This document shows, piece by piece, positions 1-64,000 of a stretch of 64,000 nucleotides of DNA (position 1 is its first letter; every line of letters begins with the position of its first letter). The position numbers and the translations under genes are program-made. The notes under the pieces were generated by a model. The model did not search any database. It saw only the letters and a program-made list of their open reading frames with translations, and was not told where the DNA came from. The stretch covers positions 1,521,249 through 1,585,248 of the forward strand of contig CP070761.1 in NCBI GenBank assembly GCA_020348985.1, given 5' to 3'. This stretch comes from Candidatus Thorarchaeota archaeon. GTDB taxonomy: Archaea > Asgardarchaeota > Thorarchaeia > Thorarchaeales > Thorarchaeaceae.

Positions 1-2264
1 AACTCTTCAGAGGAATCGAACTCAATCGCCATGTCTGCGACACCCATCCAGTTGTGTGACACAAATTCATCGCCATTCTCGCCTGGTGTTGGATCGAAGC
101 CAACAATAGCCCACATGCCTTCAACAGACCATGTAATGTTGTCTTCCCACCTACCAGTCCGCTTGACGAAGTACTGGTCATCAAGTGTGTACGTGTTGCC
201 GTCAAGGTCAATCGCACCATCATCAGTGACTGTCCATACTGGAGGTTTGAAGTAGTCGATGTCGCCAAGACGAAGGTTGCTTGGACTCCAGAGTGTGTCG
301 CCTGTTATTTGGCGAATCGGGAACGTTACGCCATCGGGTGGTGCATAAACGGAATGAGTTCCGTTCGAAACTTCGAGATGTTCCTCAAAGCCCACAAAGA
401 TTGCCGATCTATCTAGAACCATTGATGGTGCTAGTTCATCGAAGCTGAAATCAACCTTCAGAACTGTGAGATCGTCTCCTATTTCAAAGTCAAACCCATG
501 CACATGGAATAGTGTTCCATTAATCTCTGAGTCAAATAGGATTGTGTCATCTGTTACAAGTGTGCCGTCACTCTGTTGCCAGATTCTTATCTTGAATTGC
601 GTCTTCGTGTAGTTCAACCCGGATACGAAATCTAGCGTCATCTGATATGTCACTTCAACCTGCCAATGATGAGATTCGTTGGAAGCCCCTCCGCTACCTA
701 ATACTTGGATGGTCATATTCTTGACTTCACTTGTTATGTTATAGTACCAATGTTGTCCAGATGGTTCATCATAACCACCATAGAACACAACTGATCCATT
801 AAGTGTGTCACCTGGCTTGTGAACAAGCATCGTCAGATTTAGCAGGTCGCCTTGGCTAGCCTGGCTGGCAATCTTGCCAAACTGGTTTAAGACAAAGGCC
901 TCAACAAAGTCAGATTTGTAGGCAAGCTTCACTGTTCCCTTGTCCTTAACCTCTGGTCTGACTGTCAGTCGTTCTCCGTCAGTCGCAGTTACCAGGGCCA
1001 ACTCCATTTCCGGCTGAATCACTCCGCCATCTTTGTATGGGTTGTGGTCCATGTTGGTTCTATTGGTGAAGTAACCTGCCCATTTCAGAGTGGTATTACC
1101 ATTGGAGTAGCCAGTTATAGTGTTGTTAACCACGAAGTACTCACTCATGTCAAGAGTGCTGTTGTATTCAATTCCGAAGTACGGGAACCATATTCCCACA
1201 TTCTCTTCGATTTCCGTCCATCGAAACTCTACATCAAGATATCCTGCCACCACGAATATCCCACTTGAGTTAAAGTGTAGGAACATTGTCGGCGACATGC
1301 CTGGCTGGTTTAGTGTCAGGTTCTTGGCATACACAACAGTCTCCATACTAGCATCTGGGTCAAACATACTCAATGGCCAACCAACTGGTTGTTCCCAAGT
1401 CAATTCTTTGGTGTAGTTCAGGTGGTGTTCGAAGAATGCAAAAGGAACAAGGACTTCACCTAGTTCCTTTCCCGCTTGGATAGTCACAACGAACGTGTCG
1501 TTGTCATTCACATAATGAATGATCTCTCCATCCACATTGGTAATCTCTGAGTAGTAGTAGCTGGGGAGTGAGAAGTCTCTAGGATTCACTACGGTGCCGA
1601 GAGCTATCGGTGGTGTCTCAAAGGATCCTGATTGAAGTCTTGAAAGCCATGAGGGAGATACGGGTCGACCGTCTTGATCGATTCCCTGCATGCCCGTCCA
1701 GAATACGGCCTCAACCACTGGTTCCACAAAGGTGATGTGAAACACTGTCTCGTACGCGTTGGTTGTTTCGGTGTATTCGCATTTGGCCTCATCTAGGTCC
1801 ATGAATTGACCTTGACTCGGTTCCTGACTTCCTGCTTCGTAGTTTAGACTCAGAACGTTCCAATGGTCCCTTGTCACATTATACTCAAGAACGAAAATCG
1901 GAGTTCTTGGAAGCCAAGTTGTGCCCCAGAAGTGAACCGTGTCAAGGGTATTCCCTTCACCTAGAAATGATTTGGGCATCGTTATGTTGACATACAGACT
2001 CGTATTCACTTCGACGTTGAAATTGTTCTCCGCGATACTTGTGAGATTGTCAGCATAACCCACCCAGACATCGGGTTGAGGCCCGAATACCCATTGTGAG
2101 TTCTCCTCGTTGTGGCTCGCATCTCGCGTTTCATCGACGACCTCCCAAATGACGCGAACGTATGGGTCGCCGTCCTGTGCATTTACTACGGCCACATTCG
2201 TTGCCGAGGCCGCTAGACTTGCGAGGAGCACTGCGATGAGAATCATGCTGTTCGATTTTCTCAT
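1..2264 (-). CDS. Large secreted/cell-surface (S-layer-like) glycoprotein, partial (continues past window start); absent from ORF track
   Basis: Manual translation from ATG 2264 (GGAG upstream): MRKSNSMILIAVLLASLAASATNVAVVNAQ signal peptide; frame stays open to position 3 (...MAIEFDSSEE); beta-rich, acidic, many N-x-S/T sequons. Confidence 0.8.
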   Translation of the reverse strand, partial: MRKSNSMILIAVLLASLAASATNVAVVNAQDGDPYVRVIWEVVDETRDASHNEENSQWVFGPQPDVWVGYADNLTSIAENNFNVEVNTSLYVNITMPKSFLGEGNTLDTVHFWGTTWLPRTPIFVLEYNVTRDHWNVLSLNYEAGSQEPSQGQFMDLDEAKCEYTETTNAYETVFHITFVEPVVEAVFWTGMQGIDQDGRPVSPSWLSRLQSGSFETPPIALGTVVNPRDFSLPSYYYSEITNVDGEIIHYVNDNDTFVVTIQAGKELGEVLVPFAFFEHHLNYTKELTWEQPVGWPLSMFDPDASMETVVYAKNLTLNQPGMSPTMFLHFNSSGIFVVAGYLDVEFRWTEIEENVGIWFPYFGIEYNSTLDMSEYFVVNNTITGYSNGNTTLKWAGYFTNRTNMDHNPYKDGGVIQPEMELALVTATDGERLTVRPEVKDKGTVKLAYKSDFVEAFVLNQFGKIASQASQGDLLNLTMLVHKPGDTLNGSVVFYGGYDEPSGQHWYYNITSEVKNMTIQVLGSGGASNESHHWQVEVTYQMTLDFVSGLNYTKTQFKIRIWQQSDGTLVTDDTILFDSEINGTLFHVHGFDFEIGDDLTVLKVDFSFDELAPSMVLDRSAIFVGFEEHLEVSNGTHSVYAPPDGVTFPIRQITGDTLWSPSNLRLGDIDYFKPPVWTVTDDGAIDLDGNTYTLDDQYFVKRTGRWEDNITWSVEGMWAIVGFDPTPGENGDEFVSHNWMGVADMAIEFDSSEE

Positions 2265-2448
2265 TACTATATCTCCTGATTATGAACACTGCACACGCGC
2301 TGTCCAATGGTAATTGTGAGCGTGCATGCACATGCTCGGTGTCGGTGATTACCCAGGTCGTCGAACATGGTAACCACTGATGGAAAAACCGACAAAACTG
2401 CAAGATAGTTGCAGCCCGACAGCATATTAACCTATGTTCGACATCGGT

Positions 2449-4464
2449 CTATAGCTCTTCGAAATAGACTCTCAGCAACTCCGCTACATTTCTGGCTCGG
2501 GATACGCATCCCCGGTCGCGATGTGGTGTGGCACCATCGAACATTCCTGACACAGTACCAAGGCTACCTCTTCTCACAGTACTCAGTACTGGTCTGAAGA
2601 AAGCCTCTTCTGCGAACTTCCGGTTTTCTCGTGTCCGTCCGTTGACGGCAAGATATGCAGAGATGAATGGACCAATCAGCCACGGGTGTACTGTTCCTTG
2701 ATGCGTTGAGCCAGCGCGGGCACGTGGGCCCCCTGTGTTTGACCGAGCGAATCTTCGATCCTTGGGAGAAAGCGTTCTTAACCCATATGGTGTAAGTAGC
2801 TCATCCGTGACCATCTTAAGAACCGACCTCGCCTCTCCCTCATCTAGAAGTGGATATGGGAGACTTAATGCAAAGATTTGATTCGGCCTAAGGGACTTAT
2901 CAACGCCTGTATCTGAGACGACATCATATAGATAGCCTAGCTCTTCGTCCCAGAAGGTCTGCACGAAGGCCTCTCGAACCCACTGGGCAATGGCAAGAAA
3001 CTCGAATGGATCTCTTCCAACCATCTCGGACAACTCCCCCATCGCCATTAGTGCGTTGAACCAGAGCGCATTAACCTCAACACACTTCCCAATTCGAGGA
3101 GTTGCCGTCCAGCTCCCGATTCTCTCATTCATCCAAGATACTTCAACGCCCTCAAGTCCTGAGGCAATCAATCCATCGTGATCTTCGTGTATGTTATACT
3201 TCGTCCCAGTTCGAAATGAAGTGATTATTGAGTCGCACGTGTCCCATATTAGTCCCCGCAAAAACTCCATGTCGCTTGTGACGCGCATGTAATTCCGCAC
3301 ATCAAGAATGTACCAAAGTGATGCGTCAACTGAATCGTATTCGGGCTGAATTCCTCGATCTGGGAAGTCATTGGCAACGAGTCCATATCTAGAGTGTCTT
3401 GCATAGGTGAGTAAAATGGCGCGTGCATCTTGGAACCTGCTGACGGCAACAGTGAGACCTGGATGAGATACTAGCGCATCATGACCGATGTCAGCAAGCT
3501 GATGATAACCTGCTATTACTGAACGGGTTCCGGTCGAGGCTCTATCGACAATGAATGAGTCGGCATTGTAGATGAGCCATTCAATGTCCTCATCCCGCTC
3601 CTTCTCTGTCAGGGCGTATGCTCTTTCATTGAGTATCTTTCGTCGCTTTAGCTCTTCGAATCTTATCTTCGCAAAATCCTTTCTTCCTGCCTTTGCAAGT
3701 GAACCTAGTTCATCCATCAGTTCCTTTCTAGTTGGTCCAACAGCGAAAAGGAATGATAGGAAATGAGATCCTTCCTCGAGCACGGTGTGGAAAACTCCAG
3801 GAATATAGAGCTGTTCTTCGTGAGGTGTGCCCTCGGCCTTGTCCCTTCGGTATACCTGTCTCTCAGTGATTCTGATCTCTGAAGGTGCGTAGTCAGCGTC
3901 CGGAGTGTAACCTAACATCCAAGGACTGCTGGGTCTGTCATCAAAAGACAGGTAGGTGTTGTCATCTAGCGCTTCACTTTGTGGTGTAAAATCAAGATGC
4001 GGGGGTCTCGCATGCAGATCTCTACAAGTCTGAACTGGTGTTACCGTGAACACTGTTTCTTCATTTGTTGCCACTTCATAATTGACAACAGTGAGGTTTC
4101 TCCGATATGACATATAGATAGTTTTGTCAATTTTCACACCATCGGTCTGGAAAGTCATCTGAGGGAGAGGGTTGAGTGCGAACCGTTGGAGGTTTCGATA
4201 TCCTCGTTGCACTACTCCTTTCACAGTCTCCTCACTGCTTAGGTTGACCTCGCCTTCCGAAGTAGCAACTACTTCGTCCAGCCTAGAAAGAGTGAGCCAT
4301 CTGTCAACAGGGGGACTAAGCGATGAAACCAATAGACCATGATAGCCACGCGTGTTTAGACCAACCACGGTCGATGATGCATAGCCTCCAAGGCCGTTTG
4401 TATACAGCCATTCGAATGTCACGGCTCGATTGAGCCTGAGATCTGCATCTTCAAGCACTATCAC
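2449..4464 (-). CDS. Glycogen debranching enzyme / amylo-alpha-1,6-glucosidase family (GDE_N + GDE_C), catalytic motifs degenerate
   Basis: EWLYTNGLGGYASST, YHGLLV, VEVNALW, LRPNQIFALSL, TPYGLRTLSP family motifs; WMD changed to WMN and SEIFD to SGMFD. Confidence 0.85.
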   Translation of the reverse strand: MIVLEDADLRLNRAVTFEWLYTNGLGGYASSTVVGLNTRGYHGLLVSSLSPPVDRWLTLSRLDEVVATSEGEVNLSSEETVKGVVQRGYRNLQRFALNPLPQMTFQTDGVKIDKTIYMSYRRNLTVVNYEVATNEETVFTVTPVQTCRDLHARPPHLDFTPQSEALDDNTYLSFDDRPSSPWMLGYTPDADYAPSEIRITERQVYRRDKAEGTPHEEQLYIPGVFHTVLEEGSHFLSFLFAVGPTRKELMDELGSLAKAGRKDFAKIRFEELKRRKILNERAYALTEKERDEDIEWLIYNADSFIVDRASTGTRSVIAGYHQLADIGHDALVSHPGLTVAVSRFQDARAILLTYARHSRYGLVANDFPDRGIQPEYDSVDASLWYILDVRNYMRVTSDMEFLRGLIWDTCDSIITSFRTGTKYNIHEDHDGLIASGLEGVEVSWMNERIGSWTATPRIGKCVEVNALWFNALMAMGELSEMVGRDPFEFLAIAQWVREAFVQTFWDEELGYLYDVVSDTGVDKSLRPNQIFALSLPYPLLDEGEARSVLKMVTDELLTPYGLRTLSPKDRRFARSNTGGPRARAGSTHQGTVHPWLIGPFISAYLAVNGRTRENRKFAEEAFFRPVLSTVRRGSLGTVSGMFDGATPHRDRGCVSRARNVAELLRVYFEEL

Positions 4465-4609
4465 TATTCAGGGCCCCAGATTTTCATCCTTGTCTTGGAG
4501 GACTTTGATATTAGACTTTAAGCATTACCGGAAAACAACATCTACTGAGACAGATATCTCCTTATATCGCAAGAAGCGACCGACTGCTAGCAACGAGCGA
4601 GGCTACAGA

Positions 4610-5926
4610 TTGTCGGAAGAAGGGTTGCACTCCACAGAAACAGGTGATTCTTCAGACATCCTTGTCGGCAGACCCGAATCCATTCTTGGTTTGAGCCGCA
4701 ATCTATGGCGGCTTGCACTTGTTGTTGGTGTCGCTCAATTCTCATCGAGCATCTGGAGTTGGCAGTTCGCGATCTTCTTGGAAACGATAATTGAACCCTG
4801 GCAGATGGGCCTGACGTTCTCAATCGGAATCATCGCTTCAAGCCTCGGATTCCCACTTTCAGGCATGATTTCTGATATGATTGGAAGAAAGCGAACAATG
4901 GCCTTGGCATTCCTGCCTATGATAATAGGTCTGGTCTTGCTGTCATACTTCTCTGTTTGGCCCTTCATTCCAGTCTATTACGCATTCATACAATTCGGGT
5001 GGAGTTTTGTGCTGATTAGCTCGAGAGCTGTGCCTGCAGATGAAATAGCTCAAGATGATGGTAGGGATGCGGCAAAGAGGTTCACTATGGTTCTTATGCC
5101 GGCTTTTTTCATTGATGGACTAGCTCCAATGCTTGGAGCATTTCTGATAACTTTCGGATTTGAATCAAGACACTTGATGCTTCTTGGTACCGGTGGTGCA
5201 TTCTTGGCCATGGTAGCAACACTTGTGGTGGTAAGAGAATCGCTTGTCGAGGCAATACAAGAAAAGGCCAGAGTAGGTCCGAAAGTGCCTTTGCGAGAGT
5301 TGGGAAGCAATTTCTGGAAGCTTGTTGGCGGACTGATGTTGTTCTATTTCGCCTTCAACATTTCCATACCATACTTGGGAAATCTGGCAACCAATCCAGT
5401 CTCTGGATGGGGGCTGGATACAGCAACTTTCGGTTATGCATGGAGTGCATTTTCTCTAACTGGCGCCATCCTCATCTATGCTGCAAGTAGTCTAGCAGAC
5501 AAGAACGTCAAGGTCGGGCTTTCGGTGGCCTTGTTCTGGAATGCAGTCATGTTCCTTGCTCTAAGTGTGGGGACTGGAGCTTCGCTGATGATAGCTCTCA
5601 ACATAGTGTGGGCATTTCCAGTCATGATGTGGCTTGGTGCAGAAAGAGCTCTAATTGTGGCTGATGTGAGCGAACAGATGAAGGGGCGTGCCTTGGGATT
5701 CTTCGCAGTTGTGATGAATCTCACATACATAATAGCTGCCCCACTCGGAGCCTGGGTCTGGGCAACTTATGGCAGCCTCAGGTTTCTGTACTATGTGAGC
5801 GGCATTCTGTGCATCTTGGCCATTATTCCGGCCGTGGCTGCGTTCAAGTGGATGAAAGCACCTGCCAAGCATGTGGACTCCAAACATCCCGATGAAGTCA
5901 CTAGAGCCCCCGGAGACCTGCTATAA
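4610..5926 (+). CDS. MFS transporter
   Basis: About 12 hydrophobic segments, motif A (GMISDMIGRK); start moved to TTG 4610 because the track start overlaps the divergent gene. Confidence 0.8.
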   Translation: MSEEGLHSTETGDSSDILVGRPESILGLSRNLWRLALVVGVAQFSSSIWSWQFAIFLETIIEPWQMGLTFSIGIIASSLGFPLSGMISDMIGRKRTMALAFLPMIIGLVLLSYFSVWPFIPVYYAFIQFGWSFVLISSRAVPADEIAQDDGRDAAKRFTMVLMPAFFIDGLAPMLGAFLITFGFESRHLMLLGTGGAFLAMVATLVVVRESLVEAIQEKARVGPKVPLRELGSNFWKLVGGLMLFYFAFNISIPYLGNLATNPVSGWGLDTATFGYAWSAFSLTGAILIYAASSLADKNVKVGLSVALFWNAVMFLALSVGTGASLMIALNIVWAFPVMMWLGAERALIVADVSEQMKGRALGFFAVVMNLTYIIAAPLGAWVWATYGSLRFLYYVSGILCILAIIPAVAAFKWMKAPAKHVDSKHPDEVTRAPGDLL

Positions 5927-6004
5927 CTCCACGCTCGGCCAAGTCGAGCAATCCGCTTATTAGAAAACGAAAGAACAGGATTCAAGACGTGGTGTGGAAG
6001 CCAA

Positions 6005-7918
6005 GTGACTGAAGAAGGTTCACCAGTAGGACGCAAGCTCAGGCGCACAGGTGATTTGCTTCTGGGGGGGGCTGAGAAGCAAGTTCAGAGCTATCGAACT
6101 CGCTTCAACAAACTTGTTGGATGCTATGACTCGTTCTTATCACGCCTCGTTCTATCATATACTCCACAAGACATTGATTTCAGCTTTATCGATTCCTTCT
6201 TCGGAAAGAGGAATCTGAGATTTGCAGGGATTGACGGAACTATTGGGAAACACCCAGTATTCGATCTGGTGATCTTCTTCGCCGGAGCCTATCCAGCATA
6301 TGGCTCGATTGGGATAGATGACGATGGTAACATGAAGCTCAAGTATGAAGAGAAGTACTTGGAGCGGGGTATTGGTGTGTCTAGTGTCCTGCCCATATAT
6401 GTTAATGAGATTCCATTGGTGGACCAGACGATTCTAACGAGAGACGAAGAAGGCGAGATTGATGATTCCATCGGTTACAATGATTCTTGGATCATAGATA
6501 ATTCTGCATTTGCCGACTACTTGATGGGGCTATCCGAGTTCTATTTGGCGTACAAGCTTGTCAACTCAGATGATCCGATTGACATCTTGCTTCTCGATAG
6601 AACATGCTCTTCAGAGATTTCTTCATTCCATTTCGAAACTTCTGACCAAAGGGTCAATCTTGATCGAGAAAGCGGACTTCTTGGGGCAAACATCGAAGGA
6701 AACCCATTCACAAAGACAGAATGGGTTCTTACCAGAAGGCTAATCGGCAACTCATTACTTGGTACGCCACCTCCCAGAGGAGAGTACATGCTTCCCAGTA
6801 TTGTAGCCCTACTACAAGAGGAAGGAAGCCTTTCACGTGAGGAGATTTCACAGAAGCTTGGGATTGACAATCCATCAAGAGAGGCACGGCTCGATAGAGA
6901 ACTCGAGCTGGGTATGCGATCTAGCAACTCACTTGGAGCGGCGATAGTACGCAAAGGAGATAGGTTCAGCCTGAAGTCCGAAATCAGAGATCTTTACAGA
7001 CGCATCAGAGTTTTGGTAGAAGAAGTCTGCGAGAGGATCTTCTCAGAGGACCCGAACATCACCGTTGACGATCGCTTCAAAGTGAATTCGAGATGGCTCA
7101 CTACGACTGATCTCGCGTTCCTGAGTTTGGCTTCATTGTTCCTAATGATGACCAAATGCTGGAAAAATCGAACATTGCTTGTTGGGGTGGCAAAGGATTC
7201 CTCAGCCAGAGATCTCAGAAGGCAGCTGCTTCCCGTGCTGAACCATGTTGGTCTCTTCGAAGGTAGTTTTTCTGACTACAGTGAAGATACACCAGATACG
7301 GATCGCATGATACTCCAGTGGGTGTCTATGCAAGAGAGAGACAAGCTCGCAATACCGTGGGCGACATGTGAATATGACACCGCCTTCAAGACAATTGTAC
7401 CACACTTCGATAGGGTTGCAGATAGAGTATCAGGTGCACGTCGAAACCAGATTTCACTAGAGAAGACATTCGTAAAGTCGTACTTCCAATTGTGTCAAGC
7501 AGCAACTGACGCCAAGCTCAGAAGCAACGTTTTGCTGTACGATCGCCTGGTGTACCCCAACTTCGATGATCAGGAATCGCATATGTTGAAGCTCTATCAC
7601 GATTACACAAGTGACCCAGCGGAACCTGAACCGATTGAGCTTATCACCTATCTGGAGAAGAAGAATCCAATTCAAGCATTTGTCGTCAATCTCTTCGCAT
7701 GCATGACCAGCAACAGTATTCCAGATCTCTTTGGTCACTTGAAGCCGCTCTACATAGCAGACAAGGTCGCGAAGTACTACTACAACCAATTCGACACAAT
7801 GATGAGGAGTGCAAGAAGCTGGCTATTCAACAAGCCTGAGCTGCGTGAATTCCTATTCTATCTCAGTTCATTTAGAGAGAGGAGGTCAGACATTGAGCAA
7901 ACAAGAAGAAGTTCCTAG
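6005..7918 (+). CDS. nurA: NurA-family nuclease with an inserted wHTH-like segment
   Basis: FAGIDGT, LLLDR, VGVAKDS and C-terminal LYIADKVAK motifs; overlaps downstream HerA ATPase. Confidence 0.7.
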   Translation: MTEEGSPVGRKLRRTGDLLLGGAEKQVQSYRTRFNKLVGCYDSFLSRLVLSYTPQDIDFSFIDSFFGKRNLRFAGIDGTIGKHPVFDLVIFFAGAYPAYGSIGIDDDGNMKLKYEEKYLERGIGVSSVLPIYVNEIPLVDQTILTRDEEGEIDDSIGYNDSWIIDNSAFADYLMGLSEFYLAYKLVNSDDPIDILLLDRTCSSEISSFHFETSDQRVNLDRESGLLGANIEGNPFTKTEWVLTRRLIGNSLLGTPPPRGEYMLPSIVALLQEEGSLSREEISQKLGIDNPSREARLDRELELGMRSSNSLGAAIVRKGDRFSLKSEIRDLYRRIRVLVEEVCERIFSEDPNITVDDRFKVNSRWLTTTDLAFLSLASLFLMMTKCWKNRTLLVGVAKDSSARDLRRQLLPVLNHVGLFEGSFSDYSEDTPDTDRMILQWVSMQERDKLAIPWATCEYDTAFKTIVPHFDRVADRVSGARRNQISLEKTFVKSYFQLCQAATDAKLRSNVLLYDRLVYPNFDDQESHMLKLYHDYTSDPAEPEPIELITYLEKKNPIQAFVVNLFACMTSNSIPDLFGHLKPLYIADKVAKYYYNQFDTMMRSARSWLFNKPELREFLFYLSSFRERRSDIEQTRRSS

Positions 7919-9767
7919 GGAGTTGTTTACAGACTTTGATGGGCAATTCGATGGCGTACTCGCCAGAGTCATTCCTGTGGCAGCAAACTACACTTCAGAA
8001 TGGGCGGGGTCTGCCGCTCGTTACGATTGTAGAATCAAGGTGAGGTATCACAAAGAGCTTGTGGCACAACTAGAGGAGGGAATGATGGTTGCTGTCCCGA
8101 ATTTCAAGGGACAGTCTGAAAGGTCTTCGAAACACGGTGAGCGCAGATTCACCGTGATGGTCATCAGCAAGGTATGGCCACAGCACTATGGATTGGGAGG
8201 AGTCAGTGACAGCCATTACTTCCCGGTGCAAATGGAGATAATCGAGCAAGCCGTACCAGACTGGTCAACTGACGACCAAGCCACCATGATGGTTCAGATG
8301 ACAGCCATTCCAATCAACTACGACCTTTGTCTGCACGCCTCTGGTGAAGTTGAATTCAGGAAGGGATTCTCCTATCCACTAATTGGCGCAAGAGTACACG
8401 TCATCAACATGAAGACTGTCGATTGGATCTACAATAGCAGGGTGAAAGACGCCATTGGTTTCACCAAGAAGTTCACATCTCCTGACCCTCGAAAAGATCC
8501 TCGTGTTGGGACGTTACGCATGTTCATGGAATCAGACACCAAGATCCCAATCTATGTTGACCTTCAGAAACTAGTTCGATATCACTTTGGTGTCTTCTCT
8601 TTCACTGGAGGAGGAAAAAGCAATCTCCTTTCGAATCTGTTCCGGCGGCTCATTTACCATTCGAAGGATACAAAGATAGTGATTTTCGACATTAGCTCAG
8701 AGTATTCATTCCTTCTTTGCGATGTGTTTTCTGATCCTAAGATTCCTTCAAAGATTATCCTAGAAGAAGAAGCAAGAAATGCTGAGGAATTTGCGAAGTC
8801 GATTGTAAAACCAAGGGATTTCGAAGATGACCCCGAAGCAGAAGCGGCTCTGAAGCAGGTCTTCGAAAGCGGGCAGGTCACATTCTACAATCGCCCTCTT
8901 ACACAAGTCCCTACTTTTGGTGGCGTTCTTACAGAGATTAGTGGGATGAGTTCTGCGGTGCCCGCAGATCGTCCGACATACCTCCAAGCACTCGATGAGA
9001 TTCTCCACATGGTGACAGACTGGATGGAAGAGAACAATCTCTCGGAGCAGGACAAGTTGTCAGAAGCCTTCATTGACGAATTCGACTCTGCCGCAAAGGA
9101 AGCTGTTGAGAAGTTCTCGGTATACAAGGGCGCCGCACTCTCCGCATGGGCAAATACAAGGTCAACACTCAAGGCTGCTATGAAGAGAGCTGCTACCGCC
9201 AAGTCGACTGGAGTGACCGTGAAGGACATAGTCAAGATGCTAGGAGGTCCTGAGAGAATTGTGTGCATCTCGATGGCAGACCCTGACACGCTGAGGGATA
9301 TCGTGATAAGGTTGACTGGTGCTGCGCTCAGATACAGGAAACGCAACTTCGAGATCAAACCACAGATTCTATTCGTCTTTGATGAAGCCCAAGAGTTCAT
9401 TCCCTCAAAGGCCACAGGTGCCTTGGAGAGATGTAGCAATGCAGTGGAGCGCTTACTTCGACAGGGAAGGAAGTATGGCCTTGGCGGAGTAATTGCGACG
9501 CAACGAATCGCATACTTGAACACAAACATTATGCAACAATTGCATACTTTCTTCGTTGGAACACTGCCCAGACCATACGACAGAACGGTGGTTAGTAGTT
9601 CATTTCAGATTGACCTGAGCATTCTTGACAAAACACTTGAGTTCCCACCAGGTTCGTGGTTGCTTTCTAGTTACATCGCCACAGGACTGGACAACGTTCC
9701 AGTCTTCATAGCTGCCGACAATTCTGAGGATGTCATCAGGGAGCACCTTCAACCAGCCTCGTCGTGA
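7893..9767 (+). CDS. herA: HerA/FtsK-family ATPase (HAS barrel + P-loop)
   Basis: HFGVFSFTGGGKS (Walker A), FVFDEAQEF (Walker B), RQGRKYG, ATQR; TTG 7893 preceded by GGAGG. Confidence 0.85.
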   Translation: MSKQEEVPRELFTDFDGQFDGVLARVIPVAANYTSEWAGSAARYDCRIKVRYHKELVAQLEEGMMVAVPNFKGQSERSSKHGERRFTVMVISKVWPQHYGLGGVSDSHYFPVQMEIIEQAVPDWSTDDQATMMVQMTAIPINYDLCLHASGEVEFRKGFSYPLIGARVHVINMKTVDWIYNSRVKDAIGFTKKFTSPDPRKDPRVGTLRMFMESDTKIPIYVDLQKLVRYHFGVFSFTGGGKSNLLSNLFRRLIYHSKDTKIVIFDISSEYSFLLCDVFSDPKIPSKIILEEEARNAEEFAKSIVKPRDFEDDPEAEAALKQVFESGQVTFYNRPLTQVPTFGGVLTEISGMSSAVPADRPTYLQALDEILHMVTDWMEENNLSEQDKLSEAFIDEFDSAAKEAVEKFSVYKGAALSAWANTRSTLKAAMKRAATAKSTGVTVKDIVKMLGGPERIVCISMADPDTLRDIVIRLTGAALRYRKRNFEIKPQILFVFDEAQEFIPSKATGALERCSNAVERLLRQGRKYGLGGVIATQRIAYLNTNIMQQLHTFFVGTLPRPYDRTVVSSSFQIDLSILDKTLEFPPGSWLLSSYIATGLDNVPVFIAADNSEDVIREHLQPASS

Positions 9768-9851
9768 GATTGCGTTGGCGCATCACGAGTCCGGCACCGT
9801 TAAATATGGGCAGTAGAAAATCGCGCCCGAGTCGACCGAGGGGATAGTCGA

Positions 9852-10922
9852 ATGACATCGGAATATGAAGAAACGGTTTCGAGAATGCGGCGCTGGCTGA
9901 AGGAGAACACCAAAAGAAACGCCTTCAAGAAACTTGAGAATGATATCATCCAGAAGGGAGTCTGCACCGAATGTGGGGCCTGTGTGGCTGGATGCCCGGT
10001 TGAGGCTCTCGAAGGCGATATGAGTGCTGGCAAGTTTGTGCCCACTTTGGTTGGGAAGTGTGTTGCATGTGGAATCTGCTACACTTTCTGTCCGCGTACG
10101 CTTGTCACATGGAGTTCTCTGGTTGGAGACTTCAGAAGTGCTTGGAAAGCTAGGTCTCTTGATGAAACCCAGAGTCGTCAGAATGGTGGAATTGCTACTG
10201 CGCTTGTAACCTACATGCTTGACAAGAAGATTGTAGATGCGGCTGTTGTAGCAGCCCGAGATGGAGAGACTCCGTGGATGCCCGTAGCCAAGCTCGTAAA
10301 GAAGCCAAAAGAGGCTGCCGCTTGCGGAGGAACGATTTACACTCATACCCCAGTTGTTCAGGAGATGGTGAGGGGGTTTAAGGATGGACTCACCTCTATG
10401 GCGGTTGTGGGAATGTCCTGCAACATCGACTCGATCAGTAAGATGCAGAATCACCCTGCTGGGATGTTTCAGGTGGGTTTGCGAGCCGATGTAATCAAAG
10501 TGGGTCTATTTTGCATGGAATCGTTTGACTACAACAAGCTCGTTGGTTTCCTGAAAGGTGAGAAGATCAAGATAGGTGATGTGAACAGATTCGAAATCAG
10601 TGGCGGCAAGTTTCGAATCAGGATTGGAGATGAGGAGAAAGAGTGGCCAATTGCAGACCTCGATCCATACGTATCCAGCTCTTGTCACTATTGTAGAGAC
10701 CTTACTTGTATGAATGCGGACATCTCTTGTGGAAACTTGGGGACTGACGACGACTGGACAACTGTCTTGGTCAGAACGCCAAGAGGAGAGCAGATCTTTC
10801 AAGAAGCGTTGGCAGATGGTCTAATAGAGGCCGAGCTCTTGGAAGGAAAAGCCATGCGTGTTGTTGAAAATGTTGCCCGCTCAAAGGCTACACGGATCTA
10901 CACTATGAAGCCCGAGCACTAG
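9852..10922 (+). CDS. Coenzyme F420 hydrogenase/dehydrogenase beta-subunit family (FrhB/FdhB) with N-terminal 2x[4Fe-4S] ferredoxin
   Basis: CTECGACVAGCP, CVACGICYTFCP, QNGGIATAL, VGLFCMESF, CHYCRD, ADISCG. Confidence 0.9.
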   Translation: MTSEYEETVSRMRRWLKENTKRNAFKKLENDIIQKGVCTECGACVAGCPVEALEGDMSAGKFVPTLVGKCVACGICYTFCPRTLVTWSSLVGDFRSAWKARSLDETQSRQNGGIATALVTYMLDKKIVDAAVVAARDGETPWMPVAKLVKKPKEAAACGGTIYTHTPVVQEMVRGFKDGLTSMAVVGMSCNIDSISKMQNHPAGMFQVGLRADVIKVGLFCMESFDYNKLVGFLKGEKIKIGDVNRFEISGGKFRIRIGDEEKEWPIADLDPYVSSSCHYCRDLTCMNADISCGNLGTDDDWTTVLVRTPRGEQIFQEALADGLIEAELLEGKAMRVVENVARSKATRIYTMKPEH

Positions 10923-10990
10923 ATGGGGGAATGGAGCAGTTTTCTGAATCCGTCACTCTTTTTGGTGGCGCATCCAAGAGGAACTAGTCC

Positions 10991-11971
10991 ATGACAATTG
11001 AACAATACCTCAGTCAGATAGACCAAGGTGTGATTCTGCTGACTCCACCCAGGCAGAGGTTCCTCCAGTGGAGAAGATCAGCGAACATTGTTATAATCGA
11101 CGGGTCAAGCGGAGTCACGGTCATAGACAGTGGTGGAACCTCTTTGGGGGGGCTTCTAACAACCACGATGAAGAGACTCTACGGAAACAAGGATAGCCAG
11201 GTCTATTGTCAACACACTCATGGACACATAGACCACATTGCCGGGTCGTCACGAATCGTGAAAGATCTTGGAGGAAGCATATACGCATCCCGTGACGCCG
11301 TGCCCTATGTACTGGAACAGACTCCCATCAACATGAACCGAGAGAGACCCCATATGGTTGTTTCATTCAGAGAGCTTTTCTCTGCCCCAGCGTGGTTCGT
11401 TAATGGAGTAATACGATTGAGCATGGGCAAGGGCAGACAACTGTCAGACATTCACCTTCTTGAGGACGACCCAGATCCTGGAGAGACCGGATTCCGTCCT
11501 ATACCTTTGCCAGGTCATCATATAGGACACACAGGCTTTTTCAATGACGAATCTGGAGTACTTGTAGCGGGGGACCTAATTGACCCGCGACACAAGATGA
11601 AGCCTGTGCTCACGTCGCCTTCATCCAAGTGGTCGGAAATGAAGAATGCTCTCGAAACAGTTGTAGCGCTACAACCCAAGACAATCATACCTGGTCATGG
11701 CGATCCTATCGTTGGAAGGGCGGAGGTCTCATCGAGTGTTCAAAGGGCGGTGAAGACTCTTGACGATTCCATGGACTACGTGACAGAATTCATTGATTCA
11801 AGGCCAGCTTGTCTACATGACCTGTCACAAAGCATGATAGGAATGGGCATAGGACCTGGGACGGTTTTCCGAAACATGTTCATTCACAGTATACTGGCAG
11901 AGCTACTCCGGGAATGTCGCGTTTCGAGTCATGACGAAGGCAGAAACAAGACTGTATTCACAGGAAGCTAG
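10991..11971 (+). CDS. MBL-fold metallo-hydrolase
   Basis: HTHGHIDHIAG, PGHHIGH, AGD, PGHG. Confidence 0.85.
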   Translation: MTIEQYLSQIDQGVILLTPPRQRFLQWRRSANIVIIDGSSGVTVIDSGGTSLGGLLTTTMKRLYGNKDSQVYCQHTHGHIDHIAGSSRIVKDLGGSIYASRDAVPYVLEQTPINMNRERPHMVVSFRELFSAPAWFVNGVIRLSMGKGRQLSDIHLLEDDPDPGETGFRPIPLPGHHIGHTGFFNDESGVLVAGDLIDPRHKMKPVLTSPSSKWSEMKNALETVVALQPKTIIPGHGDPIVGRAEVSSSVQRAVKTLDDSMDYVTEFIDSRPACLHDLSQSMIGMGIGPGTVFRNMFIHSILAELLRECRVSSHDEGRNKTVFTGS

Positions 11972-11981
11972 TTCATCGGGA

Positions 11982-13586
11982 CTACCCACTGTCTCCAGAT
12001 ACCAGCTCATCTTTGAGAGCGGACCTGAGGACTTTCCCATCTTCCGCCACAGGCAGACTTTCCCTTATTCTCACAACCTTTGGCTTTTTGAATGACGCCA
12101 TTTTGCCAGAGCACCATTCAATAACTTCCTCGGCAGAAACGGATTGACCCTTGACCGGTGCAACAATGGCTATCACGATTTGGCCCCAAGTGCGGTCCTC
12201 CTCTCCAAGTACGACGGCGGCTTCGATTTTGGGATGAGAGGCGATTATTCTTTCTACTTCCGCCGGAAAGACCTTCTCACTCCCTGAGAAGATGACTTCG
12301 CTCTTTCGGTCAACATAGTAGTAGTTTCCTTCTTCATCAACTCTGAAGAGATCTCCAGTTCTGAACCAATCCTCAACAAAGGCATCTTCAGTCGTTGAGG
12401 AGTCTCCATGATAGCCGCGCATAAGAGACGGACTTCTGTAAACTGCCTCACCCACCTCACCGGGCTTGACGTCACGCCCCTCATCGTCGATGATTCTCAT
12501 TTCTACGCCGCTGATAGGTTTGCCAATGTAGCCGTCAACAATCTTTGGAATGTCTGCGGGCGTCATGAAGGAATAGATAGCTGCGCCGATATTCTCGGTC
12601 TGACCATATCCGTCAACCAGAACAGCCTCCGGAAATCTCTCGAGTATCTCGATCTTCGTTTCAGCAGCCATCTTAGATCCGCCAGATGAAAGTAGGGTCA
12701 CTGAGGAAAGGTCATGCTCTGACAGTTTTGGATAATCTAGAAAGACTCTGAACTGCGTTGGCACCATAAACACTGCAGTAATCTTCTCTTGCTCTATTAG
12801 AGTACAGATCTCTTCAGGCTCGAAACTCAGCGATGTTGGAAAAGCAATAGGTCTTTTCATTGCCGACATTATGATTGCAGGCATGAAGCCAGACAGATGG
12901 TATAGCGGTGTTGGAACTAGGAATTTGAGTTCGGTGTCTGAGGGCAGAAGGGCTGATTCAGGAACTTGCCCGTCGAAGATCAGTTGCAGGCCGTGGTCGG
13001 GTATAAGAGTGCAAGCATCAAGCAACGCCTTATGTGTGAAGTCTGATGCCTTTGGAAGTCCGGTCGTTCCCCCGGTGAAGAGTTGCACTCCGAGATCACT
13101 TGGTTCTACATCCACATTTGGAGGCGTTGGTGAGGCTCTATCCAGAAAGTCTGACCACATCTCTCCGTGCTTTGACTCCTCTTCCGTCTCTTCCAAAATC
13201 ACAACATGCGGCTTCTGCTCTAGGTGAGAGATTCCCTCAAGGAGATTCGATCTGAAGTGAGCAGTGCAGACAATGAGGCTGGGCCTTGATGCTTCAATGA
13301 CGTGTCTGATCTCTCGCCCGACGAATCTTGTGTTAATCGGGGCTGGCACCATACCTGCACGCTGCGCTCCATATAACACTGCTAAAAACTCAGGGCGATT
13401 CTCCATTAGGATGCCGATCCTATGCCCCTTACCTTCCGGAGTTCTCTCAAGAATCGAGTTTGATGTTCTTGAGACTAGTTTATCCAGGTCTGCCCATGTG
13501 AGCCTGACTTCTCCACACACAACGGCCAAGTTTTCTCCATAGTCCCTGGCGTTGTTCGCAAGAAGGTCACTGAACGCCTTCAGCAA
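11982..13586 (-). CDS. Acyl-CoA synthetase (long-chain fatty acid-CoA ligase family)
   Basis: FTGGTTGLPK, YGQTE, WFRTGD, DRKSE. Confidence 0.9.
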   Translation of the reverse strand: MLKAFSDLLANNARDYGENLAVVCGEVRLTWADLDKLVSRTSNSILERTPEGKGHRIGILMENRPEFLAVLYGAQRAGMVPAPINTRFVGREIRHVIEASRPSLIVCTAHFRSNLLEGISHLEQKPHVVILEETEEESKHGEMWSDFLDRASPTPPNVDVEPSDLGVQLFTGGTTGLPKASDFTHKALLDACTLIPDHGLQLIFDGQVPESALLPSDTELKFLVPTPLYHLSGFMPAIIMSAMKRPIAFPTSLSFEPEEICTLIEQEKITAVFMVPTQFRVFLDYPKLSEHDLSSVTLLSSGGSKMAAETKIEILERFPEAVLVDGYGQTENIGAAIYSFMTPADIPKIVDGYIGKPISGVEMRIIDDEGRDVKPGEVGEAVYRSPSLMRGYHGDSSTTEDAFVEDWFRTGDLFRVDEEGNYYYVDRKSEVIFSGSEKVFPAEVERIIASHPKIEAAVVLGEEDRTWGQIVIAIVAPVKGQSVSAEEVIEWCSGKMASFKKPKVVRIRESLPVAEDGKVLRSALKDELVSGDSG

Positions 13587-13609
13587 TTGTCGCCCCGCAT
13601 TTGTGATAG

Positions 13610-13948
13610 CTACTTCATCAAAGCTTGGAGCTTTAGAAGATCATTCATGGGGCCTTTTGCCTTGACCTTCCCACCCATGAAAGCACGCGTCGGTGACAGC
13701 GTACCGTCCATGATTGCCATGATAGCCTCAGTGGTTGTTGTTATTTCCAGTTCTGCAGAGTCAGCTTTGCCGTCCTTCAAAGTGGCAGTACCACCCTGAA
13801 AGACAATATGGCATATAGCTTCTTCATTGTCGGTGAAGATGAATTGCAACGTCTTATTGAAGTCGGCAAACCTCGACTGGTACTTCGGGTCCTCCATCTT
13901 TCCAACCATTTTCTTGAGTGATTCAACTACTTCATCCTTTGTCGACAC
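13610..13948 (-). CDS. SCP2 sterol/lipid-binding domain protein
   Basis: SCP2 signature GTLSPTRAFMGGKVKAKG; 112 aa; within a beta-oxidation operon. Confidence 0.85.
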   Translation of the reverse strand: MSTKDEVVESLKKMVGKMEDPKYQSRFADFNKTLQFIFTDNEEAICHIVFQGGTATLKDGKADSAELEITTTTEAIMAIMDGTLSPTRAFMGGKVKAKGPMNDLLKLQALMK

Positions 13949-13986
13949 GTTCTGTCACATCCATAGTCAATTCCTTTTGCTCTAAA

Positions 13987-14754
13987 CTAACGTCCCTTCC
14001 ATTCTGCGGGTCGTTTCTCCATCCAAGCCTCGAATCCTTCAATGACATCCTCAGATCTGAAAAGGATGTTGAAGGGTTCCCAGAGTGCTCCGATTTCCTT
14101 AAGTCCACGTCTGAGAAACTCTTTCGTAAGCTTCTGCGAAAGTGGAGCAACTAGCTTGATTTCCTCACATAGTTCCATCACTGCTTTCTTCAAATCCTTG
14201 TGAGGCACTACCTTGTTCACAAAGCCCATTCTGTAGGCTTCTTCTGCATCTATTGCCCTACCTGTGAATGTTAGCTCCTTTACATAGCGCATATTGTATT
14301 CGTGCGCCCGGATTATTAGAAGACCAGACATCAGACCCCTGCGGTTCTCCCTGAATGCGAAGACAGCTTGGTCAGATGCGATTACAAGATCGCAAAAGAG
14401 AGTTAACTCGAATCCACCTGCATATGCATGTCCGTTTACGGCCGCGATGACTGGTTTTGGATATCGCTGAAGAAGCTCAATAGGATCCAAGACGACGCTA
14501 AGAAACTCACCTAAGCCTTGAAAGCCGACTGTACTCATTTCCTTGATATCAAGTCCCGCGCTGAACGCCGTTCCCTCACCTGTAATGACAATCGCCCTTA
14601 CTGAGTAGTCGTCCCAAGTGTCCTGCAAGACCTGCATTAACTCACTCCACGTCTGTCTCGAGAGCGCATTGCGTGCTTCAGGACGGTTGAATGTGATCCA
14701 TCCAATCCCGTCTTTTACCTCGTATTTGATGCATTCGAAACTCATTATTGTCAC
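13987..14754 (-). CDS. Enoyl-CoA hydratase/isomerase
   Basis: NRPEARNAL, AFSAGLD, AVNGHAYAGGFEL. Confidence 0.9.
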   Translation of the reverse strand: MTIMSFECIKYEVKDGIGWITFNRPEARNALSRQTWSELMQVLQDTWDDYSVRAIVITGEGTAFSAGLDIKEMSTVGFQGLGEFLSVVLDPIELLQRYPKPVIAAVNGHAYAGGFELTLFCDLVIASDQAVFAFRENRRGLMSGLLIIRAHEYNMRYVKELTFTGRAIDAEEAYRMGFVNKVVPHKDLKKAVMELCEEIKLVAPLSQKLTKEFLRRGLKEIGALWEPFNILFRSEDVIEGFEAWMEKRPAEWKGR

Positions 14755-14756
14755 CC

Positions 14757-15992
14757 TTACTCTAGTTCTTTTTTCTCCACACCCCTGAGGACTCTAGGCA
14801 AGAGAGAGGGGTTGGGTTTCTTCTTGAATTCTTGACGGCCAATGAAAAGCCTTAGTATGTCATTTCCTCCTCCTGTAACTCGGGTAAGCAGAGCATTCTT
14901 GAGAATTGAAGCCGCTAGGTATTCCGAAGTATAACCGTCACCAGATAGTATCGTGAGGGCATCCTCCGCAATTTCGATAAGTGCTTCTGTTGAAAATACT
15001 TTGCAGATTGCCGCATCAACCCCAAATTGAAACATGTCTGCGGCTCCACTGTCAAGCTCCATTGCCAGAGCGTAGAGATAGGTGCGCGCCAACTTTAGGC
15101 GCATGGCCATATCTGCCATTCTGAGTTGGACAGTCTGGTATCTTGATATGGGCGCATCGAACTGGACTCTTCTTCGCCCATAGGCGCGAGCTGTCTCTAT
15201 CAGCATTCGTGCCTGCCCTACAGTAGCCGCAATTCCCAATCGCTCGATATTGAGCCCAGAAGTCATAACCGTCCAGCCGTCTCCCTCAAACAGTATCATG
15301 TTTTCCTCAGGCACGCTAACGTCTTGAAATCTGATTACACTGTTGAACATCTCTACATCGCCCGTGAGCTCATTGATCTTCTCAATCGTGATGCCTTCAG
15401 TCTCACGCGGAATGATGAAAGACGTAAGATGCGTGTGAGTGTTTTTTGCCTCCTCCGAAGAATCGGTCAAGGCATAGACCATCAGATAATCTGCCTTGGC
15501 ACCAAGAGTAATGTACCGCTTCCACCCGTTGAGAACATACTGGTCTCCCTGCCGCTCAGCTGCAAGTTGGATGTTTGCGGCATCATTACCTACGTCTGGC
15601 TCAGTGACGCAAATCGCAGTCCATTTCTCACCCTTGACCATGGGTTCCAGGAAATTCTCCTTCTGCTCAGGCGAACCAAACAGGTGAACCGGACCTCCTC
15701 CGAAGACAGTTGTCAATAATGGATTGATGTTCAGAAAACAGCGACCGAACTCTTCGTTGAGAATGGTGTATCCTGTGAAACCTTCCTCTCGACCGCCATA
15801 CTCTTCCTCCACAAGAACTGCAAGTGGATGGAATCCTTTGTCCACGACGAACTTGCTAATGTTCCACTGCACTTTCATAGCTTCATTGTGGTCCATTTTG
15901 TCGCCAAGAGGACGCAGCTCGTTGTCCACAAACTCCTCGACTTCAGTCGCAAACCTGTGATTCTTATCGGTCCACCAAGGTAGTGCATCCAA
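14757..15992 (-). CDS. Acyl-CoA dehydrogenase
   Basis: ICVTEPDVGND, LNGWKRYIT, LNIERL, RRVQF, GDGY. Confidence 0.9.
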   Translation of the reverse strand: MDALPWWTDKNHRFATEVEEFVDNELRPLGDKMDHNEAMKVQWNISKFVVDKGFHPLAVLVEEEYGGREEGFTGYTILNEEFGRCFLNINPLLTTVFGGGPVHLFGSPEQKENFLEPMVKGEKWTAICVTEPDVGNDAANIQLAAERQGDQYVLNGWKRYITLGAKADYLMVYALTDSSEEAKNTHTHLTSFIIPRETEGITIEKINELTGDVEMFNSVIRFQDVSVPEENMILFEGDGWTVMTSGLNIERLGIAATVGQARMLIETARAYGRRRVQFDAPISRYQTVQLRMADMAMRLKLARTYLYALAMELDSGAADMFQFGVDAAICKVFSTEALIEIAEDALTILSGDGYTSEYLAASILKNALLTRVTGGGNDILRLFIGRQEFKKKPNPSLLPRVLRGVEKKELE

Positions 15993-16004
15993 GCCTAGTC
16001 ACCC

Positions 16005-16316
16005 CTAGATGTTTGATCTGTCCAGTCCGTAGCGGAGGTCTACGGACCCATATTCATTGAGACCACGCCAGGTGATCTTTGCAAGCTTGACCTTTCCTCG
16101 ATGATCAATCCATATCGAAACAAGTCCTTCCCGCTCGAGATCTTGAAGCGTTTCTACAATGGAGTCTTCGTCTTCACCAAGCTTGGAAGCAATGTCTTCG
16201 GTTTCAGAATGAAGTGCCTGAGTGTATTCAAACTCGAGTGCGAGAAGCTTCAGTACTTTCGCCTTCAGGTCGCCTGCCATCGTGGCTCTCCTCCTTTCTT
16301 CGGGTGTGAGCGGCAT
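16005..16316 (-). CDS. Small winged-helix protein heading the beta-oxidation operon
   Basis: TEDIASKLG...LQDLEREGLV...KITWRG wHTH pattern. Confidence 0.6.
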   Translation of the reverse strand: MPLTPEERRRATMAGDLKAKVLKLLALEFEYTQALHSETEDIASKLGEDEDSIVETLQDLEREGLVSIWIDHRGKVKLAKITWRGLNEYGSVDLRYGLDRSNI

Positions 16317-16404
16317 GACTTAAAAACACTCTCAGGGGGGTCTCCTCGAGTCATCCGAAATCCAGTTATAGTCGTCGTTTTGGATGAATTAGGAGAGACT
16401 CGCG

Positions 16405-16923
16405 TTGACCCTAATGAACATCCTTCTGACTGGGAGGCCGGGTATTGGCAAAACCACGGTTATTCGGTCTGTGCTGGAGAAGCTTGACATGGATGCAGCG
16501 GGTGGTTTCTGGTCGCAAGAGATTCGAAGAGAGGGCAAAAGAGTGGGATTCTCCATCGTGACGCTCTCAGGAGAGAGCGGCATCCTAGCACATGTTGACT
16601 TGGACCGCGGACCTCGAGTGGGCCGCTACATAGTGAATGTTGCTGACATCAGAGACATAGCCATCCCGTCTATTGCTGAAGCCAGAAGAGACGGGAAGAT
16701 TATAGTAATCGATGAGATAGCCAAGATGGAGCTATGTGTTCCGCAGTTTGAAACTGAAGTCGTAGACTGTCTTTCGACAGGAAAGACGTTAGGTACTGTT
16801 CAGATGGGTGGAGGAAAGTTCGTTAGCGAGATAAAGAAGAGACCTGACGTCACACTCGTAGAGATTACTCACAGCAACCGGGTTGCAATGCCCGAAAGAA
16901 TACTCAGGATGCTGAGTACCTAG
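16405..16923 (+). CDS. Nucleoside triphosphatase (NTPase_1/THEP1 family)
   Basis: LTGRPGIGKTT, GKRVGF, IVIDEIAKME. Confidence 0.9.
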   Translation: MTLMNILLTGRPGIGKTTVIRSVLEKLDMDAAGGFWSQEIRREGKRVGFSIVTLSGESGILAHVDLDRGPRVGRYIVNVADIRDIAIPSIAEARRDGKIIVIDEIAKMELCVPQFETEVVDCLSTGKTLGTVQMGGGKFVSEIKKRPDVTLVEITHSNRVAMPERILRMLST

Positions 16924-16928
16924 GCATC

Positions 16929-18740
16929 CTATTTCGTCTTTGTGCGGAAGTAGATTACTAGCAGTGCAAGCGTTGAGAGTGTACCCAGGATCAATATTCC
17001 AACCCATAGAAGCACTGGAGTGGTCTCTCCTCGCAACGGTATGACGTCGACTTCTATCCATTCAGTTTGTTCTTGATTGTTGACTGATGAATTGTCAATG
17101 GCTGTAATCCTATAGTAGACAGTGACCCCATGTGAGTATTCACCAAGCTTGGCTGCATAGAAGTCGTTGCTATGAAGTTCCATGTCAGCTGTGTTAACAT
17201 CCTCATCGATGGATGAATACCACTCTATTGTGATGCTCGCGATTTTGTTGAGATCCCAGACATAGGCCTGAACCGTAACGTTGTTTGATGTCGCAGTCGT
17301 ATAGGCTTGGAAGACCCGGATTTCGTTAACCAATGGAAGGTGTGCATCAGGAGTGACTTCCACTATCGTGATAGCAAATGCAGTTTGATTGAAGAAGTCG
17401 AGCATTGTCATGTTGAACGTGTATGTGCCGACGTCAAGTCCATCAACATTGATGGAAATGTTCTCTCCACGCCACGTCCCATTCAAAAGGACAGTCGTGT
17501 TCGTTCCATCGAACTTAGTGAGATTGTAAAAGCGAGGATTACTCTCATTTGCGGACCAGTCAAGAGAGTATCCAGTATAGCCCTCCTCGTAGGAGAAGTC
17601 CTCTGTTGCGTTTATTTCAGGTGCCCTGATGTCCCGATAGATGTTGACCTCAACTGAATCTGTCGCGTTGTGATCGAACTCGTCATACAATGTGATATTC
17701 AAGGTATAGTTTCCTAGGAAGAGCCCGGACACTTCATATCTGATATCACCGCCTTCAGGATCCTCGAACTCCCATTCGGGTTGGGTGACATTCTGTGGCG
17801 AGTGGAACTCAGAAACGTTACCGTACTCGGTGTCATTGTACTGAATGAACACTTCTATTGTGTAGTTCAGTGGGTTGCTATCATATGCGAACCACTCAAC
17901 CAAAAACGGTCCTGAACCAAACTCGAAAGACATGTCATCGGGTGACGTAATGGTCGGGTCAGTCAGATCCAACAACACTGTTACGTTCACTATGCTCGTA
18001 GAATTGTGACCAAGTGTGTCATTCACGAACAGAGTATAGAGATACCAACGCGATGCATTCAAGCCGTCGACATTGACTGTGATGTTGCTTCCATCCCAAT
18101 CACCATCCACAACAACCGTGAAGTTGTTTACTGGTTCATTCGACTGTCGAGTAACGTTGAACGTGTCAGGATTTGTTTCGGTGATGTTCCAGGTTATTTC
18201 ATGTCCAAAGCTGCCTACCTCATAGGTGAAGTTTGCAGGTGCAACGATAATGGGTCCCAGTTCGTCAGCTATCACGTCAACAATGACTGTATCTATTGCG
18301 GATTCGTTCTGCATGTCGAAAACAACACATACGAATTCAAAACTGACAGGAAGTGTGTGAGTCAAATTCTCATCGTATATATGATCCAAGTCAACTACAA
18401 TCTCAGAGCCGTCCCATGCACCCGATTCGTACAACTCTGCGTCTCTTGAGATTGAGTAGTTTTTGGGCTCGTCGGAGGTTGCATTCCATCTGATCTCTTC
18501 TCCAAGGCTCCCATTCTCAAATAACAGATCATCTGGACTATCGATCACTGGTGCAGCCGGAAGGAAGACCTTGTCACGTGGAGTCTCGTTCATCGAGAAC
18601 ACTGCAAGGCCCGTGGTCATCGGTGAGATGACCAGCCACGTGAGAAGCAACAAACCTGCAGCTAGCTTGACACGCCTATTCTGGAGCATTCGAAATACAT
18701 CCTTCAATGACCTAGTCCGGACTGTGACGGGTTCAGCCAC
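16929..18740 (-). CDS. Cell-surface protein with tandem Ig-like repeats and C-terminal membrane anchor
   Basis: N-terminal hydrophobic segment; four ~100-aa repeats (P-I...F/YE-G...W...NP...Y...G-W-G...VDGL); C-terminal TM followed by RTKTK. Confidence 0.8.
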   Translation of the reverse strand: MAEPVTVRTRSLKDVFRMLQNRRVKLAAGLLLLTWLVISPMTTGLAVFSMNETPRDKVFLPAAPVIDSPDDLLFENGSLGEEIRWNATSDEPKNYSISRDAELYESGAWDGSEIVVDLDHIYDENLTHTLPVSFEFVCVVFDMQNESAIDTVIVDVIADELGPIIVAPANFTYEVGSFGHEITWNITETNPDTFNVTRQSNEPVNNFTVVVDGDWDGSNITVNVDGLNASRWYLYTLFVNDTLGHNSTSIVNVTVLLDLTDPTITSPDDMSFEFGSGPFLVEWFAYDSNPLNYTIEVFIQYNDTEYGNVSEFHSPQNVTQPEWEFEDPEGGDIRYEVSGLFLGNYTLNITLYDEFDHNATDSVEVNIYRDIRAPEINATEDFSYEEGYTGYSLDWSANESNPRFYNLTKFDGTNTTVLLNGTWRGENISINVDGLDVGTYTFNMTMLDFFNQTAFAITIVEVTPDAHLPLVNEIRVFQAYTTATSNNVTVQAYVWDLNKIASITIEWYSSIDEDVNTADMELHSNDFYAAKLGEYSHGVTVYYRITAIDNSSVNNQEQTEWIEVDVIPLRGETTPVLLWVGILILGTLSTLALLVIYFRTKTK

Positions 18741-18873
18741 CGAGTGCGGTTTTATACATATCGGTAGGAAGAGCCGCGTAAATGTTCCTATCAGTGTCTA
18801 CCCACTGGATACAATTAAGAGTCCTTCTGTGTTCCTCTCACAACAGCTTGCGCAAGTTGAGGAGTTCCTGTCA

Positions 18874-19797
18874 ATGCCCAAGGCGCTCTTTGCCATATGG
18901 TGGGACGACAAGCTCGGTCCCTTTGTTGGTCGCTACTACCCAGAGGACCAACCGATTTCTGGAGAAGAGGCTCTTGCTGTCTTCATGGGTCATGGCGTGA
19001 ATCACGAGGCGAAATTTGGGTACACTAAAATCAGCCAAGGGTTGGTAGTCTCATATATGGAAGCACCCAACTGCATTGGAGTTCTGCTCAACGACGATGA
19101 TGACCCTGCTGTTGTTGAAAGGAATCTTCTTCGCCTGATTAAGTATATCGACCTCACAAGTAGCGATTGGGACAAGGAAGTCAAGGCCGCTTTCGAAACT
19201 CTGCTCGAGCTCATAGACGAAACAAGTGGCGCAGAGTTACTAACTCGACCGGCCGTTCAGAAGATGATAGATGACATGTACGGAGGTCGACTTCCGGCCA
19301 TAAAACCTCGACACATATTCAGAAGCGTTGCACAGTATCCGGAAGCAGGCACATACTTGGGACAGGATGATGAAGAGGTCGAAAGGACTCTGAGAGACCT
19401 TGAGAATGAACGAGTACTTGTGGCCAAGACGTTCGGAAGAACAATCAAATGCCGTCAATGTGGGGGCAGGGACGTAGAAGTAACCTTGCTGTGTCCTGTC
19501 TGTGATTCGCCTAACTTGCACAACGTATACCAAGTCTTCTGTCCAAAGTGCAGTGAGATGTTTCAGACAGTAATTGTTGACGAGTTGTCTGAAGTTCGGT
19601 GTCAGAGATGTCTCGAGGCAGTAGAAGTACACGAACTCGAAGCAATCGACGTAGATCCCCTATGCAATGACTGTGGACGGGCGTCTGACGAGCCCAAGAT
19701 TGTCCTTACATGCTCGGACTGTGGTAAGCACCTGAAAGGAGTAGACTTGCTTGGAGGTACCGGGCTCGCCTACTCTCCTGATTTGAAAGAGGAATAG
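18874..19797 (+). CDS. Longin/uDENN-like domain fused to wHTH + multi-CxxC (TackOD1-like) domain
   Basis: MPKALFAIWWDDKLGP...YYPE N-terminus; six CxxC pairs at C-terminus; ATG 18874 preceded by GAGGAG. Confidence 0.65.
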   Translation: MPKALFAIWWDDKLGPFVGRYYPEDQPISGEEALAVFMGHGVNHEAKFGYTKISQGLVVSYMEAPNCIGVLLNDDDDPAVVERNLLRLIKYIDLTSSDWDKEVKAAFETLLELIDETSGAELLTRPAVQKMIDDMYGGRLPAIKPRHIFRSVAQYPEAGTYLGQDDEEVERTLRDLENERVLVAKTFGRTIKCRQCGGRDVEVTLLCPVCDSPNLHNVYQVFCPKCSEMFQTVIVDELSEVRCQRCLEAVEVHELEAIDVDPLCNDCGRASDEPKIVLTCSDCGKHLKGVDLLGGTGLAYSPDLKEE

Positions 19798-19905
19798 ATT
19801 CAACTTCCATGATATTGTGTAGAAAACACCCCAAACGCTTGATGACACCTCATGCGCAACAGTTTTCATGCGGTTTTGAGCGGTACGGCTCGAGGGTTCA
19901 ATCAA

Positions 19906-20769
19906 ATGAGTGATAATGTCAAGATTGGAGTAATCAAATTAGGTTGCCTCGGAATCGCTGCACTTCTCGACGCGATCTTTGATGAGAGAGCAGATAGAGA
20001 AGATCTGGATATCAGAGGTTTTACTAGTGGAGCGAAGCTCGATCCAGATTCTTGTGAGGATACTGTCAAGAGAGCAATTGAGTACAAGCCGAATCTGATG
20101 CTCGTAGTTAGCCCCAACGCGAAGCTGCCAGGTCCGACCAAGGCAAGGGAAATGCTCTTCGAGACGAAGATTCCCACGATTTCGATTTCTGACGCACCTG
20201 GGAAGAAGGCATTCAAGAAGAAGAACGAGGAAGGGAAGAAGGTAGACAACGTCTTAGAAGGACAGGGCTACATTGTGATCCCTGCAGACTCCATGATCGG
20301 AGCCCGCCGTGAATTCCTCGACCCCACTGAGATGATCACTTTCAACACCGACGTCATGAAGGTTCTATCTAACACAGGCTATGTCCGTGTAGTACAGAAG
20401 ACGGTCGGAAAGGTCATCGACGCCATCAAGGCTGGCAAGACACCTGAAATGCCAATGTCATCAGTCTCAGCAAAGAAGGCGGTCGAAAAGGGAGGCTTCA
20501 GCAATCCATACGCACGAGCGAAGGCCTTTGCTGCCATAACAATAGCAGAATCAGTAGCTGATATCACAACGGAAGGATGCTTCATTGAACAGGATAAAGA
20601 CAAGTACATCCCTCTAGTTGCAGCGGGTCACGAATTGATGCGAGTTGCAGCACGCCTTTCTGATGAAGCCCGCGAGATCGAAAAGGGCTCTGACACTGTT
20701 CTGCGGACTCCACATTCGAAAAAAGGGGAGCGCAAGAAGAAGAGACAGCTTCTTGGTGACTTTGAATAG
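19906..20769 (+). CDS. mtd: F420-dependent methylene-H4MPT dehydrogenase
   Basis: KIGVIKLG, DERADREDL, SPNAKLPGP, DSMIGARREFLDPTEM, FSNPYARAKA, VAAGHE. Confidence 0.95.
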   Translation: MSDNVKIGVIKLGCLGIAALLDAIFDERADREDLDIRGFTSGAKLDPDSCEDTVKRAIEYKPNLMLVVSPNAKLPGPTKAREMLFETKIPTISISDAPGKKAFKKKNEEGKKVDNVLEGQGYIVIPADSMIGARREFLDPTEMITFNTDVMKVLSNTGYVRVVQKTVGKVIDAIKAGKTPEMPMSSVSAKKAVEKGGFSNPYARAKAFAAITIAESVADITTEGCFIEQDKDKYIPLVAAGHELMRVAARLSDEAREIEKGSDTVLRTPHSKKGERKKKRQLLGDFE

Positions 20770-20775
20770 TTCAGT

Positions 20776-20797
20776 ACCCGAGCAGAGATGCTCGGGT
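20776..20797. terminator. Stem-loop between convergent genes
   Basis: ACCCGAGCA-GAGA-TGCTCGGGT perfect 9-bp stem just after the mtd stop, followed by a T-rich tract. Confidence 0.6.
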
Positions 20798-20824
20798 CAA
20801 CTTCTTTATTCCTAGGCGTCTCGC

Positions 20825-22402
20825 TTACGATGCGTCCTTCTCTTTGATTGTCTTCTTGACTGCTTGGCGGGCTGCATCAATTACTTTCTCAGCTCTTGTT
20901 TCGCTAAGACCTTCGACTTTGGATGCAAGTCGACTTGGTGTCTCTCCGGCTATCTGAGCCGCCGAGGTATAACCCGCAGATGTGAGTCTACTCTCGAGAC
21001 TAGAGCCCACTCCAGGAATCCTCTGCAACGGTAACACTTCCGCAAAGCCTTCACCTAAGATGTCCGACATCTCGGAATCTGACAGCTCTGCGCCCGCGTC
21101 GATAATCTCAACTTGGCTCCGGACTGCATCAAAGTCTTCCTGTCCGAGGAAAGCGTCTACTGTTCTTCGGACTTCTTTCTCATCGAAGGCGATATCCAGA
21201 TCCTCCATCTCTAGTTCCTCACCTAGGACTTCTGGTAGATGACCACTCCAGTAGAGTGCAAGAAGAGTGAGCAAGACTGCCACCTCACTTCCATATTGCG
21301 TCACTAGAAAGGGGATGCCCCAGCCCCAAGCTTGGAGATCTACTGCCCAATACAGACACATGTAACCGAGGAAGAAGAACCACACTGACGTCAGTCTTCT
21401 TCCTTTAGTCAGCGGAGAACCAAACTCTGACCAAATCAACATCAGACACAGACCTAGTAGGTATCCCTCAATACCTCGCAGAATTACAAGAAGAAGATCC
21501 GCCTCCAGTTCGACCGTCCCACCAGTGATGACGTAAAATGTTGAACCGAAAATCGTCAGTAGTCCCATCATTAGAATTGCTGCGCTGAATGCGGTCTTCC
21601 TACCTTTGAAGTCAGCCAGGAAACCGGCAAGGATGACCCCAATTGCTAAGGCTAGGGGTTGAAAATAACCTGCCCACATCGACGAAGCTACTAGCGATAC
21701 GAATTCCCCATCAACCACGCGTATCGTGGATTCAGTTGAAAATGTCCAAAGCATGTGAGCCGCCATGATGCAGACCATAGGCAGGAAGTAACTACCAGAG
21801 TGACCTTTGCCAGCTAGGGAGACTTGTGTGAGATTCCATGGTCTCAACGCGCCTATGATAATCACCGCCACCATCAAGCTGACCTCCAGTAATGGGAATC
21901 CCATAATTGCCAAGCCCCCGATTGTGGACTCAAAGAGAATCAAGAACCAACTGGTTAGAATGGAAATGGAAAGGAACAGGGCAACAACTTTCCCTCTGAA
22001 TCTGACAACGATTGTTCGATTCAGAACCACAGCAGTAACAGGAAGTATGAGTGCCAGACCAATGAATGCACCAATCACAGACATATATTCCAGATATGGA
22101 CTGAATTCATTAGGAGATCCAAGCGAGTATCTCAGAATGCCCACAATAACAGGCAGGAGGCCGCCAACGAAGGCAAACGCGAGACTCCGCTTGACTCTGT
22201 CAATCAGAAATCCCACCGGAATCAGGAGGAGGGTTGCAGCCAGCGCACCATAACCCAGAAGCGGCATGTGATCAACAATATAGGGCAGGAGCAGAACGCC
22301 CCTCGTCACCTGAGTTATGATATAGATACAGTACGCTGTTGGCAATGAGAATAGTATGAATGTCAATGCTGTTCTTGTTGGAAACTCTCGATATTCAAGC
22401 AA
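20825..22402 (-). CDS. MFS-like multi-pass membrane protein with C-terminal helix-hairpin-helix domain
   Basis: About 12 TM segments with GFLIDRVKR and GFLADFKGRK; acidic linker; LQRIPGVG...AGY...VEGLSETRA HhH pattern. Confidence 0.65.
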   Translation of the reverse strand: MLEYREFPTRTALTFILFSLPTAYCIYIITQVTRGVLLLPYIVDHMPLLGYGALAATLLLIPVGFLIDRVKRSLAFAFVGGLLPVIVGILRYSLGSPNEFSPYLEYMSVIGAFIGLALILPVTAVVLNRTIVVRFRGKVVALFLSISILTSWFLILFESTIGGLAIMGFPLLEVSLMVAVIIIGALRPWNLTQVSLAGKGHSGSYFLPMVCIMAAHMLWTFSTESTIRVVDGEFVSLVASSMWAGYFQPLALAIGVILAGFLADFKGRKTAFSAAILMMGLLTIFGSTFYVITGGTVELEADLLLVILRGIEGYLLGLCLMLIWSEFGSPLTKGRRLTSVWFFFLGYMCLYWAVDLQAWGWGIPFLVTQYGSEVAVLLTLLALYWSGHLPEVLGEELEMEDLDIAFDEKEVRRTVDAFLGQEDFDAVRSQVEIIDAGAELSDSEMSDILGEGFAEVLPLQRIPGVGSSLESRLTSAGYTSAAQIAGETPSRLASKVEGLSETRAEKVIDAARQAVKKTIKEKDAS

Positions 22403-22519
22403 TCATCTCACCCTGTCCCAATGGAATTCCGGCATCAGCGAAACAATATGGACATTTCGAATTCCAGATTTGGACTGAGAATCGGGTGCTTGTACCCGAT
22501 ACCTTAAAGTCAGTTCGTT

Positions 22520-23473
22520 TTGAGCTTCGGCGGTAGGAGAGCTGAAGAGAATTTGGCGGGCAGGCTTAGAGTTCAGGAATTCATGGTCATAACTGACGGA
22601 GGGGTCCCAATCTTCCATTACTCACCTTCGGACACTCGAAAGCTTGACGAGCTGCTATCCGGATTCCTGACGGCAATCACAAGTTTCGCATCTGAGTTTG
22701 GAGAGAAGTCAGTACAGAGCCTCTCCTTTGAGGGATCAGAGATTCTCTACGAACAGGAGCCCGGAAAAGCGATCTTCATCTTCCTGGTTGATGTTGGTGC
22801 TCAGGAGAGCATTCTTAGGATTGTGCTTTCAGACTTAAGCTCTAGATTCCTAGAGAAGCACGAGTCTGACCTATTGGCTGATGTCCAGATAGAAGAACGC
22901 TTTGAGGAATTCAGGAGTGAGGTTCGCGAAGCGTTCGAATACTACGAGGGCGTTCTCATGGTAACATCTCGCCTGAGTGCCTATGTCGTTCCACGGAAAA
23001 ACAAACTAGCTTTGGCCTTGGCTACTGACAAAGCAGGGTTTCTGGATGAATTCCATCGGGAATTCGGATACGATGGGACCAGAGTGCTTGAAGCCATTGA
23101 TGGGAAAGCATCGATAGAGAGGCTCGCAGCAGCCTTCAACATTGAAGATTCTGAAATCTCCGAAATCATAGAATACCTGGCCATCTGGGGAGTCATAGGC
23201 GTTTCTCAGCTCTGCCCCAAGATCCGCGCAGATGATGCTCGATTTGATGCGTTTCTGGACATTGTAGGTCTTCCCAACAAAGACTATCAGCTCCTTCAAC
23301 GAGCGAAGGCTTTCTGCACGGGAACAAGGTCGGTCGTCGATGCCAGCATAAGATTGAACGTAACAGCCGAGAGATTGTACGAGGTGCTTTTGAAGATGGG
23401 AGATGAAGTTGAATGGAATTTGGTAGAAGTTGCAGGTTTGCCTGACACTCTTCAAAGGCGACTAATACGATAG
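22520..23473 (+). CDS. Longin + tandem wHTH protein (NPRL2-like architecture), paralog 1
   Basis: MVITDGGVPIFH...LLSGFLTAITSFASEF longin pattern; VVP...AIDG...SIERLA...YLAIWGVI; true start may be slightly downstream. Confidence 0.7.
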   Translation: MSFGGRRAEENLAGRLRVQEFMVITDGGVPIFHYSPSDTRKLDELLSGFLTAITSFASEFGEKSVQSLSFEGSEILYEQEPGKAIFIFLVDVGAQESILRIVLSDLSSRFLEKHESDLLADVQIEERFEEFRSEVREAFEYYEGVLMVTSRLSAYVVPRKNKLALALATDKAGFLDEFHREFGYDGTRVLEAIDGKASIERLAAAFNIEDSEISEIIEYLAIWGVIGVSQLCPKIRADDARFDAFLDIVGLPNKDYQLLQRAKAFCTGTRSVVDASIRLNVTAERLYEVLLKMGDEVEWNLVEVAGLPDTLQRRLIR

Positions 23474-23706
23474 CAGAGTCACTGTAACAGTACGCTGTGT
23501 GCAAGCACTCACGACTCGCACGATTTGCAGGTTCCTCAGCCATACATGAGATAACTGCTTTGGAGAGCATCCGTAGCTTTGCTTAGATTCAGGTTTGATA
23601 TTTGCTTGCTGTCATAATCTTATATTCCTGAGAAACGATTTGTCGAAGCGAGAGATTGGCTGATATTGTTGGGGTTGACAGTTTCATGTCATGCAAATCG
23701 AGACCA

Positions 23707-25383
23707 ATGGCGCTGGAAGATGGGTTCATACAAGATGAGAAGGAGAGAAAGAGTAGACGTTGGTTTCTACGAATTGGATGCATAGCAGTCGCAAGTGCAG
23801 TCTGGCTTGCTTTGAGAACAGGACTAAGACCTGCGAGGATTGTGTATCCCTGTCAGCAGGCAGCGCTGTCAAACATACAGATGTTCAAGATGTCCGTTCT
23901 TGCTCTTCTACCAACAACAGTAAGCATGCGTTCTACAACAACCTTGATGAAGCCTGCTTTGGTTTTGACCATACTTTCAGTAGGTTCATTCTTTTTGGTA
24001 GCTGATCCCTTCATTTTCGACTCTGCTCTGCAGCAGTCAGAAGATGATTATGCGCGTGTACCTATCAGCCTAGCGCCACATATTGCGCCAACAACTGGTG
24101 CTGCGTCAGATCTCTTCTTTGTCCAAAATGCAACAGGATATGAAGGAAATCTGGATGATGCGGTCTCCGAGTTGCTTGACATAATGGCTACTCAGGGCGT
24201 GGGCTTCTTTGAAAGCATCACTACTCCAGATGGCCTAATTGGTAGTAATGATGTTGTGATCATTAAGGTGAATGGTCAGTGGGACTATCGTGGGGGCACA
24301 AACACGGATTTGGTCAAGAGCATAATCAAGACAATACTCAGCCATCCAAGTGGTTTCACTGGAGAAGTCATTATTGCAGACAATGGACAAGGCATTGGAG
24401 ATTTAGATAGGAATTGGGCTAATGCCTATCACCGCAATCAGTCTGCACAAGATGTTGTGGACTTGTTTGCTCCCGACTATGATGTCAGTTCAATACTCTG
24501 GGACAATCTACACGAATTTACAGTTGATGACTATGATGATGGAGACTACACTGATGGCTATGTACGTAGTTCTGATTGGAACGAAGAGACACAGATGTTT
24601 GTGTCCTATCCTAAGTTTAGGAGTTCAGCAACCGGCGCATACATTAGCTTCAAAGAGGGTGTGTGGAGCAACACAACTGGATTCGATTCGGATCGATTAA
24701 AGGTCATCAATGTACCAGTTCTGAAAAGCCATGAACTCTATGGGGTGACTGCTTGTGTTAAGCACTATATGGGAGTACCTCAGGGCTACATAGTTTCAAG
24801 TGTACATGAAAGCGCTCCGCATGAGCACTTCTCCGTTGCGCTGGGAGGAATGGGGACGCTGATGGTTGAGACAAGAGCCCCTGTGCTCAACATTCTGGAT
24901 ATGATTTGGGTTAATGCTCATCCGCTGGAGAGTTCATTGCAGAGAGGACCGTGGTCAGCCTATCCTGCAGCAAGATTCACTGACATCTTAGGAGCGAGTA
25001 CAGACCCCGTGGCGCTAGACTATTGGTCTGCAAAACATGTCCTCATGCCCACATCAGCGTATCTGAATTACTCGGCATTTTCGTCATTGGATCCGGATAA
25101 TGAATCAATCGTTGAGCATATCCTATATCCATACGTGCAACAGGAGGAATCTTTCCACAATTACCTGACTCGCTCAATGAGCGTCATGAATGACTCAGGT
25201 TTCCAAGTCACAATGAATCCCGATGAGATCAACGTGTTTGTGTCTACTCTGCCTGATAGACCCATTACATATACAGTCTCTGAGCCACCTAATCCGATTG
25301 ATTATCTTCCTCTAGTTCTCGTGCCAATTGCTGCGGGCGTCTTGGTGGTATTAGTAGCCATGGTTCGAAAGCAATCAAAATAG
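23707..25383 (+). CDS. DUF362-family membrane-anchored exported protein
   Basis: WLALRTG..PARIVYPCQQAA N-terminal motif, DVVIIKVN, INVPVLKSH, GVTACVKHYMG, STDPVALD, C-terminal TM. Confidence 0.7.
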   Translation: MALEDGFIQDEKERKSRRWFLRIGCIAVASAVWLALRTGLRPARIVYPCQQAALSNIQMFKMSVLALLPTTVSMRSTTTLMKPALVLTILSVGSFFLVADPFIFDSALQQSEDDYARVPISLAPHIAPTTGAASDLFFVQNATGYEGNLDDAVSELLDIMATQGVGFFESITTPDGLIGSNDVVIIKVNGQWDYRGGTNTDLVKSIIKTILSHPSGFTGEVIIADNGQGIGDLDRNWANAYHRNQSAQDVVDLFAPDYDVSSILWDNLHEFTVDDYDDGDYTDGYVRSSDWNEETQMFVSYPKFRSSATGAYISFKEGVWSNTTGFDSDRLKVINVPVLKSHELYGVTACVKHYMGVPQGYIVSSVHESAPHEHFSVALGGMGTLMVETRAPVLNILDMIWVNAHPLESSLQRGPWSAYPAARFTDILGASTDPVALDYWSAKHVLMPTSAYLNYSAFSSLDPDNESIVEHILYPYVQQEESFHNYLTRSMSVMNDSGFQVTMNPDEINVFVSTLPDRPITYTVSEPPNPIDYLPLVLVPIAAGVLVVLVAMVRKQSK

Positions 25384-25495
25384 ATCCAACAGGCAAGGGA
25401 ATAGGATTCTTCAACTAGAAACGAATCTTATACAATATGAAACGCAGCGAAGGTATAAGAGCACAAGTCTCAGTAGACCTTCTAGTTCACCGTGG

Positions 25496-26806
25496 ATGGA
25501 GACGTGTAGGTTGGTAAAAGAGATTGTCGTGATAGAGGCTGGCGGGATACCTCTTTACCACTACAGTGTTACAGGTGAAAGGCGTCTTGATGAGCTCGTT
25601 ACGGGGTATCTATCCGCTATGGGGGCATTCGCAGAGGAAGTTGGCGGAGAGACGTTCAGGGTCATCGCGTTTGAAGAGAATAAGTTCGTTTGGCTGAAAA
25701 AGGGGAACCTCTTCTTTATCGCGCTAATCTCAGAAGAGGATAGTGCAGAGATTTATCGTGTCATATTGCAGAACCTATCAGAACAGTTTGTTGGGATGTT
25801 CTACGAGGAACTTACGAAGGAATGGCAAGATATCAGAATATTCAGGTCTTTCACGGAGAACGTTGAACTTACACTGCAAAGATTTGATGGAGTACCAGGG
25901 TTAGCACGGAGATACAACACAGCGCTGCTACCCGTTGATGACATAAATGCCCTCAAGCAGACGTTGGTTAAAATTGAAGAAGACCCTGATATATATCGTG
26001 GTGCCGCAATCACCACCGACAGATTTGTCATCGTGTCTACTCTCAGAACATATGAGCTCGAAGCTATGCTTGATTTGATGGACTCCCCTGAGAAGGAGTC
26101 TGATCGTGAAGGGCCAGGGTTCCTCCTTATTCATACGAGTCTTGACCCAGCAACTTCATTCTATGTAGTGCCAATAGAGGACAAGGGCATCAGCGTCTTT
26201 GTCGCCAACCGAGGGTTGACAAATGACATGTACTTCTCGAAGGTGCGGCCATTTGTGAAGACCTTAGAAATCACTAGCCTAGATCAAATGAAGAGAGTGT
26301 TTCCAAAAAGAAGAGAGGAAGTGCTCTCATTTTATGACTACGATCTTGTAGTGCCTCTAAGTCCAATAGAAGAGATTCTTGATGGAGCTAGAGCCAAGTT
26401 ACCAGGAATGACGGAAGATAGCTTTGGAAAAGCCCTAGAAATCATAAGGACGCTCAAGCGTGACATGACGGTCCTAGAGGTTCAGGAGGAAGTAAGGCTT
26501 CCACGGGAAACTATTGATGAGATTCTTGCGTTTCTCATAGCACGAGGCATGGTTGTCATATCGAAGATCTTCCCAGTGATGGATGACAGAGACGAACGTT
26601 TTGCCGCATATCTAGAAGTCATAGGAATCCCTAAGAAGGACTATGATATTGTCGACCTAATCTGGGAGCACTGCAACGGAAGCCTCTCAATCAAGGAAAT
26701 CTCGGAGGTCTCTAGAGCACCTGCCTTCAGAATCGTCGAAGTGCTTAGAAAACTAGGAAACCACGTCAAGTGGGAAAGAGAAAGGGTGTTGAGCCGTGTC
26801 GGGTAA
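25496..26806 (+). CDS. Longin + roadblock/profilin-like + tandem wHTH protein, paralog 2
   Basis: VVIEAGGIPLYHY...LVTGYLSAMGAFAEE; C-terminus aligns with 22520-23473 (RFAAYLEVIGIPKKDY vs RFDAFLDIVGLPNKDY). Confidence 0.7.
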   Translation: METCRLVKEIVVIEAGGIPLYHYSVTGERRLDELVTGYLSAMGAFAEEVGGETFRVIAFEENKFVWLKKGNLFFIALISEEDSAEIYRVILQNLSEQFVGMFYEELTKEWQDIRIFRSFTENVELTLQRFDGVPGLARRYNTALLPVDDINALKQTLVKIEEDPDIYRGAAITTDRFVIVSTLRTYELEAMLDLMDSPEKESDREGPGFLLIHTSLDPATSFYVVPIEDKGISVFVANRGLTNDMYFSKVRPFVKTLEITSLDQMKRVFPKRREEVLSFYDYDLVVPLSPIEEILDGARAKLPGMTEDSFGKALEIIRTLKRDMTVLEVQEEVRLPRETIDEILAFLIARGMVVISKIFPVMDDRDERFAAYLEVIGIPKKDYDIVDLIWEHCNGSLSIKEISEVSRAPAFRIVEVLRKLGNHVKWERERVLSRVG

Positions 26807-27548
26807 AATCGTCAGCATTCATAGTTTTAGAGGCGGTACTGGCAAATCAAACATAGCCGCGAATCTCGCAGCCGTTGCTGCCTTGGACGGAAAGCGTGTA
26901 GCGGTTATGGATACAGATGTTGCTAGCCCTGGAATTCACGTAATATTCGGAATGGGCAGAGAGAAAATTGACTACACTCTCAATGACTACCTTAGAGGCG
27001 AATGCGAGATAACTGATGCGTGCCATGACATGAGCGCTCGGCTAGGGATTAAGAAAGGGAAGATATTCCTGATTCCAAGCTCTATGAGTGCTACAGACAT
27101 CACTCGGATTCTGCGTGAAGGCTACGAAGTCAGCGATCTGAAGAATGGATTTACTGACGTGATAAAGGCGAAGGATCTTGACTATCTCATTATTGACACA
27201 CACCCAGGCCTAGATAGAGAGACACTGCTGTCAATGGCTACTGCAGACTATCTTTTCGTCGTTGCCAGAGTGGATCAACAGGACCTTCTTGGCACTGCCG
27301 CCACGCTTAGCGTGGCCAGGAAACTTCAGGTGCCTACAATCAAGATCGTTGTTAACAAGAAGCCAAGCATTTACGAAGACAAGAAAATCATTGCCGAGGT
27401 TGAGAGCAAATTCAAAGCCAAGGTGGCCACGATAATACCTCTGCTGCCTTTGCTGATAGAAGCTGGTAGCAGATATATCGTCACACTTAGGCACCCTGAG
27501 AGCGAGTTCACGAAAAGCATTAACGAAATTTACAGGCTCATGTTGTAG
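26796..27548 (+). CDS. MinD/ParA-family ATPase
   Basis: HSFRGGTGKS deviant Walker A, DTD..SPG, IIDTHPG, VVNK; overlaps upstream gene by 11 nt. Confidence 0.9.
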   Translation: MSGKIVSIHSFRGGTGKSNIAANLAAVAALDGKRVAVMDTDVASPGIHVIFGMGREKIDYTLNDYLRGECEITDACHDMSARLGIKKGKIFLIPSSMSATDITRILREGYEVSDLKNGFTDVIKAKDLDYLIIDTHPGLDRETLLSMATADYLFVVARVDQQDLLGTAATLSVARKLQVPTIKIVVNKKPSIYEDKKIIAEVESKFKAKVATIIPLLPLLIEAGSRYIVTLRHPESEFTKSINEIYRLML

Positions 27549-27593
27549 GAAATCACTTCCTTTCTAATACATTACACTTGAATTGGTTGAAAA

Positions 27594-28355
27594 TCAATGA
27601 GAGCTGAAACCGCCATCCACTACGAGCACCTCACCTGTCACGAAAGAGGAGTCGTCAGCTACCAGAAAGAGAACCGCCTTTGCGACTTCTTCGGGATCAC
27701 CGAATCTTCCGAGAGGATATTCTCGGAGTCGTTTTTGTCGTACTTCCTCAGAGACCCCCTGTTTTCTTAGCGTTCTCTCCAGCATGGGCGTTTCAATTGC
27801 TCCTGGACACACACAATTGACTCGAATCCCCTCGCCTGCTAGTTCGATGGCAAGCGTCTTTGTGAGCGCAATCACTCCACCTTTTGAGGCAGAGTAAGCG
27901 GGTGAGAATGAACCTATCAGTCCGGCAACAGATGCATTGTTGACAATCACGCCTCCACCTCTTGAAATCATATGAGGAATCGCATACTTGCAGCAGAGAA
28001 AAGCTGAACGAAGGTTGACCTCCATCGTTCGGTCCCATTCTTCCTCAGAGGTGTCCACTAGCTTCTTGACGACTTCAACACCCGCATTGTTGAATAGAAT
28101 GTCAATGCCCCCGTGTTGCAGTGCACTCCTTGTGAGTTCATTCACTTGCTCTTTGTCAGAGACGTCGGCTTCAATGAACTCGGCCCTACCACCAGACTGC
28201 TTGATTTCCTCAATGACTTTGCTTCCATCCGAAGCATTAAGGTCAGCCCCAATCACGATTGCTCCTTCTTTAGCGAACAAGTGAGCTGTTGCCTTTCCGA
28301 TTCCAGCTGCTACACCAGTTATCACAGCAACCTTGCCTTCAAGTCTCTTGGTCAT
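27594..28355 (-). CDS. Short-chain dehydrogenase/reductase
   Basis: TGVAAGIG, NNAG, YSASKGG, VDGG. Confidence 0.9.
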   Translation of the reverse strand: MTKRLEGKVAVITGVAAGIGKATAHLFAKEGAIVIGADLNASDGSKVIEEIKQSGGRAEFIEADVSDKEQVNELTRSALQHGGIDILFNNAGVEVVKKLVDTSEEEWDRTMEVNLRSAFLCCKYAIPHMISRGGGVIVNNASVAGLIGSFSPAYSASKGGVIALTKTLAIELAGEGIRVNCVCPGAIETPMLERTLRKQGVSEEVRQKRLREYPLGRFGDPEEVAKAVLFLVADDSSFVTGEVLVVDGGFSSH

Positions 28356-29182
28356 TACTTCCTAGCACGCTCCTTCCAGTAACTGCTGAGCTCGAATGGC
28401 GTAGCGAACCAGACTCCTTCTTTACCTTTCATGTGTCCAATGAGATCATCGAGCATCTTCGCACGTGAGGGTACACCCATCAACTGAGGGTGCATCACAA
28501 GCATGAAGTAGAGACCCTCTGTATAGATGGCGTCGAATTCATCCGACCAGATCTCCAAGACCTTTCTGTGGTTGCTTATGCCGCTTTGATATTCAAGCGG
28601 AGGGAAGTAATTGAATCCAAAGTATACCCAATCATCTAGGAGCCAACGAATAGGCAATTCTACGATTTCTTTGCTGCCAATCTTGATCACATAGGGAAGA
28701 TCATTTCCCATCATTGTCGAATCGTACGTTAGACCATTCTCAGCTAGAAGACTATGTGTGTTGGCACTCAAGTCTGCTGCTGGCGCTCTGTACCCTTTAG
28801 GCGTCTCTCCAGTTATTCCCTTAAGAATGCGTTCTCCCATTAGAAGCTCTTCTCGTTCTTCTTCCAGAGTACATCTTGCAGGGTTTCTATGAGAGTACCC
28901 GTGATTTCCTACTTCATGTCCCGCATCGTGGATTTCGCCAACGACCTCAGGATACTTCTCTGCTACTTCCCCAGGAATGAAGAAACAAGACTTCACGTCA
29001 TACTTCTCCAGTAGTTTCAGAATTCTGGGCACTGCAGAGTTTGGACCATACTCCCCCTGAGATAGGACAACTGGATTGTCGCGTTCTATCCCATGACGTC
29101 TGAGGATGTTTCGCCATGATATCTCTGCGTCCAAGTCAAAGGTAAAGCATGCCACAGCTTTCGCTCCGTTCGCCCACTCCAT
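28355..29182 (-). CDS. Polysaccharide deacetylase family (CE4, PuuE/PgdA-like) hydrolase
   Basis: TFDLD, GEYG, HEVGNHGYSH, GYRAP, DDW, MHPQ. Confidence 0.85.
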   Translation of the reverse strand: MEWANGAKAVACFTFDLDAEISWRNILRRHGIERDNPVVLSQGEYGPNSAVPRILKLLEKYDVKSCFFIPGEVAEKYPEVVGEIHDAGHEVGNHGYSHRNPARCTLEEEREELLMGERILKGITGETPKGYRAPAADLSANTHSLLAENGLTYDSTMMGNDLPYVIKIGSKEIVELPIRWLLDDWVYFGFNYFPPLEYQSGISNHRKVLEIWSDEFDAIYTEGLYFMLVMHPQLMGVPSRAKMLDDLIGHMKGKEGVWFATPFELSSYWKERARK

Positions 29183-29522
29183 CTCTTGACACCCGCTGCT
29201 GGTTGTTCTGGCTACCCCTTACTTTAGGCAACACACCTGAAATACTCTCTTCCAAGCTCGGATTTGCAGTCCTGGAAGAACGGGAAAAAGTTAGAAAGCG
29301 GGCCAGTAGATAAGGGCAAGGCAGAAGATGAGTAGAATCAGGCAAATGACAAGAACAAGTGTCAGTAATGGGTAGTCGTCTCCTTGACTCTGCCTATAGC
29401 CCAATGTAGTCGTCATCTTCACATTGCTTAATGCCAAAAAATCCTATGACTCTTTCTATTGTGAGAGCATAATACAACCACATTTCTAAGACTTCCACAG
29501 CTGCTGTATCAGTGATTGGTCA

Positions 29523-29969
29523 ATGGACATAGATGTTAGACTTGCCGACGCCCGTGACAGAGAAGCATTAGACCAGTTCTACTCAAGAGAAGGACTCGAC
29601 TTTCAGGCACTCTCTTCGCGAGGAATGAACCTTCCATTTGGAGCAAGTCGAGAGACCATGTTCATTGTCGCTGCATCCAATCACACCGTGTTGGCTGCCT
29701 TGAAACTGGACATCGGGGACTCAAAGAAACTAGGGAAGGCCGGCTTCATCCAACACTTCGAGATCGAGGACGAACTGGAAGGCACTGATTTGGGAGCAAG
29801 GATGTTAGCAAAGACGGTAGAGATTGTGGAGCAGAAGGGTGTGAGGGCGCTCGACGCAGTCGTTGATGAGAAGAGGGTAGATGTGATCCAGCTCTATTTG
29901 GATGCCGGCTTCGAGGAGAGAAGGATAGAAATCTATCTGCGTCGAGATTTCAGAGCAAAGATCTTCTGA
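29523..29969 (+). CDS. GNAT-fold acetyltransferase-like protein
   Basis: VRLA...D, GTDLGARML, LYLDAGF pattern. Confidence 0.65.
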   Translation: MDIDVRLADARDREALDQFYSREGLDFQALSSRGMNLPFGASRETMFIVAASNHTVLAALKLDIGDSKKLGKAGFIQHFEIEDELEGTDLGARMLAKTVEIVEQKGVRALDAVVDEKRVDVIQLYLDAGFEERRIEIYLRRDFRAKIF

Positions 29970-30022
29970 AGAGTCAGAATCGAGATCACATAATACCTGA
30001 AGCGTGCCCTGGACTGCAATTC

Positions 30023-31324
30023 CTATTCTGCAACTCCACACCAATCGAGGACAGTGACTGCGATTACCTCTGCGGTCTTTACTATTGATTCTATACTGAC
30101 TCGTTCATCATATGAATGGATGCGCTCAGCCTTGGGACCGAAGGTCACAGCAGGAATCCCGTTGTGGACAAAGAACCTAGTGTCGAGTCCCGCAGCGCCT
30201 CCATAATAAACTGGCGATGCGCAACCGACTCGAACAGCATTCTCGCTCAATAGTAGTACGAAAGGGTGTTCAGGATCTAGTTCATGAGGTCGGGCATTCC
30301 AGCCAAACCACTCCACATGGGGCATATTGTCCTTTAGCCATTCATCTTGCCTAGCAGCTTTCCGAATAGTATCTTCTACTTGTTTTCTTACTTCTTCACG
30401 AGTCTCACCTGGAGGCCAACCAATCCTGCACTCTATCGTGCATGAACCCGGAACAGTGGATGGCCAATCACCAGCCCTAACGGTTCCTACGTTGATTGTG
30501 GTGGCCTTTCCCTTCATTAATGGGTCAGTTTCGGCGTACGGATAATGGATGACACTTTGCCTGTGTTCGTTCAGGCCTTTCAACGCTTGCAGAATCGGAA
30601 GCATCTTCTCTACTGCGTTGACTCCGAAGTGAGCGGTAGCTGCATGGGCTGGGACTCCTGGCACGATGACACGGAAGTACATCACTCCGGCACTTGCTAC
30701 AGTCAGATTGAGAGCAGTCGGTTCCGGTATGATTGCTGCATCGGCCTTCGGTGAGACCATCCTCATATACAGATTTCCTCCCACACCCCCATCCTCTTCC
30801 TCGATAGTTGTCTCAAAGAAGAGGTCTCCCTTCAACTTCGTCTTGGTTTCAGTCAAGGCTTGCAGCAGAATAAGTAGAGCTGCAACACCAGCCTTCATGT
30901 CGCCAGCTCCTCGACCATAAAGCCAGTTGTCAGCAACATCTCCCGACCAGGGATATCGTGACCACTGCTCGGTTGGTTCCGGAGACACAACATCGACGTG
31001 ACCACTCAGACAGATTGAACGTCCCCCGCCAGAGCCCGCAGTTTTCGCTGAAACATTCGGTCTATCTTTGTATCCATTCTTCACAAAGGAGGTCGTTTCG
31101 AAGTAGTCTGCATGTTCCTTCAAAGCCGAGAGGTCTGGATACACGTACTCCGGGTGAAGACCCAATCTCTTCAAGTACTCAAAGACGTGTCCTTGAACCT
31201 CAGACTCATCACCCGATATACTCGGTATTCTTACCAAATCCTGTGTTGTACGAATGAGCAGCTCCTTGTGCTCTCGAATCCACGTCAACACCCTAGTAGC
31301 AGAGGTCTCCTCATTCATTACCAA
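30023..31324 (-). CDS. ArgE/DapE-family (M20) deacylase
   Basis: LSGHVDVV, YGRGAGDMKAG, EEE, IPEPT, IHSYDE. Confidence 0.9.
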   Translation of the reverse strand: MVMNEETSATRVLTWIREHKELLIRTTQDLVRIPSISGDESEVQGHVFEYLKRLGLHPEYVYPDLSALKEHADYFETTSFVKNGYKDRPNVSAKTAGSGGGRSICLSGHVDVVSPEPTEQWSRYPWSGDVADNWLYGRGAGDMKAGVAALLILLQALTETKTKLKGDLFFETTIEEEDGGVGGNLYMRMVSPKADAAIIPEPTALNLTVASAGVMYFRVIVPGVPAHAATAHFGVNAVEKMLPILQALKGLNEHRQSVIHYPYAETDPLMKGKATTINVGTVRAGDWPSTVPGSCTIECRIGWPPGETREEVRKQVEDTIRKAARQDEWLKDNMPHVEWFGWNARPHELDPEHPFVLLLSENAVRVGCASPVYYGGAAGLDTRFFVHNGIPAVTFGPKAERIHSYDERVSIESIVKTAEVIAVTVLDWCGVAE

Positions 31325-31401
31325 TCACCATCATTCTTGAAGCTCGACGAGTGACCCTGCTTCGAGACTCCTGGTTCATCTTCTTGGCTCCTCTCTATTT
31401 T

Positions 31402-33174
31402 TTATGAAGTGTCAATAAGCCGCCGTAAACCTGAACTTATGTCGTCTAGGACCTCTACCAGTCTCGAAATCTCTTCGTCGACTAATCCGAAGATCTTGGA
31501 TCGCTCTGTTTCGAGTTTCGCTAGAGACCCGTGTACATCAATCCAGTCGTAGGGATTATCACTTAGACTCGTGTATCTTGCCACTGTGTCTCTGTCAAGG
31601 TTTGATATTGGCATTCGTCTAATAGAGCTAATGGCTGCATTCAATTCCACATAGTCCCTGATTAGCTCAAGACGAGACATATAGCTGACATCCATTGGTG
31701 GTGGTTTTCGCCACACCCAGCCGATTGTGCGATTGAGGTGCTGGACCGTTGAGACAATGAAGCGATTTACCTCTTCGATTCTGCTCTTATCAGGTAGAAC
31801 GGCCGCTTTCCTAATCATTCTGCTGAATGTGTTCCGTTCTCTGAGTATGCGCTCAATCCTTCTCAGTACCTTTTCAAGACCAAAGGGACTTCGAGGAAGC
31901 TGCCTGTATTCCATTATGATGCTTTCAAACAACTGCAATGGTGTGAAGATGTCATGGGGCAGGATTTCTGCATTTGCAATGTCAAAGATGGATTTCTTCA
32001 TGAACTCAGCATAGAATTCGACGGATGTCCTGTCTAGATTCTCAATATCGTCCTTCTGTGTGTGGTATAGCGGGCTAGGGAAAGACACTCCGTAGATCGT
32101 GGGAACTCCGGATATCTCGAAGAACCAATGATCACTTCCATATGCGGGAGGTCCGTATTGATTCACATCGCGAGGATTCTTGATGGATTCTACCAATCCT
32201 CGAGCGAATTCTTCGAGCTCAAGTGTCGAGACAATGTGATTCTGAGCGTTATATCCAATTGAATCGAGACTAAGAATCACTGCCGCTCTCGATACAATCT
32301 CAGGATTGGCTCTAACATAAGCTCTCGAGCCATTAATCCAATAGTAATATGTTGTACCCCCACACTCTTCTGCACCAAAGAACAGAAATCGAACAGTCCT
32401 CCTCAGTTGCCCCCCATTTTTCACGTACTCGGACATAAGTCTGGCCAACTCGAGGACGATTGCAGCAGGAGCGCCTCCATCTGCGGCGCTATGGAAATAC
32501 GCATCATAGTGAGCACCAATGAATACTTCGTGAGAGGAAAGTTCTTCGCCCTCCAATGAGACCTCAAGGTTTGAAGAAGATGCATTCTCGTCCACTTCGA
32601 CTTCTGTTACGATTTTGATTTCTACCTCTCCTCTCTCCATTAGATTAGATAAGAAATCAGCATCTTCCTTCGATATGCTCAGCAGAGGCAATTTCATCTC
32701 AGGACCAACTTCGGTTACAACGACCTTCCTCAAATTCCCTTCATCAGGTGAAGCGACGAGGACAGCACCAAGTTTTTGCCTCTGAGCTGAAAAGCAGGTG
32801 CGCGCCGGTGATAGGTACAAATGCGGACCCCACGAAGCAAGTCCAACCATGCCCTCTCTCTTCGATGGTTCTTCCTTATCCAAATGATTCAGTCTTACTA
32901 GTTTGGACTCGACATCGATGGAGGGAGAGTATGGAAACAGCGCTGATGTGATCTTCTTTCTGACAGGTGAGACGATTTCAACTGCCACTGATTTTGGGTA
33001 CCACCCATATACTTGGAATGGACTCTCGATTATCTCTTTAAAACCAAAGCTTGTCAATTGCTTCTTGATAAACTGACATGCTTGTTTCTCAGCCTTGGAT
33101 CCAGCTAGGCGATACTCGATTCTGGATAGGCCTTCGATGTACTCAAGGATACGATCAGTCGACACGTTCTCCAA
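31402..33174 (-). CDS. M28 metallopeptidase with PA domain and helical C-terminus (cytoplasmic), paralog A
   Basis: RLAGS, GAHYD, AAD, AEE, SLD, GSDH, YHTQKDD; no signal peptide. Confidence 0.85.
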   Translation of the reverse strand: MENVSTDRILEYIEGLSRIEYRLAGSKAEKQACQFIKKQLTSFGFKEIIESPFQVYGWYPKSVAVEIVSPVRKKITSALFPYSPSIDVESKLVRLNHLDKEEPSKREGMVGLASWGPHLYLSPARTCFSAQRQKLGAVLVASPDEGNLRKVVVTEVGPEMKLPLLSISKEDADFLSNLMERGEVEIKIVTEVEVDENASSSNLEVSLEGEELSSHEVFIGAHYDAYFHSAADGGAPAAIVLELARLMSEYVKNGGQLRRTVRFLFFGAEECGGTTYYYWINGSRAYVRANPEIVSRAAVILSLDSIGYNAQNHIVSTLELEEFARGLVESIKNPRDVNQYGPPAYGSDHWFFEISGVPTIYGVSFPSPLYHTQKDDIENLDRTSVEFYAEFMKKSIFDIANAEILPHDIFTPLQLFESIIMEYRQLPRSPFGLEKVLRRIERILRERNTFSRMIRKAAVLPDKSRIEEVNRFIVSTVQHLNRTIGWVWRKPPPMDVSYMSRLELIRDYVELNAAISSIRRMPISNLDRDTVARYTSLSDNPYDWIDVHGSLAKLETERSKIFGLVDEEISRLVEVLDDISSGLRRLIDTS

Positions 33175-33183
33175 TTCTCAGCC

Positions 33184-34488
33184 TCACAGTTTCTTGATGC
33201 CGGCTTCAAGGAGTGCAAAAACTTGCTGTGCCTGATCATCTGAGATGCACAACGGCGGTTGGATTCTTAGTACGTTTTTGTGGACGCCTCCGGTTCCAAC
33301 TAAAACCCCTTCGCCAAACATGTGCTCTGCAAGCGCCTGAGTCTCATCAACTGCCGGTTCTTTGGTTCCTTTGTCTTTAACAAATTCAATGCCAATCATT
33401 AGGCCCAACCCCCGGGCATCGCCCACAATCTCATACTTGTCAATCAATTCCTTCGATGACCGAAGAATCAAATCTCCAACCTTCTTCGAGTTATCTATCA
33501 GGCCCTCTTCTTGGAGGTAGTTGATATTCTCCAATGCTACCGCGCAGCAGACGGGGTTTCCTCCAAAGGTCGAGAAATGATCACCTGACTGAAGACATTG
33601 TACTATCTCATCAGTGTATATTGCTCCTCCAATGGGCATTCCTCCTCCCAATCCTTTCGCCATGGTCATAATATCCGCCTGGATGTCCCAGAGCTCATGA
33701 GCGAACATTGAACCGCATCGACCGAATCCAGTCTGCACTTCGTCAGTGATGTACAGAATTTCATGGTCTGCACATATTTGTCGGACCTTTGGATGGTAGC
33801 CTTCTGGAGGAACGATGATACCACCTTCTCCCATTACAGGTTCTACTATCATGGCAGCAACGTCGCCGGTTGTGTGGTATTTGATAACATCTTTCACTCT
33901 CCGGGCACATTCGAGTCCGCAATCTGGATATTGAAGAGGGCATCTGTAGCAATAAGGTGCGGGCGCGTGAAATACTCCTGGATAGATGGCAAAACTCCCA
34001 AAGCCCACCTTGTATTTTGCTTGACCTGTCAAGGTAAGAGAGAGTCCCAACCTACCGTGGAATGAACCTTCCAGCGCTATGACACCTGATCCTGCCTTTC
34101 CTTTCCAAACTGAATACTTCTTGGCTAGCTTCACGGCTGCCTCCACTGCCTCAGCGCCGCTGTTGCAGAAGAATACCTTTCTGAGATGCTTTGGAGAGAT
34201 TGAGGCTAGTTTCTCCGCTAGTAGCGTCTGTGGAACACTATAGTATAAGCCTGAACAATGAATGAGCTTTCCAAGCTGCTCAGCACCTGCCTCAACAAGA
34301 CGCTGAGGTGAGTGTCCTGCATTAGTTACACTAATCCCACTTAGACAATCTATGTACTCCTTCCCTTCTACATCCTTCAGAATGGCACCAGTGCCCTCTT
34401 GGATGACAACTGGTTTCCTCTTGTAAACAGCGGCCAAGTATTCGTTATCTTTAATCATAATTTCTTTCGAGCTTACCAAAGCTGACAA
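33184..34488 (-). CDS. Class III PLP aminotransferase (acetylornithine/4-aminobutyrate family)
   Basis: NSGAEAVEAAVK, SFHGR, EPVMGEGG, DEVQTGFGR, MAKGLGGG, STFGGNP. Confidence 0.92.
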   Translation of the reverse strand: MSALVSSKEIMIKDNEYLAAVYKRKPVVIQEGTGAILKDVEGKEYIDCLSGISVTNAGHSPQRLVEAGAEQLGKLIHCSGLYYSVPQTLLAEKLASISPKHLRKVFFCNSGAEAVEAAVKLAKKYSVWKGKAGSGVIALEGSFHGRLGLSLTLTGQAKYKVGFGSFAIYPGVFHAPAPYCYRCPLQYPDCGLECARRVKDVIKYHTTGDVAAMIVEPVMGEGGIIVPPEGYHPKVRQICADHEILYITDEVQTGFGRCGSMFAHELWDIQADIMTMAKGLGGGMPIGGAIYTDEIVQCLQSGDHFSTFGGNPVCCAVALENINYLQEEGLIDNSKKVGDLILRSSKELIDKYEIVGDARGLGLMIGIEFVKDKGTKEPAVDETQALAEHMFGEGVLVGTGGVHKNVLRIQPPLCISDDQAQQVFALLEAGIKKL

Positions 34489-34547
34489 CTCCCTTTCTAT
34501 CAGTAGAGAATCAAGCTCAGTTCTCTAGAGCAACAGGGATGGCAGTA

Positions 34548-34594
34548 TGAACAATGATAAGAAAGGTCCCAACATACATGTTCAATCTTGAACA
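34548..34594 (-). promoter_or_regulatory. 47-bp regulon element, copy A (before aminotransferase-M28A-deacylase unit)
   Basis: Minus strand: TGTTCA AGAT TGAACA TGTA TGTTGG GACCTTTCTTATCAT TGTTCA. Confidence 0.8.
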
Positions 34595-34744
34595 CGCGAT
34601 GATTGGGACATTCCTCGAAATCGAGTTTTGTGTTGGCTGAGTCAGTCATATCATTGCTCCATTCGTCCAAGGCGGCTCCTTCATTGAAACCCGTACCACA
34701 GAAGACATGTCTATGAGACCTGCCTGAAGGAAGCGCGTGTCTAT

Positions 34745-34791
34745 TGTTCAGCGTTGAACATGTATGTTGGGACCCTTCATATCATTGTTCA
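34745..34791 (+). promoter_or_regulatory. 47-bp regulon element, copy B (before M28 paralog B)
   Basis: TGTTCA GCGT TGAACA TGTA TGTTGG GACCCTTCATATCAT TGTTCA; 42/47 identical to copy A, inverted. Confidence 0.8.
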
Positions 34792-34848
34792 CACCCTGTT
34801 GGATTTGCTCTACAGATCACGCGTTGAATTCTGAGGCAATGGTCGGCT

Positions 34849-36657
34849 TTGGAGATTGGTCTGATGAATGTTGAGAAGACTTCGATTGACGAAATCCGCA
34901 AAACGGTCGAATATCTCTGCGACCTCGGTCAGAAGGTTGCTGGCACTGAACCTGAAGTTCAGGCCGCTAATTATCTGCACGAGCGTTTGAGGGAATTTGG
35001 GTTTACACATGTAGAGATGCAGTCATTCGATGTTCATGGTTGGTATCCTCTTTCCTCCTCTGTAAGAATCACTCAACCAATCCAAAAGGAGATTGAATCT
35101 GCTCTGTTCCCACACTGCAAGTCTGAGGAAGTAGAGGGACGTCTTGTGGCTTTCAAGAAGGATGCTGATCCCACATTGTCTCGAAAAGGACTCATTGCCT
35201 ACTCGGAGTGGGGGCCAGATCCATACCTCAGCCCAAGAAGGACTTACTACCATGCAGTGAGACAAGGATATGACGGTCTCATTGTTGCTGCTCCTGATAA
35301 GGGTGACTTTCTCAAGGTTGTTGTACTTGCGATTGGAGGGCTGCTTGAGATACCCGTAGTCTGTATCACAAAAGAAGAAGGTGATTCTCTTTCATCTCTC
35401 ATTGAATCGGAAGAAGTCTCTGTGAACATCAAGACAGAAATCGAGACTTCAGACCAATCGCAGTCCTACAATGTAATGGCAACCCTGGAGGGTGATGGAA
35501 CAGCTGAGCATGAGGTTATAGTGGGTGCACACTACGACTCCTGGTTCCAGGGAGCAGGCGACAATTGCGCTCCTGCTGCCACAGTTCTTGAATTGGCCCG
35601 GCTATTTGGCAGACAGGCTCAGGCAGGAAGACCTCCTAGGAGAACAATCAGGTTTCTATTCTACGGCGCCGAAGAGAGCGGCACGAATGATTTCTACTTC
35701 TGGCTTAATGGGTCAAAGGCGTTTGTCAAAAGCAACCCAGAAATAGTTGCGAGGACTGCTGCTGTTCTCAGCTTGGACTCAACAGGATACACCAGCCCTG
35801 CTAAGGATTACATATACGCCACAGCCGATGTCTTTGAGTTCGCCAAATCCATTCAAGTTGAGCTTGAGCCGACTCTTGAGTTCCAGTACTTAGACCCTCC
35901 AAGTTATGGTAGCGATCATTGGTTCTTTGAACTATCGGGAATCCCTACGATCTATGGCGTGGCATTTCCAAGCCCCCTCTATCACACGCAAAAGGATGAC
36001 CCTGACCACCTTGATTTTCATGCAGTGCACTACTATGCCGAATACATGAAAGAGGCATTGTCATATCTATCTGAAGTTGAACTGCTTCCTATTGACATCT
36101 TCTTACCGTTAAAGAGGTTCGAGCAAATCTTCAAGAAGTATCAGAAGCTGGACGAGAATCCGTTTGACTTCAGTCCAATCCTGGCCAAATTGAGGGTTCT
36201 GATGAAACAGGAATCGAGTACAAGGAGACTTCTCAAAGCTGCATCCAAATCAAGTAATCCTGATACCATCTCGGAACTCAACCAGTTCCTGCTCCGGACA
36301 GCCAACAAGTACAATCAGACTATCGGCTGGATAACACGTCCTCACGAGACCTATGCTTCTAACTACTTGTGCCGACTGGAGATGATAGAAGATATCATCC
36401 ATCTCACAAACTCGGTCAAGAACCTACGCAATATACCCATCTCCAATTTCATGTCAGAAAGAGCAGCACTTTACGATAGCCAATCTGACAATGCTTACAA
36501 CTGGATCCGTATTCACGAGCCTCTTGCGAGAATAGAAGAAGAATGCACTAGGATTCGAAGGGAGATAGAAGAAGAGCTGAAGATGCTCTCATCGATGATT
36601 GACAGCATTTCTGAAGACATTGCAGGATTGACTGAAGAACAGGTATCTAGTCACTGA
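34849..36657 (+). CDS. M28 metallopeptidase with PA domain, paralog B
   Basis: GAHYD, GAGDN, AEE, SLD, YGSDHWFFE, YHTQKDD; co-linear with paralog A; alternative start ATG 34864. Confidence 0.85.
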   Translation: MEIGLMNVEKTSIDEIRKTVEYLCDLGQKVAGTEPEVQAANYLHERLREFGFTHVEMQSFDVHGWYPLSSSVRITQPIQKEIESALFPHCKSEEVEGRLVAFKKDADPTLSRKGLIAYSEWGPDPYLSPRRTYYHAVRQGYDGLIVAAPDKGDFLKVVVLAIGGLLEIPVVCITKEEGDSLSSLIESEEVSVNIKTEIETSDQSQSYNVMATLEGDGTAEHEVIVGAHYDSWFQGAGDNCAPAATVLELARLFGRQAQAGRPPRRTIRFLFYGAEESGTNDFYFWLNGSKAFVKSNPEIVARTAAVLSLDSTGYTSPAKDYIYATADVFEFAKSIQVELEPTLEFQYLDPPSYGSDHWFFELSGIPTIYGVAFPSPLYHTQKDDPDHLDFHAVHYYAEYMKEALSYLSEVELLPIDIFLPLKRFEQIFKKYQKLDENPFDFSPILAKLRVLMKQESSTRRLLKAASKSSNPDTISELNQFLLRTANKYNQTIGWITRPHETYASNYLCRLEMIEDIIHLTNSVKNLRNIPISNFMSERAALYDSQSDNAYNWIRIHEPLARIEEECTRIRREIEEELKMLSSMIDSISEDIAGLTEEQVSSH

Positions 36658-36677
36658 GAATGAACAATCGAAAGGAA

Positions 36678-36724
36678 TGTTCATTCGTGTACACTGTTGT
36701 TGGGACTCTTATTATGGGTGTTCA
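36678..36724 (+). promoter_or_regulatory. 47-bp regulon element, copy C (before C-N hydrolase)
   Basis: TGTTCA TTCG TGTACA CTGT TGTTGG GACTCTTATTATGGG TGTTCA; extra TGAACA at 36661. Confidence 0.78.
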
Positions 36725-36776
36725 TTCGCGATAAATCATGTAGGACTCGAACTCAGTAACTACAGATTTATGGTAG

Positions 36777-37679
36777 GTGAATCCAAGAATGGAAAGACGT
36801 CTGGGAGTAGCGGGACTCCAGCTTGAGAAAGATCCGTTTGATAGTGACATCAACTTCAAGAAACTGGAGTACATAACTCGGAAGGTCAAGTCTACATTTC
36901 CTTGGGTTGATTTGGTCTTTACTGGAGAACTATACCTCCAGCAATATGGAAGCAGCGATTGGAAAGAGTTTGCTCAACCAATCCCGAATGACATGACAGA
37001 CAGACTGTCTGAAATTGCTCGAGACAACGAGTGCTGGTTTGTACCAGGTTCTTTTTTGGAGAAGGAGAGTGACAAGATATTCAATACCGCACTCGTCTAT
37101 GATCCAAATGGAGACATAGTAGCCAAGTATAGAAAGCTCTATCCTTGGATGCCTTTTGAGGACACAAGTTATGGCACTAGCTTTGTTACATTCGACATTC
37201 CAGGTGTAACGAGGATTGGGATTGTCATATGCTATGATTTGTGGTTTCCTGAGGTTTTCAGGACACTAGCCTGGATGGGTGCCGAGGTAATATTGCAGCC
37301 ATCCGCTACCTATACGCCAGACCGCGCAGCGGAGCTCGTTTTGACTCCAGCTCAGGCAATCATGCATCAATGCTATGTTCTAAACTCGAACGTAATCAGT
37401 GCCATGGGGGGAGGTCTATCTATCTTTGCGGACCCCGAAGGCCGAATCCTACAACAAGTTGGCACACATGAGGAGATTATGACAGAGGTCATCGACTTGG
37501 ATAGGGTTGATTGGATTCGTCAGAATGGATCGTTTGGGATAACTCCCGTGTGGAAGAGCCTAAGAGATTCTCCACTCAGAATGAAGTATCCAGTTTACGA
37601 ACGCTTTGAAGAAGGTGCGATACTCAAGAAGCTAGGGGAAATGAAGGTGCAGAAAAGCATCCGTGAATGGACGGACTAG
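36777..37679 (+). CDS. Carbon-nitrogen hydrolase (nitrilase/amidase superfamily)
   Basis: Catalytic E-K-C triad: FTGEL, YRKLYPW, ICYDLWFPE. Confidence 0.9.
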   Translation: MNPRMERRLGVAGLQLEKDPFDSDINFKKLEYITRKVKSTFPWVDLVFTGELYLQQYGSSDWKEFAQPIPNDMTDRLSEIARDNECWFVPGSFLEKESDKIFNTALVYDPNGDIVAKYRKLYPWMPFEDTSYGTSFVTFDIPGVTRIGIVICYDLWFPEVFRTLAWMGAEVILQPSATYTPDRAAELVLTPAQAIMHQCYVLNSNVISAMGGGLSIFADPEGRILQQVGTHEEIMTEVIDLDRVDWIRQNGSFGITPVWKSLRDSPLRMKYPVYERFEEGAILKKLGEMKVQKSIREWTD

Positions 37680-38707
37680 ATATCATGAGAAACCCCACTC
37701 AGCAATTCTCTACACCTCTTGGAGTATTGTTCACATTGATTCTAATTCTAATGATTCTTGTATTTCCGCAGCCCAGCACAGGTCAATCTGACCAGAGTGA
37801 CTTGACTGGTATTCAGGTGGCGTTGTATACAGGGGGTCCAACAAGTGAATCCAGCCGCGAATCTCTTTCCAGAATGTTCTCATGGATGAACGCAAGTGTC
37901 ACTGTTCTTTCAGGAAGCGCGATAAGGGAAGGTGAACTCGAGAATTTTGATCTAGTTGTCATTCCTGGAGGATATGCACCTGACTTTATAGACGACATAG
38001 GTGCACGAGGGCTTGACAAGATCAGAGATTTCACTAGTAATGGAGGATCTTTCATCGGAGTATGTGCAGGTGCATACTTCGCTTCAGATTACATAATATG
38101 GCAAGGTATACCGACCGAGTATCGACTAGACCTGTTTGATGGTGCTGCTGTTGGTGCCATTGATCAAATCGCCCCTTGGCCAAACTTCCAGATGTGTACA
38201 ATAAGCATCAACCGCAATTCAATTCGGATTGACCTCTCTTCAGAACCGGCTAACCACACGATCATGTATTTCGGGGGCCCTTATTTCCTGCCAAGTGACC
38301 CCAGTGAAATCGAGATTCTGGCAACTTATGATATCAATGATGAAGCAGCCATGATATCTTTCGAGTATGGTCAAGGTAGAGTGTTTCTATCAGGTCCTCA
38401 TCCTGAATGGGAAGAAGATTCAGACCGAGACAATGCTAGTTGGCCTGATGATTTTGACGACAATGGCTCTGAGTGGAACCTAATGCTTAGCGTGTCACTC
38501 TGGCTAACAGAGAATGTGAACAAACCAAGCATTACCGAATTTCAACTGCCACACCTAGTTGGAGTGGCTTTCTTGGTCGTGGGAGCCATCGGCACTGTCG
38601 CCATATTCATACATGTGTTGAGGAATCGTGTCGACTATAGGAATAAATTCTATCAAAGAGGTCCAGAAACGGCAGATTTGCTGATGTTCACCTTTGTCCA
38701 CTCATGA
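37667..38707 (+). CDS. Exported, membrane-anchored class I glutamine amidotransferase-like (BPL_N-type) hydrolase
   Basis: Signal-like N-terminus, VIPGG, GVCAGAY nucleophile elbow, GPHPE, C-terminal TM; likely start ATG 37685. Confidence 0.75.
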   Translation: MDGLDIMRNPTQQFSTPLGVLFTLILILMILVFPQPSTGQSDQSDLTGIQVALYTGGPTSESSRESLSRMFSWMNASVTVLSGSAIREGELENFDLVVIPGGYAPDFIDDIGARGLDKIRDFTSNGGSFIGVCAGAYFASDYIIWQGIPTEYRLDLFDGAAVGAIDQIAPWPNFQMCTISINRNSIRIDLSSEPANHTIMYFGGPYFLPSDPSEIEILATYDINDEAAMISFEYGQGRVFLSGPHPEWEEDSDRDNASWPDDFDDNGSEWNLMLSVSLWLTENVNKPSITEFQLPHLVGVAFLVVGAIGTVAIFIHVLRNRVDYRNKFYQRGPETADLLMFTFVHS

Positions 38708-38741
38708 ACAAAGATGTTGGTCGCATTTTAATCGTTGTACA
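38695..38741 (+). promoter_or_regulatory. 47-bp regulon element, copy D (before ABC transporter)
   Basis: TGTCCA CTCA TGAACA AAGA TGTTGG TCGCATTTTAATCGT TGTACA; extra in-phase TGTTCA at 38685. Confidence 0.72.
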
Positions 38742-38771
38742 TTCATATTATGGTCCAATCCACCGTAGGAT

Positions 38772-40715
38772 GTGATACAAGTGAGAAGACCGAATAACAT
38801 CATCCCGTTCCTTCTCATTGGTCTCTTCTTGGTGTCTATGGTTGCATTTGCGCCTGAAGCCTTTGCGCAAGACGACGGCGAGGACGCCGACGTCAGCATT
38901 GTCGTAGGTATGTTCGAGCAACCGGACTTCTTGGGACCAATGATGGCAGGCACCATAGCCGCCTGGGAGTTTCTCAACTGGATGTATGACCCCCTAGTCC
39001 GCTGGGGAGACGACTGGACTATAAAACCAGGACTGGCTGAGAGCTGGGAATGGGCTGACAACGGTACGCAATTGACATTGCATCTTGTGCAGAATGCAAC
39101 ATGGCATGATGGCACTCCCTTCACTTCAGCTGACGTCAACTTCACACTCTTTACTTGGACCTGGCTAGGTTGGTGGGTTGCGCAAACTCCGCGCATCGAC
39201 CACAGGAATATCAAGACCCCTGATGACCACACAGTCATTCTTAATTTTGTTGAGAGTGGCTATGAGAACATCTATGCGTGGTCTCCGGTGTCTCCATTCT
39301 TCTACTATCGTGAGAGCTACGACGGGACTCCCGTGGAGGTTAACCAGGAGTGTTTCCTCACAGGTCTGACATATGTCCCAATCATACCCAAGCATGAATG
39401 GGATCCCCTCATGTGGCATCACCCTGTTTGGGGACTGGAAGGTTCTGGATATGGTGTTACTCTAGAGAATGGCACCTGGGTATACTATGGATACTGGGAC
39501 TATCTCAATTGGGATGGAATCTCTTGGGGCACAATTCTACCTCCATATAACAGATCTGATATCGGAACTGGTCCATTCATCCTGAAGGAATACGAGGTGG
39601 GCGAATACGCGTATTTCGAGGGTAATGATGACTATCACTGGGGTGCACCTAATATCGACAACTTGACCGTCCTATTCTACACCTCAATCGAAACCATGAC
39701 ACAGGCCGTCAAGGCGGGTGAAATTGATTTCTGTGAGACCACCGCCAATTTCCTTGAGACTGGAGAATTTGGCCCTGAAGTGACTGTCAACGAGCAAAGC
39801 TCACTAGGCTGGGAAGCCTTGTTGATCAATCAGGATTGGATATACGCCAATACTAGTGATGCGTTTGCATTGAGGGAACCTGCAGTCAAGGTGGCAATCA
39901 ATCAAGCAGTCAACAAGTCGAACATAGCCAACATCGCTTATCTCGGACATGCCGTGCCTGCGGACTCTGTGATTCACAGTAAGCTGTATAAATGGTTCAA
40001 TGATGAGCTTGTGACACGCGATGTTGGAATCAGCGAGGCAGAAGCCACTCTCGAGGCTGATGGATGGACTCTGAACACTGAAGGAGTCTATGAAAAGACG
40101 CTAAACGGATCTGTGAAGACACTTGAGTTTACTCTCAAATTCATCACAGGCTCTCCGATTGATCTTAGCATAGCACAGCTAATTGAGGCTAACCTCGAAG
40201 ATGCCGGCTTTGACATAACGCTTCAGGCATTGGACGTCTCTACCTTCACAGCAGACCTATTCGCGTACTCCTTTGACCTAGCGATCTCGTTCTGGTCTCA
40301 AATCGGAGATCCGAACAGCATGGCACAATACATGACTTCAACCAGCTGGATCAACCCGACTGGACTTAACATCCCGAGAGTCGATGAAATCTTCTATGAG
40401 CAGCAGCTCGCTACGGACCTCTTCGAAAGACAGGATCTCATTAATGAGATGCAGCAACTTGTCTATGATGAAGCCAGCATTTGTGTCCTTGTTGAATATG
40501 ATGACATTGAACTCTACAGAAATGACCGATTTGTGTTCACACACACAGATTGGTTGAGCGGCATCCTGTCCATGTGGAACTGGGAATCCTGGCTTGGAGC
40601 CGAGCAAGTAGCACCGCCATCATTTCCAATTTCGATGGAGCTGGCAATTATCGCTGGGGCAGGAGTCATCGTTGTAGTGGTGCTCTTCGTGGTTTGGAGG
40701 TCGAAGAAGGGATAG
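38772..40715 (+). CDS. ABC transporter substrate-binding protein, family 5 (peptide/nickel type)
   Basis: Signal peptide, YDPLV, PGLAESWE, WHDGTPFTSADV, IGTGPF, C-terminal TM anchor. Confidence 0.92.
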   Translation: MIQVRRPNNIIPFLLIGLFLVSMVAFAPEAFAQDDGEDADVSIVVGMFEQPDFLGPMMAGTIAAWEFLNWMYDPLVRWGDDWTIKPGLAESWEWADNGTQLTLHLVQNATWHDGTPFTSADVNFTLFTWTWLGWWVAQTPRIDHRNIKTPDDHTVILNFVESGYENIYAWSPVSPFFYYRESYDGTPVEVNQECFLTGLTYVPIIPKHEWDPLMWHHPVWGLEGSGYGVTLENGTWVYYGYWDYLNWDGISWGTILPPYNRSDIGTGPFILKEYEVGEYAYFEGNDDYHWGAPNIDNLTVLFYTSIETMTQAVKAGEIDFCETTANFLETGEFGPEVTVNEQSSLGWEALLINQDWIYANTSDAFALREPAVKVAINQAVNKSNIANIAYLGHAVPADSVIHSKLYKWFNDELVTRDVGISEAEATLEADGWTLNTEGVYEKTLNGSVKTLEFTLKFITGSPIDLSIAQLIEANLEDAGFDITLQALDVSTFTADLFAYSFDLAISFWSQIGDPNSMAQYMTSTSWINPTGLNIPRVDEIFYEQQLATDLFERQDLINEMQQLVYDEASICVLVEYDDIELYRNDRFVFTHTDWLSGILSMWNWESWLGAEQVAPPSFPISMELAIIAGAGVIVVVVLFVVWRSKKG

Positions 40716-40734
40716 CAGTCTAAACAGCAGAAGA

Positions 40735-40762
40735 AGAACAGACAGTATTATCTGTCTGTTCT
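40735..40762 (+). terminator. Intercistronic stem-loop after the substrate-binding protein gene
   Basis: AGAACAGACAG-TATTAT-CTGTCTGTTCT 11-bp stem followed by a T-rich tract. Confidence 0.6.
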
Positions 40763-40813
40763 ATCTATTCTTTTTCTTGTGAAGGTTGTCACGTATAGTT
40801 GAGATGACACAAA

Positions 40814-43546
40814 ATGGGATTGAGAGGAACTGTCGTCAAGAGAATAGTCCAAGCTATCATCACAATCTGGATTGCATTGTCGATTGACTTCATATTCTTC
40901 CATATGCTCCCTGGTAATCCTGCATCACTTCTAGCAAGAAATCCGAACATTGCTGAGATAGTGCAAGAGAGAGTCATTCAGGAGTTTGGGCTCGACCAGC
41001 CCATGCACATTCAATATGGTCTGTTCCTCGTAAACTTCATCTCTGGAAATCTTGGTGTTTCATTTCATTTCCTCGTTCCTGTGCAGGACGTAATATACTC
41101 TAGACTGATGAACACGGTACTCCTAATCTTGCCAGCCACAATTCTGTCCATAATAACTGGCATATGGATAGGCAAGAAAGCGGCGTGGAAAAGAGGAGAG
41201 AAACAGGACGTCGTCGGACTTTTCATATCGCTAGTGACCTATTCGATTCCATCATTTTGGCTGTCAATGTTCTTCATTATGATATTCTCGGTCAACCTAC
41301 ACCTGTTTCCATTGACACCATGGAACCCTGCCATAGGGCCCCAAGACACTTTGGGATTCTGGCTGAACTTGTTCTCTCACCTGGTCTTGCCGTGGGCAGT
41401 GCTGTGGATCGCTCTGATTGGTGTGTTTGCACTAATAATGAGAAATGCTCTCTTGGACGTACTGAGCGAGGACTACATGGTAACGGCGAAAGCTAAAGGA
41501 AGAACCGAGAAAGAACAGCTTGACAAGGAAGCTGTCCCAAATGCAATGATCCCAGTTGCGACCATAATTGCTCTCAATATAGGATTCTCAGTTGCTGGCG
41601 CCCTTCAGGTTGAGGTTGTTTTCTCCTACCCTGGAATTGGAAGACTTCTTTGGGACGGCATACTTTACAGGGACTATCCACTGCTGCAGGCTACTTTCTT
41701 CATGATTACGGTGGTAATTGTCGTTGCCAACCTAATAGCGGATTTCCTGTACTATGCCCTAGATCCCAGAATACGAGTAGGATCGGAGGTCGTCATATCA
41801 GAAGTGAAGAATGATTCTACCCTGAGAGGCTTCCTCCAACCTTTACGTCTACTGCTCATCTTTCTCATAATTCTGAATCTTGGAGCGACTATTGCGTATC
41901 CTGCTTTCGTTGGCTTAACCATAGGTCTCAGCGTATTGGCAATTTGTCTGCTGAGGTGGAAGCAGGTTGGGGAGTATATCCTGACACGTCTAAGATCCTA
42001 TTCTCCAGCGCATCTTGGATTCTTGTGGAGGAATTATCGATACAGACTCCTTACTCACCTGTCGCTTCTTGTCCTTTCAGTCAATCTGATGGTTTTCGTT
42101 GCCATTACGATGTCTGGTGTGTACGGTCTTGAGTGGACTCTTTCATGGGGGAGATCGTTCATAGGCATAGGAGGGTTTCCTCCTTCTATTGGTCTTGAAG
42201 GAGCAGCTCACTCAATCATGGTGGGATTATCTTCAATTGCGCATCCAAGCCTCACAATTGCAGCGCTTGCACTTTCTTTGATTGGCGCGATTATGGGGAG
42301 GAGAAGCAAGACAGAAGGGATGCTTAGGCAGTTCATAGCAACTCCAATGGGAAAGTTCGGAACCATGCTTGTTGCATTCTTTGTCGGTCTTGCCATCTAT
42401 GGTGACATACTTGCACCTTATGATCCAGACCAGCAACTCACTGGCCTGCCATACAGGCGGCCAAGCCCCTTGCCTCTTGATCAGCTAGTACTTGTGTCTG
42501 TAGGATTGGGTTTATTATGTCTTGGATTTGCTATCTGGATTATTGCGTACATTAGAAAGAAACCAAATACTCCAAAGCATTTCACCAAATTGCTTGTCAG
42601 CATAGTGATAGCATTCCTGGGGATTCTCTTAGGGTCTTATTCCTACAGCAAAAACCACCTGCCCGGGATTGTGACTTCTATTGCCATCTTTCTTGTCGGC
42701 GTCTTCCTGTTGTTGAAAAATCGTTCCTTTCCAAGGGATTACATCAGTGAACTGAGAGTTTCATATTTGTCATCGATTTCAGAGAGTTTGGTGACTATCG
42801 GTCTCATATCATTCATGTATTCAGCCTTGGTGGTCATAACTGGGAATCCGACCACATACCCAGGCTTTCACATCCTCGGTACAGACCAATTGGGTAGGGA
42901 TGTTTTCAGCCAGATGGTGATTGGAGTGAGAATAACTCTGATTATTGGCTTGGTTGCAACTGTAATCACAATGACCATAGGAACCATGATAGGACTAATT
43001 GCGGGATACTATGGAGGTCTGTCTGATTCGTTTCTCATGAGATTCACAGATGTCTTCTTTGTCATTCCGACCTTGGTGATAATGATCATACTCGCAGCCA
43101 TACTTCCACCCTCAATCTACACACTCATCTTTGTCATCGGAATATTCTCTTGGCCCTCCACAGCAAGAATTGTCCGTGGACAGGTCTTGACCATAAAGGA
43201 ACGCACCTACATTGAACGTGTGCGATCTGTTGGAGGTAGCGATGTCTATATCATGGCTAGACACGTTCTACCAGCCGTTGCCCCGCTTATCGTCGCAAAT
43301 ACAGTGCTTGTCACTGCCTATGCAATCCTTTCGGAGGTCGTCCTGGACTTCTTCGGGTTGGGCGACCCAAACATGATTAGCTGGGGAACAATGCTCTATC
43401 AGGCCTTTGGCGGGGGTGCTATGTCGAGCAATCTATGGTGGCTTGTGTTTCCACCAGGCATAGCAGTAATCGTGCTTCTGATGGGAGTATCAATGATGGG
43501 TTACGCAATGGATGAGATAGCCAATCCAAGACTGAGGAGGAGGTAA
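40814..43546 (+). CDS. Fused DppB/DppC-type ABC permease with extra TM insertions
   Basis: N-half LPGNP, DYMVTAKAKG, RDYPLLQ, LDPRIR; C-half LGTDQLGRD, LMRFTD, NPRLRRR. Confidence 0.9.
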   Translation: MGLRGTVVKRIVQAIITIWIALSIDFIFFHMLPGNPASLLARNPNIAEIVQERVIQEFGLDQPMHIQYGLFLVNFISGNLGVSFHFLVPVQDVIYSRLMNTVLLILPATILSIITGIWIGKKAAWKRGEKQDVVGLFISLVTYSIPSFWLSMFFIMIFSVNLHLFPLTPWNPAIGPQDTLGFWLNLFSHLVLPWAVLWIALIGVFALIMRNALLDVLSEDYMVTAKAKGRTEKEQLDKEAVPNAMIPVATIIALNIGFSVAGALQVEVVFSYPGIGRLLWDGILYRDYPLLQATFFMITVVIVVANLIADFLYYALDPRIRVGSEVVISEVKNDSTLRGFLQPLRLLLIFLIILNLGATIAYPAFVGLTIGLSVLAICLLRWKQVGEYILTRLRSYSPAHLGFLWRNYRYRLLTHLSLLVLSVNLMVFVAITMSGVYGLEWTLSWGRSFIGIGGFPPSIGLEGAAHSIMVGLSSIAHPSLTIAALALSLIGAIMGRRSKTEGMLRQFIATPMGKFGTMLVAFFVGLAIYGDILAPYDPDQQLTGLPYRRPSPLPLDQLVLVSVGLGLLCLGFAIWIIAYIRKKPNTPKHFTKLLVSIVIAFLGILLGSYSYSKNHLPGIVTSIAIFLVGVFLLLKNRSFPRDYISELRVSYLSSISESLVTIGLISFMYSALVVITGNPTTYPGFHILGTDQLGRDVFSQMVIGVRITLIIGLVATVITMTIGTMIGLIAGYYGGLSDSFLMRFTDVFFVIPTLVIMIILAAILPPSIYTLIFVIGIFSWPSTARIVRGQVLTIKERTYIERVRSVGGSDVYIMARHVLPAVAPLIVANTVLVTAYAILSEVVLDFFGLGDPNMISWGTMLYQAFGGGAMSSNLWWLVFPPGIAVIVLLMGVSMMGYAMDEIANPRLRRR

Positions 43547-43551
43547 GCAAC

Positions 43552-44511
43552 ATGACCGAGGACGTCTTGGAGATAAGAAACCTGTACATTTCGTATCAAA
43601 CTAAGCAAGGAAAAGTTAAGGCTGCCGAAGATGTCAGCTTCAAGATTCGCTGCGGCGACTTCGTTGGTCTTAGTGGGGAGAGTGGATGCGGAAAAACAAC
43701 GACTGCACTGGCGGTTATGCATCTTCTACCAAAAGAAGGGATCGTTGAAGGTGGTGAAATACTCTTCAACGGTAGAAACGTTCTCGAATACAAAGACCAA
43801 GAAGTCCGTGAATACTTGTGGCGCGATGTTTCCATGATCTTTCAAGGTGCCATGAATGCACTTAATCCGGTTCACAAGGTCATCGACCAAATGACAACTG
43901 CCATCCAGATTCACGAGGGTGTGTCTCATGAGGAAGCGAGAGAACGTTCTTTGGAGCTTATAGACTCTGTTGGAATCGATATTGCAAGAGCCGGTGGTTA
44001 CCCTCATGAAATGAGTGGGGGTATGAAACAAAGACTGATGATTGCTCTTGCACTAGTATGCCATCCATCTCTTGTCATAGCAGATGAGCCCACTACCGCA
44101 TTAGACGTAATGGTGCAAGCCCAGATTCTGGAGCTGCTGAAACAACTCAGAAACAGGACCAATCTATCCCTTCTTCTCATCACACATGATTTGTCAGTTA
44201 TTGCTGAAACCTGTGACCACACTATCATTATGTATGCGGGACGAATTGTCGAAATGGGGAGTACTTCGAAGATCTTCAGTGACCCAGAGCATCCCTATAC
44301 AATGAAGCTAATCTCGTCATTCCCAAGTATACTATCAGACAAGGGAATTGACTACATACCAGGAAATCCTCCTGACTTGATCAACCCTCCAAGTGGGTGT
44401 AGGTTCCATCCCAGATGTGATTTCACCATTAATCAATGTAAGGAGAATTCTCCACCGCTAGAAGAACAAGACAATCATCTTGTAGCCTGTTGGAGGAGAA
44501 GTGATATCTAG
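43552..44511 (+). CDS. Peptide ABC transporter ATP-binding subunit (DppD-type)
   Basis: GESGCGKT, MSGGMKQR, DEPTTALD, C-terminal GCRFHPRC. Confidence 0.93.
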   Translation: MTEDVLEIRNLYISYQTKQGKVKAAEDVSFKIRCGDFVGLSGESGCGKTTTALAVMHLLPKEGIVEGGEILFNGRNVLEYKDQEVREYLWRDVSMIFQGAMNALNPVHKVIDQMTTAIQIHEGVSHEEARERSLELIDSVGIDIARAGGYPHEMSGGMKQRLMIALALVCHPSLVIADEPTTALDVMVQAQILELLKQLRNRTNLSLLLITHDLSVIAETCDHTIIMYAGRIVEMGSTSKIFSDPEHPYTMKLISSFPSILSDKGIDYIPGNPPDLINPPSGCRFHPRCDFTINQCKENSPPLEEQDNHLVACWRRSDI

Positions 44512-45524
44512 TGTCAGATGTCATTCTCGAAGCCAAGGACATTAAGAAATACTTCACAGTAAGAAGTGGACTCCTCGCTACTATTCTTCTCAACAGGGAG
44601 CCAACTTACATTAAAGCTGTGGACGGGGTCGACCTCAGTATCCGAAGAGGTGAGGTCTTCGCCATTGCAGGAGAAAGTGGGTGTGGCAAGACTACAATGG
44701 CGAGGTTGATGGTCCAACTGGAGTTACTGACAGACGGCCAGATATTCTTCGAGGGAGAAGAGGTCTCGAAGATGAATCAATCTGAGTTCAAGCCATATCG
44801 GCGAAGAATACAGATGATCTTCCAGGACCCCTATGGGGCACTCAGTAATAACATGACAATCTCAGAAGTGATAGCAGAACCTCTTAGAATACACAAGATA
44901 TACAGTAGCCCTCAAGAAGAGGAAGAGGCTGTCAGGCAGGCAATGGAGGATGTGGGATTAAGACCAGCAGAGGATTTTGTGGACAGGTTGCCGCACGAAT
45001 TGAGTGGAGGTCAGAGACAACGAGTTGCAGTGGCGGCTGCCCTCGTACTAAAACCAGACCTGTTGATTGCAGATGAGCCCGTTTCAATGCTCGATGTCTC
45101 TATGCGTGGTCAGATTCTCAACCTTCTGTTGGAACTGAGAGACAAGAAGGGAATCACGATCGTGATCATAACACACAACCTTGCTGTTGCCAAGCAGATT
45201 TCTGATCGAATTGCAGTTGCGTATCTTGGGAAGATTGTTGAAATAGGTGACACCAGAACGATCATCGAGAATCCTAAGCATGCCTATACAAAGGCTCTAC
45301 TCTCAGTTGTTCCAGTGCCAGAAATGAACGTTGAGAGAGAGCGAATACTCCTTTCGGGCGAAACTCCGAATCCTGTGAATATCCCACCAGGATGCCGCTT
45401 TCACACTAGATGTCCATTCGGGTCGTCTCGTTGTGAAGTTGATGAACCAGAGCTACGTGAACTTCCTGATGGCAGAAGAGTCGCCTGCTATGATGCACAA
45501 GAAGAAGCGATCTGCCATAGCTAG
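44511..45524 (+). CDS. Peptide ABC transporter ATP-binding subunit (DppF-type)
   Basis: GESGCGKT, LSGGQRQR, DEPVSMLD, GCRFHTRC. Confidence 0.93.
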   Translation: MSDVILEAKDIKKYFTVRSGLLATILLNREPTYIKAVDGVDLSIRRGEVFAIAGESGCGKTTMARLMVQLELLTDGQIFFEGEEVSKMNQSEFKPYRRRIQMIFQDPYGALSNNMTISEVIAEPLRIHKIYSSPQEEEEAVRQAMEDVGLRPAEDFVDRLPHELSGGQRQRVAVAAALVLKPDLLIADEPVSMLDVSMRGQILNLLLELRDKKGITIVIITHNLAVAKQISDRIAVAYLGKIVEIGDTRTIIENPKHAYTKALLSVVPVPEMNVERERILLSGETPNPVNIPPGCRFHTRCPFGSSRCEVDEPELRELPDGRRVACYDAQEEAICHS

Positions 45525-46658
45525 CTACTTGCTGGGGTACTTGCGTCCAACCTCTCGCGCTTTCGTGAAATGCAATACTGCCGATGCCACACCCTCTTCC
45601 CTGGATATCTCCTCTATCTTTTCGAGGGCTAGGAGTGATCTGAGTAATTTCATGGAAAGGTCCTTCATAGGAGCCGTCCTACTTCTGATTTGAACACGCA
45701 TCATATCTCCGTCGGCAGAGACATTGGACCATTCCCAAAGCCCTAGTGTTCCAATCACTGAGACTGTGCGGTCTACTAGATTGGAGACACTAGACGTGTC
45801 CTTCTCACCATTGATGACGTCGAGTTGTTGTGCATGCTCTCTGATGCTAACAAGCGTCTTGTCACTAATCGGATCCTCTATCGTGTTGGTGACAAGCCAA
45901 TCTAGAAGAGAAGGACTTAGTGTGACGACACCTCGATGACCTGTCTGTGAAGAAAGCCGCTCTCTTCGGTCTCGCCACAACGTGATGACACGTCTGTCTC
46001 TTTCAATCTTCACCTGATTGTACTCATTCTGGTGGATCCACGTGACACTTATCTTGTTGTCAGCTACGATCTCTACATCAAAAGTGAACCCAGCTTCCTC
46101 CCATCCTGCAATCAGCATTATGACAAGTAGCTCAGGTAGCCCCTGAAACATACCTGTTGTGAGGAGAAGTCTCTTCCTCTCGGATGAACATTCAACTGAC
46201 CTAAGGACTCCAACATCTCTAAGGAAGTTCGCATTGGCAACAAGCGATTCGTAATTGTTCTCCCAGAACTCCTCTGGAATTACACCCACACTCATGAGCA
46301 GCTTGGTTTGCTCAATCCCAATCTTCTTGGCCTCCAATGTTAAGTCTCTAACGGAATGGGTGCCTAGACCGCAGCCAGCGCACAGCGATAATAGATTTGA
46401 GCTGACTAGTATCATGTCAGCGGATTGAATGAGGGAATTGTGTAGGCGTGATGTCTTGATGGCATCGCACTCTTCACAATTGGGGAGATCTCTTCTTGTG
46501 CTGTAATGCTTCACAGCTTCTTCAAGAACATCATTGATGCGTCTCGAGTCACTTGAGAGTTCCTTCAAAAGATTCTTGGTGCTGGCGGAGACTGTAGTAT
46601 GTAGATGCACTCTCGGTTCACGAGACCCATTATAGTCATGTGAGTCCATAACATCCAT
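45525..46658 (-). CDS. Putative transcription regulator: N-terminal ribbon-helix-helix, CxxC, two tandem alpha/beta putative ligand-binding domains
   Basis: RVHLHTTVSASTKNLLKEL...INDVLEEAV RHH pattern; start moved to ATG 46658 (or 46649) because the track's N-terminal extension is occupied by regulon hexamers. Confidence 0.6.
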   Translation of the reverse strand: MDVMDSHDYNGSREPRVHLHTTVSASTKNLLKELSSDSRRINDVLEEAVKHYSTRRDLPNCEECDAIKTSRLHNSLIQSADMILVSSNLLSLCAGCGLGTHSVRDLTLEAKKIGIEQTKLLMSVGVIPEEFWENNYESLVANANFLRDVGVLRSVECSSERKRLLLTTGMFQGLPELLVIMLIAGWEEAGFTFDVEIVADNKISVTWIHQNEYNQVKIERDRRVITLWRDRRERLSSQTGHRGVVTLSPSLLDWLVTNTIEDPISDKTLVSIREHAQQLDVINGEKDTSSVSNLVDRTVSVIGTLGLWEWSNVSADGDMMRVQIRSRTAPMKDLSMKLLRSLLALEKIEEISREEGVASAVLHFTKAREVGRKYPSK

Positions 46659-46797
46659 GAACAAACCCACCGGTTCGTGTTCAAGACATCTATTCCAGTT
46701 ATAGATTCGTGAACATAAGCATTCCGAAGCAGTGAGGTTTGTTGAATCTTTGAACAAGGTCATGACGAAGTGTCTTTCTCATGTGCACCCTTGTTCA
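46658..46797 (-). promoter_or_regulatory. Cluster of regulon hexamers including degenerate 47-bp copy F (46751-46797)
   Basis: Hexamers at 46658, 46678, 46710, 46751, 46782, 46792; minus strand TGAACA-N4-TGCACA-N25-TGTTCA keeps the consensus spacing. Confidence 0.62.
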
Positions 46798-48417
46798 TTC
46801 GTGAAGGTGGTCGCCCATGAGAGTCCCACGAATGAAGAATTTCTCAAATTCACCGTATGAGGCTAATTCTACATATCGAGCAGAATCCGCAATTTCTTCT
46901 GCTATCTCCCTATGAGCTATTGACAACAGCATCTTCTTTGCACCGTCTCCGGCTGCGTTGCCAACTTGAACAACACGATTCGGATCAATGGCGGGCAAGA
47001 GTCCAATGGAGACTGCGCTTTCGGGATTGATGTATGTCCCAAATGCTCCAGCTAGATAGACAGCGTCGATTTCCGTCAATGCAACATCTGCCTCTCTAAT
47101 GAGGATGTGAGTGCCTGCTAGGATTGCGCTCTTGGCAAGTTGGACTTGACGAACATCCTTTTGCGTGAACAATATTCGAGACTCAGAGTCATGCTCCCCC
47201 TTCTCGACAAGGACATAGGACGCCACCGACGGACCTACATGAATGATTCGATTCGACTCCTGCAATCTTCCGTCTTCGTCAAGCAAGCTATGCTTGAGTA
47301 GTTCTGAGACAATATCTACTATTCCCGATCCGCATATTCCTCTGGGTACACCGCCGCCGATTACTTCAATCTCGGCAGGCTGAGAAGGATCATCGATTGT
47401 AACATGTTCAATCGCACCTTCCTGACCTCTCATTCCCTGAGATATCGTAGCCCCTTCGAATGCAGATCCGGCTGCAGCTGAACAGCAAAAGAGCTCACCG
47501 TATTTGGACAACACAATCTCACCATTGGTTCCAATATCAGCACCGAGAACAACATCTTCAGACTGGTCGAGCCTCTGCGAAAGAATGAACGCTACGGTGT
47601 CCCCTCCCACAAATCCAGCGATATTCGGTGAGCAATAGACTTGGGCGGCCGAAACTTGGCCAAGCCCAACAACCTTTGAATCGGCGTTGAATGAATGTTT
47701 CATTGCTGGTTCATATGGGGCAAAGCCTAATGACGAAGTGTCTATTCCCAAGAATAGGTGATGCATTGCTGTGTTACCAACTACGGAGATTCGGCCAACT
47801 GCTTCAGAGGAAACCTGGCCTGCTTCGCATACTTCCTTAATCAGTCCGTCGATCGCTTGAACGACCAAGGACTGAAGACTGGCTGCACCCTCATCATTCT
47901 GTAAGGCATGAGTGATTCTTGTGACTACGTCCTCACCATATTCAATTTGAGGGTTGAGCATAGAAGCGCATCCAATCTGTGCCCCGTCCTTCAAGCCAAG
48001 AAGATAGGCAACAATAGTAGTAGTGCCAAGGTCAATGGCAACGCCATATTCACCGTCGATGGGCGCGTCAATAGCAATCTCATCGGTTGTGATTAGATGT
48101 TCAGCAAGAATCTTACTTCGACCTTCAACACGTGTCAGAATCGCTCTACAATGGGCCTTTGCTGTGTGTTCACAAGCAAGACGAACTCCGCGTCTGATAT
48201 CTTCGCCTTTGAGGTGAAGCGAGTCGATCTTGGTCGGCGATGGTTTGGGCTTAAGTATGATTCTACACTTGCCACATGTTCCTTTGCCTCCGCACTCAGC
48301 CGGTATATGCAAACCCATTCTTCTTGCTGCCTCTAGAAAAGAAGTATTGGAGTCCAAAAGGATTCGTAGCCCTGAAGGCTCGAATACTACTAACCACCTC
48401 TCTTCCAAGAATGTCAC
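46795..48417 (-). CDS. Reductive activator of corrinoid proteins (RACo; 2Fe-2S + ASKHA/DUF4445)
   Basis: CGGKGTCGKC...RLAC, DLGTTT, GNTAMHHL, DIGTNGE, GICGSG, QLAKSAI, LAGAFG, GNAAG. Confidence 0.92.
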   Translation of the reverse strand: MTFLEERWLVVFEPSGLRILLDSNTSFLEAARRMGLHIPAECGGKGTCGKCRIILKPKPSPTKIDSLHLKGEDIRRGVRLACEHTAKAHCRAILTRVEGRSKILAEHLITTDEIAIDAPIDGEYGVAIDLGTTTIVAYLLGLKDGAQIGCASMLNPQIEYGEDVVTRITHALQNDEGAASLQSLVVQAIDGLIKEVCEAGQVSSEAVGRISVVGNTAMHHLFLGIDTSSLGFAPYEPAMKHSFNADSKVVGLGQVSAAQVYCSPNIAGFVGGDTVAFILSQRLDQSEDVVLGADIGTNGEIVLSKYGELFCCSAAAGSAFEGATISQGMRGQEGAIEHVTIDDPSQPAEIEVIGGGVPRGICGSGIVDIVSELLKHSLLDEDGRLQESNRIIHVGPSVASYVLVEKGEHDSESRILFTQKDVRQVQLAKSAILAGTHILIREADVALTEIDAVYLAGAFGTYINPESAVSIGLLPAIDPNRVVQVGNAAGDGAKKMLLSIAHREIAEEIADSARYVELASYGEFEKFFIRGTLMGDHLHE

Positions 48418-49323
48418 CTAACTTATCCTGTAACGAGGATGTGTCTTGTCAATGGGGGTTCGAGTTTCAAGCAAAATACCCGATAGCGCTACATCAATCA
48501 TTGCAATAGACGGGTAGACAATTGGTGCATCTTGTACCGGGCCGTACAGGACAAAGTCAGCCCCTAAGACAACAGGCATCAGATTGGATCCGACGAAAGC
48601 AGGCTTTTTCGCTTCATCTCCAAACTTCGGAACCAACCCCCTCCAAGTACTAACAGCATTGTGTGCGCCGCAGCCAACAGGGTATCCTTGTTTTTCTTTG
48701 ATAGTTTGTAGTGCTTTACAAGCTAGGCCTAGAGTGAGTAGGTCTGCAACACCTGTGTCGATGAGCAAGTTTGTGAAACCAGAATTCTTTGCTTTTTTTA
48801 TTAGGGAATCAGCCAATTCAACTCTCTTCGTGGCTGATGCCATGGCTTCTGACGAGAAAGTGAGAAGCACTACATTCTTGAGGCCAGTATCCTGGAACCG
48901 GGAATAGACTTCGCCTGAAGATTCAGGAGTCAGGGAATTCAAAACCACTCTATGAAGAAGACCAGCATCGCTTGCAGCATTCACACCGGCAAGATTGACT
49001 GCTGTTTGGTCTGATCCATCAATCATGAGTGGAGAATCTGTCATGTCGGCTAGCAATCGGATGTATCTGTCGGCTGCCTCTGGAGATATCGCAACGACAT
49101 CTAACATGCTGGGCAATCCGGTCTTTTCAGAAGTCTCCTCCAAATTCTGGAGGACATCCTCTGTTCCCGCTACATCAATTCTGCCCGATTTGGGATCTAA
49201 AACGAGTCTGTCACCTGTGTAGAAAATTGACCCTACTAGGACTGTGGGATTGACACCAGGTTGTCCACCTATCTTTACTCCACCGATTTCAAGTATCTTT
49301 TGTTCGACTTGATATTCGAACAA
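48418..49323 (-). CDS. mtrH: MtrH-like methylcorrinoid:H4MPT methyltransferase (soluble, no other Mtr subunits)
   Basis: IGGVKIGGQPG..PTVLVGSIFY, GCGAHNA, GADFVLYGP; TTG 49323 preceded by GGAGGTGA. Confidence 0.85.
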   Translation of the reverse strand: MFEYQVEQKILEIGGVKIGGQPGVNPTVLVGSIFYTGDRLVLDPKSGRIDVAGTEDVLQNLEETSEKTGLPSMLDVVAISPEAADRYIRLLADMTDSPLMIDGSDQTAVNLAGVNAASDAGLLHRVVLNSLTPESSGEVYSRFQDTGLKNVVLLTFSSEAMASATKRVELADSLIKKAKNSGFTNLLIDTGVADLLTLGLACKALQTIKEKQGYPVGCGAHNAVSTWRGLVPKFGDEAKKPAFVGSNLMPVVLGADFVLYGPVQDAPIVYPSIAMIDVALSGILLETRTPIDKTHPRYRIS

Positions 49324-49372
49324 GGGTCTCACCTCCAATAATGAGCGTCGACGCGACCCCACGTTAGATTGA

Positions 49373-50752
49373 TTAATAGAGGAATCTCACACCGAGGTCC
49401 GCAACCTCTTGCTTCACTCTTTCATATATCTCGTAGCACTCCTTTGAAGGTCTACCGGTCACAGGATCACAGCACTCTTGGAACGTTTTGCCCCTTGGTG
49501 GGTCACCAACCCTGTCAGCAAATCTCGGGATGATTCTCTTTACAATCTCGTTTGCATCATCCCTTGTGATACCAGCAGACGCGTAGGCAACCTCCGAGGC
49601 GAACATTGGCTCAATTGGTGTCAGATAATCTGTGTACTTCCCTCTGGCAACGCCTCCGGTCTCAATTGACCCTCCTGAAGATATTCCGCCAATGAATTCT
49701 GCAGCAAACTCGTAAAGCACCATCTCGGTACAGGGGCCCGCAGCAGTGTAGTTGTAATATAGCGCTGGCACCTGTGTATTCCTTGACACAGCCTGCAGGT
49801 ATTGGCTGGCCACCCAGATTAGCTCTGGTGTGGAACTTGAGGTATACTTGAGGTGGATCGGGAAGCACAGTGTCCAGGATGCGCCAAGGGTCATTATTGC
49901 CATTATGTGAAAAGCCGTGGACGTGATTGCTGTTCCTTCTGCTCCCCCTGCAAAGCCACCATAGATGGGACCATGAATCCCTGCGATTGGAACATTCAGT
50001 GATTGTAGAAGTGCTGCACGATTCAGCAAATCAAAATCTGTCTTTAGCTCAGCAAGCTGAGCAATCATGTATCCGTCTGTCTTCCGTAGTCCAAAATCGG
50101 GATGCAAACCTGAAGCAAGGGCGATAGCGGACTCTGCGGTCCCAATAGCATTCATGATGGGTAGTCCAGGTCGCCCAGCTCTTCTCAAAGCCTCCCGCCC
50201 CAGAACCACAGTTCGTATACTACCCTCGATTTCGAGTGGTGATTTCGCACGAATGCTCATATCGCCGACATTAGCCAGGCAGGGAGTGGTAATCGCGTTT
50301 GCAATCGGTATCAGTTCTGCATAGTTTTGAACAAGTTTCATGAACACGTTCTCACTAGACACAGTTACCCCCCCGGCCCCTGCGAAAATCCATGGTTTCT
50401 CCTTTGACTCTGGCTTCCTTGGTAGCAGAGTTCGTTGTTCCATACCCTCGCCCAGAAGTGCATGGTCAAAGGATGTGTTGATGCTGTCACGAACCTCCTT
50501 CTCTGTGAACGAGATTACTCGTTCAGTGTCCTTGTTGAATACTCCGATCTCGACGATAAGGTCAAAAGCTGCTTTGAATACTGAATCTGCTAGCCCGTCA
50601 TCAGAGGAAATCACGATGTTAGGATCGTACGTGACATCATATTCTTTAACAAGCTCTTGGACTCGCGGAGCAAAGATTCGCAAATCGTAGTCCTTTTCCA
50701 AGCAGGGCTTTCCTTCAAGAGACCTTCGAGTAATCTCCAGTATGTTCAGCAT
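49373..50752 (-). CDS. mtmB: Monomethylamine:corrinoid methyltransferase (MtmB) family homolog, non-pyrrolysine
   Basis: DDGLADSVFKAA, DTERVI, SPLE, AGRPG, ELK, GGFAGGAEG, AGPCTEM, F.ECCD; 459 aa uninterrupted, no in-frame TAG. Confidence 0.85.
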   Translation of the reverse strand: MLNILEITRRSLEGKPCLEKDYDLRIFAPRVQELVKEYDVTYDPNIVISSDDGLADSVFKAAFDLIVEIGVFNKDTERVISFTEKEVRDSINTSFDHALLGEGMEQRTLLPRKPESKEKPWIFAGAGGVTVSSENVFMKLVQNYAELIPIANAITTPCLANVGDMSIRAKSPLEIEGSIRTVVLGREALRRAGRPGLPIMNAIGTAESAIALASGLHPDFGLRKTDGYMIAQLAELKTDFDLLNRAALLQSLNVPIAGIHGPIYGGFAGGAEGTAITSTAFHIMAIMTLGASWTLCFPIHLKYTSSSTPELIWVASQYLQAVSRNTQVPALYYNYTAAGPCTEMVLYEFAAEFIGGISSGGSIETGGVARGKYTDYLTPIEPMFASEVAYASAGITRDDANEIVKRIIPRFADRVGDPPRGKTFQECCDPVTGRPSKECYEIYERVKQEVADLGVRFLY

Positions 50753-50756
50753 TCAC

Positions 50757-51404
50757 TCATCCCTTCCTTTCCTCAATCAGTCTAATTGCTTCACGCACAG
50801 CCTCCGGCGCAGTCTCGGCAAAGCCATCAGCACCAATTTCATCAGCCCATTCCTGGTTAGTTGGGCCGCCGCCAACCATGACAATGAACCTGTCGCGTTT
50901 TCCAGTCTCCTGCAGATAGTCGATGACATCCTTTTGGCCGCCAAGAGTAGAAGTCATGAGAGCTGAGATTGCGATTATGTCGGCATCGATTTTCTCCGCC
51001 TCTTCCACGAACCTTGATGTTGCAACATCGCAGCCGAGGTCGGTCACCGCAAAACCATTAGCAACAAGCATGGCCTTGAGGATGTTCTTCCCAATCTCGT
51101 GAATATCACCACGAACCGTTCCAACCACGACTCTTCCTGCTACAGGTACTTCTTCTTTTGGCATCTTTGGTAGAATCACATCCAAAGCCGCCATCATAGC
51201 TTCTCCGGAAAGCATGAGATTTGTGAGGAATATCTCCATTCGCTCGAACTGCTCACCAACATGTTTGGCCCCTTCGGAAACACCCTTCTCAAGAGCCACC
51301 AAAGGACTGACGCCAGCTTCAAGAGCAGCTTCTGCGTATTGGGTGACTTTCTCAGCATCTCCTTCAATAATGGCTTCTTTCAGTTTGGCAATGTCTTCTG
51401 ACAT
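50757..51404 (-). CDS. Methyltransferase cognate corrinoid protein (MtmC/MttC family)
   Basis: GTVRGDIHEIGKN (DxHxxG), SALMTST, VGGGP; start moved to ATG 51404 because the longer ORF overlaps regulon copy E. Confidence 0.92.
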   Translation of the reverse strand: MSEDIAKLKEAIIEGDAEKVTQYAEAALEAGVSPLVALEKGVSEGAKHVGEQFERMEIFLTNLMLSGEAMMAALDVILPKMPKEEVPVAGRVVVGTVRGDIHEIGKNILKAMLVANGFAVTDLGCDVATSRFVEEAEKIDADIIAISALMTSTLGGQKDVIDYLQETGKRDRFIVMVGGGPTNQEWADEIGADGFAETAPEAVREAIRLIEERKG

Positions 51405-51443
51405 GTTCCTGACATCCATCGAGATAATGAGTAGACATCTGGA

Positions 51444-51490
51444 TGAACAGACACAAAAGCACTCCCAACACCTGTGAACACTCTTGAACA
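51444..51490 (-). promoter_or_regulatory. 47-bp regulon element, copy E (before methyltransferase operon)
   Basis: Minus strand: TGTTCA AGAG TGTTCA CAGG TGTTGG GAGTGCTTTTGTGTC TGTTCA. Confidence 0.78.
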
Positions 51491-51540
51491 AACTCGTTCT
51501 TCAAGAGTGCAATGTAATCCACAGTGAGTGTTAAATCGGA

Positions 51541-53376
51541 TTACCTAATATCCTTCAATCCGAGTCTCTCGACGGTTTCATCTGTGGGAATTCCATTCTT
51601 GTCCCAGCCGCGCAGCTCATAGAATCTGTCAAGACAGGCCTCAAAATCCGCTCTATCAACGAAAGAACGCATTCCCTCAGCAGGGCCAGAAGCAACTGGC
51701 TGCCAGAATCGTGGAGGGAGTTCATCATCCTTTCTTGAGACACCTTCTCTTACGTTGAATAGCCGAGTAAGGGTCTCTACTCTCTCTGCAAAGACCTTCA
51801 CACTTTCCTCATCGTATTCAAGTCCTGTGGCACCATTAAGCAAGCGAATCTTCTGATTATGGCTTAGAGGCAAGTGGTACGTAAAATGACATACAACAAG
51901 TGAATCTGTCAAGTGTTTCTCGTCCCTAGCCTTTGTCATGGATTCGACCACATCTATCGCTGACGAAATCGGCTTGTCAGTTGTTGATGGCCAACCTCTA
52001 AGGTGACTTGCACCTACTTCAGCAGTTGCATAGGAAAGACCCATCCCCTTCTTTCCTCGAGGGTCCCAAGCAGCCACAGATAGTCCCTTTACATGGACGG
52101 CAAGCTCTTCACTGCCTTTCCCAATTCTTTCAGCTGCTCTCCTCACACCGTTGGCCAAAATGTCACCAATGCCTTCTCTTCCGGCAATCATCTGGAGCAG
52201 TTCCATTGCCGCCGCACCATCGCCGAATCTCATGGAAAAGCCAAGATCATCTTCCGTTATGATGCCCCTTTCGAATGCCTCCATCGCAAACGCCAGAACT
52301 GAACCTGCCGCTATTGTGTCGATGCCGAGATCATCGCAAAGGTGATTGAGTTGGAGAAGGATATACGGATCGCTTATCCCCAGATTGCCACTCAACATAG
52401 CCTCAGTTTCATATTCGGAAGTTACCTCCACAGCCATCTTTGGAGCTCTCGGATCAGCTACCCTGTGAGCATGCGTACACCTCATTATGCACTGGGGACA
52501 TGACAAGTGCTGACCAGAATACCATTCATGCATAGCTTCAGGTTGCACCTTCTCGTTCTCTTCGAAAAAGCTTGTCTGCCAATTTCGTGTGGGAAACTGG
52601 CCACGTTCGTTGGAGACCTCAATAAGAAAAGATGTTCCATACCTCCTGAAGTCAAAATTCCATGCATCAGTGGCCATATCCTTCCATGAAGTAGTCACTT
52701 CACGATTGACTTCACTGATTGCATCGGAATCATATGCTTCAATCATACCAGAACCTCTGACCACAACTGCTTTGAGATTCTTTGACCCCATCACAGCTCC
52801 AGGACCACCTCGGCCTGTTTGATGAGCGAGTTCGGAGCCGGCCGCAGCAATCAGCGACAGATTCTCCCCTGCTGGACCTATGACATACACTATGTGATCG
52901 TCACCAAATCGCTCGCGTAGAATCCTGGTTGAATCGTGAATCCCTCTGCCCCAAAGGTCTTCTGCACTCTCTAGACGCAGAGAGTCATCTTCAAGAACAA
53001 GCACAGTAGGCTTGTCTGCCTTGCCTTTGACGCACAATACATCGTAGCCTGATTTCTTTATTTCCCTTCCCAGGGCGTGTCCACAATGTGAATCTAGGTA
53101 GAGCCCCGTGAGAGGTGACTTGGTCACTAACGTCCACCTGGCTACGCTAGGACCATTTAGCCCTTGCATAGGTCCTGTGAGGAAGAACAGAACATTCTCT
53201 GGCCTAAGGGGGTCGACTCCTGCTTCCAGTTCTCTATACAGTAGGTATGCTCCAAGTCCCTTTCCGCCCAGGAATTGCTCGTAGACACTTGTATCAAGGC
53301 TCTCCTCATTTGTGGATCCTGTTGACAAATCAACCCAAAGGATTTTGCCAGTCCAACATTCATGTGTCATGTCCAA
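51541..53376 (-). CDS. aor: Aldehyde:ferredoxin oxidoreductase (tungstopterin AOR family)
   Basis: LGGKGLG, KSPLTG, IGPAGE, GRGG.GAVMGSKNLKA, CPQC..RC, CDDLGID, DPRG, GASH. Confidence 0.92.
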   Translation of the reverse strand: MDMTHECWTGKILWVDLSTGSTNEESLDTSVYEQFLGGKGLGAYLLYRELEAGVDPLRPENVLFFLTGPMQGLNGPSVARWTLVTKSPLTGLYLDSHCGHALGREIKKSGYDVLCVKGKADKPTVLVLEDDSLRLESAEDLWGRGIHDSTRILRERFGDDHIVYVIGPAGENLSLIAAAGSELAHQTGRGGPGAVMGSKNLKAVVVRGSGMIEAYDSDAISEVNREVTTSWKDMATDAWNFDFRRYGTSFLIEVSNERGQFPTRNWQTSFFEENEKVQPEAMHEWYSGQHLSCPQCIMRCTHAHRVADPRAPKMAVEVTSEYETEAMLSGNLGISDPYILLQLNHLCDDLGIDTIAAGSVLAFAMEAFERGIITEDDLGFSMRFGDGAAAMELLQMIAGREGIGDILANGVRRAAERIGKGSEELAVHVKGLSVAAWDPRGKKGMGLSYATAEVGASHLRGWPSTTDKPISSAIDVVESMTKARDEKHLTDSLVVCHFTYHLPLSHNQKIRLLNGATGLEYDEESVKVFAERVETLTRLFNVREGVSRKDDELPPRFWQPVASGPAEGMRSFVDRADFEACLDRFYELRGWDKNGIPTDETVERLGLKDIR

Positions 53377-53403
53377 TCTCTCCGAATAGAAGGGTCACAT
53401 AGA

Positions 53404-53550
53404 CTATGAAACATCAATCCTTTTGATCTCATCCAGTTCCATGTCCCTCAAGTGAGTCAGTAATGCCATCATCACATCGTGAATGACATTGTTCACAAAC
53501 TCATTCATTGGAACCCTCTTTCCTTTCACATATAGCTCGATTGGAGGCAT
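53404..53550 (-). CDS. 48-aa protein resembling the C-terminal domain of archaeal MobB; absent from ORF track
   Basis: Manual translation MPPIELYVKGKRVPMNEFVNNVIHDVMMALLTHLRDMELDEIKRIDVS; GGTGA upstream; co-directional, ends 27 bp before aor. Confidence 0.65.
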   Translation of the reverse strand: MPPIELYVKGKRVPMNEFVNNVIHDVMMALLTHLRDMELDEIKRIDVS

Positions 53551-53723
53551 TGAGTGTGTCACCAACCTCAGATGATTGAAGACGGGTTTTTCTCTCTTTG
53601 GATGGGTTTATTTCTCTTCTTACGGGTCGGCAGAAGCCTTGCTTCAAAGCGCCCTCCGAATGGTTAATATACCGCCCCCATTTCAGACCCAGCCACGATA
53701 GAAGACCACTCTAGTAGAGAGGA

Positions 53724-55697
53724 ATGAGAATGGCTGACTCTGTTTCATCAATTCTGTCGCGTAGAACCCAGGAAGGAGAAACCTACGAGCCTATAGGCAG
53801 ACTAGCAGGCATTGGTTCTCTACTTGGAATACTTGCAGCAGCAATTGGGCTGCTGATGAGTGCTGGAACGTCATTGCTTCCAATCCCGTCCATTGGCGCA
53901 CTGATTCTGAGGAACCCCGATCACTACTTTTGGTCAGCAGTGTTCATGGGTGTGCTGGGAGTAAGTGCCTTGTTGCAGGCTTTTGGGTCTAAAGGTCTCA
54001 GAAAATACTTGGACTCAGGATATACGAACATTCTGTTTGCAATTGCAGGGATAGCTCTGGTGACAGCCATCTTCGCAGTACTAGGCGGAATTACACTGTA
54101 TCGGCCACGCCAAGTAGTAGACTATGTCGTAAATCTGATGTCATTGGGAGCCTTCTTTGCGATTACGTGGCAACTGATTTCAATCACTTATGTTGATTCA
54201 ACCGATTCGTGGATAGGATTCCTCGCAGGCATTCTTAATGCTATGTTCGTCCCATTTCTGGCACTTGGACAAGGGCTCAGCTCAACATTCACTTTCCTGG
54301 CGTACTTCGTTCTGTTGCTGGGACAACTATTTGCTCTACTATTCTGGTGGTCGCCAATGAGTATTGTCAGAGAATATGCTCGAAGCACGTCAAAGGCAAA
54401 GTTCGCCTTTGGTTTGGCGGGGCTTTTCTCATTCTTGTATGCTATTGTCCCGATTCTGATAGGACCGTTGTCGATCATAGAGGGCAGTGAAGTCTGGACG
54501 CCTTGGAGCACGATGCTCGACGAAACGCTGTTTGTCACTGACCCTGTCCTTATCTTCGGCCTAATGTCGGTCATGCTATTTTGGGTCATGCTCGGACCAC
54601 GTCTTGGTGCGAGAGAACTCAAGGTCGCACATGTTGGTGAAGACATAGTCAAAGGTGGCCCAAAGTGGTTTATGGCACTCCTTGCTATGATCGGCATTTT
54701 CGCGGCATCTCAGGCAGGGTCCATGGTGGCTGCCGTTGTGCCTAGCTATGGGCTGGCTCTCGCATTGAGTCCTGCTGCGGTTACGTTCATGATGGGCGCC
54801 ATATATGCAGGGCGAACAGACATCATAACCGGACTTCCTCTGGTTGTGCTCGGAGTGATGTTCTTGGTGCATCCGAATGTGCTGTCCATGTTCGTCATTG
54901 TCCCGCTCGTGCTTGTGATAATCACACAAGTCTTCTTGACCGTTGAAACCAGAATCAGAGGCTTCACCGGATTCTCACAGGGAGCTTTGACAGTCATTGC
55001 CACCGTCATCGCATCGGGAATCTTCATCCTATTCCTTTTGGGCGGGTTTGGAAGTGGGCCTGCGGCTATGTGGCCTGTTAACAGATGGTACCCAGTCGCT
55101 TTGATTCCTGGGATCTCTGTTCAAGTTCAGATGGCTACTATTATCACCTTGCCCTTCCTTGCACTGCTGATACGGAATGTATCTCTGGTTGGCTATGCCC
55201 ATGGTCGAGGAATGGCGGGGTCTGACTCCCTGGGTGCTATGAGCATTCTATTTGCTTTTCTGATTCCCATGATTGGTGATCCGACTGCCACTGTTACACA
55301 CAAGGCACTGACCGCGGCATCAATCCTGCTAGCACTCTATGCCATCAGTTTCGTGCTTGTTTTATCCCTGAATCTAAACCTTGCAGGTGAGGTAGAGGAC
55401 ACGGGCAACCCTTACGAAGGGATGTTGATCAGAATGTCTGCTATTGTGGGTATTGCGTTTGGTTCGATTGTTGCCATAATCACAATGGCCACATTCTCTC
55501 AGTTCTACGTACGGCCGGCTGACGCAGCACTTGTGATTACACTACTTGTAACGCTAGTCGTTGGACTAGAGGTTCTTGGTCTGGCTACCTGGCTCATTAC
55601 GGGTGTAAGACTAGGAATGCTGAGAAGCGGCTGGAAGTACGTTTCCGCCGAGGAAGCAGCACGAAGGGCAGAGATGATAGTACCACTGGCAGAATAG
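53724..55697 (+). CDS. Large multi-pass membrane protein, unknown function
   Basis: 657 aa, almost entirely hydrophobic helices; no recognised motif. Confidence 0.75.
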   Translation: MRMADSVSSILSRRTQEGETYEPIGRLAGIGSLLGILAAAIGLLMSAGTSLLPIPSIGALILRNPDHYFWSAVFMGVLGVSALLQAFGSKGLRKYLDSGYTNILFAIAGIALVTAIFAVLGGITLYRPRQVVDYVVNLMSLGAFFAITWQLISITYVDSTDSWIGFLAGILNAMFVPFLALGQGLSSTFTFLAYFVLLLGQLFALLFWWSPMSIVREYARSTSKAKFAFGLAGLFSFLYAIVPILIGPLSIIEGSEVWTPWSTMLDETLFVTDPVLIFGLMSVMLFWVMLGPRLGARELKVAHVGEDIVKGGPKWFMALLAMIGIFAASQAGSMVAAVVPSYGLALALSPAAVTFMMGAIYAGRTDIITGLPLVVLGVMFLVHPNVLSMFVIVPLVLVIITQVFLTVETRIRGFTGFSQGALTVIATVIASGIFILFLLGGFGSGPAAMWPVNRWYPVALIPGISVQVQMATIITLPFLALLIRNVSLVGYAHGRGMAGSDSLGAMSILFAFLIPMIGDPTATVTHKALTAASILLALYAISFVLVLSLNLNLAGEVEDTGNPYEGMLIRMSAIVGIAFGSIVAIITMATFSQFYVRPADAALVITLLVTLVVGLEVLGLATWLITGVRLGMLRSGWKYVSAEEAARRAEMIVPLAE

Positions 55698-55812
55698 AGG
55701 GTAGGTGAAGCAGCTCACCTTCACACCGGCGTTTCGTAATAAGCAAAGGTGCCGCATGTGGTCATCAAGAGCACTAATAGGTAGTTCAAGAATAGATTGC
55801 CGGAAGCACTAC

Positions 55813-56565
55813 TCACCACTTGTCATGAACATGCTTCTTCATTATGAAATCATCAACGGCATCAACTGCCAATTGGGGTAGATCAGTTATGACACCGTCA
55901 ACCCCCATCATCAATTGCTCGGTAATCAGCTCTTCATCGTTTATTGACCACGGATAGACCTTCAGACCAGCTTCGTGCGATGATTTGACGAGCTCCTCTG
56001 TCACAAGCCAGAAGAGGGGGTTAACTGCATTTGCGTGAAGATTGCCTGCATACTTGGCCAGTTGGTCTATCTCAGTAGAAACCAAGACTGCTGTCACTGC
56101 ATCATCATTCAGGGCTCTGATGATACCCAAGCTGGGGTGATTGAACGATGAGAAGATGACTTGATCAAGCATGTCGGTTTCAATGACCAAGTTGACCGCT
56201 GCCTCTTCGATGCCAGTGGCCTTCAACTCAATGTTGACACCAAATCGTCCGCGAGCAAATCTCAAGACTTCCTCGAGGAGTGGAACCTTTTCACCACACC
56301 CTGCATCGAGGTTGAAAAGAACATCCAGGGTTGTCTCATCTACATTCCCGACCCCGTCTGTGGTTCTTGAGAGCTCTCTGTCGTGCATACAGACAAGGTA
56401 TCCATCCGATGTACTCCAAACATCAGTTTCTATCATGTCTACGCCCATTTGCCAAGCAACTCGAAAAGACTTCATCGTATTCTCAGGTGCATGCCCTGCG
56501 GCACCCCTATGTCCAATCACAATGATTTCTCTCAGACCCTCATCTCCAAGATATCCAAGTTTCAA
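55813..56565 (-). CDS. Glycerophosphodiester phosphodiesterase
   Basis: IGHRGA, PENT, IETDV, MHD, NIELK, GVITD. Confidence 0.92.
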   Translation of the reverse strand: MKLGYLGDEGLREIIVIGHRGAAGHAPENTMKSFRVAWQMGVDMIETDVWSTSDGYLVCMHDRELSRTTDGVGNVDETTLDVLFNLDAGCGEKVPLLEEVLRFARGRFGVNIELKATGIEEAAVNLVIETDMLDQVIFSSFNHPSLGIIRALNDDAVTAVLVSTEIDQLAKYAGNLHANAVNPLFWLVTEELVKSSHEAGLKVYPWSINDEELITEQLMMGVDGVITDLPQLAVDAVDDFIMKKHVHDKW

Positions 56566-56584
56566 AGCATCACGGGGCTGTTAT

Positions 56585-56890
56585 TCAATCATCAGGTCGA
56601 GCAAGACCAGTTCCGCCGCACCGCGGACAGGTTTCCGTGCCCTCTATTCCCTTTATCCTTCCTGACCCGCCGCAGTAGTAGCAGTCAGCTGAAGGGACGT
56701 CGAGTGATTTGTCAAAACCCTTGGCTACCGCGCTTCCTAGGCCAATCAGAACAGCGGCTATGAACATAGTCACAAGGGACACAATGTAAAACTCCGCAAT
56801 CGGATAAAGTATGAAAGCTGCAGCTAGGAACAAGAAGACTCCAGAGATAGCCAATAGGAGACCTTTCCTTGCCCGATCCATAGGAAACAC
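56585..56890 (-). CDS. Small 2-TM protein with DnaJ-type zinc finger
   Basis: CYYCGGSG and CPRCGGTG (CxxCxGxG twice) after two TM helices. Confidence 0.7.
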   Translation of the reverse strand: MFPMDRARKGLLLAISGVFLFLAAAFILYPIAEFYIVSLVTMFIAAVLIGLGSAVAKGFDKSLDVPSADCYYCGGSGRIKGIEGTETCPRCGGTGLARPDD

Positions 56891-56991
56891 CTTGATTGCG
56901 GCTGGAGTGATTTCCGAAGCCGACCCTTCAGGTAGAATCGCAGGCGACTCTCAACCCGCCTATGCTAAATACATTACGGCAGTGGATTTGA

Positions 56992-57234
56992 TTGATGTCC
57001 CTAAGAGAGAACTCAAAAACAATTCAACTCCGCTTCATTAAGGTGAACACAATTCCCGTAGTCATTGACCATACTTGTTGCACAGGCTGCGGGGACTGTG
57101 TCAAATCCTGTAGATACGGTGTCTTCGAAAAACTCGACGAGACTCCGGAAGTCGCCCATATTCAGTTTTGTAAAGATTGCGGAACTTGCGTTGAGGATTG
57201 CCCAACCCAATGCATTTCCTTCCGAAATGACTAG
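56992..57234 (+). CDS. 2x[4Fe-4S] ferredoxin
   Basis: CTGCGDCVKSC and CKDCGTCVEDCP; start may be GTG 57043. Confidence 0.85.
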   Translation: MMSLRENSKTIQLRFIKVNTIPVVIDHTCCTGCGDCVKSCRYGVFEKLDETPEVAHIQFCKDCGTCVEDCPTQCISFRND

Positions 57235-57371
57235 GTACAAAGGCTCCTAGAACGAAGGAAAGAGTATAGGTTTCACTTTAAAGAGAAGTGTGAAACACAT
57301 CGTGATAACATTCAAAGACAAGAGATAATAGAATATGAGAGTCTGTAGAGCGTTAGCGGACTGGAAGGACA

Positions 57372-58289
57372 ATGTCAACAAAGGACTTGTTTACGAAGTA
57401 CACTCAGCTGTACCAGAAGGGGCGTGCTAGAGAGATTGTTCCTGAAGGACCCTTCGTACGTCAACTCACCGACGTTCCAAGGCAAGGACTCGACCTTGCG
57501 CTCTTCTTCAAGGCAAAGAGAGTGAAGAACACAAGGCAGATTCACATCGGCGACCCAGTACCACCCGTAGTTGCCAGAGAAGAGGGTTTCTTGGAAACAG
57601 ATGATAATACCTTCCTCAGCCGGACACTATTGTCAGAATTCAGGACGGTGGATTATCTCAAGGCAGTGATATCGGCTGGCAAAAGACTTGAGGAGACCCG
57701 CGAGAGAGTCCAGTTTCTCAAAACCTGTCAAAGGATTATCGATGTTCTCCTCAGAAAAGCAAGAAACGTGGTGCACCTGGGCGATTTCGAGCCTTTTAGA
57801 TTTGACAGGCGTGTGTTTACCATAGAGGAGTACCTGAGCAAGAGAACCAAACTCGACAAGGTGGCAATTGAAGCCGCTTCAATCTCCTTTCATGTAGCTG
57901 AGCCCGACTACATTCTGATGCCTACTGGGGAGATCATAGTCTTCAACGACACATATAGCGTGCCTCATGGTGTGTTCTACTTTGCAGGTGGAATAGGATA
58001 CACATTCGACCAAGCCGAGGGTGCCGCTAGCGAGGAAAGGGTCTTCAGGTCTCAAGAAGACCTGAGTCTGCACGGAATTGACAGCGCTTACCTTGAGGGC
58101 ATGATGCTCAGTGTAACTGAGGATTTCCAGACCAGAGTTCACTCCATAATCTATGCAGATGTATGGAAGAAGGTCAAGTCACGTCCTATCGGAGTTAACT
58201 TTGGAGAGCAACTTCTCATTAAGGCAGACCCTGGTAGCGAGATTTGGATGGGTGTATTCGAGATATACCTCGCCCCGCCTAGAACATGA
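57372..58289 (+). CDS. Hypothetical 305-aa protein, possible HK97/encapsulin-like fold
   Basis: Clean ORF; fold guess by eye only. Confidence 0.5.
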   Translation: MSTKDLFTKYTQLYQKGRAREIVPEGPFVRQLTDVPRQGLDLALFFKAKRVKNTRQIHIGDPVPPVVAREEGFLETDDNTFLSRTLLSEFRTVDYLKAVISAGKRLEETRERVQFLKTCQRIIDVLLRKARNVVHLGDFEPFRFDRRVFTIEEYLSKRTKLDKVAIEAASISFHVAEPDYILMPTGEIIVFNDTYSVPHGVFYFAGGIGYTFDQAEGAASEERVFRSQEDLSLHGIDSAYLEGMMLSVTEDFQTRVHSIIYADVWKKVKSRPIGVNFGEQLLIKADPGSEIWMGVFEIYLAPPRT

Positions 58290-59868
58290 TGGGGTCAAAG
58301 GCATCGATAGCAATTAGGACTGCTCTGAAAGCATAGATTCTGAACGTGTAGGTAATCGGAACATCGCTATGATTCTCAAGTAACGAGATTAATTCATCTA
58401 TTGAGCCGTCGCCAAAACCCGACACGAGTCCTGGTAGAGACTCGATTGTAATATTTTGAACCCCGTTGCCGCTGGCAATCATTATGTCTCCTGCAAGCTG
58501 AGCCAATGTTGTGTAGACAAGGTTCAGCCTTCCAAAGACATCAGTTATGTTTCCAGCCTGAGCAATGCGCATTTCCCAAGTGCCTTCAAGCCCACCTATT
58601 GTCGAAGAATAGGAATGTACAAGGTATTCTCCGACATCGCCGTCCATTTCATGAGAGAAGAACGAGCGACTGCATCGTACCTGTATGGTGTCCCATAGAG
58701 ACAAGCTCTCAACAGTTAGGGCATTTGACTTCATGAAGATCGTGTCAAGGTCTTGATAGTCATCAAGAATGAATGGATCTACGAGAATCCCTGTAGTGAA
58801 CCCGAACGATTCGGCTGATTCAGCGAGAAGCTCGGATTCATACAGAATAACTGAATCATCGATTGAATCGAAGGTGTTTCTCATGAGTCCCGAGAACCCT
58901 GCGATGTTGATTTGCCGAGCTTGACTCATCAAGTACTGCCATTCATTCAGGGACAGAGTCATGTCATATAGAACCCTGTGGGAGATTTGTGATCTATTGC
59001 ATTCGTCAATGACTGCATGTAGAACCTCTGTTGAGTTTTTCAACTCGTCAAAGACATCTTGAATCAGAAGTGTGGTTCCCAGATTCGCAGAATCAGCTTC
59101 TACGATATGCGGACGACTGGGTGACAGGACAATTGTGCAGGGAATTTGGGAATCATTGAGAACTGAGAACCAATCGGTAAGACGGAGCCAAGCCGCAGAC
59201 TCGGCCACATTCAGTCTGAAGCTCAAACCAAGGCTGTTGTTTGAGACCGATTTCACTATCTCAGTGGTAGGGCTGAATTCAGTGTATGGAAACTCAAAGT
59301 CAGACAAGGGTACATCAAGTGTGATTTCCGGGATGGCTCCTGGATGCGCAGATGCGATTGGAGTCTGACCCATTATGACTATAGAAATCGGAAAGAGAAG
59401 CCCAATTACGTTCAGAAAGATGAGCCAGGCTACTCCCTTCCGACCAAGTTCTCTCTTTGACCCTGGGATCCTGAAACGGCCGACTATAACTACAATCGCG
59501 CCGCAAAAAGCGTTGGCTAGCAGAACAATTATGAACCCTCTGACCAATGATGACAGTACGCCTAGAATGAGCACTGAAATGAGCATTATTATGAAAGGGA
59601 ATATTGCCGCGCGTTTCTCATTATAGCCCCTTAGAAGAATGGGTATGATGACAATCAATGGGATCACATATAGGGCCAACGGAAGAGATTCTAGAAATCC
59701 ATTCCGAGCGAGAGTCATTCGCACACTAATCGAAATCACGGTATATATGATAAGAAGCACGTCGAATAGAAGCACGGACAAAACAAACCGATGTAATAGC
59801 AAATCCAGTCTTCGGTCTGATTCTATACGAATTCTTGCGGATTCACGTGATGATTGTATCAGCTCCAT
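58279..59868 (-). CDS. Membrane protein (about 5 N-terminal TMs plus large soluble domain), unknown function
   Basis: Hydropathy pattern of the translation. Confidence 0.65.
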   Translation of the reverse strand: MELIQSSRESARIRIESDRRLDLLLHRFVLSVLLFDVLLIIYTVISISVRMTLARNGFLESLPLALYVIPLIVIIPILLRGYNEKRAAIFPFIIMLISVLILGVLSSLVRGFIIVLLANAFCGAIVVIVGRFRIPGSKRELGRKGVAWLIFLNVIGLLFPISIVIMGQTPIASAHPGAIPEITLDVPLSDFEFPYTEFSPTTEIVKSVSNNSLGLSFRLNVAESAAWLRLTDWFSVLNDSQIPCTIVLSPSRPHIVEADSANLGTTLLIQDVFDELKNSTEVLHAVIDECNRSQISHRVLYDMTLSLNEWQYLMSQARQINIAGFSGLMRNTFDSIDDSVILYESELLAESAESFGFTTGILVDPFILDDYQDLDTIFMKSNALTVESLSLWDTIQVRCSRSFFSHEMDGDVGEYLVHSYSSTIGGLEGTWEMRIAQAGNITDVFGRLNLVYTTLAQLAGDIMIASGNGVQNITIESLPGLVSGFGDGSIDELISLLENHSDVPITYTFRIYAFRAVLIAIDAFDPIMF

Positions 59869-59990
59869 CTCAGTCTTGCGAGCCTAGTGCGTGTTGATAA
59901 ACCTCTTGACTAGTGTCCAGACTTGAGACATTCACTGATGGACCGGCAGGAACAAGAAGAGGTGCCTTGAAGGACAGTGTGGTGGAATCC

Positions 59991-61190
59991 ATGTACGATG
60001 TTGTCGTTGTAGGAGCAGGACCGGCTGGCTCTACGGCGGCAATGTACCTAGCCAAGATGGGTTTCGATGTCTGCCTCATCGATAGACAGCAATTCCCGAG
60101 AGACAAGCCGTGTGGTGGCGGCTTTGGCCTGGAACTCCTTAATGAGTTTCCTTGGCTGGGAAGAAGGTCGGATGAATTTCTCTCGGTTATCTGCAAGAGA
60201 GGAGTGGCTCATTCCCCGAACAGAGTTCATACATTGAAGTCTGATGTAGATCTCGCAGTTGCCCAAAGAACGGACTTCGACAAAGCAATTTATGAATCAG
60301 CACTGGAGCACGGCGCAGACATTCACACACCTCACAGAGTGAAAAACATCTCAACAAGGAACCACAGCGTTCTAGTGTCCACAGCAAGAGGTAAGCAATT
60401 CGAGACTCGAGTTTTGGTTGGCGCTGATGGCGTCAACAGTCTTGTTGTCCGTGAATTGGGTTTGCAGAGCAGATGGCCAAAAGGGTCTACAGTCCCGTGC
60501 AACGTCGTAGAAATTCCGGCGAAGATTAGCCAGATAATCGACCTATACGGAGAAGAAAGGGAGTACCACTTCTTTGCAGATGTTGGTGGTCTCCCTGGCT
60601 ACGGATGGATATTCCCGAAAAAAGAAACTGTGAATGTCGGCATGGGAGCTATAGATACACACTCTGCAGGCCTGCCTCGCAAGTTCAGAGCATTCATCCG
60701 AATGCTTCAGAGAGATGGATATCTAATGGAGAAAGTCGATTTGACAGGAGTCCAAGGTGGTCTTGTTCCCATCAAAGGGCCGATTTCTAGGACGTATGCA
60801 AACCGCTGCCTGCTAGTGGGCGATTCAGCCGGAATGGTCAATCCCTTGACTGGAGGAGGAATCGCTCTAGCAATGAGAGCGGCTAAAATAGCGGCCTCCA
60901 CGCTTGAGACAAGCCTTGAGAATGACTCTCTTTCCGAGCAGCATCTCTCTGTGTATCAAAGGAAATGGACCAGCGATTTCGGAAGCAAAATGCGGACTCT
61001 GCTTCTGGCCCAGAGAGTCGCTACTTCGAGCATACTTGACTTGCTGTTCGTAATAGCCAGTCGAGATGAGGTAATCACAGAGATGGTTGGGAGCTCATTC
61101 TCAGAGGCATCTGAACCATCGTTTGATGTGTTCAGTCTCGCAATCCGAGCTGCATTGGTCTGTATCCGAAGTGCCTTCCATATGGGCTAG
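59991..61190 (+). CDS. Geranylgeranyl reductase family FAD oxidoreductase
   Basis: YDVVVVGAGPAGS, KPCGGG, GADG, GYGWIFP, VGDSAG..NPLTGGGI. Confidence 0.9.
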   Translation: MYDVVVVGAGPAGSTAAMYLAKMGFDVCLIDRQQFPRDKPCGGGFGLELLNEFPWLGRRSDEFLSVICKRGVAHSPNRVHTLKSDVDLAVAQRTDFDKAIYESALEHGADIHTPHRVKNISTRNHSVLVSTARGKQFETRVLVGADGVNSLVVRELGLQSRWPKGSTVPCNVVEIPAKISQIIDLYGEEREYHFFADVGGLPGYGWIFPKKETVNVGMGAIDTHSAGLPRKFRAFIRMLQRDGYLMEKVDLTGVQGGLVPIKGPISRTYANRCLLVGDSAGMVNPLTGGGIALAMRAAKIAASTLETSLENDSLSEQHLSVYQRKWTSDFGSKMRTLLLAQRVATSSILDLLFVIASRDEVITEMVGSSFSEASEPSFDVFSLAIRAALVCIRSAFHMG

Positions 61191-61217
61191 GACAGCTGAC
61201 TAGAACACCCAAGGTGA

Positions 61218-61778
61218 CTAGTCAGCAGAATCGAGCGCGTCCGTTTCAAGACCTTCAATTAGACAATGGATATCAGGTCGTCCCAGAAGCTTCCGTCGGG
61301 TTTCAGATAGATTATTGATTACACACGAAATACCAACGCATGTTGCACCAAGCTTCTCAAGGACCTTCAGCAATGCTAGAACAGTTGTTCCCTGAATGAG
61401 CCAATCATCGACAATGGCAACACGATCTCCGGGATCAATTGATTCCGTGACGAGCGCCAATCGCCTGTCAGCTAGCCTACTAACGGGCAGCCATTCAACT
61501 CCACGTTTGTAATCCTCCGGAAGATATGCTATAGACCTTGCAGGGACAATTCCACAGCCAAGGTAGTACGCAATTGCACTCCCCAGAGCCAACCCCCGCT
61601 GTTCGATTCCGATGACTTTGTTTGGCTTGAGTTCAAGCAGTGGTTTCGCTAACGCGACAACTGCTTCGTGAAATACCGTAGGGTGCTCAATCAGTCGGCT
61701 AATATCAATGACCGCCTTTCCGGGTTCAGGCCAGTCGTTTATCACTTCAACGTATTCGCGGAAGTCTATGTCTGTCAT
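61218..61778 (-). CDS. Adenine phosphoribosyltransferase-like type I PRTase (divergent)
   Basis: DWPEPG, GIEQRG, VAIVDDWLIQGTT. Confidence 0.75.
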   Translation of the reverse strand: MTDIDFREYVEVINDWPEPGKAVIDISRLIEHPTVFHEAVVALAKPLLELKPNKVIGIEQRGLALGSAIAYYLGCGIVPARSIAYLPEDYKRGVEWLPVSRLADRRLALVTESIDPGDRVAIVDDWLIQGTTVLALLKVLEKLGATCVGISCVINNLSETRRKLLGRPDIHCLIEGLETDALDSAD

Positions 61779-61985
61779 TGCTTTCCCAAACAGTTGTCGC
61801 CGAAAGCGTGAGATATACCTTTCTGTGCCGCTGGACTCTATAGAGCAGTCTTTGGGCCCCTTGCTCCCGTTGGCTCAATTTGGTAGGCTTCGGGGTCGGC
61901 CCGGGACTCTTAGGCGAATGGAAGCTCCACGAAACAGTTATGAATCAAGTCCATATTCGCAATCCGTACACGACATGGAGAGGGC

Positions 61986-63251
61986 TTGACTCTGATAGTC
62001 CCAGGCACTACAGTTTCAGTGACCTTGTCACCTGGCTTTGTTGAGATAAGGGATAAGGGCATTGTGAAGAAGAAGATTCTCACGAAGAACAAATCATTCG
62101 AGACTGTGCTGGAGGAAGTTGAGAGCTACTTCAATTACATTGGGAGACGCCTAGCACCTGGATTGTTGAAGGATGTCATGATTAGGATTGGTGTTCCACA
62201 AGTGAAGCTGATTGTGGATGAAAAGGAGCCCGTGTCTATCAAGAAGGAAGAACCCAAACCAAAAGAGCCCAAGGCCTCACCAAGGGTTCCTTCAGAACCA
62301 AAAGTGGAAAAGCCTCCTGCACTGGCTCAACCCGAAGCCAAGCCTGAGATCAAGGCAACACTTGAGGACCAGGAGCTCCTGGATATTGAGTCGGCTTTGT
62401 CGGTGGTAGAATCCTTGAGCGATTCATTCATGACACCCGCAGACATTGGGAATGGAATCCCCGCAGCTCCACCAGAAATTCGCATCGATGTTAAGGGTGC
62501 TGAGGAGATAGCTGCGTCAGTGGGGACACGTCCTACTGTCCCGGAAGTTTCAGCAGTAGCGACTAAGGATGACGTTGCTGATGCAGAAACCATCACGCCG
62601 GCTGAGACTGCTGTTGAAGATGCACCATTGGGGTCGTTTGATCCTGTTCAAGCACTAGAGGAGGCAACTCCAGCCCATGTTGTGAAACCACTAGTGGATC
62701 AGAAGGCAATTATCCTGGGTGAGGAAAACGTCGGAAAAGCAAGTCTGATCAAAGGTGCTACGTTGGGTTCGATTCTAACAGAAGACTTGTCCTCGCCATA
62801 CATCCATGACCGAGTCTTCGAACTCACTAACCATCGTGTCAAGCTTCATGTTTGGTCATTTGACGAAGCCTCTCAGCTAAAGGTGCCACGAGCTGAATTC
62901 TACTCCGACACGGGTGTAGTGATAATTGTCTATTCAGCCGCCGATAGATGGAGTTTCCAGAGCATTGACTTCTGGCTGAAAGAGGCGCTGGTTACTCTTG
63001 ACGCTGTACCTCCACTTGTGATTGTCGGCAACAAATCGGATTTGAGAGACGCAGCAACTCCTGGCCAGCAGCCGGTTTCCAAGGATGAGGGATTCAAACT
63101 GGCGGAAGAGCTAGCAAAGTCACATGGTGGTAACGGCAAGCTGCATCCAGTAGCGTTCATCGAGACTTCCTGCGAAACAGGGGAGGGAGTAGAGGATGTG
63201 TTCAAAACCGCCGCGGAGCTCTCTTTGCGATCCCGGCCGCCTGCAGAATAG
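61986..63251 (+). CDS. Rab/Ras-like small GTPase domain (degenerate) with long N-terminal extension
   Basis: ILGEENVGKAS, VIIVY, VGNKSD, FIETSC..GEGVEDVF; P/E/K/A-rich linker. Confidence 0.8.
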   Translation: MTLIVPGTTVSVTLSPGFVEIRDKGIVKKKILTKNKSFETVLEEVESYFNYIGRRLAPGLLKDVMIRIGVPQVKLIVDEKEPVSIKKEEPKPKEPKASPRVPSEPKVEKPPALAQPEAKPEIKATLEDQELLDIESALSVVESLSDSFMTPADIGNGIPAAPPEIRIDVKGAEEIAASVGTRPTVPEVSAVATKDDVADAETITPAETAVEDAPLGSFDPVQALEEATPAHVVKPLVDQKAIILGEENVGKASLIKGATLGSILTEDLSSPYIHDRVFELTNHRVKLHVWSFDEASQLKVPRAEFYSDTGVVIIVYSAADRWSFQSIDFWLKEALVTLDAVPPLVIVGNKSDLRDAATPGQQPVSKDEGFKLAEELAKSHGGNGKLHPVAFIETSCETGEGVEDVFKTAAELSLRSRPPAE

Positions 63252-63420
63252 AGGACTTCTTGCATATGGGCGGAGCAATGTTTTATCTTATCTGAATCCA
63301 TTGACACTATGCAGGCTGTCGGACTGATTAGCAGAGATGCTAACCACTGGGAACAGTCAAATAGTGCCCCCACACATCCCGAATTGACGCACCATATCCA
63401 ATACGACGACGACGGCCTAA

Positions 63421-63738
63421 GTGGTGATTAGCACGGTAGAGTATTGTGAGAGCTGTGGCAAGGAAGCAGAACCCCCAGTTCCGGCCAGGAGGCTCGAAGA
63501 GAGCTTCGCAAACGACGAGAGGAGAAGACTCTGCCTTTGCTTGGATTGTTTCGGAAAGCGCTTCAAGGTTGTCACAAAGAAGAGATCGGGCTATGGTGGC
63601 ACAATATACGAGTTGGAGGACAAGCCGAGTCCTCGGTTCGGCATTGGAAGTAAGACATTCTCTTGCTTGAGATGCGAGTGGGTTGCGTGGACAGACGAGG
63701 GACTGGCAATTCACACACGAAAGAAACACCAATCTTGA
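63421..63738 (+). CDS. Small zinc-finger protein
   Basis: CESC, CLCLDC, C-terminal CLRC...H..KKH (C2H2-like). Confidence 0.65.
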   Translation: MVISTVEYCESCGKEAEPPVPARRLEESFANDERRRLCLCLDCFGKRFKVVTKKRSGYGGTIYELEDKPSPRFGIGSKTFSCLRCEWVAWTDEGLAIHTRKKHQS

Positions 63739-63748
63739 GACAATCAAT

Positions 63749-64000
63749 TCATTGATTGATGGCATATCTGTCTGGTTCTTTTACGATTTCATGTCCGTGG
63801 ACACTGATGCCCTGAACCTTTCTAGCTGCATTCTCGAGCATCCCCATCCTGTAGGCCGCCGTCCGAGGACCAAGACCATGAAGCCAGTCAAGACGGGACA
63901 TGTCTAGTCGGTCATTCTGAGAGAAGTAGACGCGCAGGTCTGATGCTATCGAGTTTGTCCGATCAAACATTGCAGCCGTAAGTCCGGCGCTAGGTGCGCC
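63749..64000 (-). CDS. 3' end of a gene entering from beyond the window, unknown product
   Basis: Frame open from 64000 to TGA at 63749; converges on the zinc-finger gene. Confidence 0.4.
   Translation of the reverse strand, partial: GAPSAGLTAAMFDRTNSIASDLRVYFSQNDRLDMSRLDWLHGLGPRTAAYRMGMLENAARKVQGISVHGHEIVKEPDRYAINQ

Follow-up and report, generated by a model that had tools for sequence, protein, structure and literature searches.

A predicted vitamin B12-dependent methyl-transfer operon around a pyrrolysine-free MtmB relative in an Asgard (Thorarchaeia-type) archaeon

The methyltransferase gene and its operon

The DNA examined here (the window) is a stretch of 64,000 nucleotides from the 3.16-Mb genome of a Candidatus Thorarchaeota archaeon. 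Judged from its gene content, it appears to hold a complete vitamin B12-dependent methyl-transfer operon of an Asgard (Thorarchaeia-type) organism, at the core of which is a pyrrolysine-free relative of MtmB, the monomethylamine methyltransferase of methanogens. The genes follow one another in the order corrinoid protein, MtmB homolog, MtrH-type methyltransferase, RACo activase and putative RHH regulator, with gaps of 4, 10, 0 and 31 bp.

The second gene (49373..50752, minus strand) encodes the MtmB-family methyltransferase (MT1), a protein of 459 aa referred to here as P0001. A reading made from the sequence alone had called it an MtmB homolog, and both the profile and the structural comparison bear this out. 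The Pfam profile PF05369 (MtmB) matches residues 3-454 at profile positions 2-449 of 450, thus over its whole length, with an E value of 4.5e-95 and 319.5 bits (cut-off 25); other families gave no match, and the alignment with MtmB1 of Methanosarcina barkeri (1L2Q) runs end to end (E 1.1e-67). The AF2 model (pLDDT 90.8) is a TIM barrel like M. barkeri MtmB, to which the sequence is 32% identical, and superimposes on 1L2Q, 1NTH and 1TV2 with a TM score of 0.95 and an rmsd of 1.4 Å over 455 columns. P0001 belongs to a recognised MtmB branch. It is the sole copy in the genome, in which a second MtmB homolog was not found.

Pyrrolysine (Pyl) occupies position 202 of M. barkeri MtmB, and Glu229, Glu259 and Gln333 are residues that we take to contact it; aligned with these three positions, P0001 has Met229, Ile259 and Tyr333. 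In the HMMER alignment the segment AGRPGLPIM of P0001 pairs with AGRPGMGV-X of 1L2Q, which puts Met200 opposite Pyl202 and makes the ATG at 50153..50155 (minus strand) codon 200, as the sequence-only reading had it. The pyrrolysine motif that was quoted there for Methanosarcina also proved accurate, with Methanosarcinales Pyl MtmB genes reading GRPGM[GA][IV]-TAG-GPETSLSA. Residues 199-200 lie in a beta-strand of the AF2 model, and Pyl202 of MtmB is strand-anchored (PMC9842639). The presence of Met-Asn at the Pyl-equivalent site is not a matter of chance, since it is 99% conserved across the clade of 188 leaves described below.

The 459 codons of P0001 run without interruption from ATG to TAA, and an in-frame TAG is therefore absent, again in agreement with the earlier claim. 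The search for pyrrolysine machinery covered PylS and tRNA-CUA: a profile search of the genome for PylS (TIGR02367) yielded at best 20.5 bits, with the cut-off at 178, and ARAGORN detected no tRNA-CUA among the tRNAs that it recovered, which number only 35. TAG is the commonest stop codon in the window (25 of 43 ORFs). With no in-frame TAG, PylS or tRNA-CUA found, the genome appears to lack a pyrrolysine route.

The partner genes are all on the minus strand. The corrinoid protein gene (50757..51419) ends 4 bp from the MT1 start and itself likely starts at the ATG at 51419, the ORF being open back to a TTG at 51491. Its product, the orthologs of which are about 216 aa long, matches PF02310, PF02607 and TIGR02370 (216.8 bits, above the cut-off of 215.3) and carries the cobalamin-binding motif DxHxxG as DIHEIG at ORF residue 129. 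Downstream of the MT1, a putative methyl-corrinoid:pterin methyltransferase (MT2) of the MtrH/MtgA family is encoded (48418..49362; PF02007, E 2.3e-69). Its score with NF002142, the NCBIfam model of the MtrH subfamily, is 277.5 bits, just under the cut-off of 287, and this shortfall counts against the mechanism that is proposed below. The RACo-type ATP-dependent corrinoid reductive activase (46795..48417) consists of an N-terminal 2Fe-2S domain, a RACo middle domain and a RACo C-terminal ASKHA domain (PF14574, PF17651, PF00111), and no further RACo homologs were found in the genome.

The last gene of the operon (45525..46763) encodes a putative regulator, P0121, with an RHH-like N-terminus followed by AF_0136_C-like or tandem V4R- or H-NOX-like domains. 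A Pfam match was not obtained for this protein; it has an Atlas feature score of 0.95 to the AF_0136_C family, and its structural neighbours are RHH and H-NOX-like proteins, although the model is poor (pLDDT 67), the H-NOX matches are weak and the fold assignment is not firm. Orthologs with 44-48% identity adjoin the MtmB homolog in seven loci, which marks P0121 as a partner that in Thorarchaeia is conserved alongside the corrinoid protein and MtmB genes. Outside the operon, a search of the genome for the C1 pathway that covered CdhC and methenyl-H4MPT cyclohydrolase (MCH) detected both (216 and 427 bits, respectively).

The 47-bp element and the import island

The corrinoid protein gene is immediately preceded by a predicted promoter/operator element of 47 bp (51444..51490, minus strand), which could be aligned with four other copies. 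The five copies are the only ones in the genome and are all within one island. The remaining ones precede an ABC binding-protein gene (38695..38741, plus strand), CN-hydrolase and BPL_N-like genes (36678..36724, plus strand) and, as two divergent elements (34548-34594 on the minus and 34745-34791 on the plus strand), the genes for a class-III aminotransferase and an M28 peptidase; of the two M28 peptidase genes in the island, only one is preceded by the element. In six orthologous loci of Thorarchaeia the corrinoid protein gene is likewise preceded by the element.

The island includes an ABC importer of the Opp/Dpp/Nik type (38772..45524, plus strand), for which the Pfam assignments give a family-5 binding protein (38772-40715), two ATPases and fused permeases. 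Its genes converge with the operon here, whereas in Thorarchaeial orthologs the importer immediately precedes the corrinoid protein and MtmB genes and shares their strand. Among solved structures, NikA and peptide binders come nearest to the binding protein; a protein of the NikA kind might take up a metal complex instead of a methyl donor, which also counts against our proposal. Next to the importer, a group of amide-cleaving and amine-handling genes (30023..38707, Pfam assignments) encodes an M20 peptidase, the two M28 peptidases, the class-III aminotransferase, the CN-hydrolase and a BPL_N/DJ-1-like protein, and the synteny of this group extends to other Thorarchaeial genomes. Through the common element, the MT1 operon appears to be co-regulated with this neighbouring peptide/amide import island. 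The suggestion that the surrounding regulon would be a useful clue to the substrate thus holds. One relative (G027) possesses the island without the demethylase, and for this reason the demethylase is seen as an add-on that may use just some of the compounds taken up through the island.

An aldehyde:ferredoxin oxidoreductase (AOR) is encoded 49 bp upstream of the corrinoid protein ORF (51541..53376, minus strand; PF01314 and PF02730, 1AOR E 1.5e-109). Because the 47-bp element separates the AOR gene from the corrinoid protein gene, the AOR falls outside the regulated unit. Its candidacy as an operon member was downgraded for that reason and because the genome contains nine AOR paralogs, this one included.

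Clade placement and comparison with known systems

In a family tree built with FastTree and rooted at the midpoint, P0001 falls in a well-supported archaeal clade of 188 leaves that is marked by GRPG[LI]P[IF]MN and is apart from Pyl-MtmB. On the opposite side of the midpoint root, the Pyl MtmBs (L074, L075) and a Methanosarcinales non-Pyl clade group together (24 leaves in all, support 0.96). Members of this non-Pyl clade (L048, P0184, P0273) share 34.5% identity with P0001, which is in a separate clade, and differ where the barrel strands end, with [MV]G[IM]M and CMCP as compared to IMN and IHGP in the clade of P0001. Barrel-end residues are invariant across the 188 sequences. The clade-specific residues W121, T155-T156-P157, N201, S362 and E364 likewise differ from Pyl-MtmB, and members of the clade vary at pocket positions 229, 259, 260 and 333.

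P0001 and its counterparts in several genera of Thorarchaeia are 78-80% identical, and relatives of the same genus lack the module. In a Bathyarchaeia sample of 301 species genomes, clade orthologs were present in the seed genome only. Gene neighbours were counted at 94 clade loci, which are not dereplicated and many of which are short metagenome contigs. The MtmB homolog is always paired with a corrinoid protein. Further recurrent neighbours are non-Pyl MttB homologs (30 loci), saccharopine-dehydrogenase-like proteins (21), class-III aminotransferases (14) and ALDH or AOR (12, with AOR itself in 7), as well as DAO-type oxidoreductases, Lrp regulators and binding proteins of the amino-acid, polyamine or peptide type. 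Since the neighbour sets differ between subclades and positions 229, 259, 260 and 333 vary, the clade may be heterogeneous in substrate.

It is instructive to compare the locus with three known systems. The MtmB1/MtmC system of M. barkeri (1L2Q, 1NTH, 1TV2) shares with it the Pfam family, the full-length TIM barrel, a cognate DxHxxG corrinoid protein encoded immediately upstream and a GRPG motif that precedes the key strand. The differences are Met in place of Pyl202, a loop behind it that is four residues longer in P0001, an MtrH-type MT2 instead of the CoM-specific MtbA, a RACo with a 2Fe-2S domain instead of RamA, placement in a different clade and a genome in which Pyl machinery was not found. 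A second system was reported in March 2026 for Methanococcoides methylutens Q3c, in which MtqB, a non-Pyl MtmB homolog, demethylates tetramethylammonium and choline (PMC13044021). Like P0001, MtqB lacks pyrrolysine, has 459 aa and is encoded directly downstream of its corrinoid protein (MtqC), but it delivers the methyl group to CoM, where a pterin would be the acceptor here. The Methanosarcinales non-Pyl clade, which is sister to Pyl-MtmB, most likely holds MtqB, a label that derives from taxon, length and gene order rather than from the Q3c sequence. Candidate MtqB orthologs in this clade have masses of 49.9-50.0 kDa as compared to the Q3c value of 49,382 Da, a mismatch that is expected for orthologs at 80-90% identity. 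MtqB is the sole non-Pyl MtmB with demonstrated function (PMC13044021). The statement in the sequence-only reading that non-Pyl MtmB proteins have no established substrate is consequently outdated for the family, but it stands for the clade of P0001, which is outside any characterised one.

The third system, MtgB/MtgC/MtgA for glycine betaine in Desulfitobacterium hafniense (2QNE), is set up in the way that is predicted for the operon: beside a corrinoid protein and a RACo-type activase it has an MT1 without pyrrolysine and an MT2 of the MtrH family, and the methyl group goes to a pterin and then to the Wood-Ljungdahl pathway, as would happen here. However, its MT1 is of the MttB/COG5598 family and reaches a TM score of only 0.56 to the P0001 model, and the MtrH homolog of the operon obtains 193 bits with the MtgA model, below the cut-off of 550.

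Candidate methyl donors

We propose that P0001 is the MT1 of a four-component corrinoid system that is co-regulated with an importer and for which an imported N-methylated compound is the most likely donor, a reading that we consider probable. P0001 would transfer a methyl group from a donor other than monomethylamine to Co(I) of the adjacent corrinoid protein, from which the MtrH-family enzyme would pass it on to tetrahydromethanopterin (or a folate), while RACo would carry out the ATP-driven re-reduction of accidentally oxidised Co(II). The methyl-pterin could then enter the archaeal Wood-Ljungdahl pathway, giving acetyl-CoA via CODH/ACS or being oxidised to CO2. The 47-bp promoter/operator would switch on the operon, the Opp/Nik-type importer, the amidohydrolases and the aminotransferase together, and it is probably read by the RHH-type protein encoded at the operon end. 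From this co-regulation we infer the class of donor, which would be an amine, amino-acid or amide compound that carries an N-methyl group, perhaps as a quaternary ammonium, and is imported, or else a product of its hydrolysis. All characterised non-Pyl members of both the MttB and MtmB families use quaternary amines (PMC13044021).

Several other explanations have to be weighed against this proposal. The AOR 49 bp upstream, together with the occurrence of AOR near clade members in six other Bathyarchaeial and metagenomic loci (L051, L052, L095, L099, L104, L158), could mean that P0001 demethylates an O- or S-methyl compound, such as methoxylated aromatic aldehydes or acids, with AOR handling the aldehyde. 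We regard this as unlikely, since the intervening 47-bp element leaves the AOR outside the regulated unit, chance adjacency is not negligible with nine paralogs, and amine-handling enzymes and MttB homologs are far commoner in the 94 loci than AOR. Moreover, the known O-demethylase MT1s are of other families, viz. URO-D/MtvB and the bathyarchaeial MtgB of approximately 300 aa (PMC10989822, PMC13222342). The latter protein, known from bathyarchaeial lignin conversion, was considered as a relative of P0001 and discarded as unrelated at about 300 aa. It is quite unlikely that P0001 is an MtqB-type tetramethylammonium/choline:corrinoid methyltransferase, in spite of the same superfamily, the equal length and the corrinoid-protein-then-MT1 order that it has in common with MtqCB: the identity of P0001 to the Methanosarcinales non-Pyl clade is low, this clade joins Pyl-MtmB across the midpoint root, and the barrel-strand-end residues differ. 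Choline might be released by a glycerophosphodiester phosphodiesterase (GDPD) encoded nearby (55813..56565), an idea that was dropped because the GDPD gene is neither a conserved neighbour in the 94 loci nor preceded by the 47-bp element. A choline transporter of the BCCT or OpuA type was not seen when the window genes and the recurrent neighbour families were scanned.

Close relatives of P0001 are named monomethylamine:corrinoid methyltransferase by NCBI, and trace activity with monomethylamine was reported for MtqB (PMC13044021), which would fit a true methyltransferase for this or another simple methylamine that works without pyrrolysine. Such a role is very improbable in view of the Met that replaces pyrrolysine, the clade-specific residues unlike those of Pyl-MtmB and an operon that would be co-regulated with amide import instead of ammonium or methylamine transporters. 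Furthermore, simple methylamines are the main substrate of no characterised non-Pyl member of either family (PMC13044021). That the MT1 would be an evolutionary relic without catalysis, or have another role such as corrinoid handling, fits the absence of the module from same-genus relatives, but is hardly credible for an intact frame that is well conserved across several genera, has invariant barrel-end residues, is constantly paired with a corrinoid protein and is under a conserved promoter element of its own.

Within the preferred reading of an N-methylated donor, a more specific possibility, which we put forward only tentatively, is that the GRPG[LI]P[IF]MN clade forms a new substrate class that demethylates N-methylated compounds derived from peptides or amides that the cell takes up. 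Candidate donors would include methylated lysine and other amino-acid betaines, and the saccharopine-dehydrogenase-like, class-III aminotransferase and aldehyde-oxidising neighbours could dispose of the demethylated backbone. If true, Asgard and Bathyarchaeial archaea of sediments would have a direct link between the scavenging of peptides and amides and the Wood-Ljungdahl pathway.

MtmB homologs without pyrrolysine occur widely in anoxic sediments, and a substrate is known for MtqB only. The present locus offers good access to the largest uncharacterised branch in archaea, since all four predicted components are in one operon, a genome-unique element ties this operon to a defined importer and amidohydrolases, and a candidate ligand-sensing regulator is encoded alongside. 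Identifying the substrate would reveal the methylated nitrogen compounds on which acetogenic or fermentative archaea of the Asgard and Bathyarchaeial groups feed and, without overturning existing concepts, bears on the cycling of carbon and nitrogen in sediments.

Sequence, fold and family position of the MtmB homolog

The MtmB homolog (P0001; window 49373-50752, minus strand) is an unbroken reading frame of 459 codons, from ATG to TAA, which matches the Pfam MtmB family (PF05369) over nearly the entire profile (E 4.5e-95); none of the NCBIfam models was reached. Its alignment with M. barkeri MtmB1 (1L2Q; E 1.1e-67) runs the full length, and Met200 (AGRPGLPI-M-NAIG), encoded at 50155-50153 as the sequence-only reading had stated, pairs with the pyrrolysine of that protein (X in AGRPGMGV-X-GP), followed by a loop that is four residues longer than in the M. 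barkeri enzyme. The family match, the methionine opposite pyrrolysine and the uninterrupted frame confirm that this is an MtmB homolog without pyrrolysine. The proposed comparison with the M. barkeri structure was run with an AlphaFold2 model built on 21 clade members (mean pLDDT 90.8), which superimposes on 1L2Q, 1NTH and 1TV2 at TM 0.95 and rmsd 1.4 Å, the next-best fold being that of the MttB/MtgB family (TM about 0.55). A strand of the model includes residues 199-200, consistent with the strand-anchored Pyl202 in the MtmB barrel (PMC9842639).

P0001 is the only MtmB homolog in the genome, a single contig of 3.16 Mb. PylS gave no match above noise there, and no tRNA with a CUA anticodon occurs among the 35 tRNAs recovered by ARAGORN, an incomplete set; TAG is the commonest stop codon in the window (25 of 43). 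MtmB homologs are found in 48 of 301 genomes sampled from the phylum, none with an in-frame TAG, and in 14 of 76 genomes of the same family, with none in the two same-genus genomes. The proteins most similar to P0001 (77-80% identity) are encoded in MAGs labelled Thor-, Hermod-, Sif- or Promethearchaeota.

A family phylogeny, also proposed earlier, was built from 393 members (FastTree, LG+gamma), taking in 50%-identity representatives, Asgard paralogs, metagenome loci, Pyl-MtmB genes translated through TAG and non-Pyl homologs from Methanosarcinales. P0001 falls inside a 188-leaf clade (support 1.0), the named members of which are Asgard, Bathyarchaeia and Thermoplasmatota, and across which GRPG[LI]P[IF]MN is nearly invariant. 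Residues that are at least 95% conserved in this clade and differ from those of Pyl-MtmB (W121, A126, T155-T156-P157, P198, M200, N201, T205, A206, S362, E364, P379 and P382), map to predicted barrel-strand ends; positions 229, 259, 260 and 333 are variable among clade members. Across the midpoint root lies a 24-leaf clade (support 0.96) of Pyl-MtmB and the Methanosarcinales non-Pyl homologs (P0184, P0273 and locus L048), the latter sharing 34.5% identity with P0001. In these Methanosarcinales a 216-aa corrinoid protein precedes a 459-aa substrate methyltransferase (MT1), like the reported MtqCB of strain Q3c, and their grouping matches the published position of MtqB close to Pyl-MtmB (PMC13044021).

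Methyl-transfer operon and other corrinoid loci

On the minus strand, an aldehyde:ferredoxin oxidoreductase (AOR; 51541-53376), a corrinoid protein (50757-51491 as reading frame; DxHxxG motif DIHEIG), the MtmB homolog, an MtrH-family protein (48418-49362), a reductive activase (RACo; 46795-48417; N-terminal 2Fe-2S domain) and a 412-aa protein lacking a Pfam match (45525-46763) follow each other with gaps of 49, 4, 10, 0 and 31 bp. Judged from sequence, this gene set would account for all four parts of a standard corrinoid methyl-transfer system: MT1, corrinoid protein, MT2 and activase. The genome encodes three corrinoid proteins, four MtrH homologs, one non-Pyl MttB homolog and nine AOR paralogs. 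Since this RACo is the sole corrinoid reductive activase homolog found genome-wide, it is probably shared by all three corrinoid proteins. With CdhC and methenyl-H4MPT cyclohydrolase present, a pterin-based Wood-Ljungdahl route is available as methyl acceptor.

Among the neighbours checked around the single pyrrolysine-free MttB homolog (492 aa; L168, G000:C1:3041000-3057000, ORF 7886-9364, minus strand), no gene for a corrinoid protein was recognised. At L167 (G000:C1:1096000-1111000, ORFs 6351-7517 and 7523-8188, both minus) the second corrinoid protein lies beside a URO-D-family methyltransferase, and the flanking genes encode an MFS_2 transporter and a GH94-like glycoside phosphorylase. 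A possible role for this locus is that of an O-demethylase or CdmB/MtoB-like system, with a methylated sugar or some other compound as donor. The third, at L166 (G000:C1:464000-480000, ORFs 5931-6875(+), 7416-8093(+), 8090-9013(-) and 9211-11217(+)), has as partners a further MtrH homolog and a 314-aa PF14196 (ATC-hydrolase-like) protein, next to a eukaryote-type topoisomerase IB gene; no MT1 is recognisable there. In the window, a strongly hydrophobic polytopic membrane protein (657 aa; 53724-55697, plus strand), divergent from AOR, has no Pfam match, is single-copy in the genome and does not recur as a neighbour elsewhere. A 421-aa protein at 61986-63251 (plus strand) carries a C-terminal Ras/Roc/Arf-type small GTPase domain, which is Asgard-typical.

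A shared 47-bp element and the predicted regulon

Five aligned copies of a 47-bp promoter/operator element (TGTTCA-N4-TGWWCA-N4-TGTTGG...TGTTCA) lie in the island that includes this operon, at 34548-34594(-), 34745-34791(+), 36678-36724(+), 38695-38741(+) and 51444-51490(-), and a search of the 3.16 Mb in which up to two substitutions were tolerated and the fourth hexamer was obligatory gave exactly these five sites. Downstream are genes for a class-III aminotransferase, one M28 peptidase, a CN-hydrolase/BPL_N-like pair, an ABC binding protein and the corrinoid protein. The copy preceding the last gene (51444-51490) implies that ATG 51419 is the start codon of the corrinoid protein, the length of which is then about 220 aa, in line with orthologs, and that AOR is outside the regulated unit; six orthologous Thorarchaeial loci likewise have the element immediately upstream of their corrinoid protein gene. 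The island encodes several amide-cleaving enzymes and an Opp/Dpp/Nik-type importer, the nearest solved relatives of which are NikA and peptide binders. Through the common predicted element, the demethylase operon, importer and amide-cleaving enzymes would form one small regulon.

Across Thorarchaeia the 412-aa protein is conserved (44-48% identity) in association with the corrinoid protein and MtmB genes. Language-model features place it near the archaeal AF_0136 family, and its structural neighbours are RHH and H-NOX/V4R-like; its structural model is poor and the fold matches are weak. It is a plausible candidate regulator acting through the element.

Gene neighbourhoods and meaning for the family

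In other Thorarchaeial genomes an ABC importer, corrinoid protein and MtmB homolog follow in that order on one strand and the 412-aa gene faces them in convergent orientation, whereas in the window the demethylase module is inverted; relative to those loci, it has gained MtrH and RACo. In relative G027 the island (M20, CN-hydrolase, aminotransferase, BPL_N-like, ABC) is present but the module is missing, and among five relatives checked the module and a close binding-protein ortholog are both absent from the two same-genus genomes and from same-family G016 and G055.

Neighbouring ORFs of 94 loci (79 metagenome contigs, GTDB genomes and the window; not dereplicated) were clustered and recurrent clusters named by Pfam. 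Corrinoid proteins are neighbours in 67 loci, followed by non-Pyl MttB homologs (30), saccharopine-dehydrogenase-like proteins and ABC ATPases (21 each), RACo (16), class-III aminotransferases (14), MtrH (13), AAA+VWA proteins and DUF2284 (12 each), AOR and Lrp/AsnC regulators (7 each), aldehyde dehydrogenases (5) and DAO-type flavoproteins (4); recurrent transporters are Liv-type, PotD-like, family-5, MFS and EamA. The nearest non-Asgard relatives (58-61% identity) have one of two arrangements: SacDH, corrinoid protein, MtmB homolog and MtrH plus a RACo in convergent orientation, or two MtmB homologs around a corrinoid protein, adjoining AOR and ferredoxin. Neighbour sets vary between subclades in this non-dereplicated set and no single substrate is derivable; overall, the neighbourhoods suggest islands for the catabolism of a multiply N-methylated amine or amino-acid-like compound.

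Non-Asgard clade members at metagenome loci L092, L096, L102, L103, L118-L122, L131, L132, L135 and L158 lie in islands combining up to three non-Pyl MttB homologs with saccharopine-dehydrogenase-like genes, class-III aminotransferase, aldehyde dehydrogenase or AOR, AAA+VWA protein, DUF2284 and LarA-like genes, a combination suggestive of an N-demethylation pathway of several steps that is as yet uncharacterised.

Non-Pyl MtmB homologs have long been known, including in Asgard archaea (PMC9723677, PMC9635834). The earlier interpretation, which knew of no established substrate for such proteins, holds in substance but is outdated on that point, since MtqB became in 2026 the first with a function, towards tetramethylammonium and choline (PMC13044021). 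A dichloromethane (DCM)-induced homolog of 'Ca. Formimonas warabiya' is uncharacterised (PMC9768040), and the bathyarchaeial lignin MT1 is unrelated (PMC10989822). P0001 is a new member, with a rich genomic context, of a recognised MtmB branch without characterised members, and its predicted mechanism is that of the standard corrinoid methyl-transfer system.
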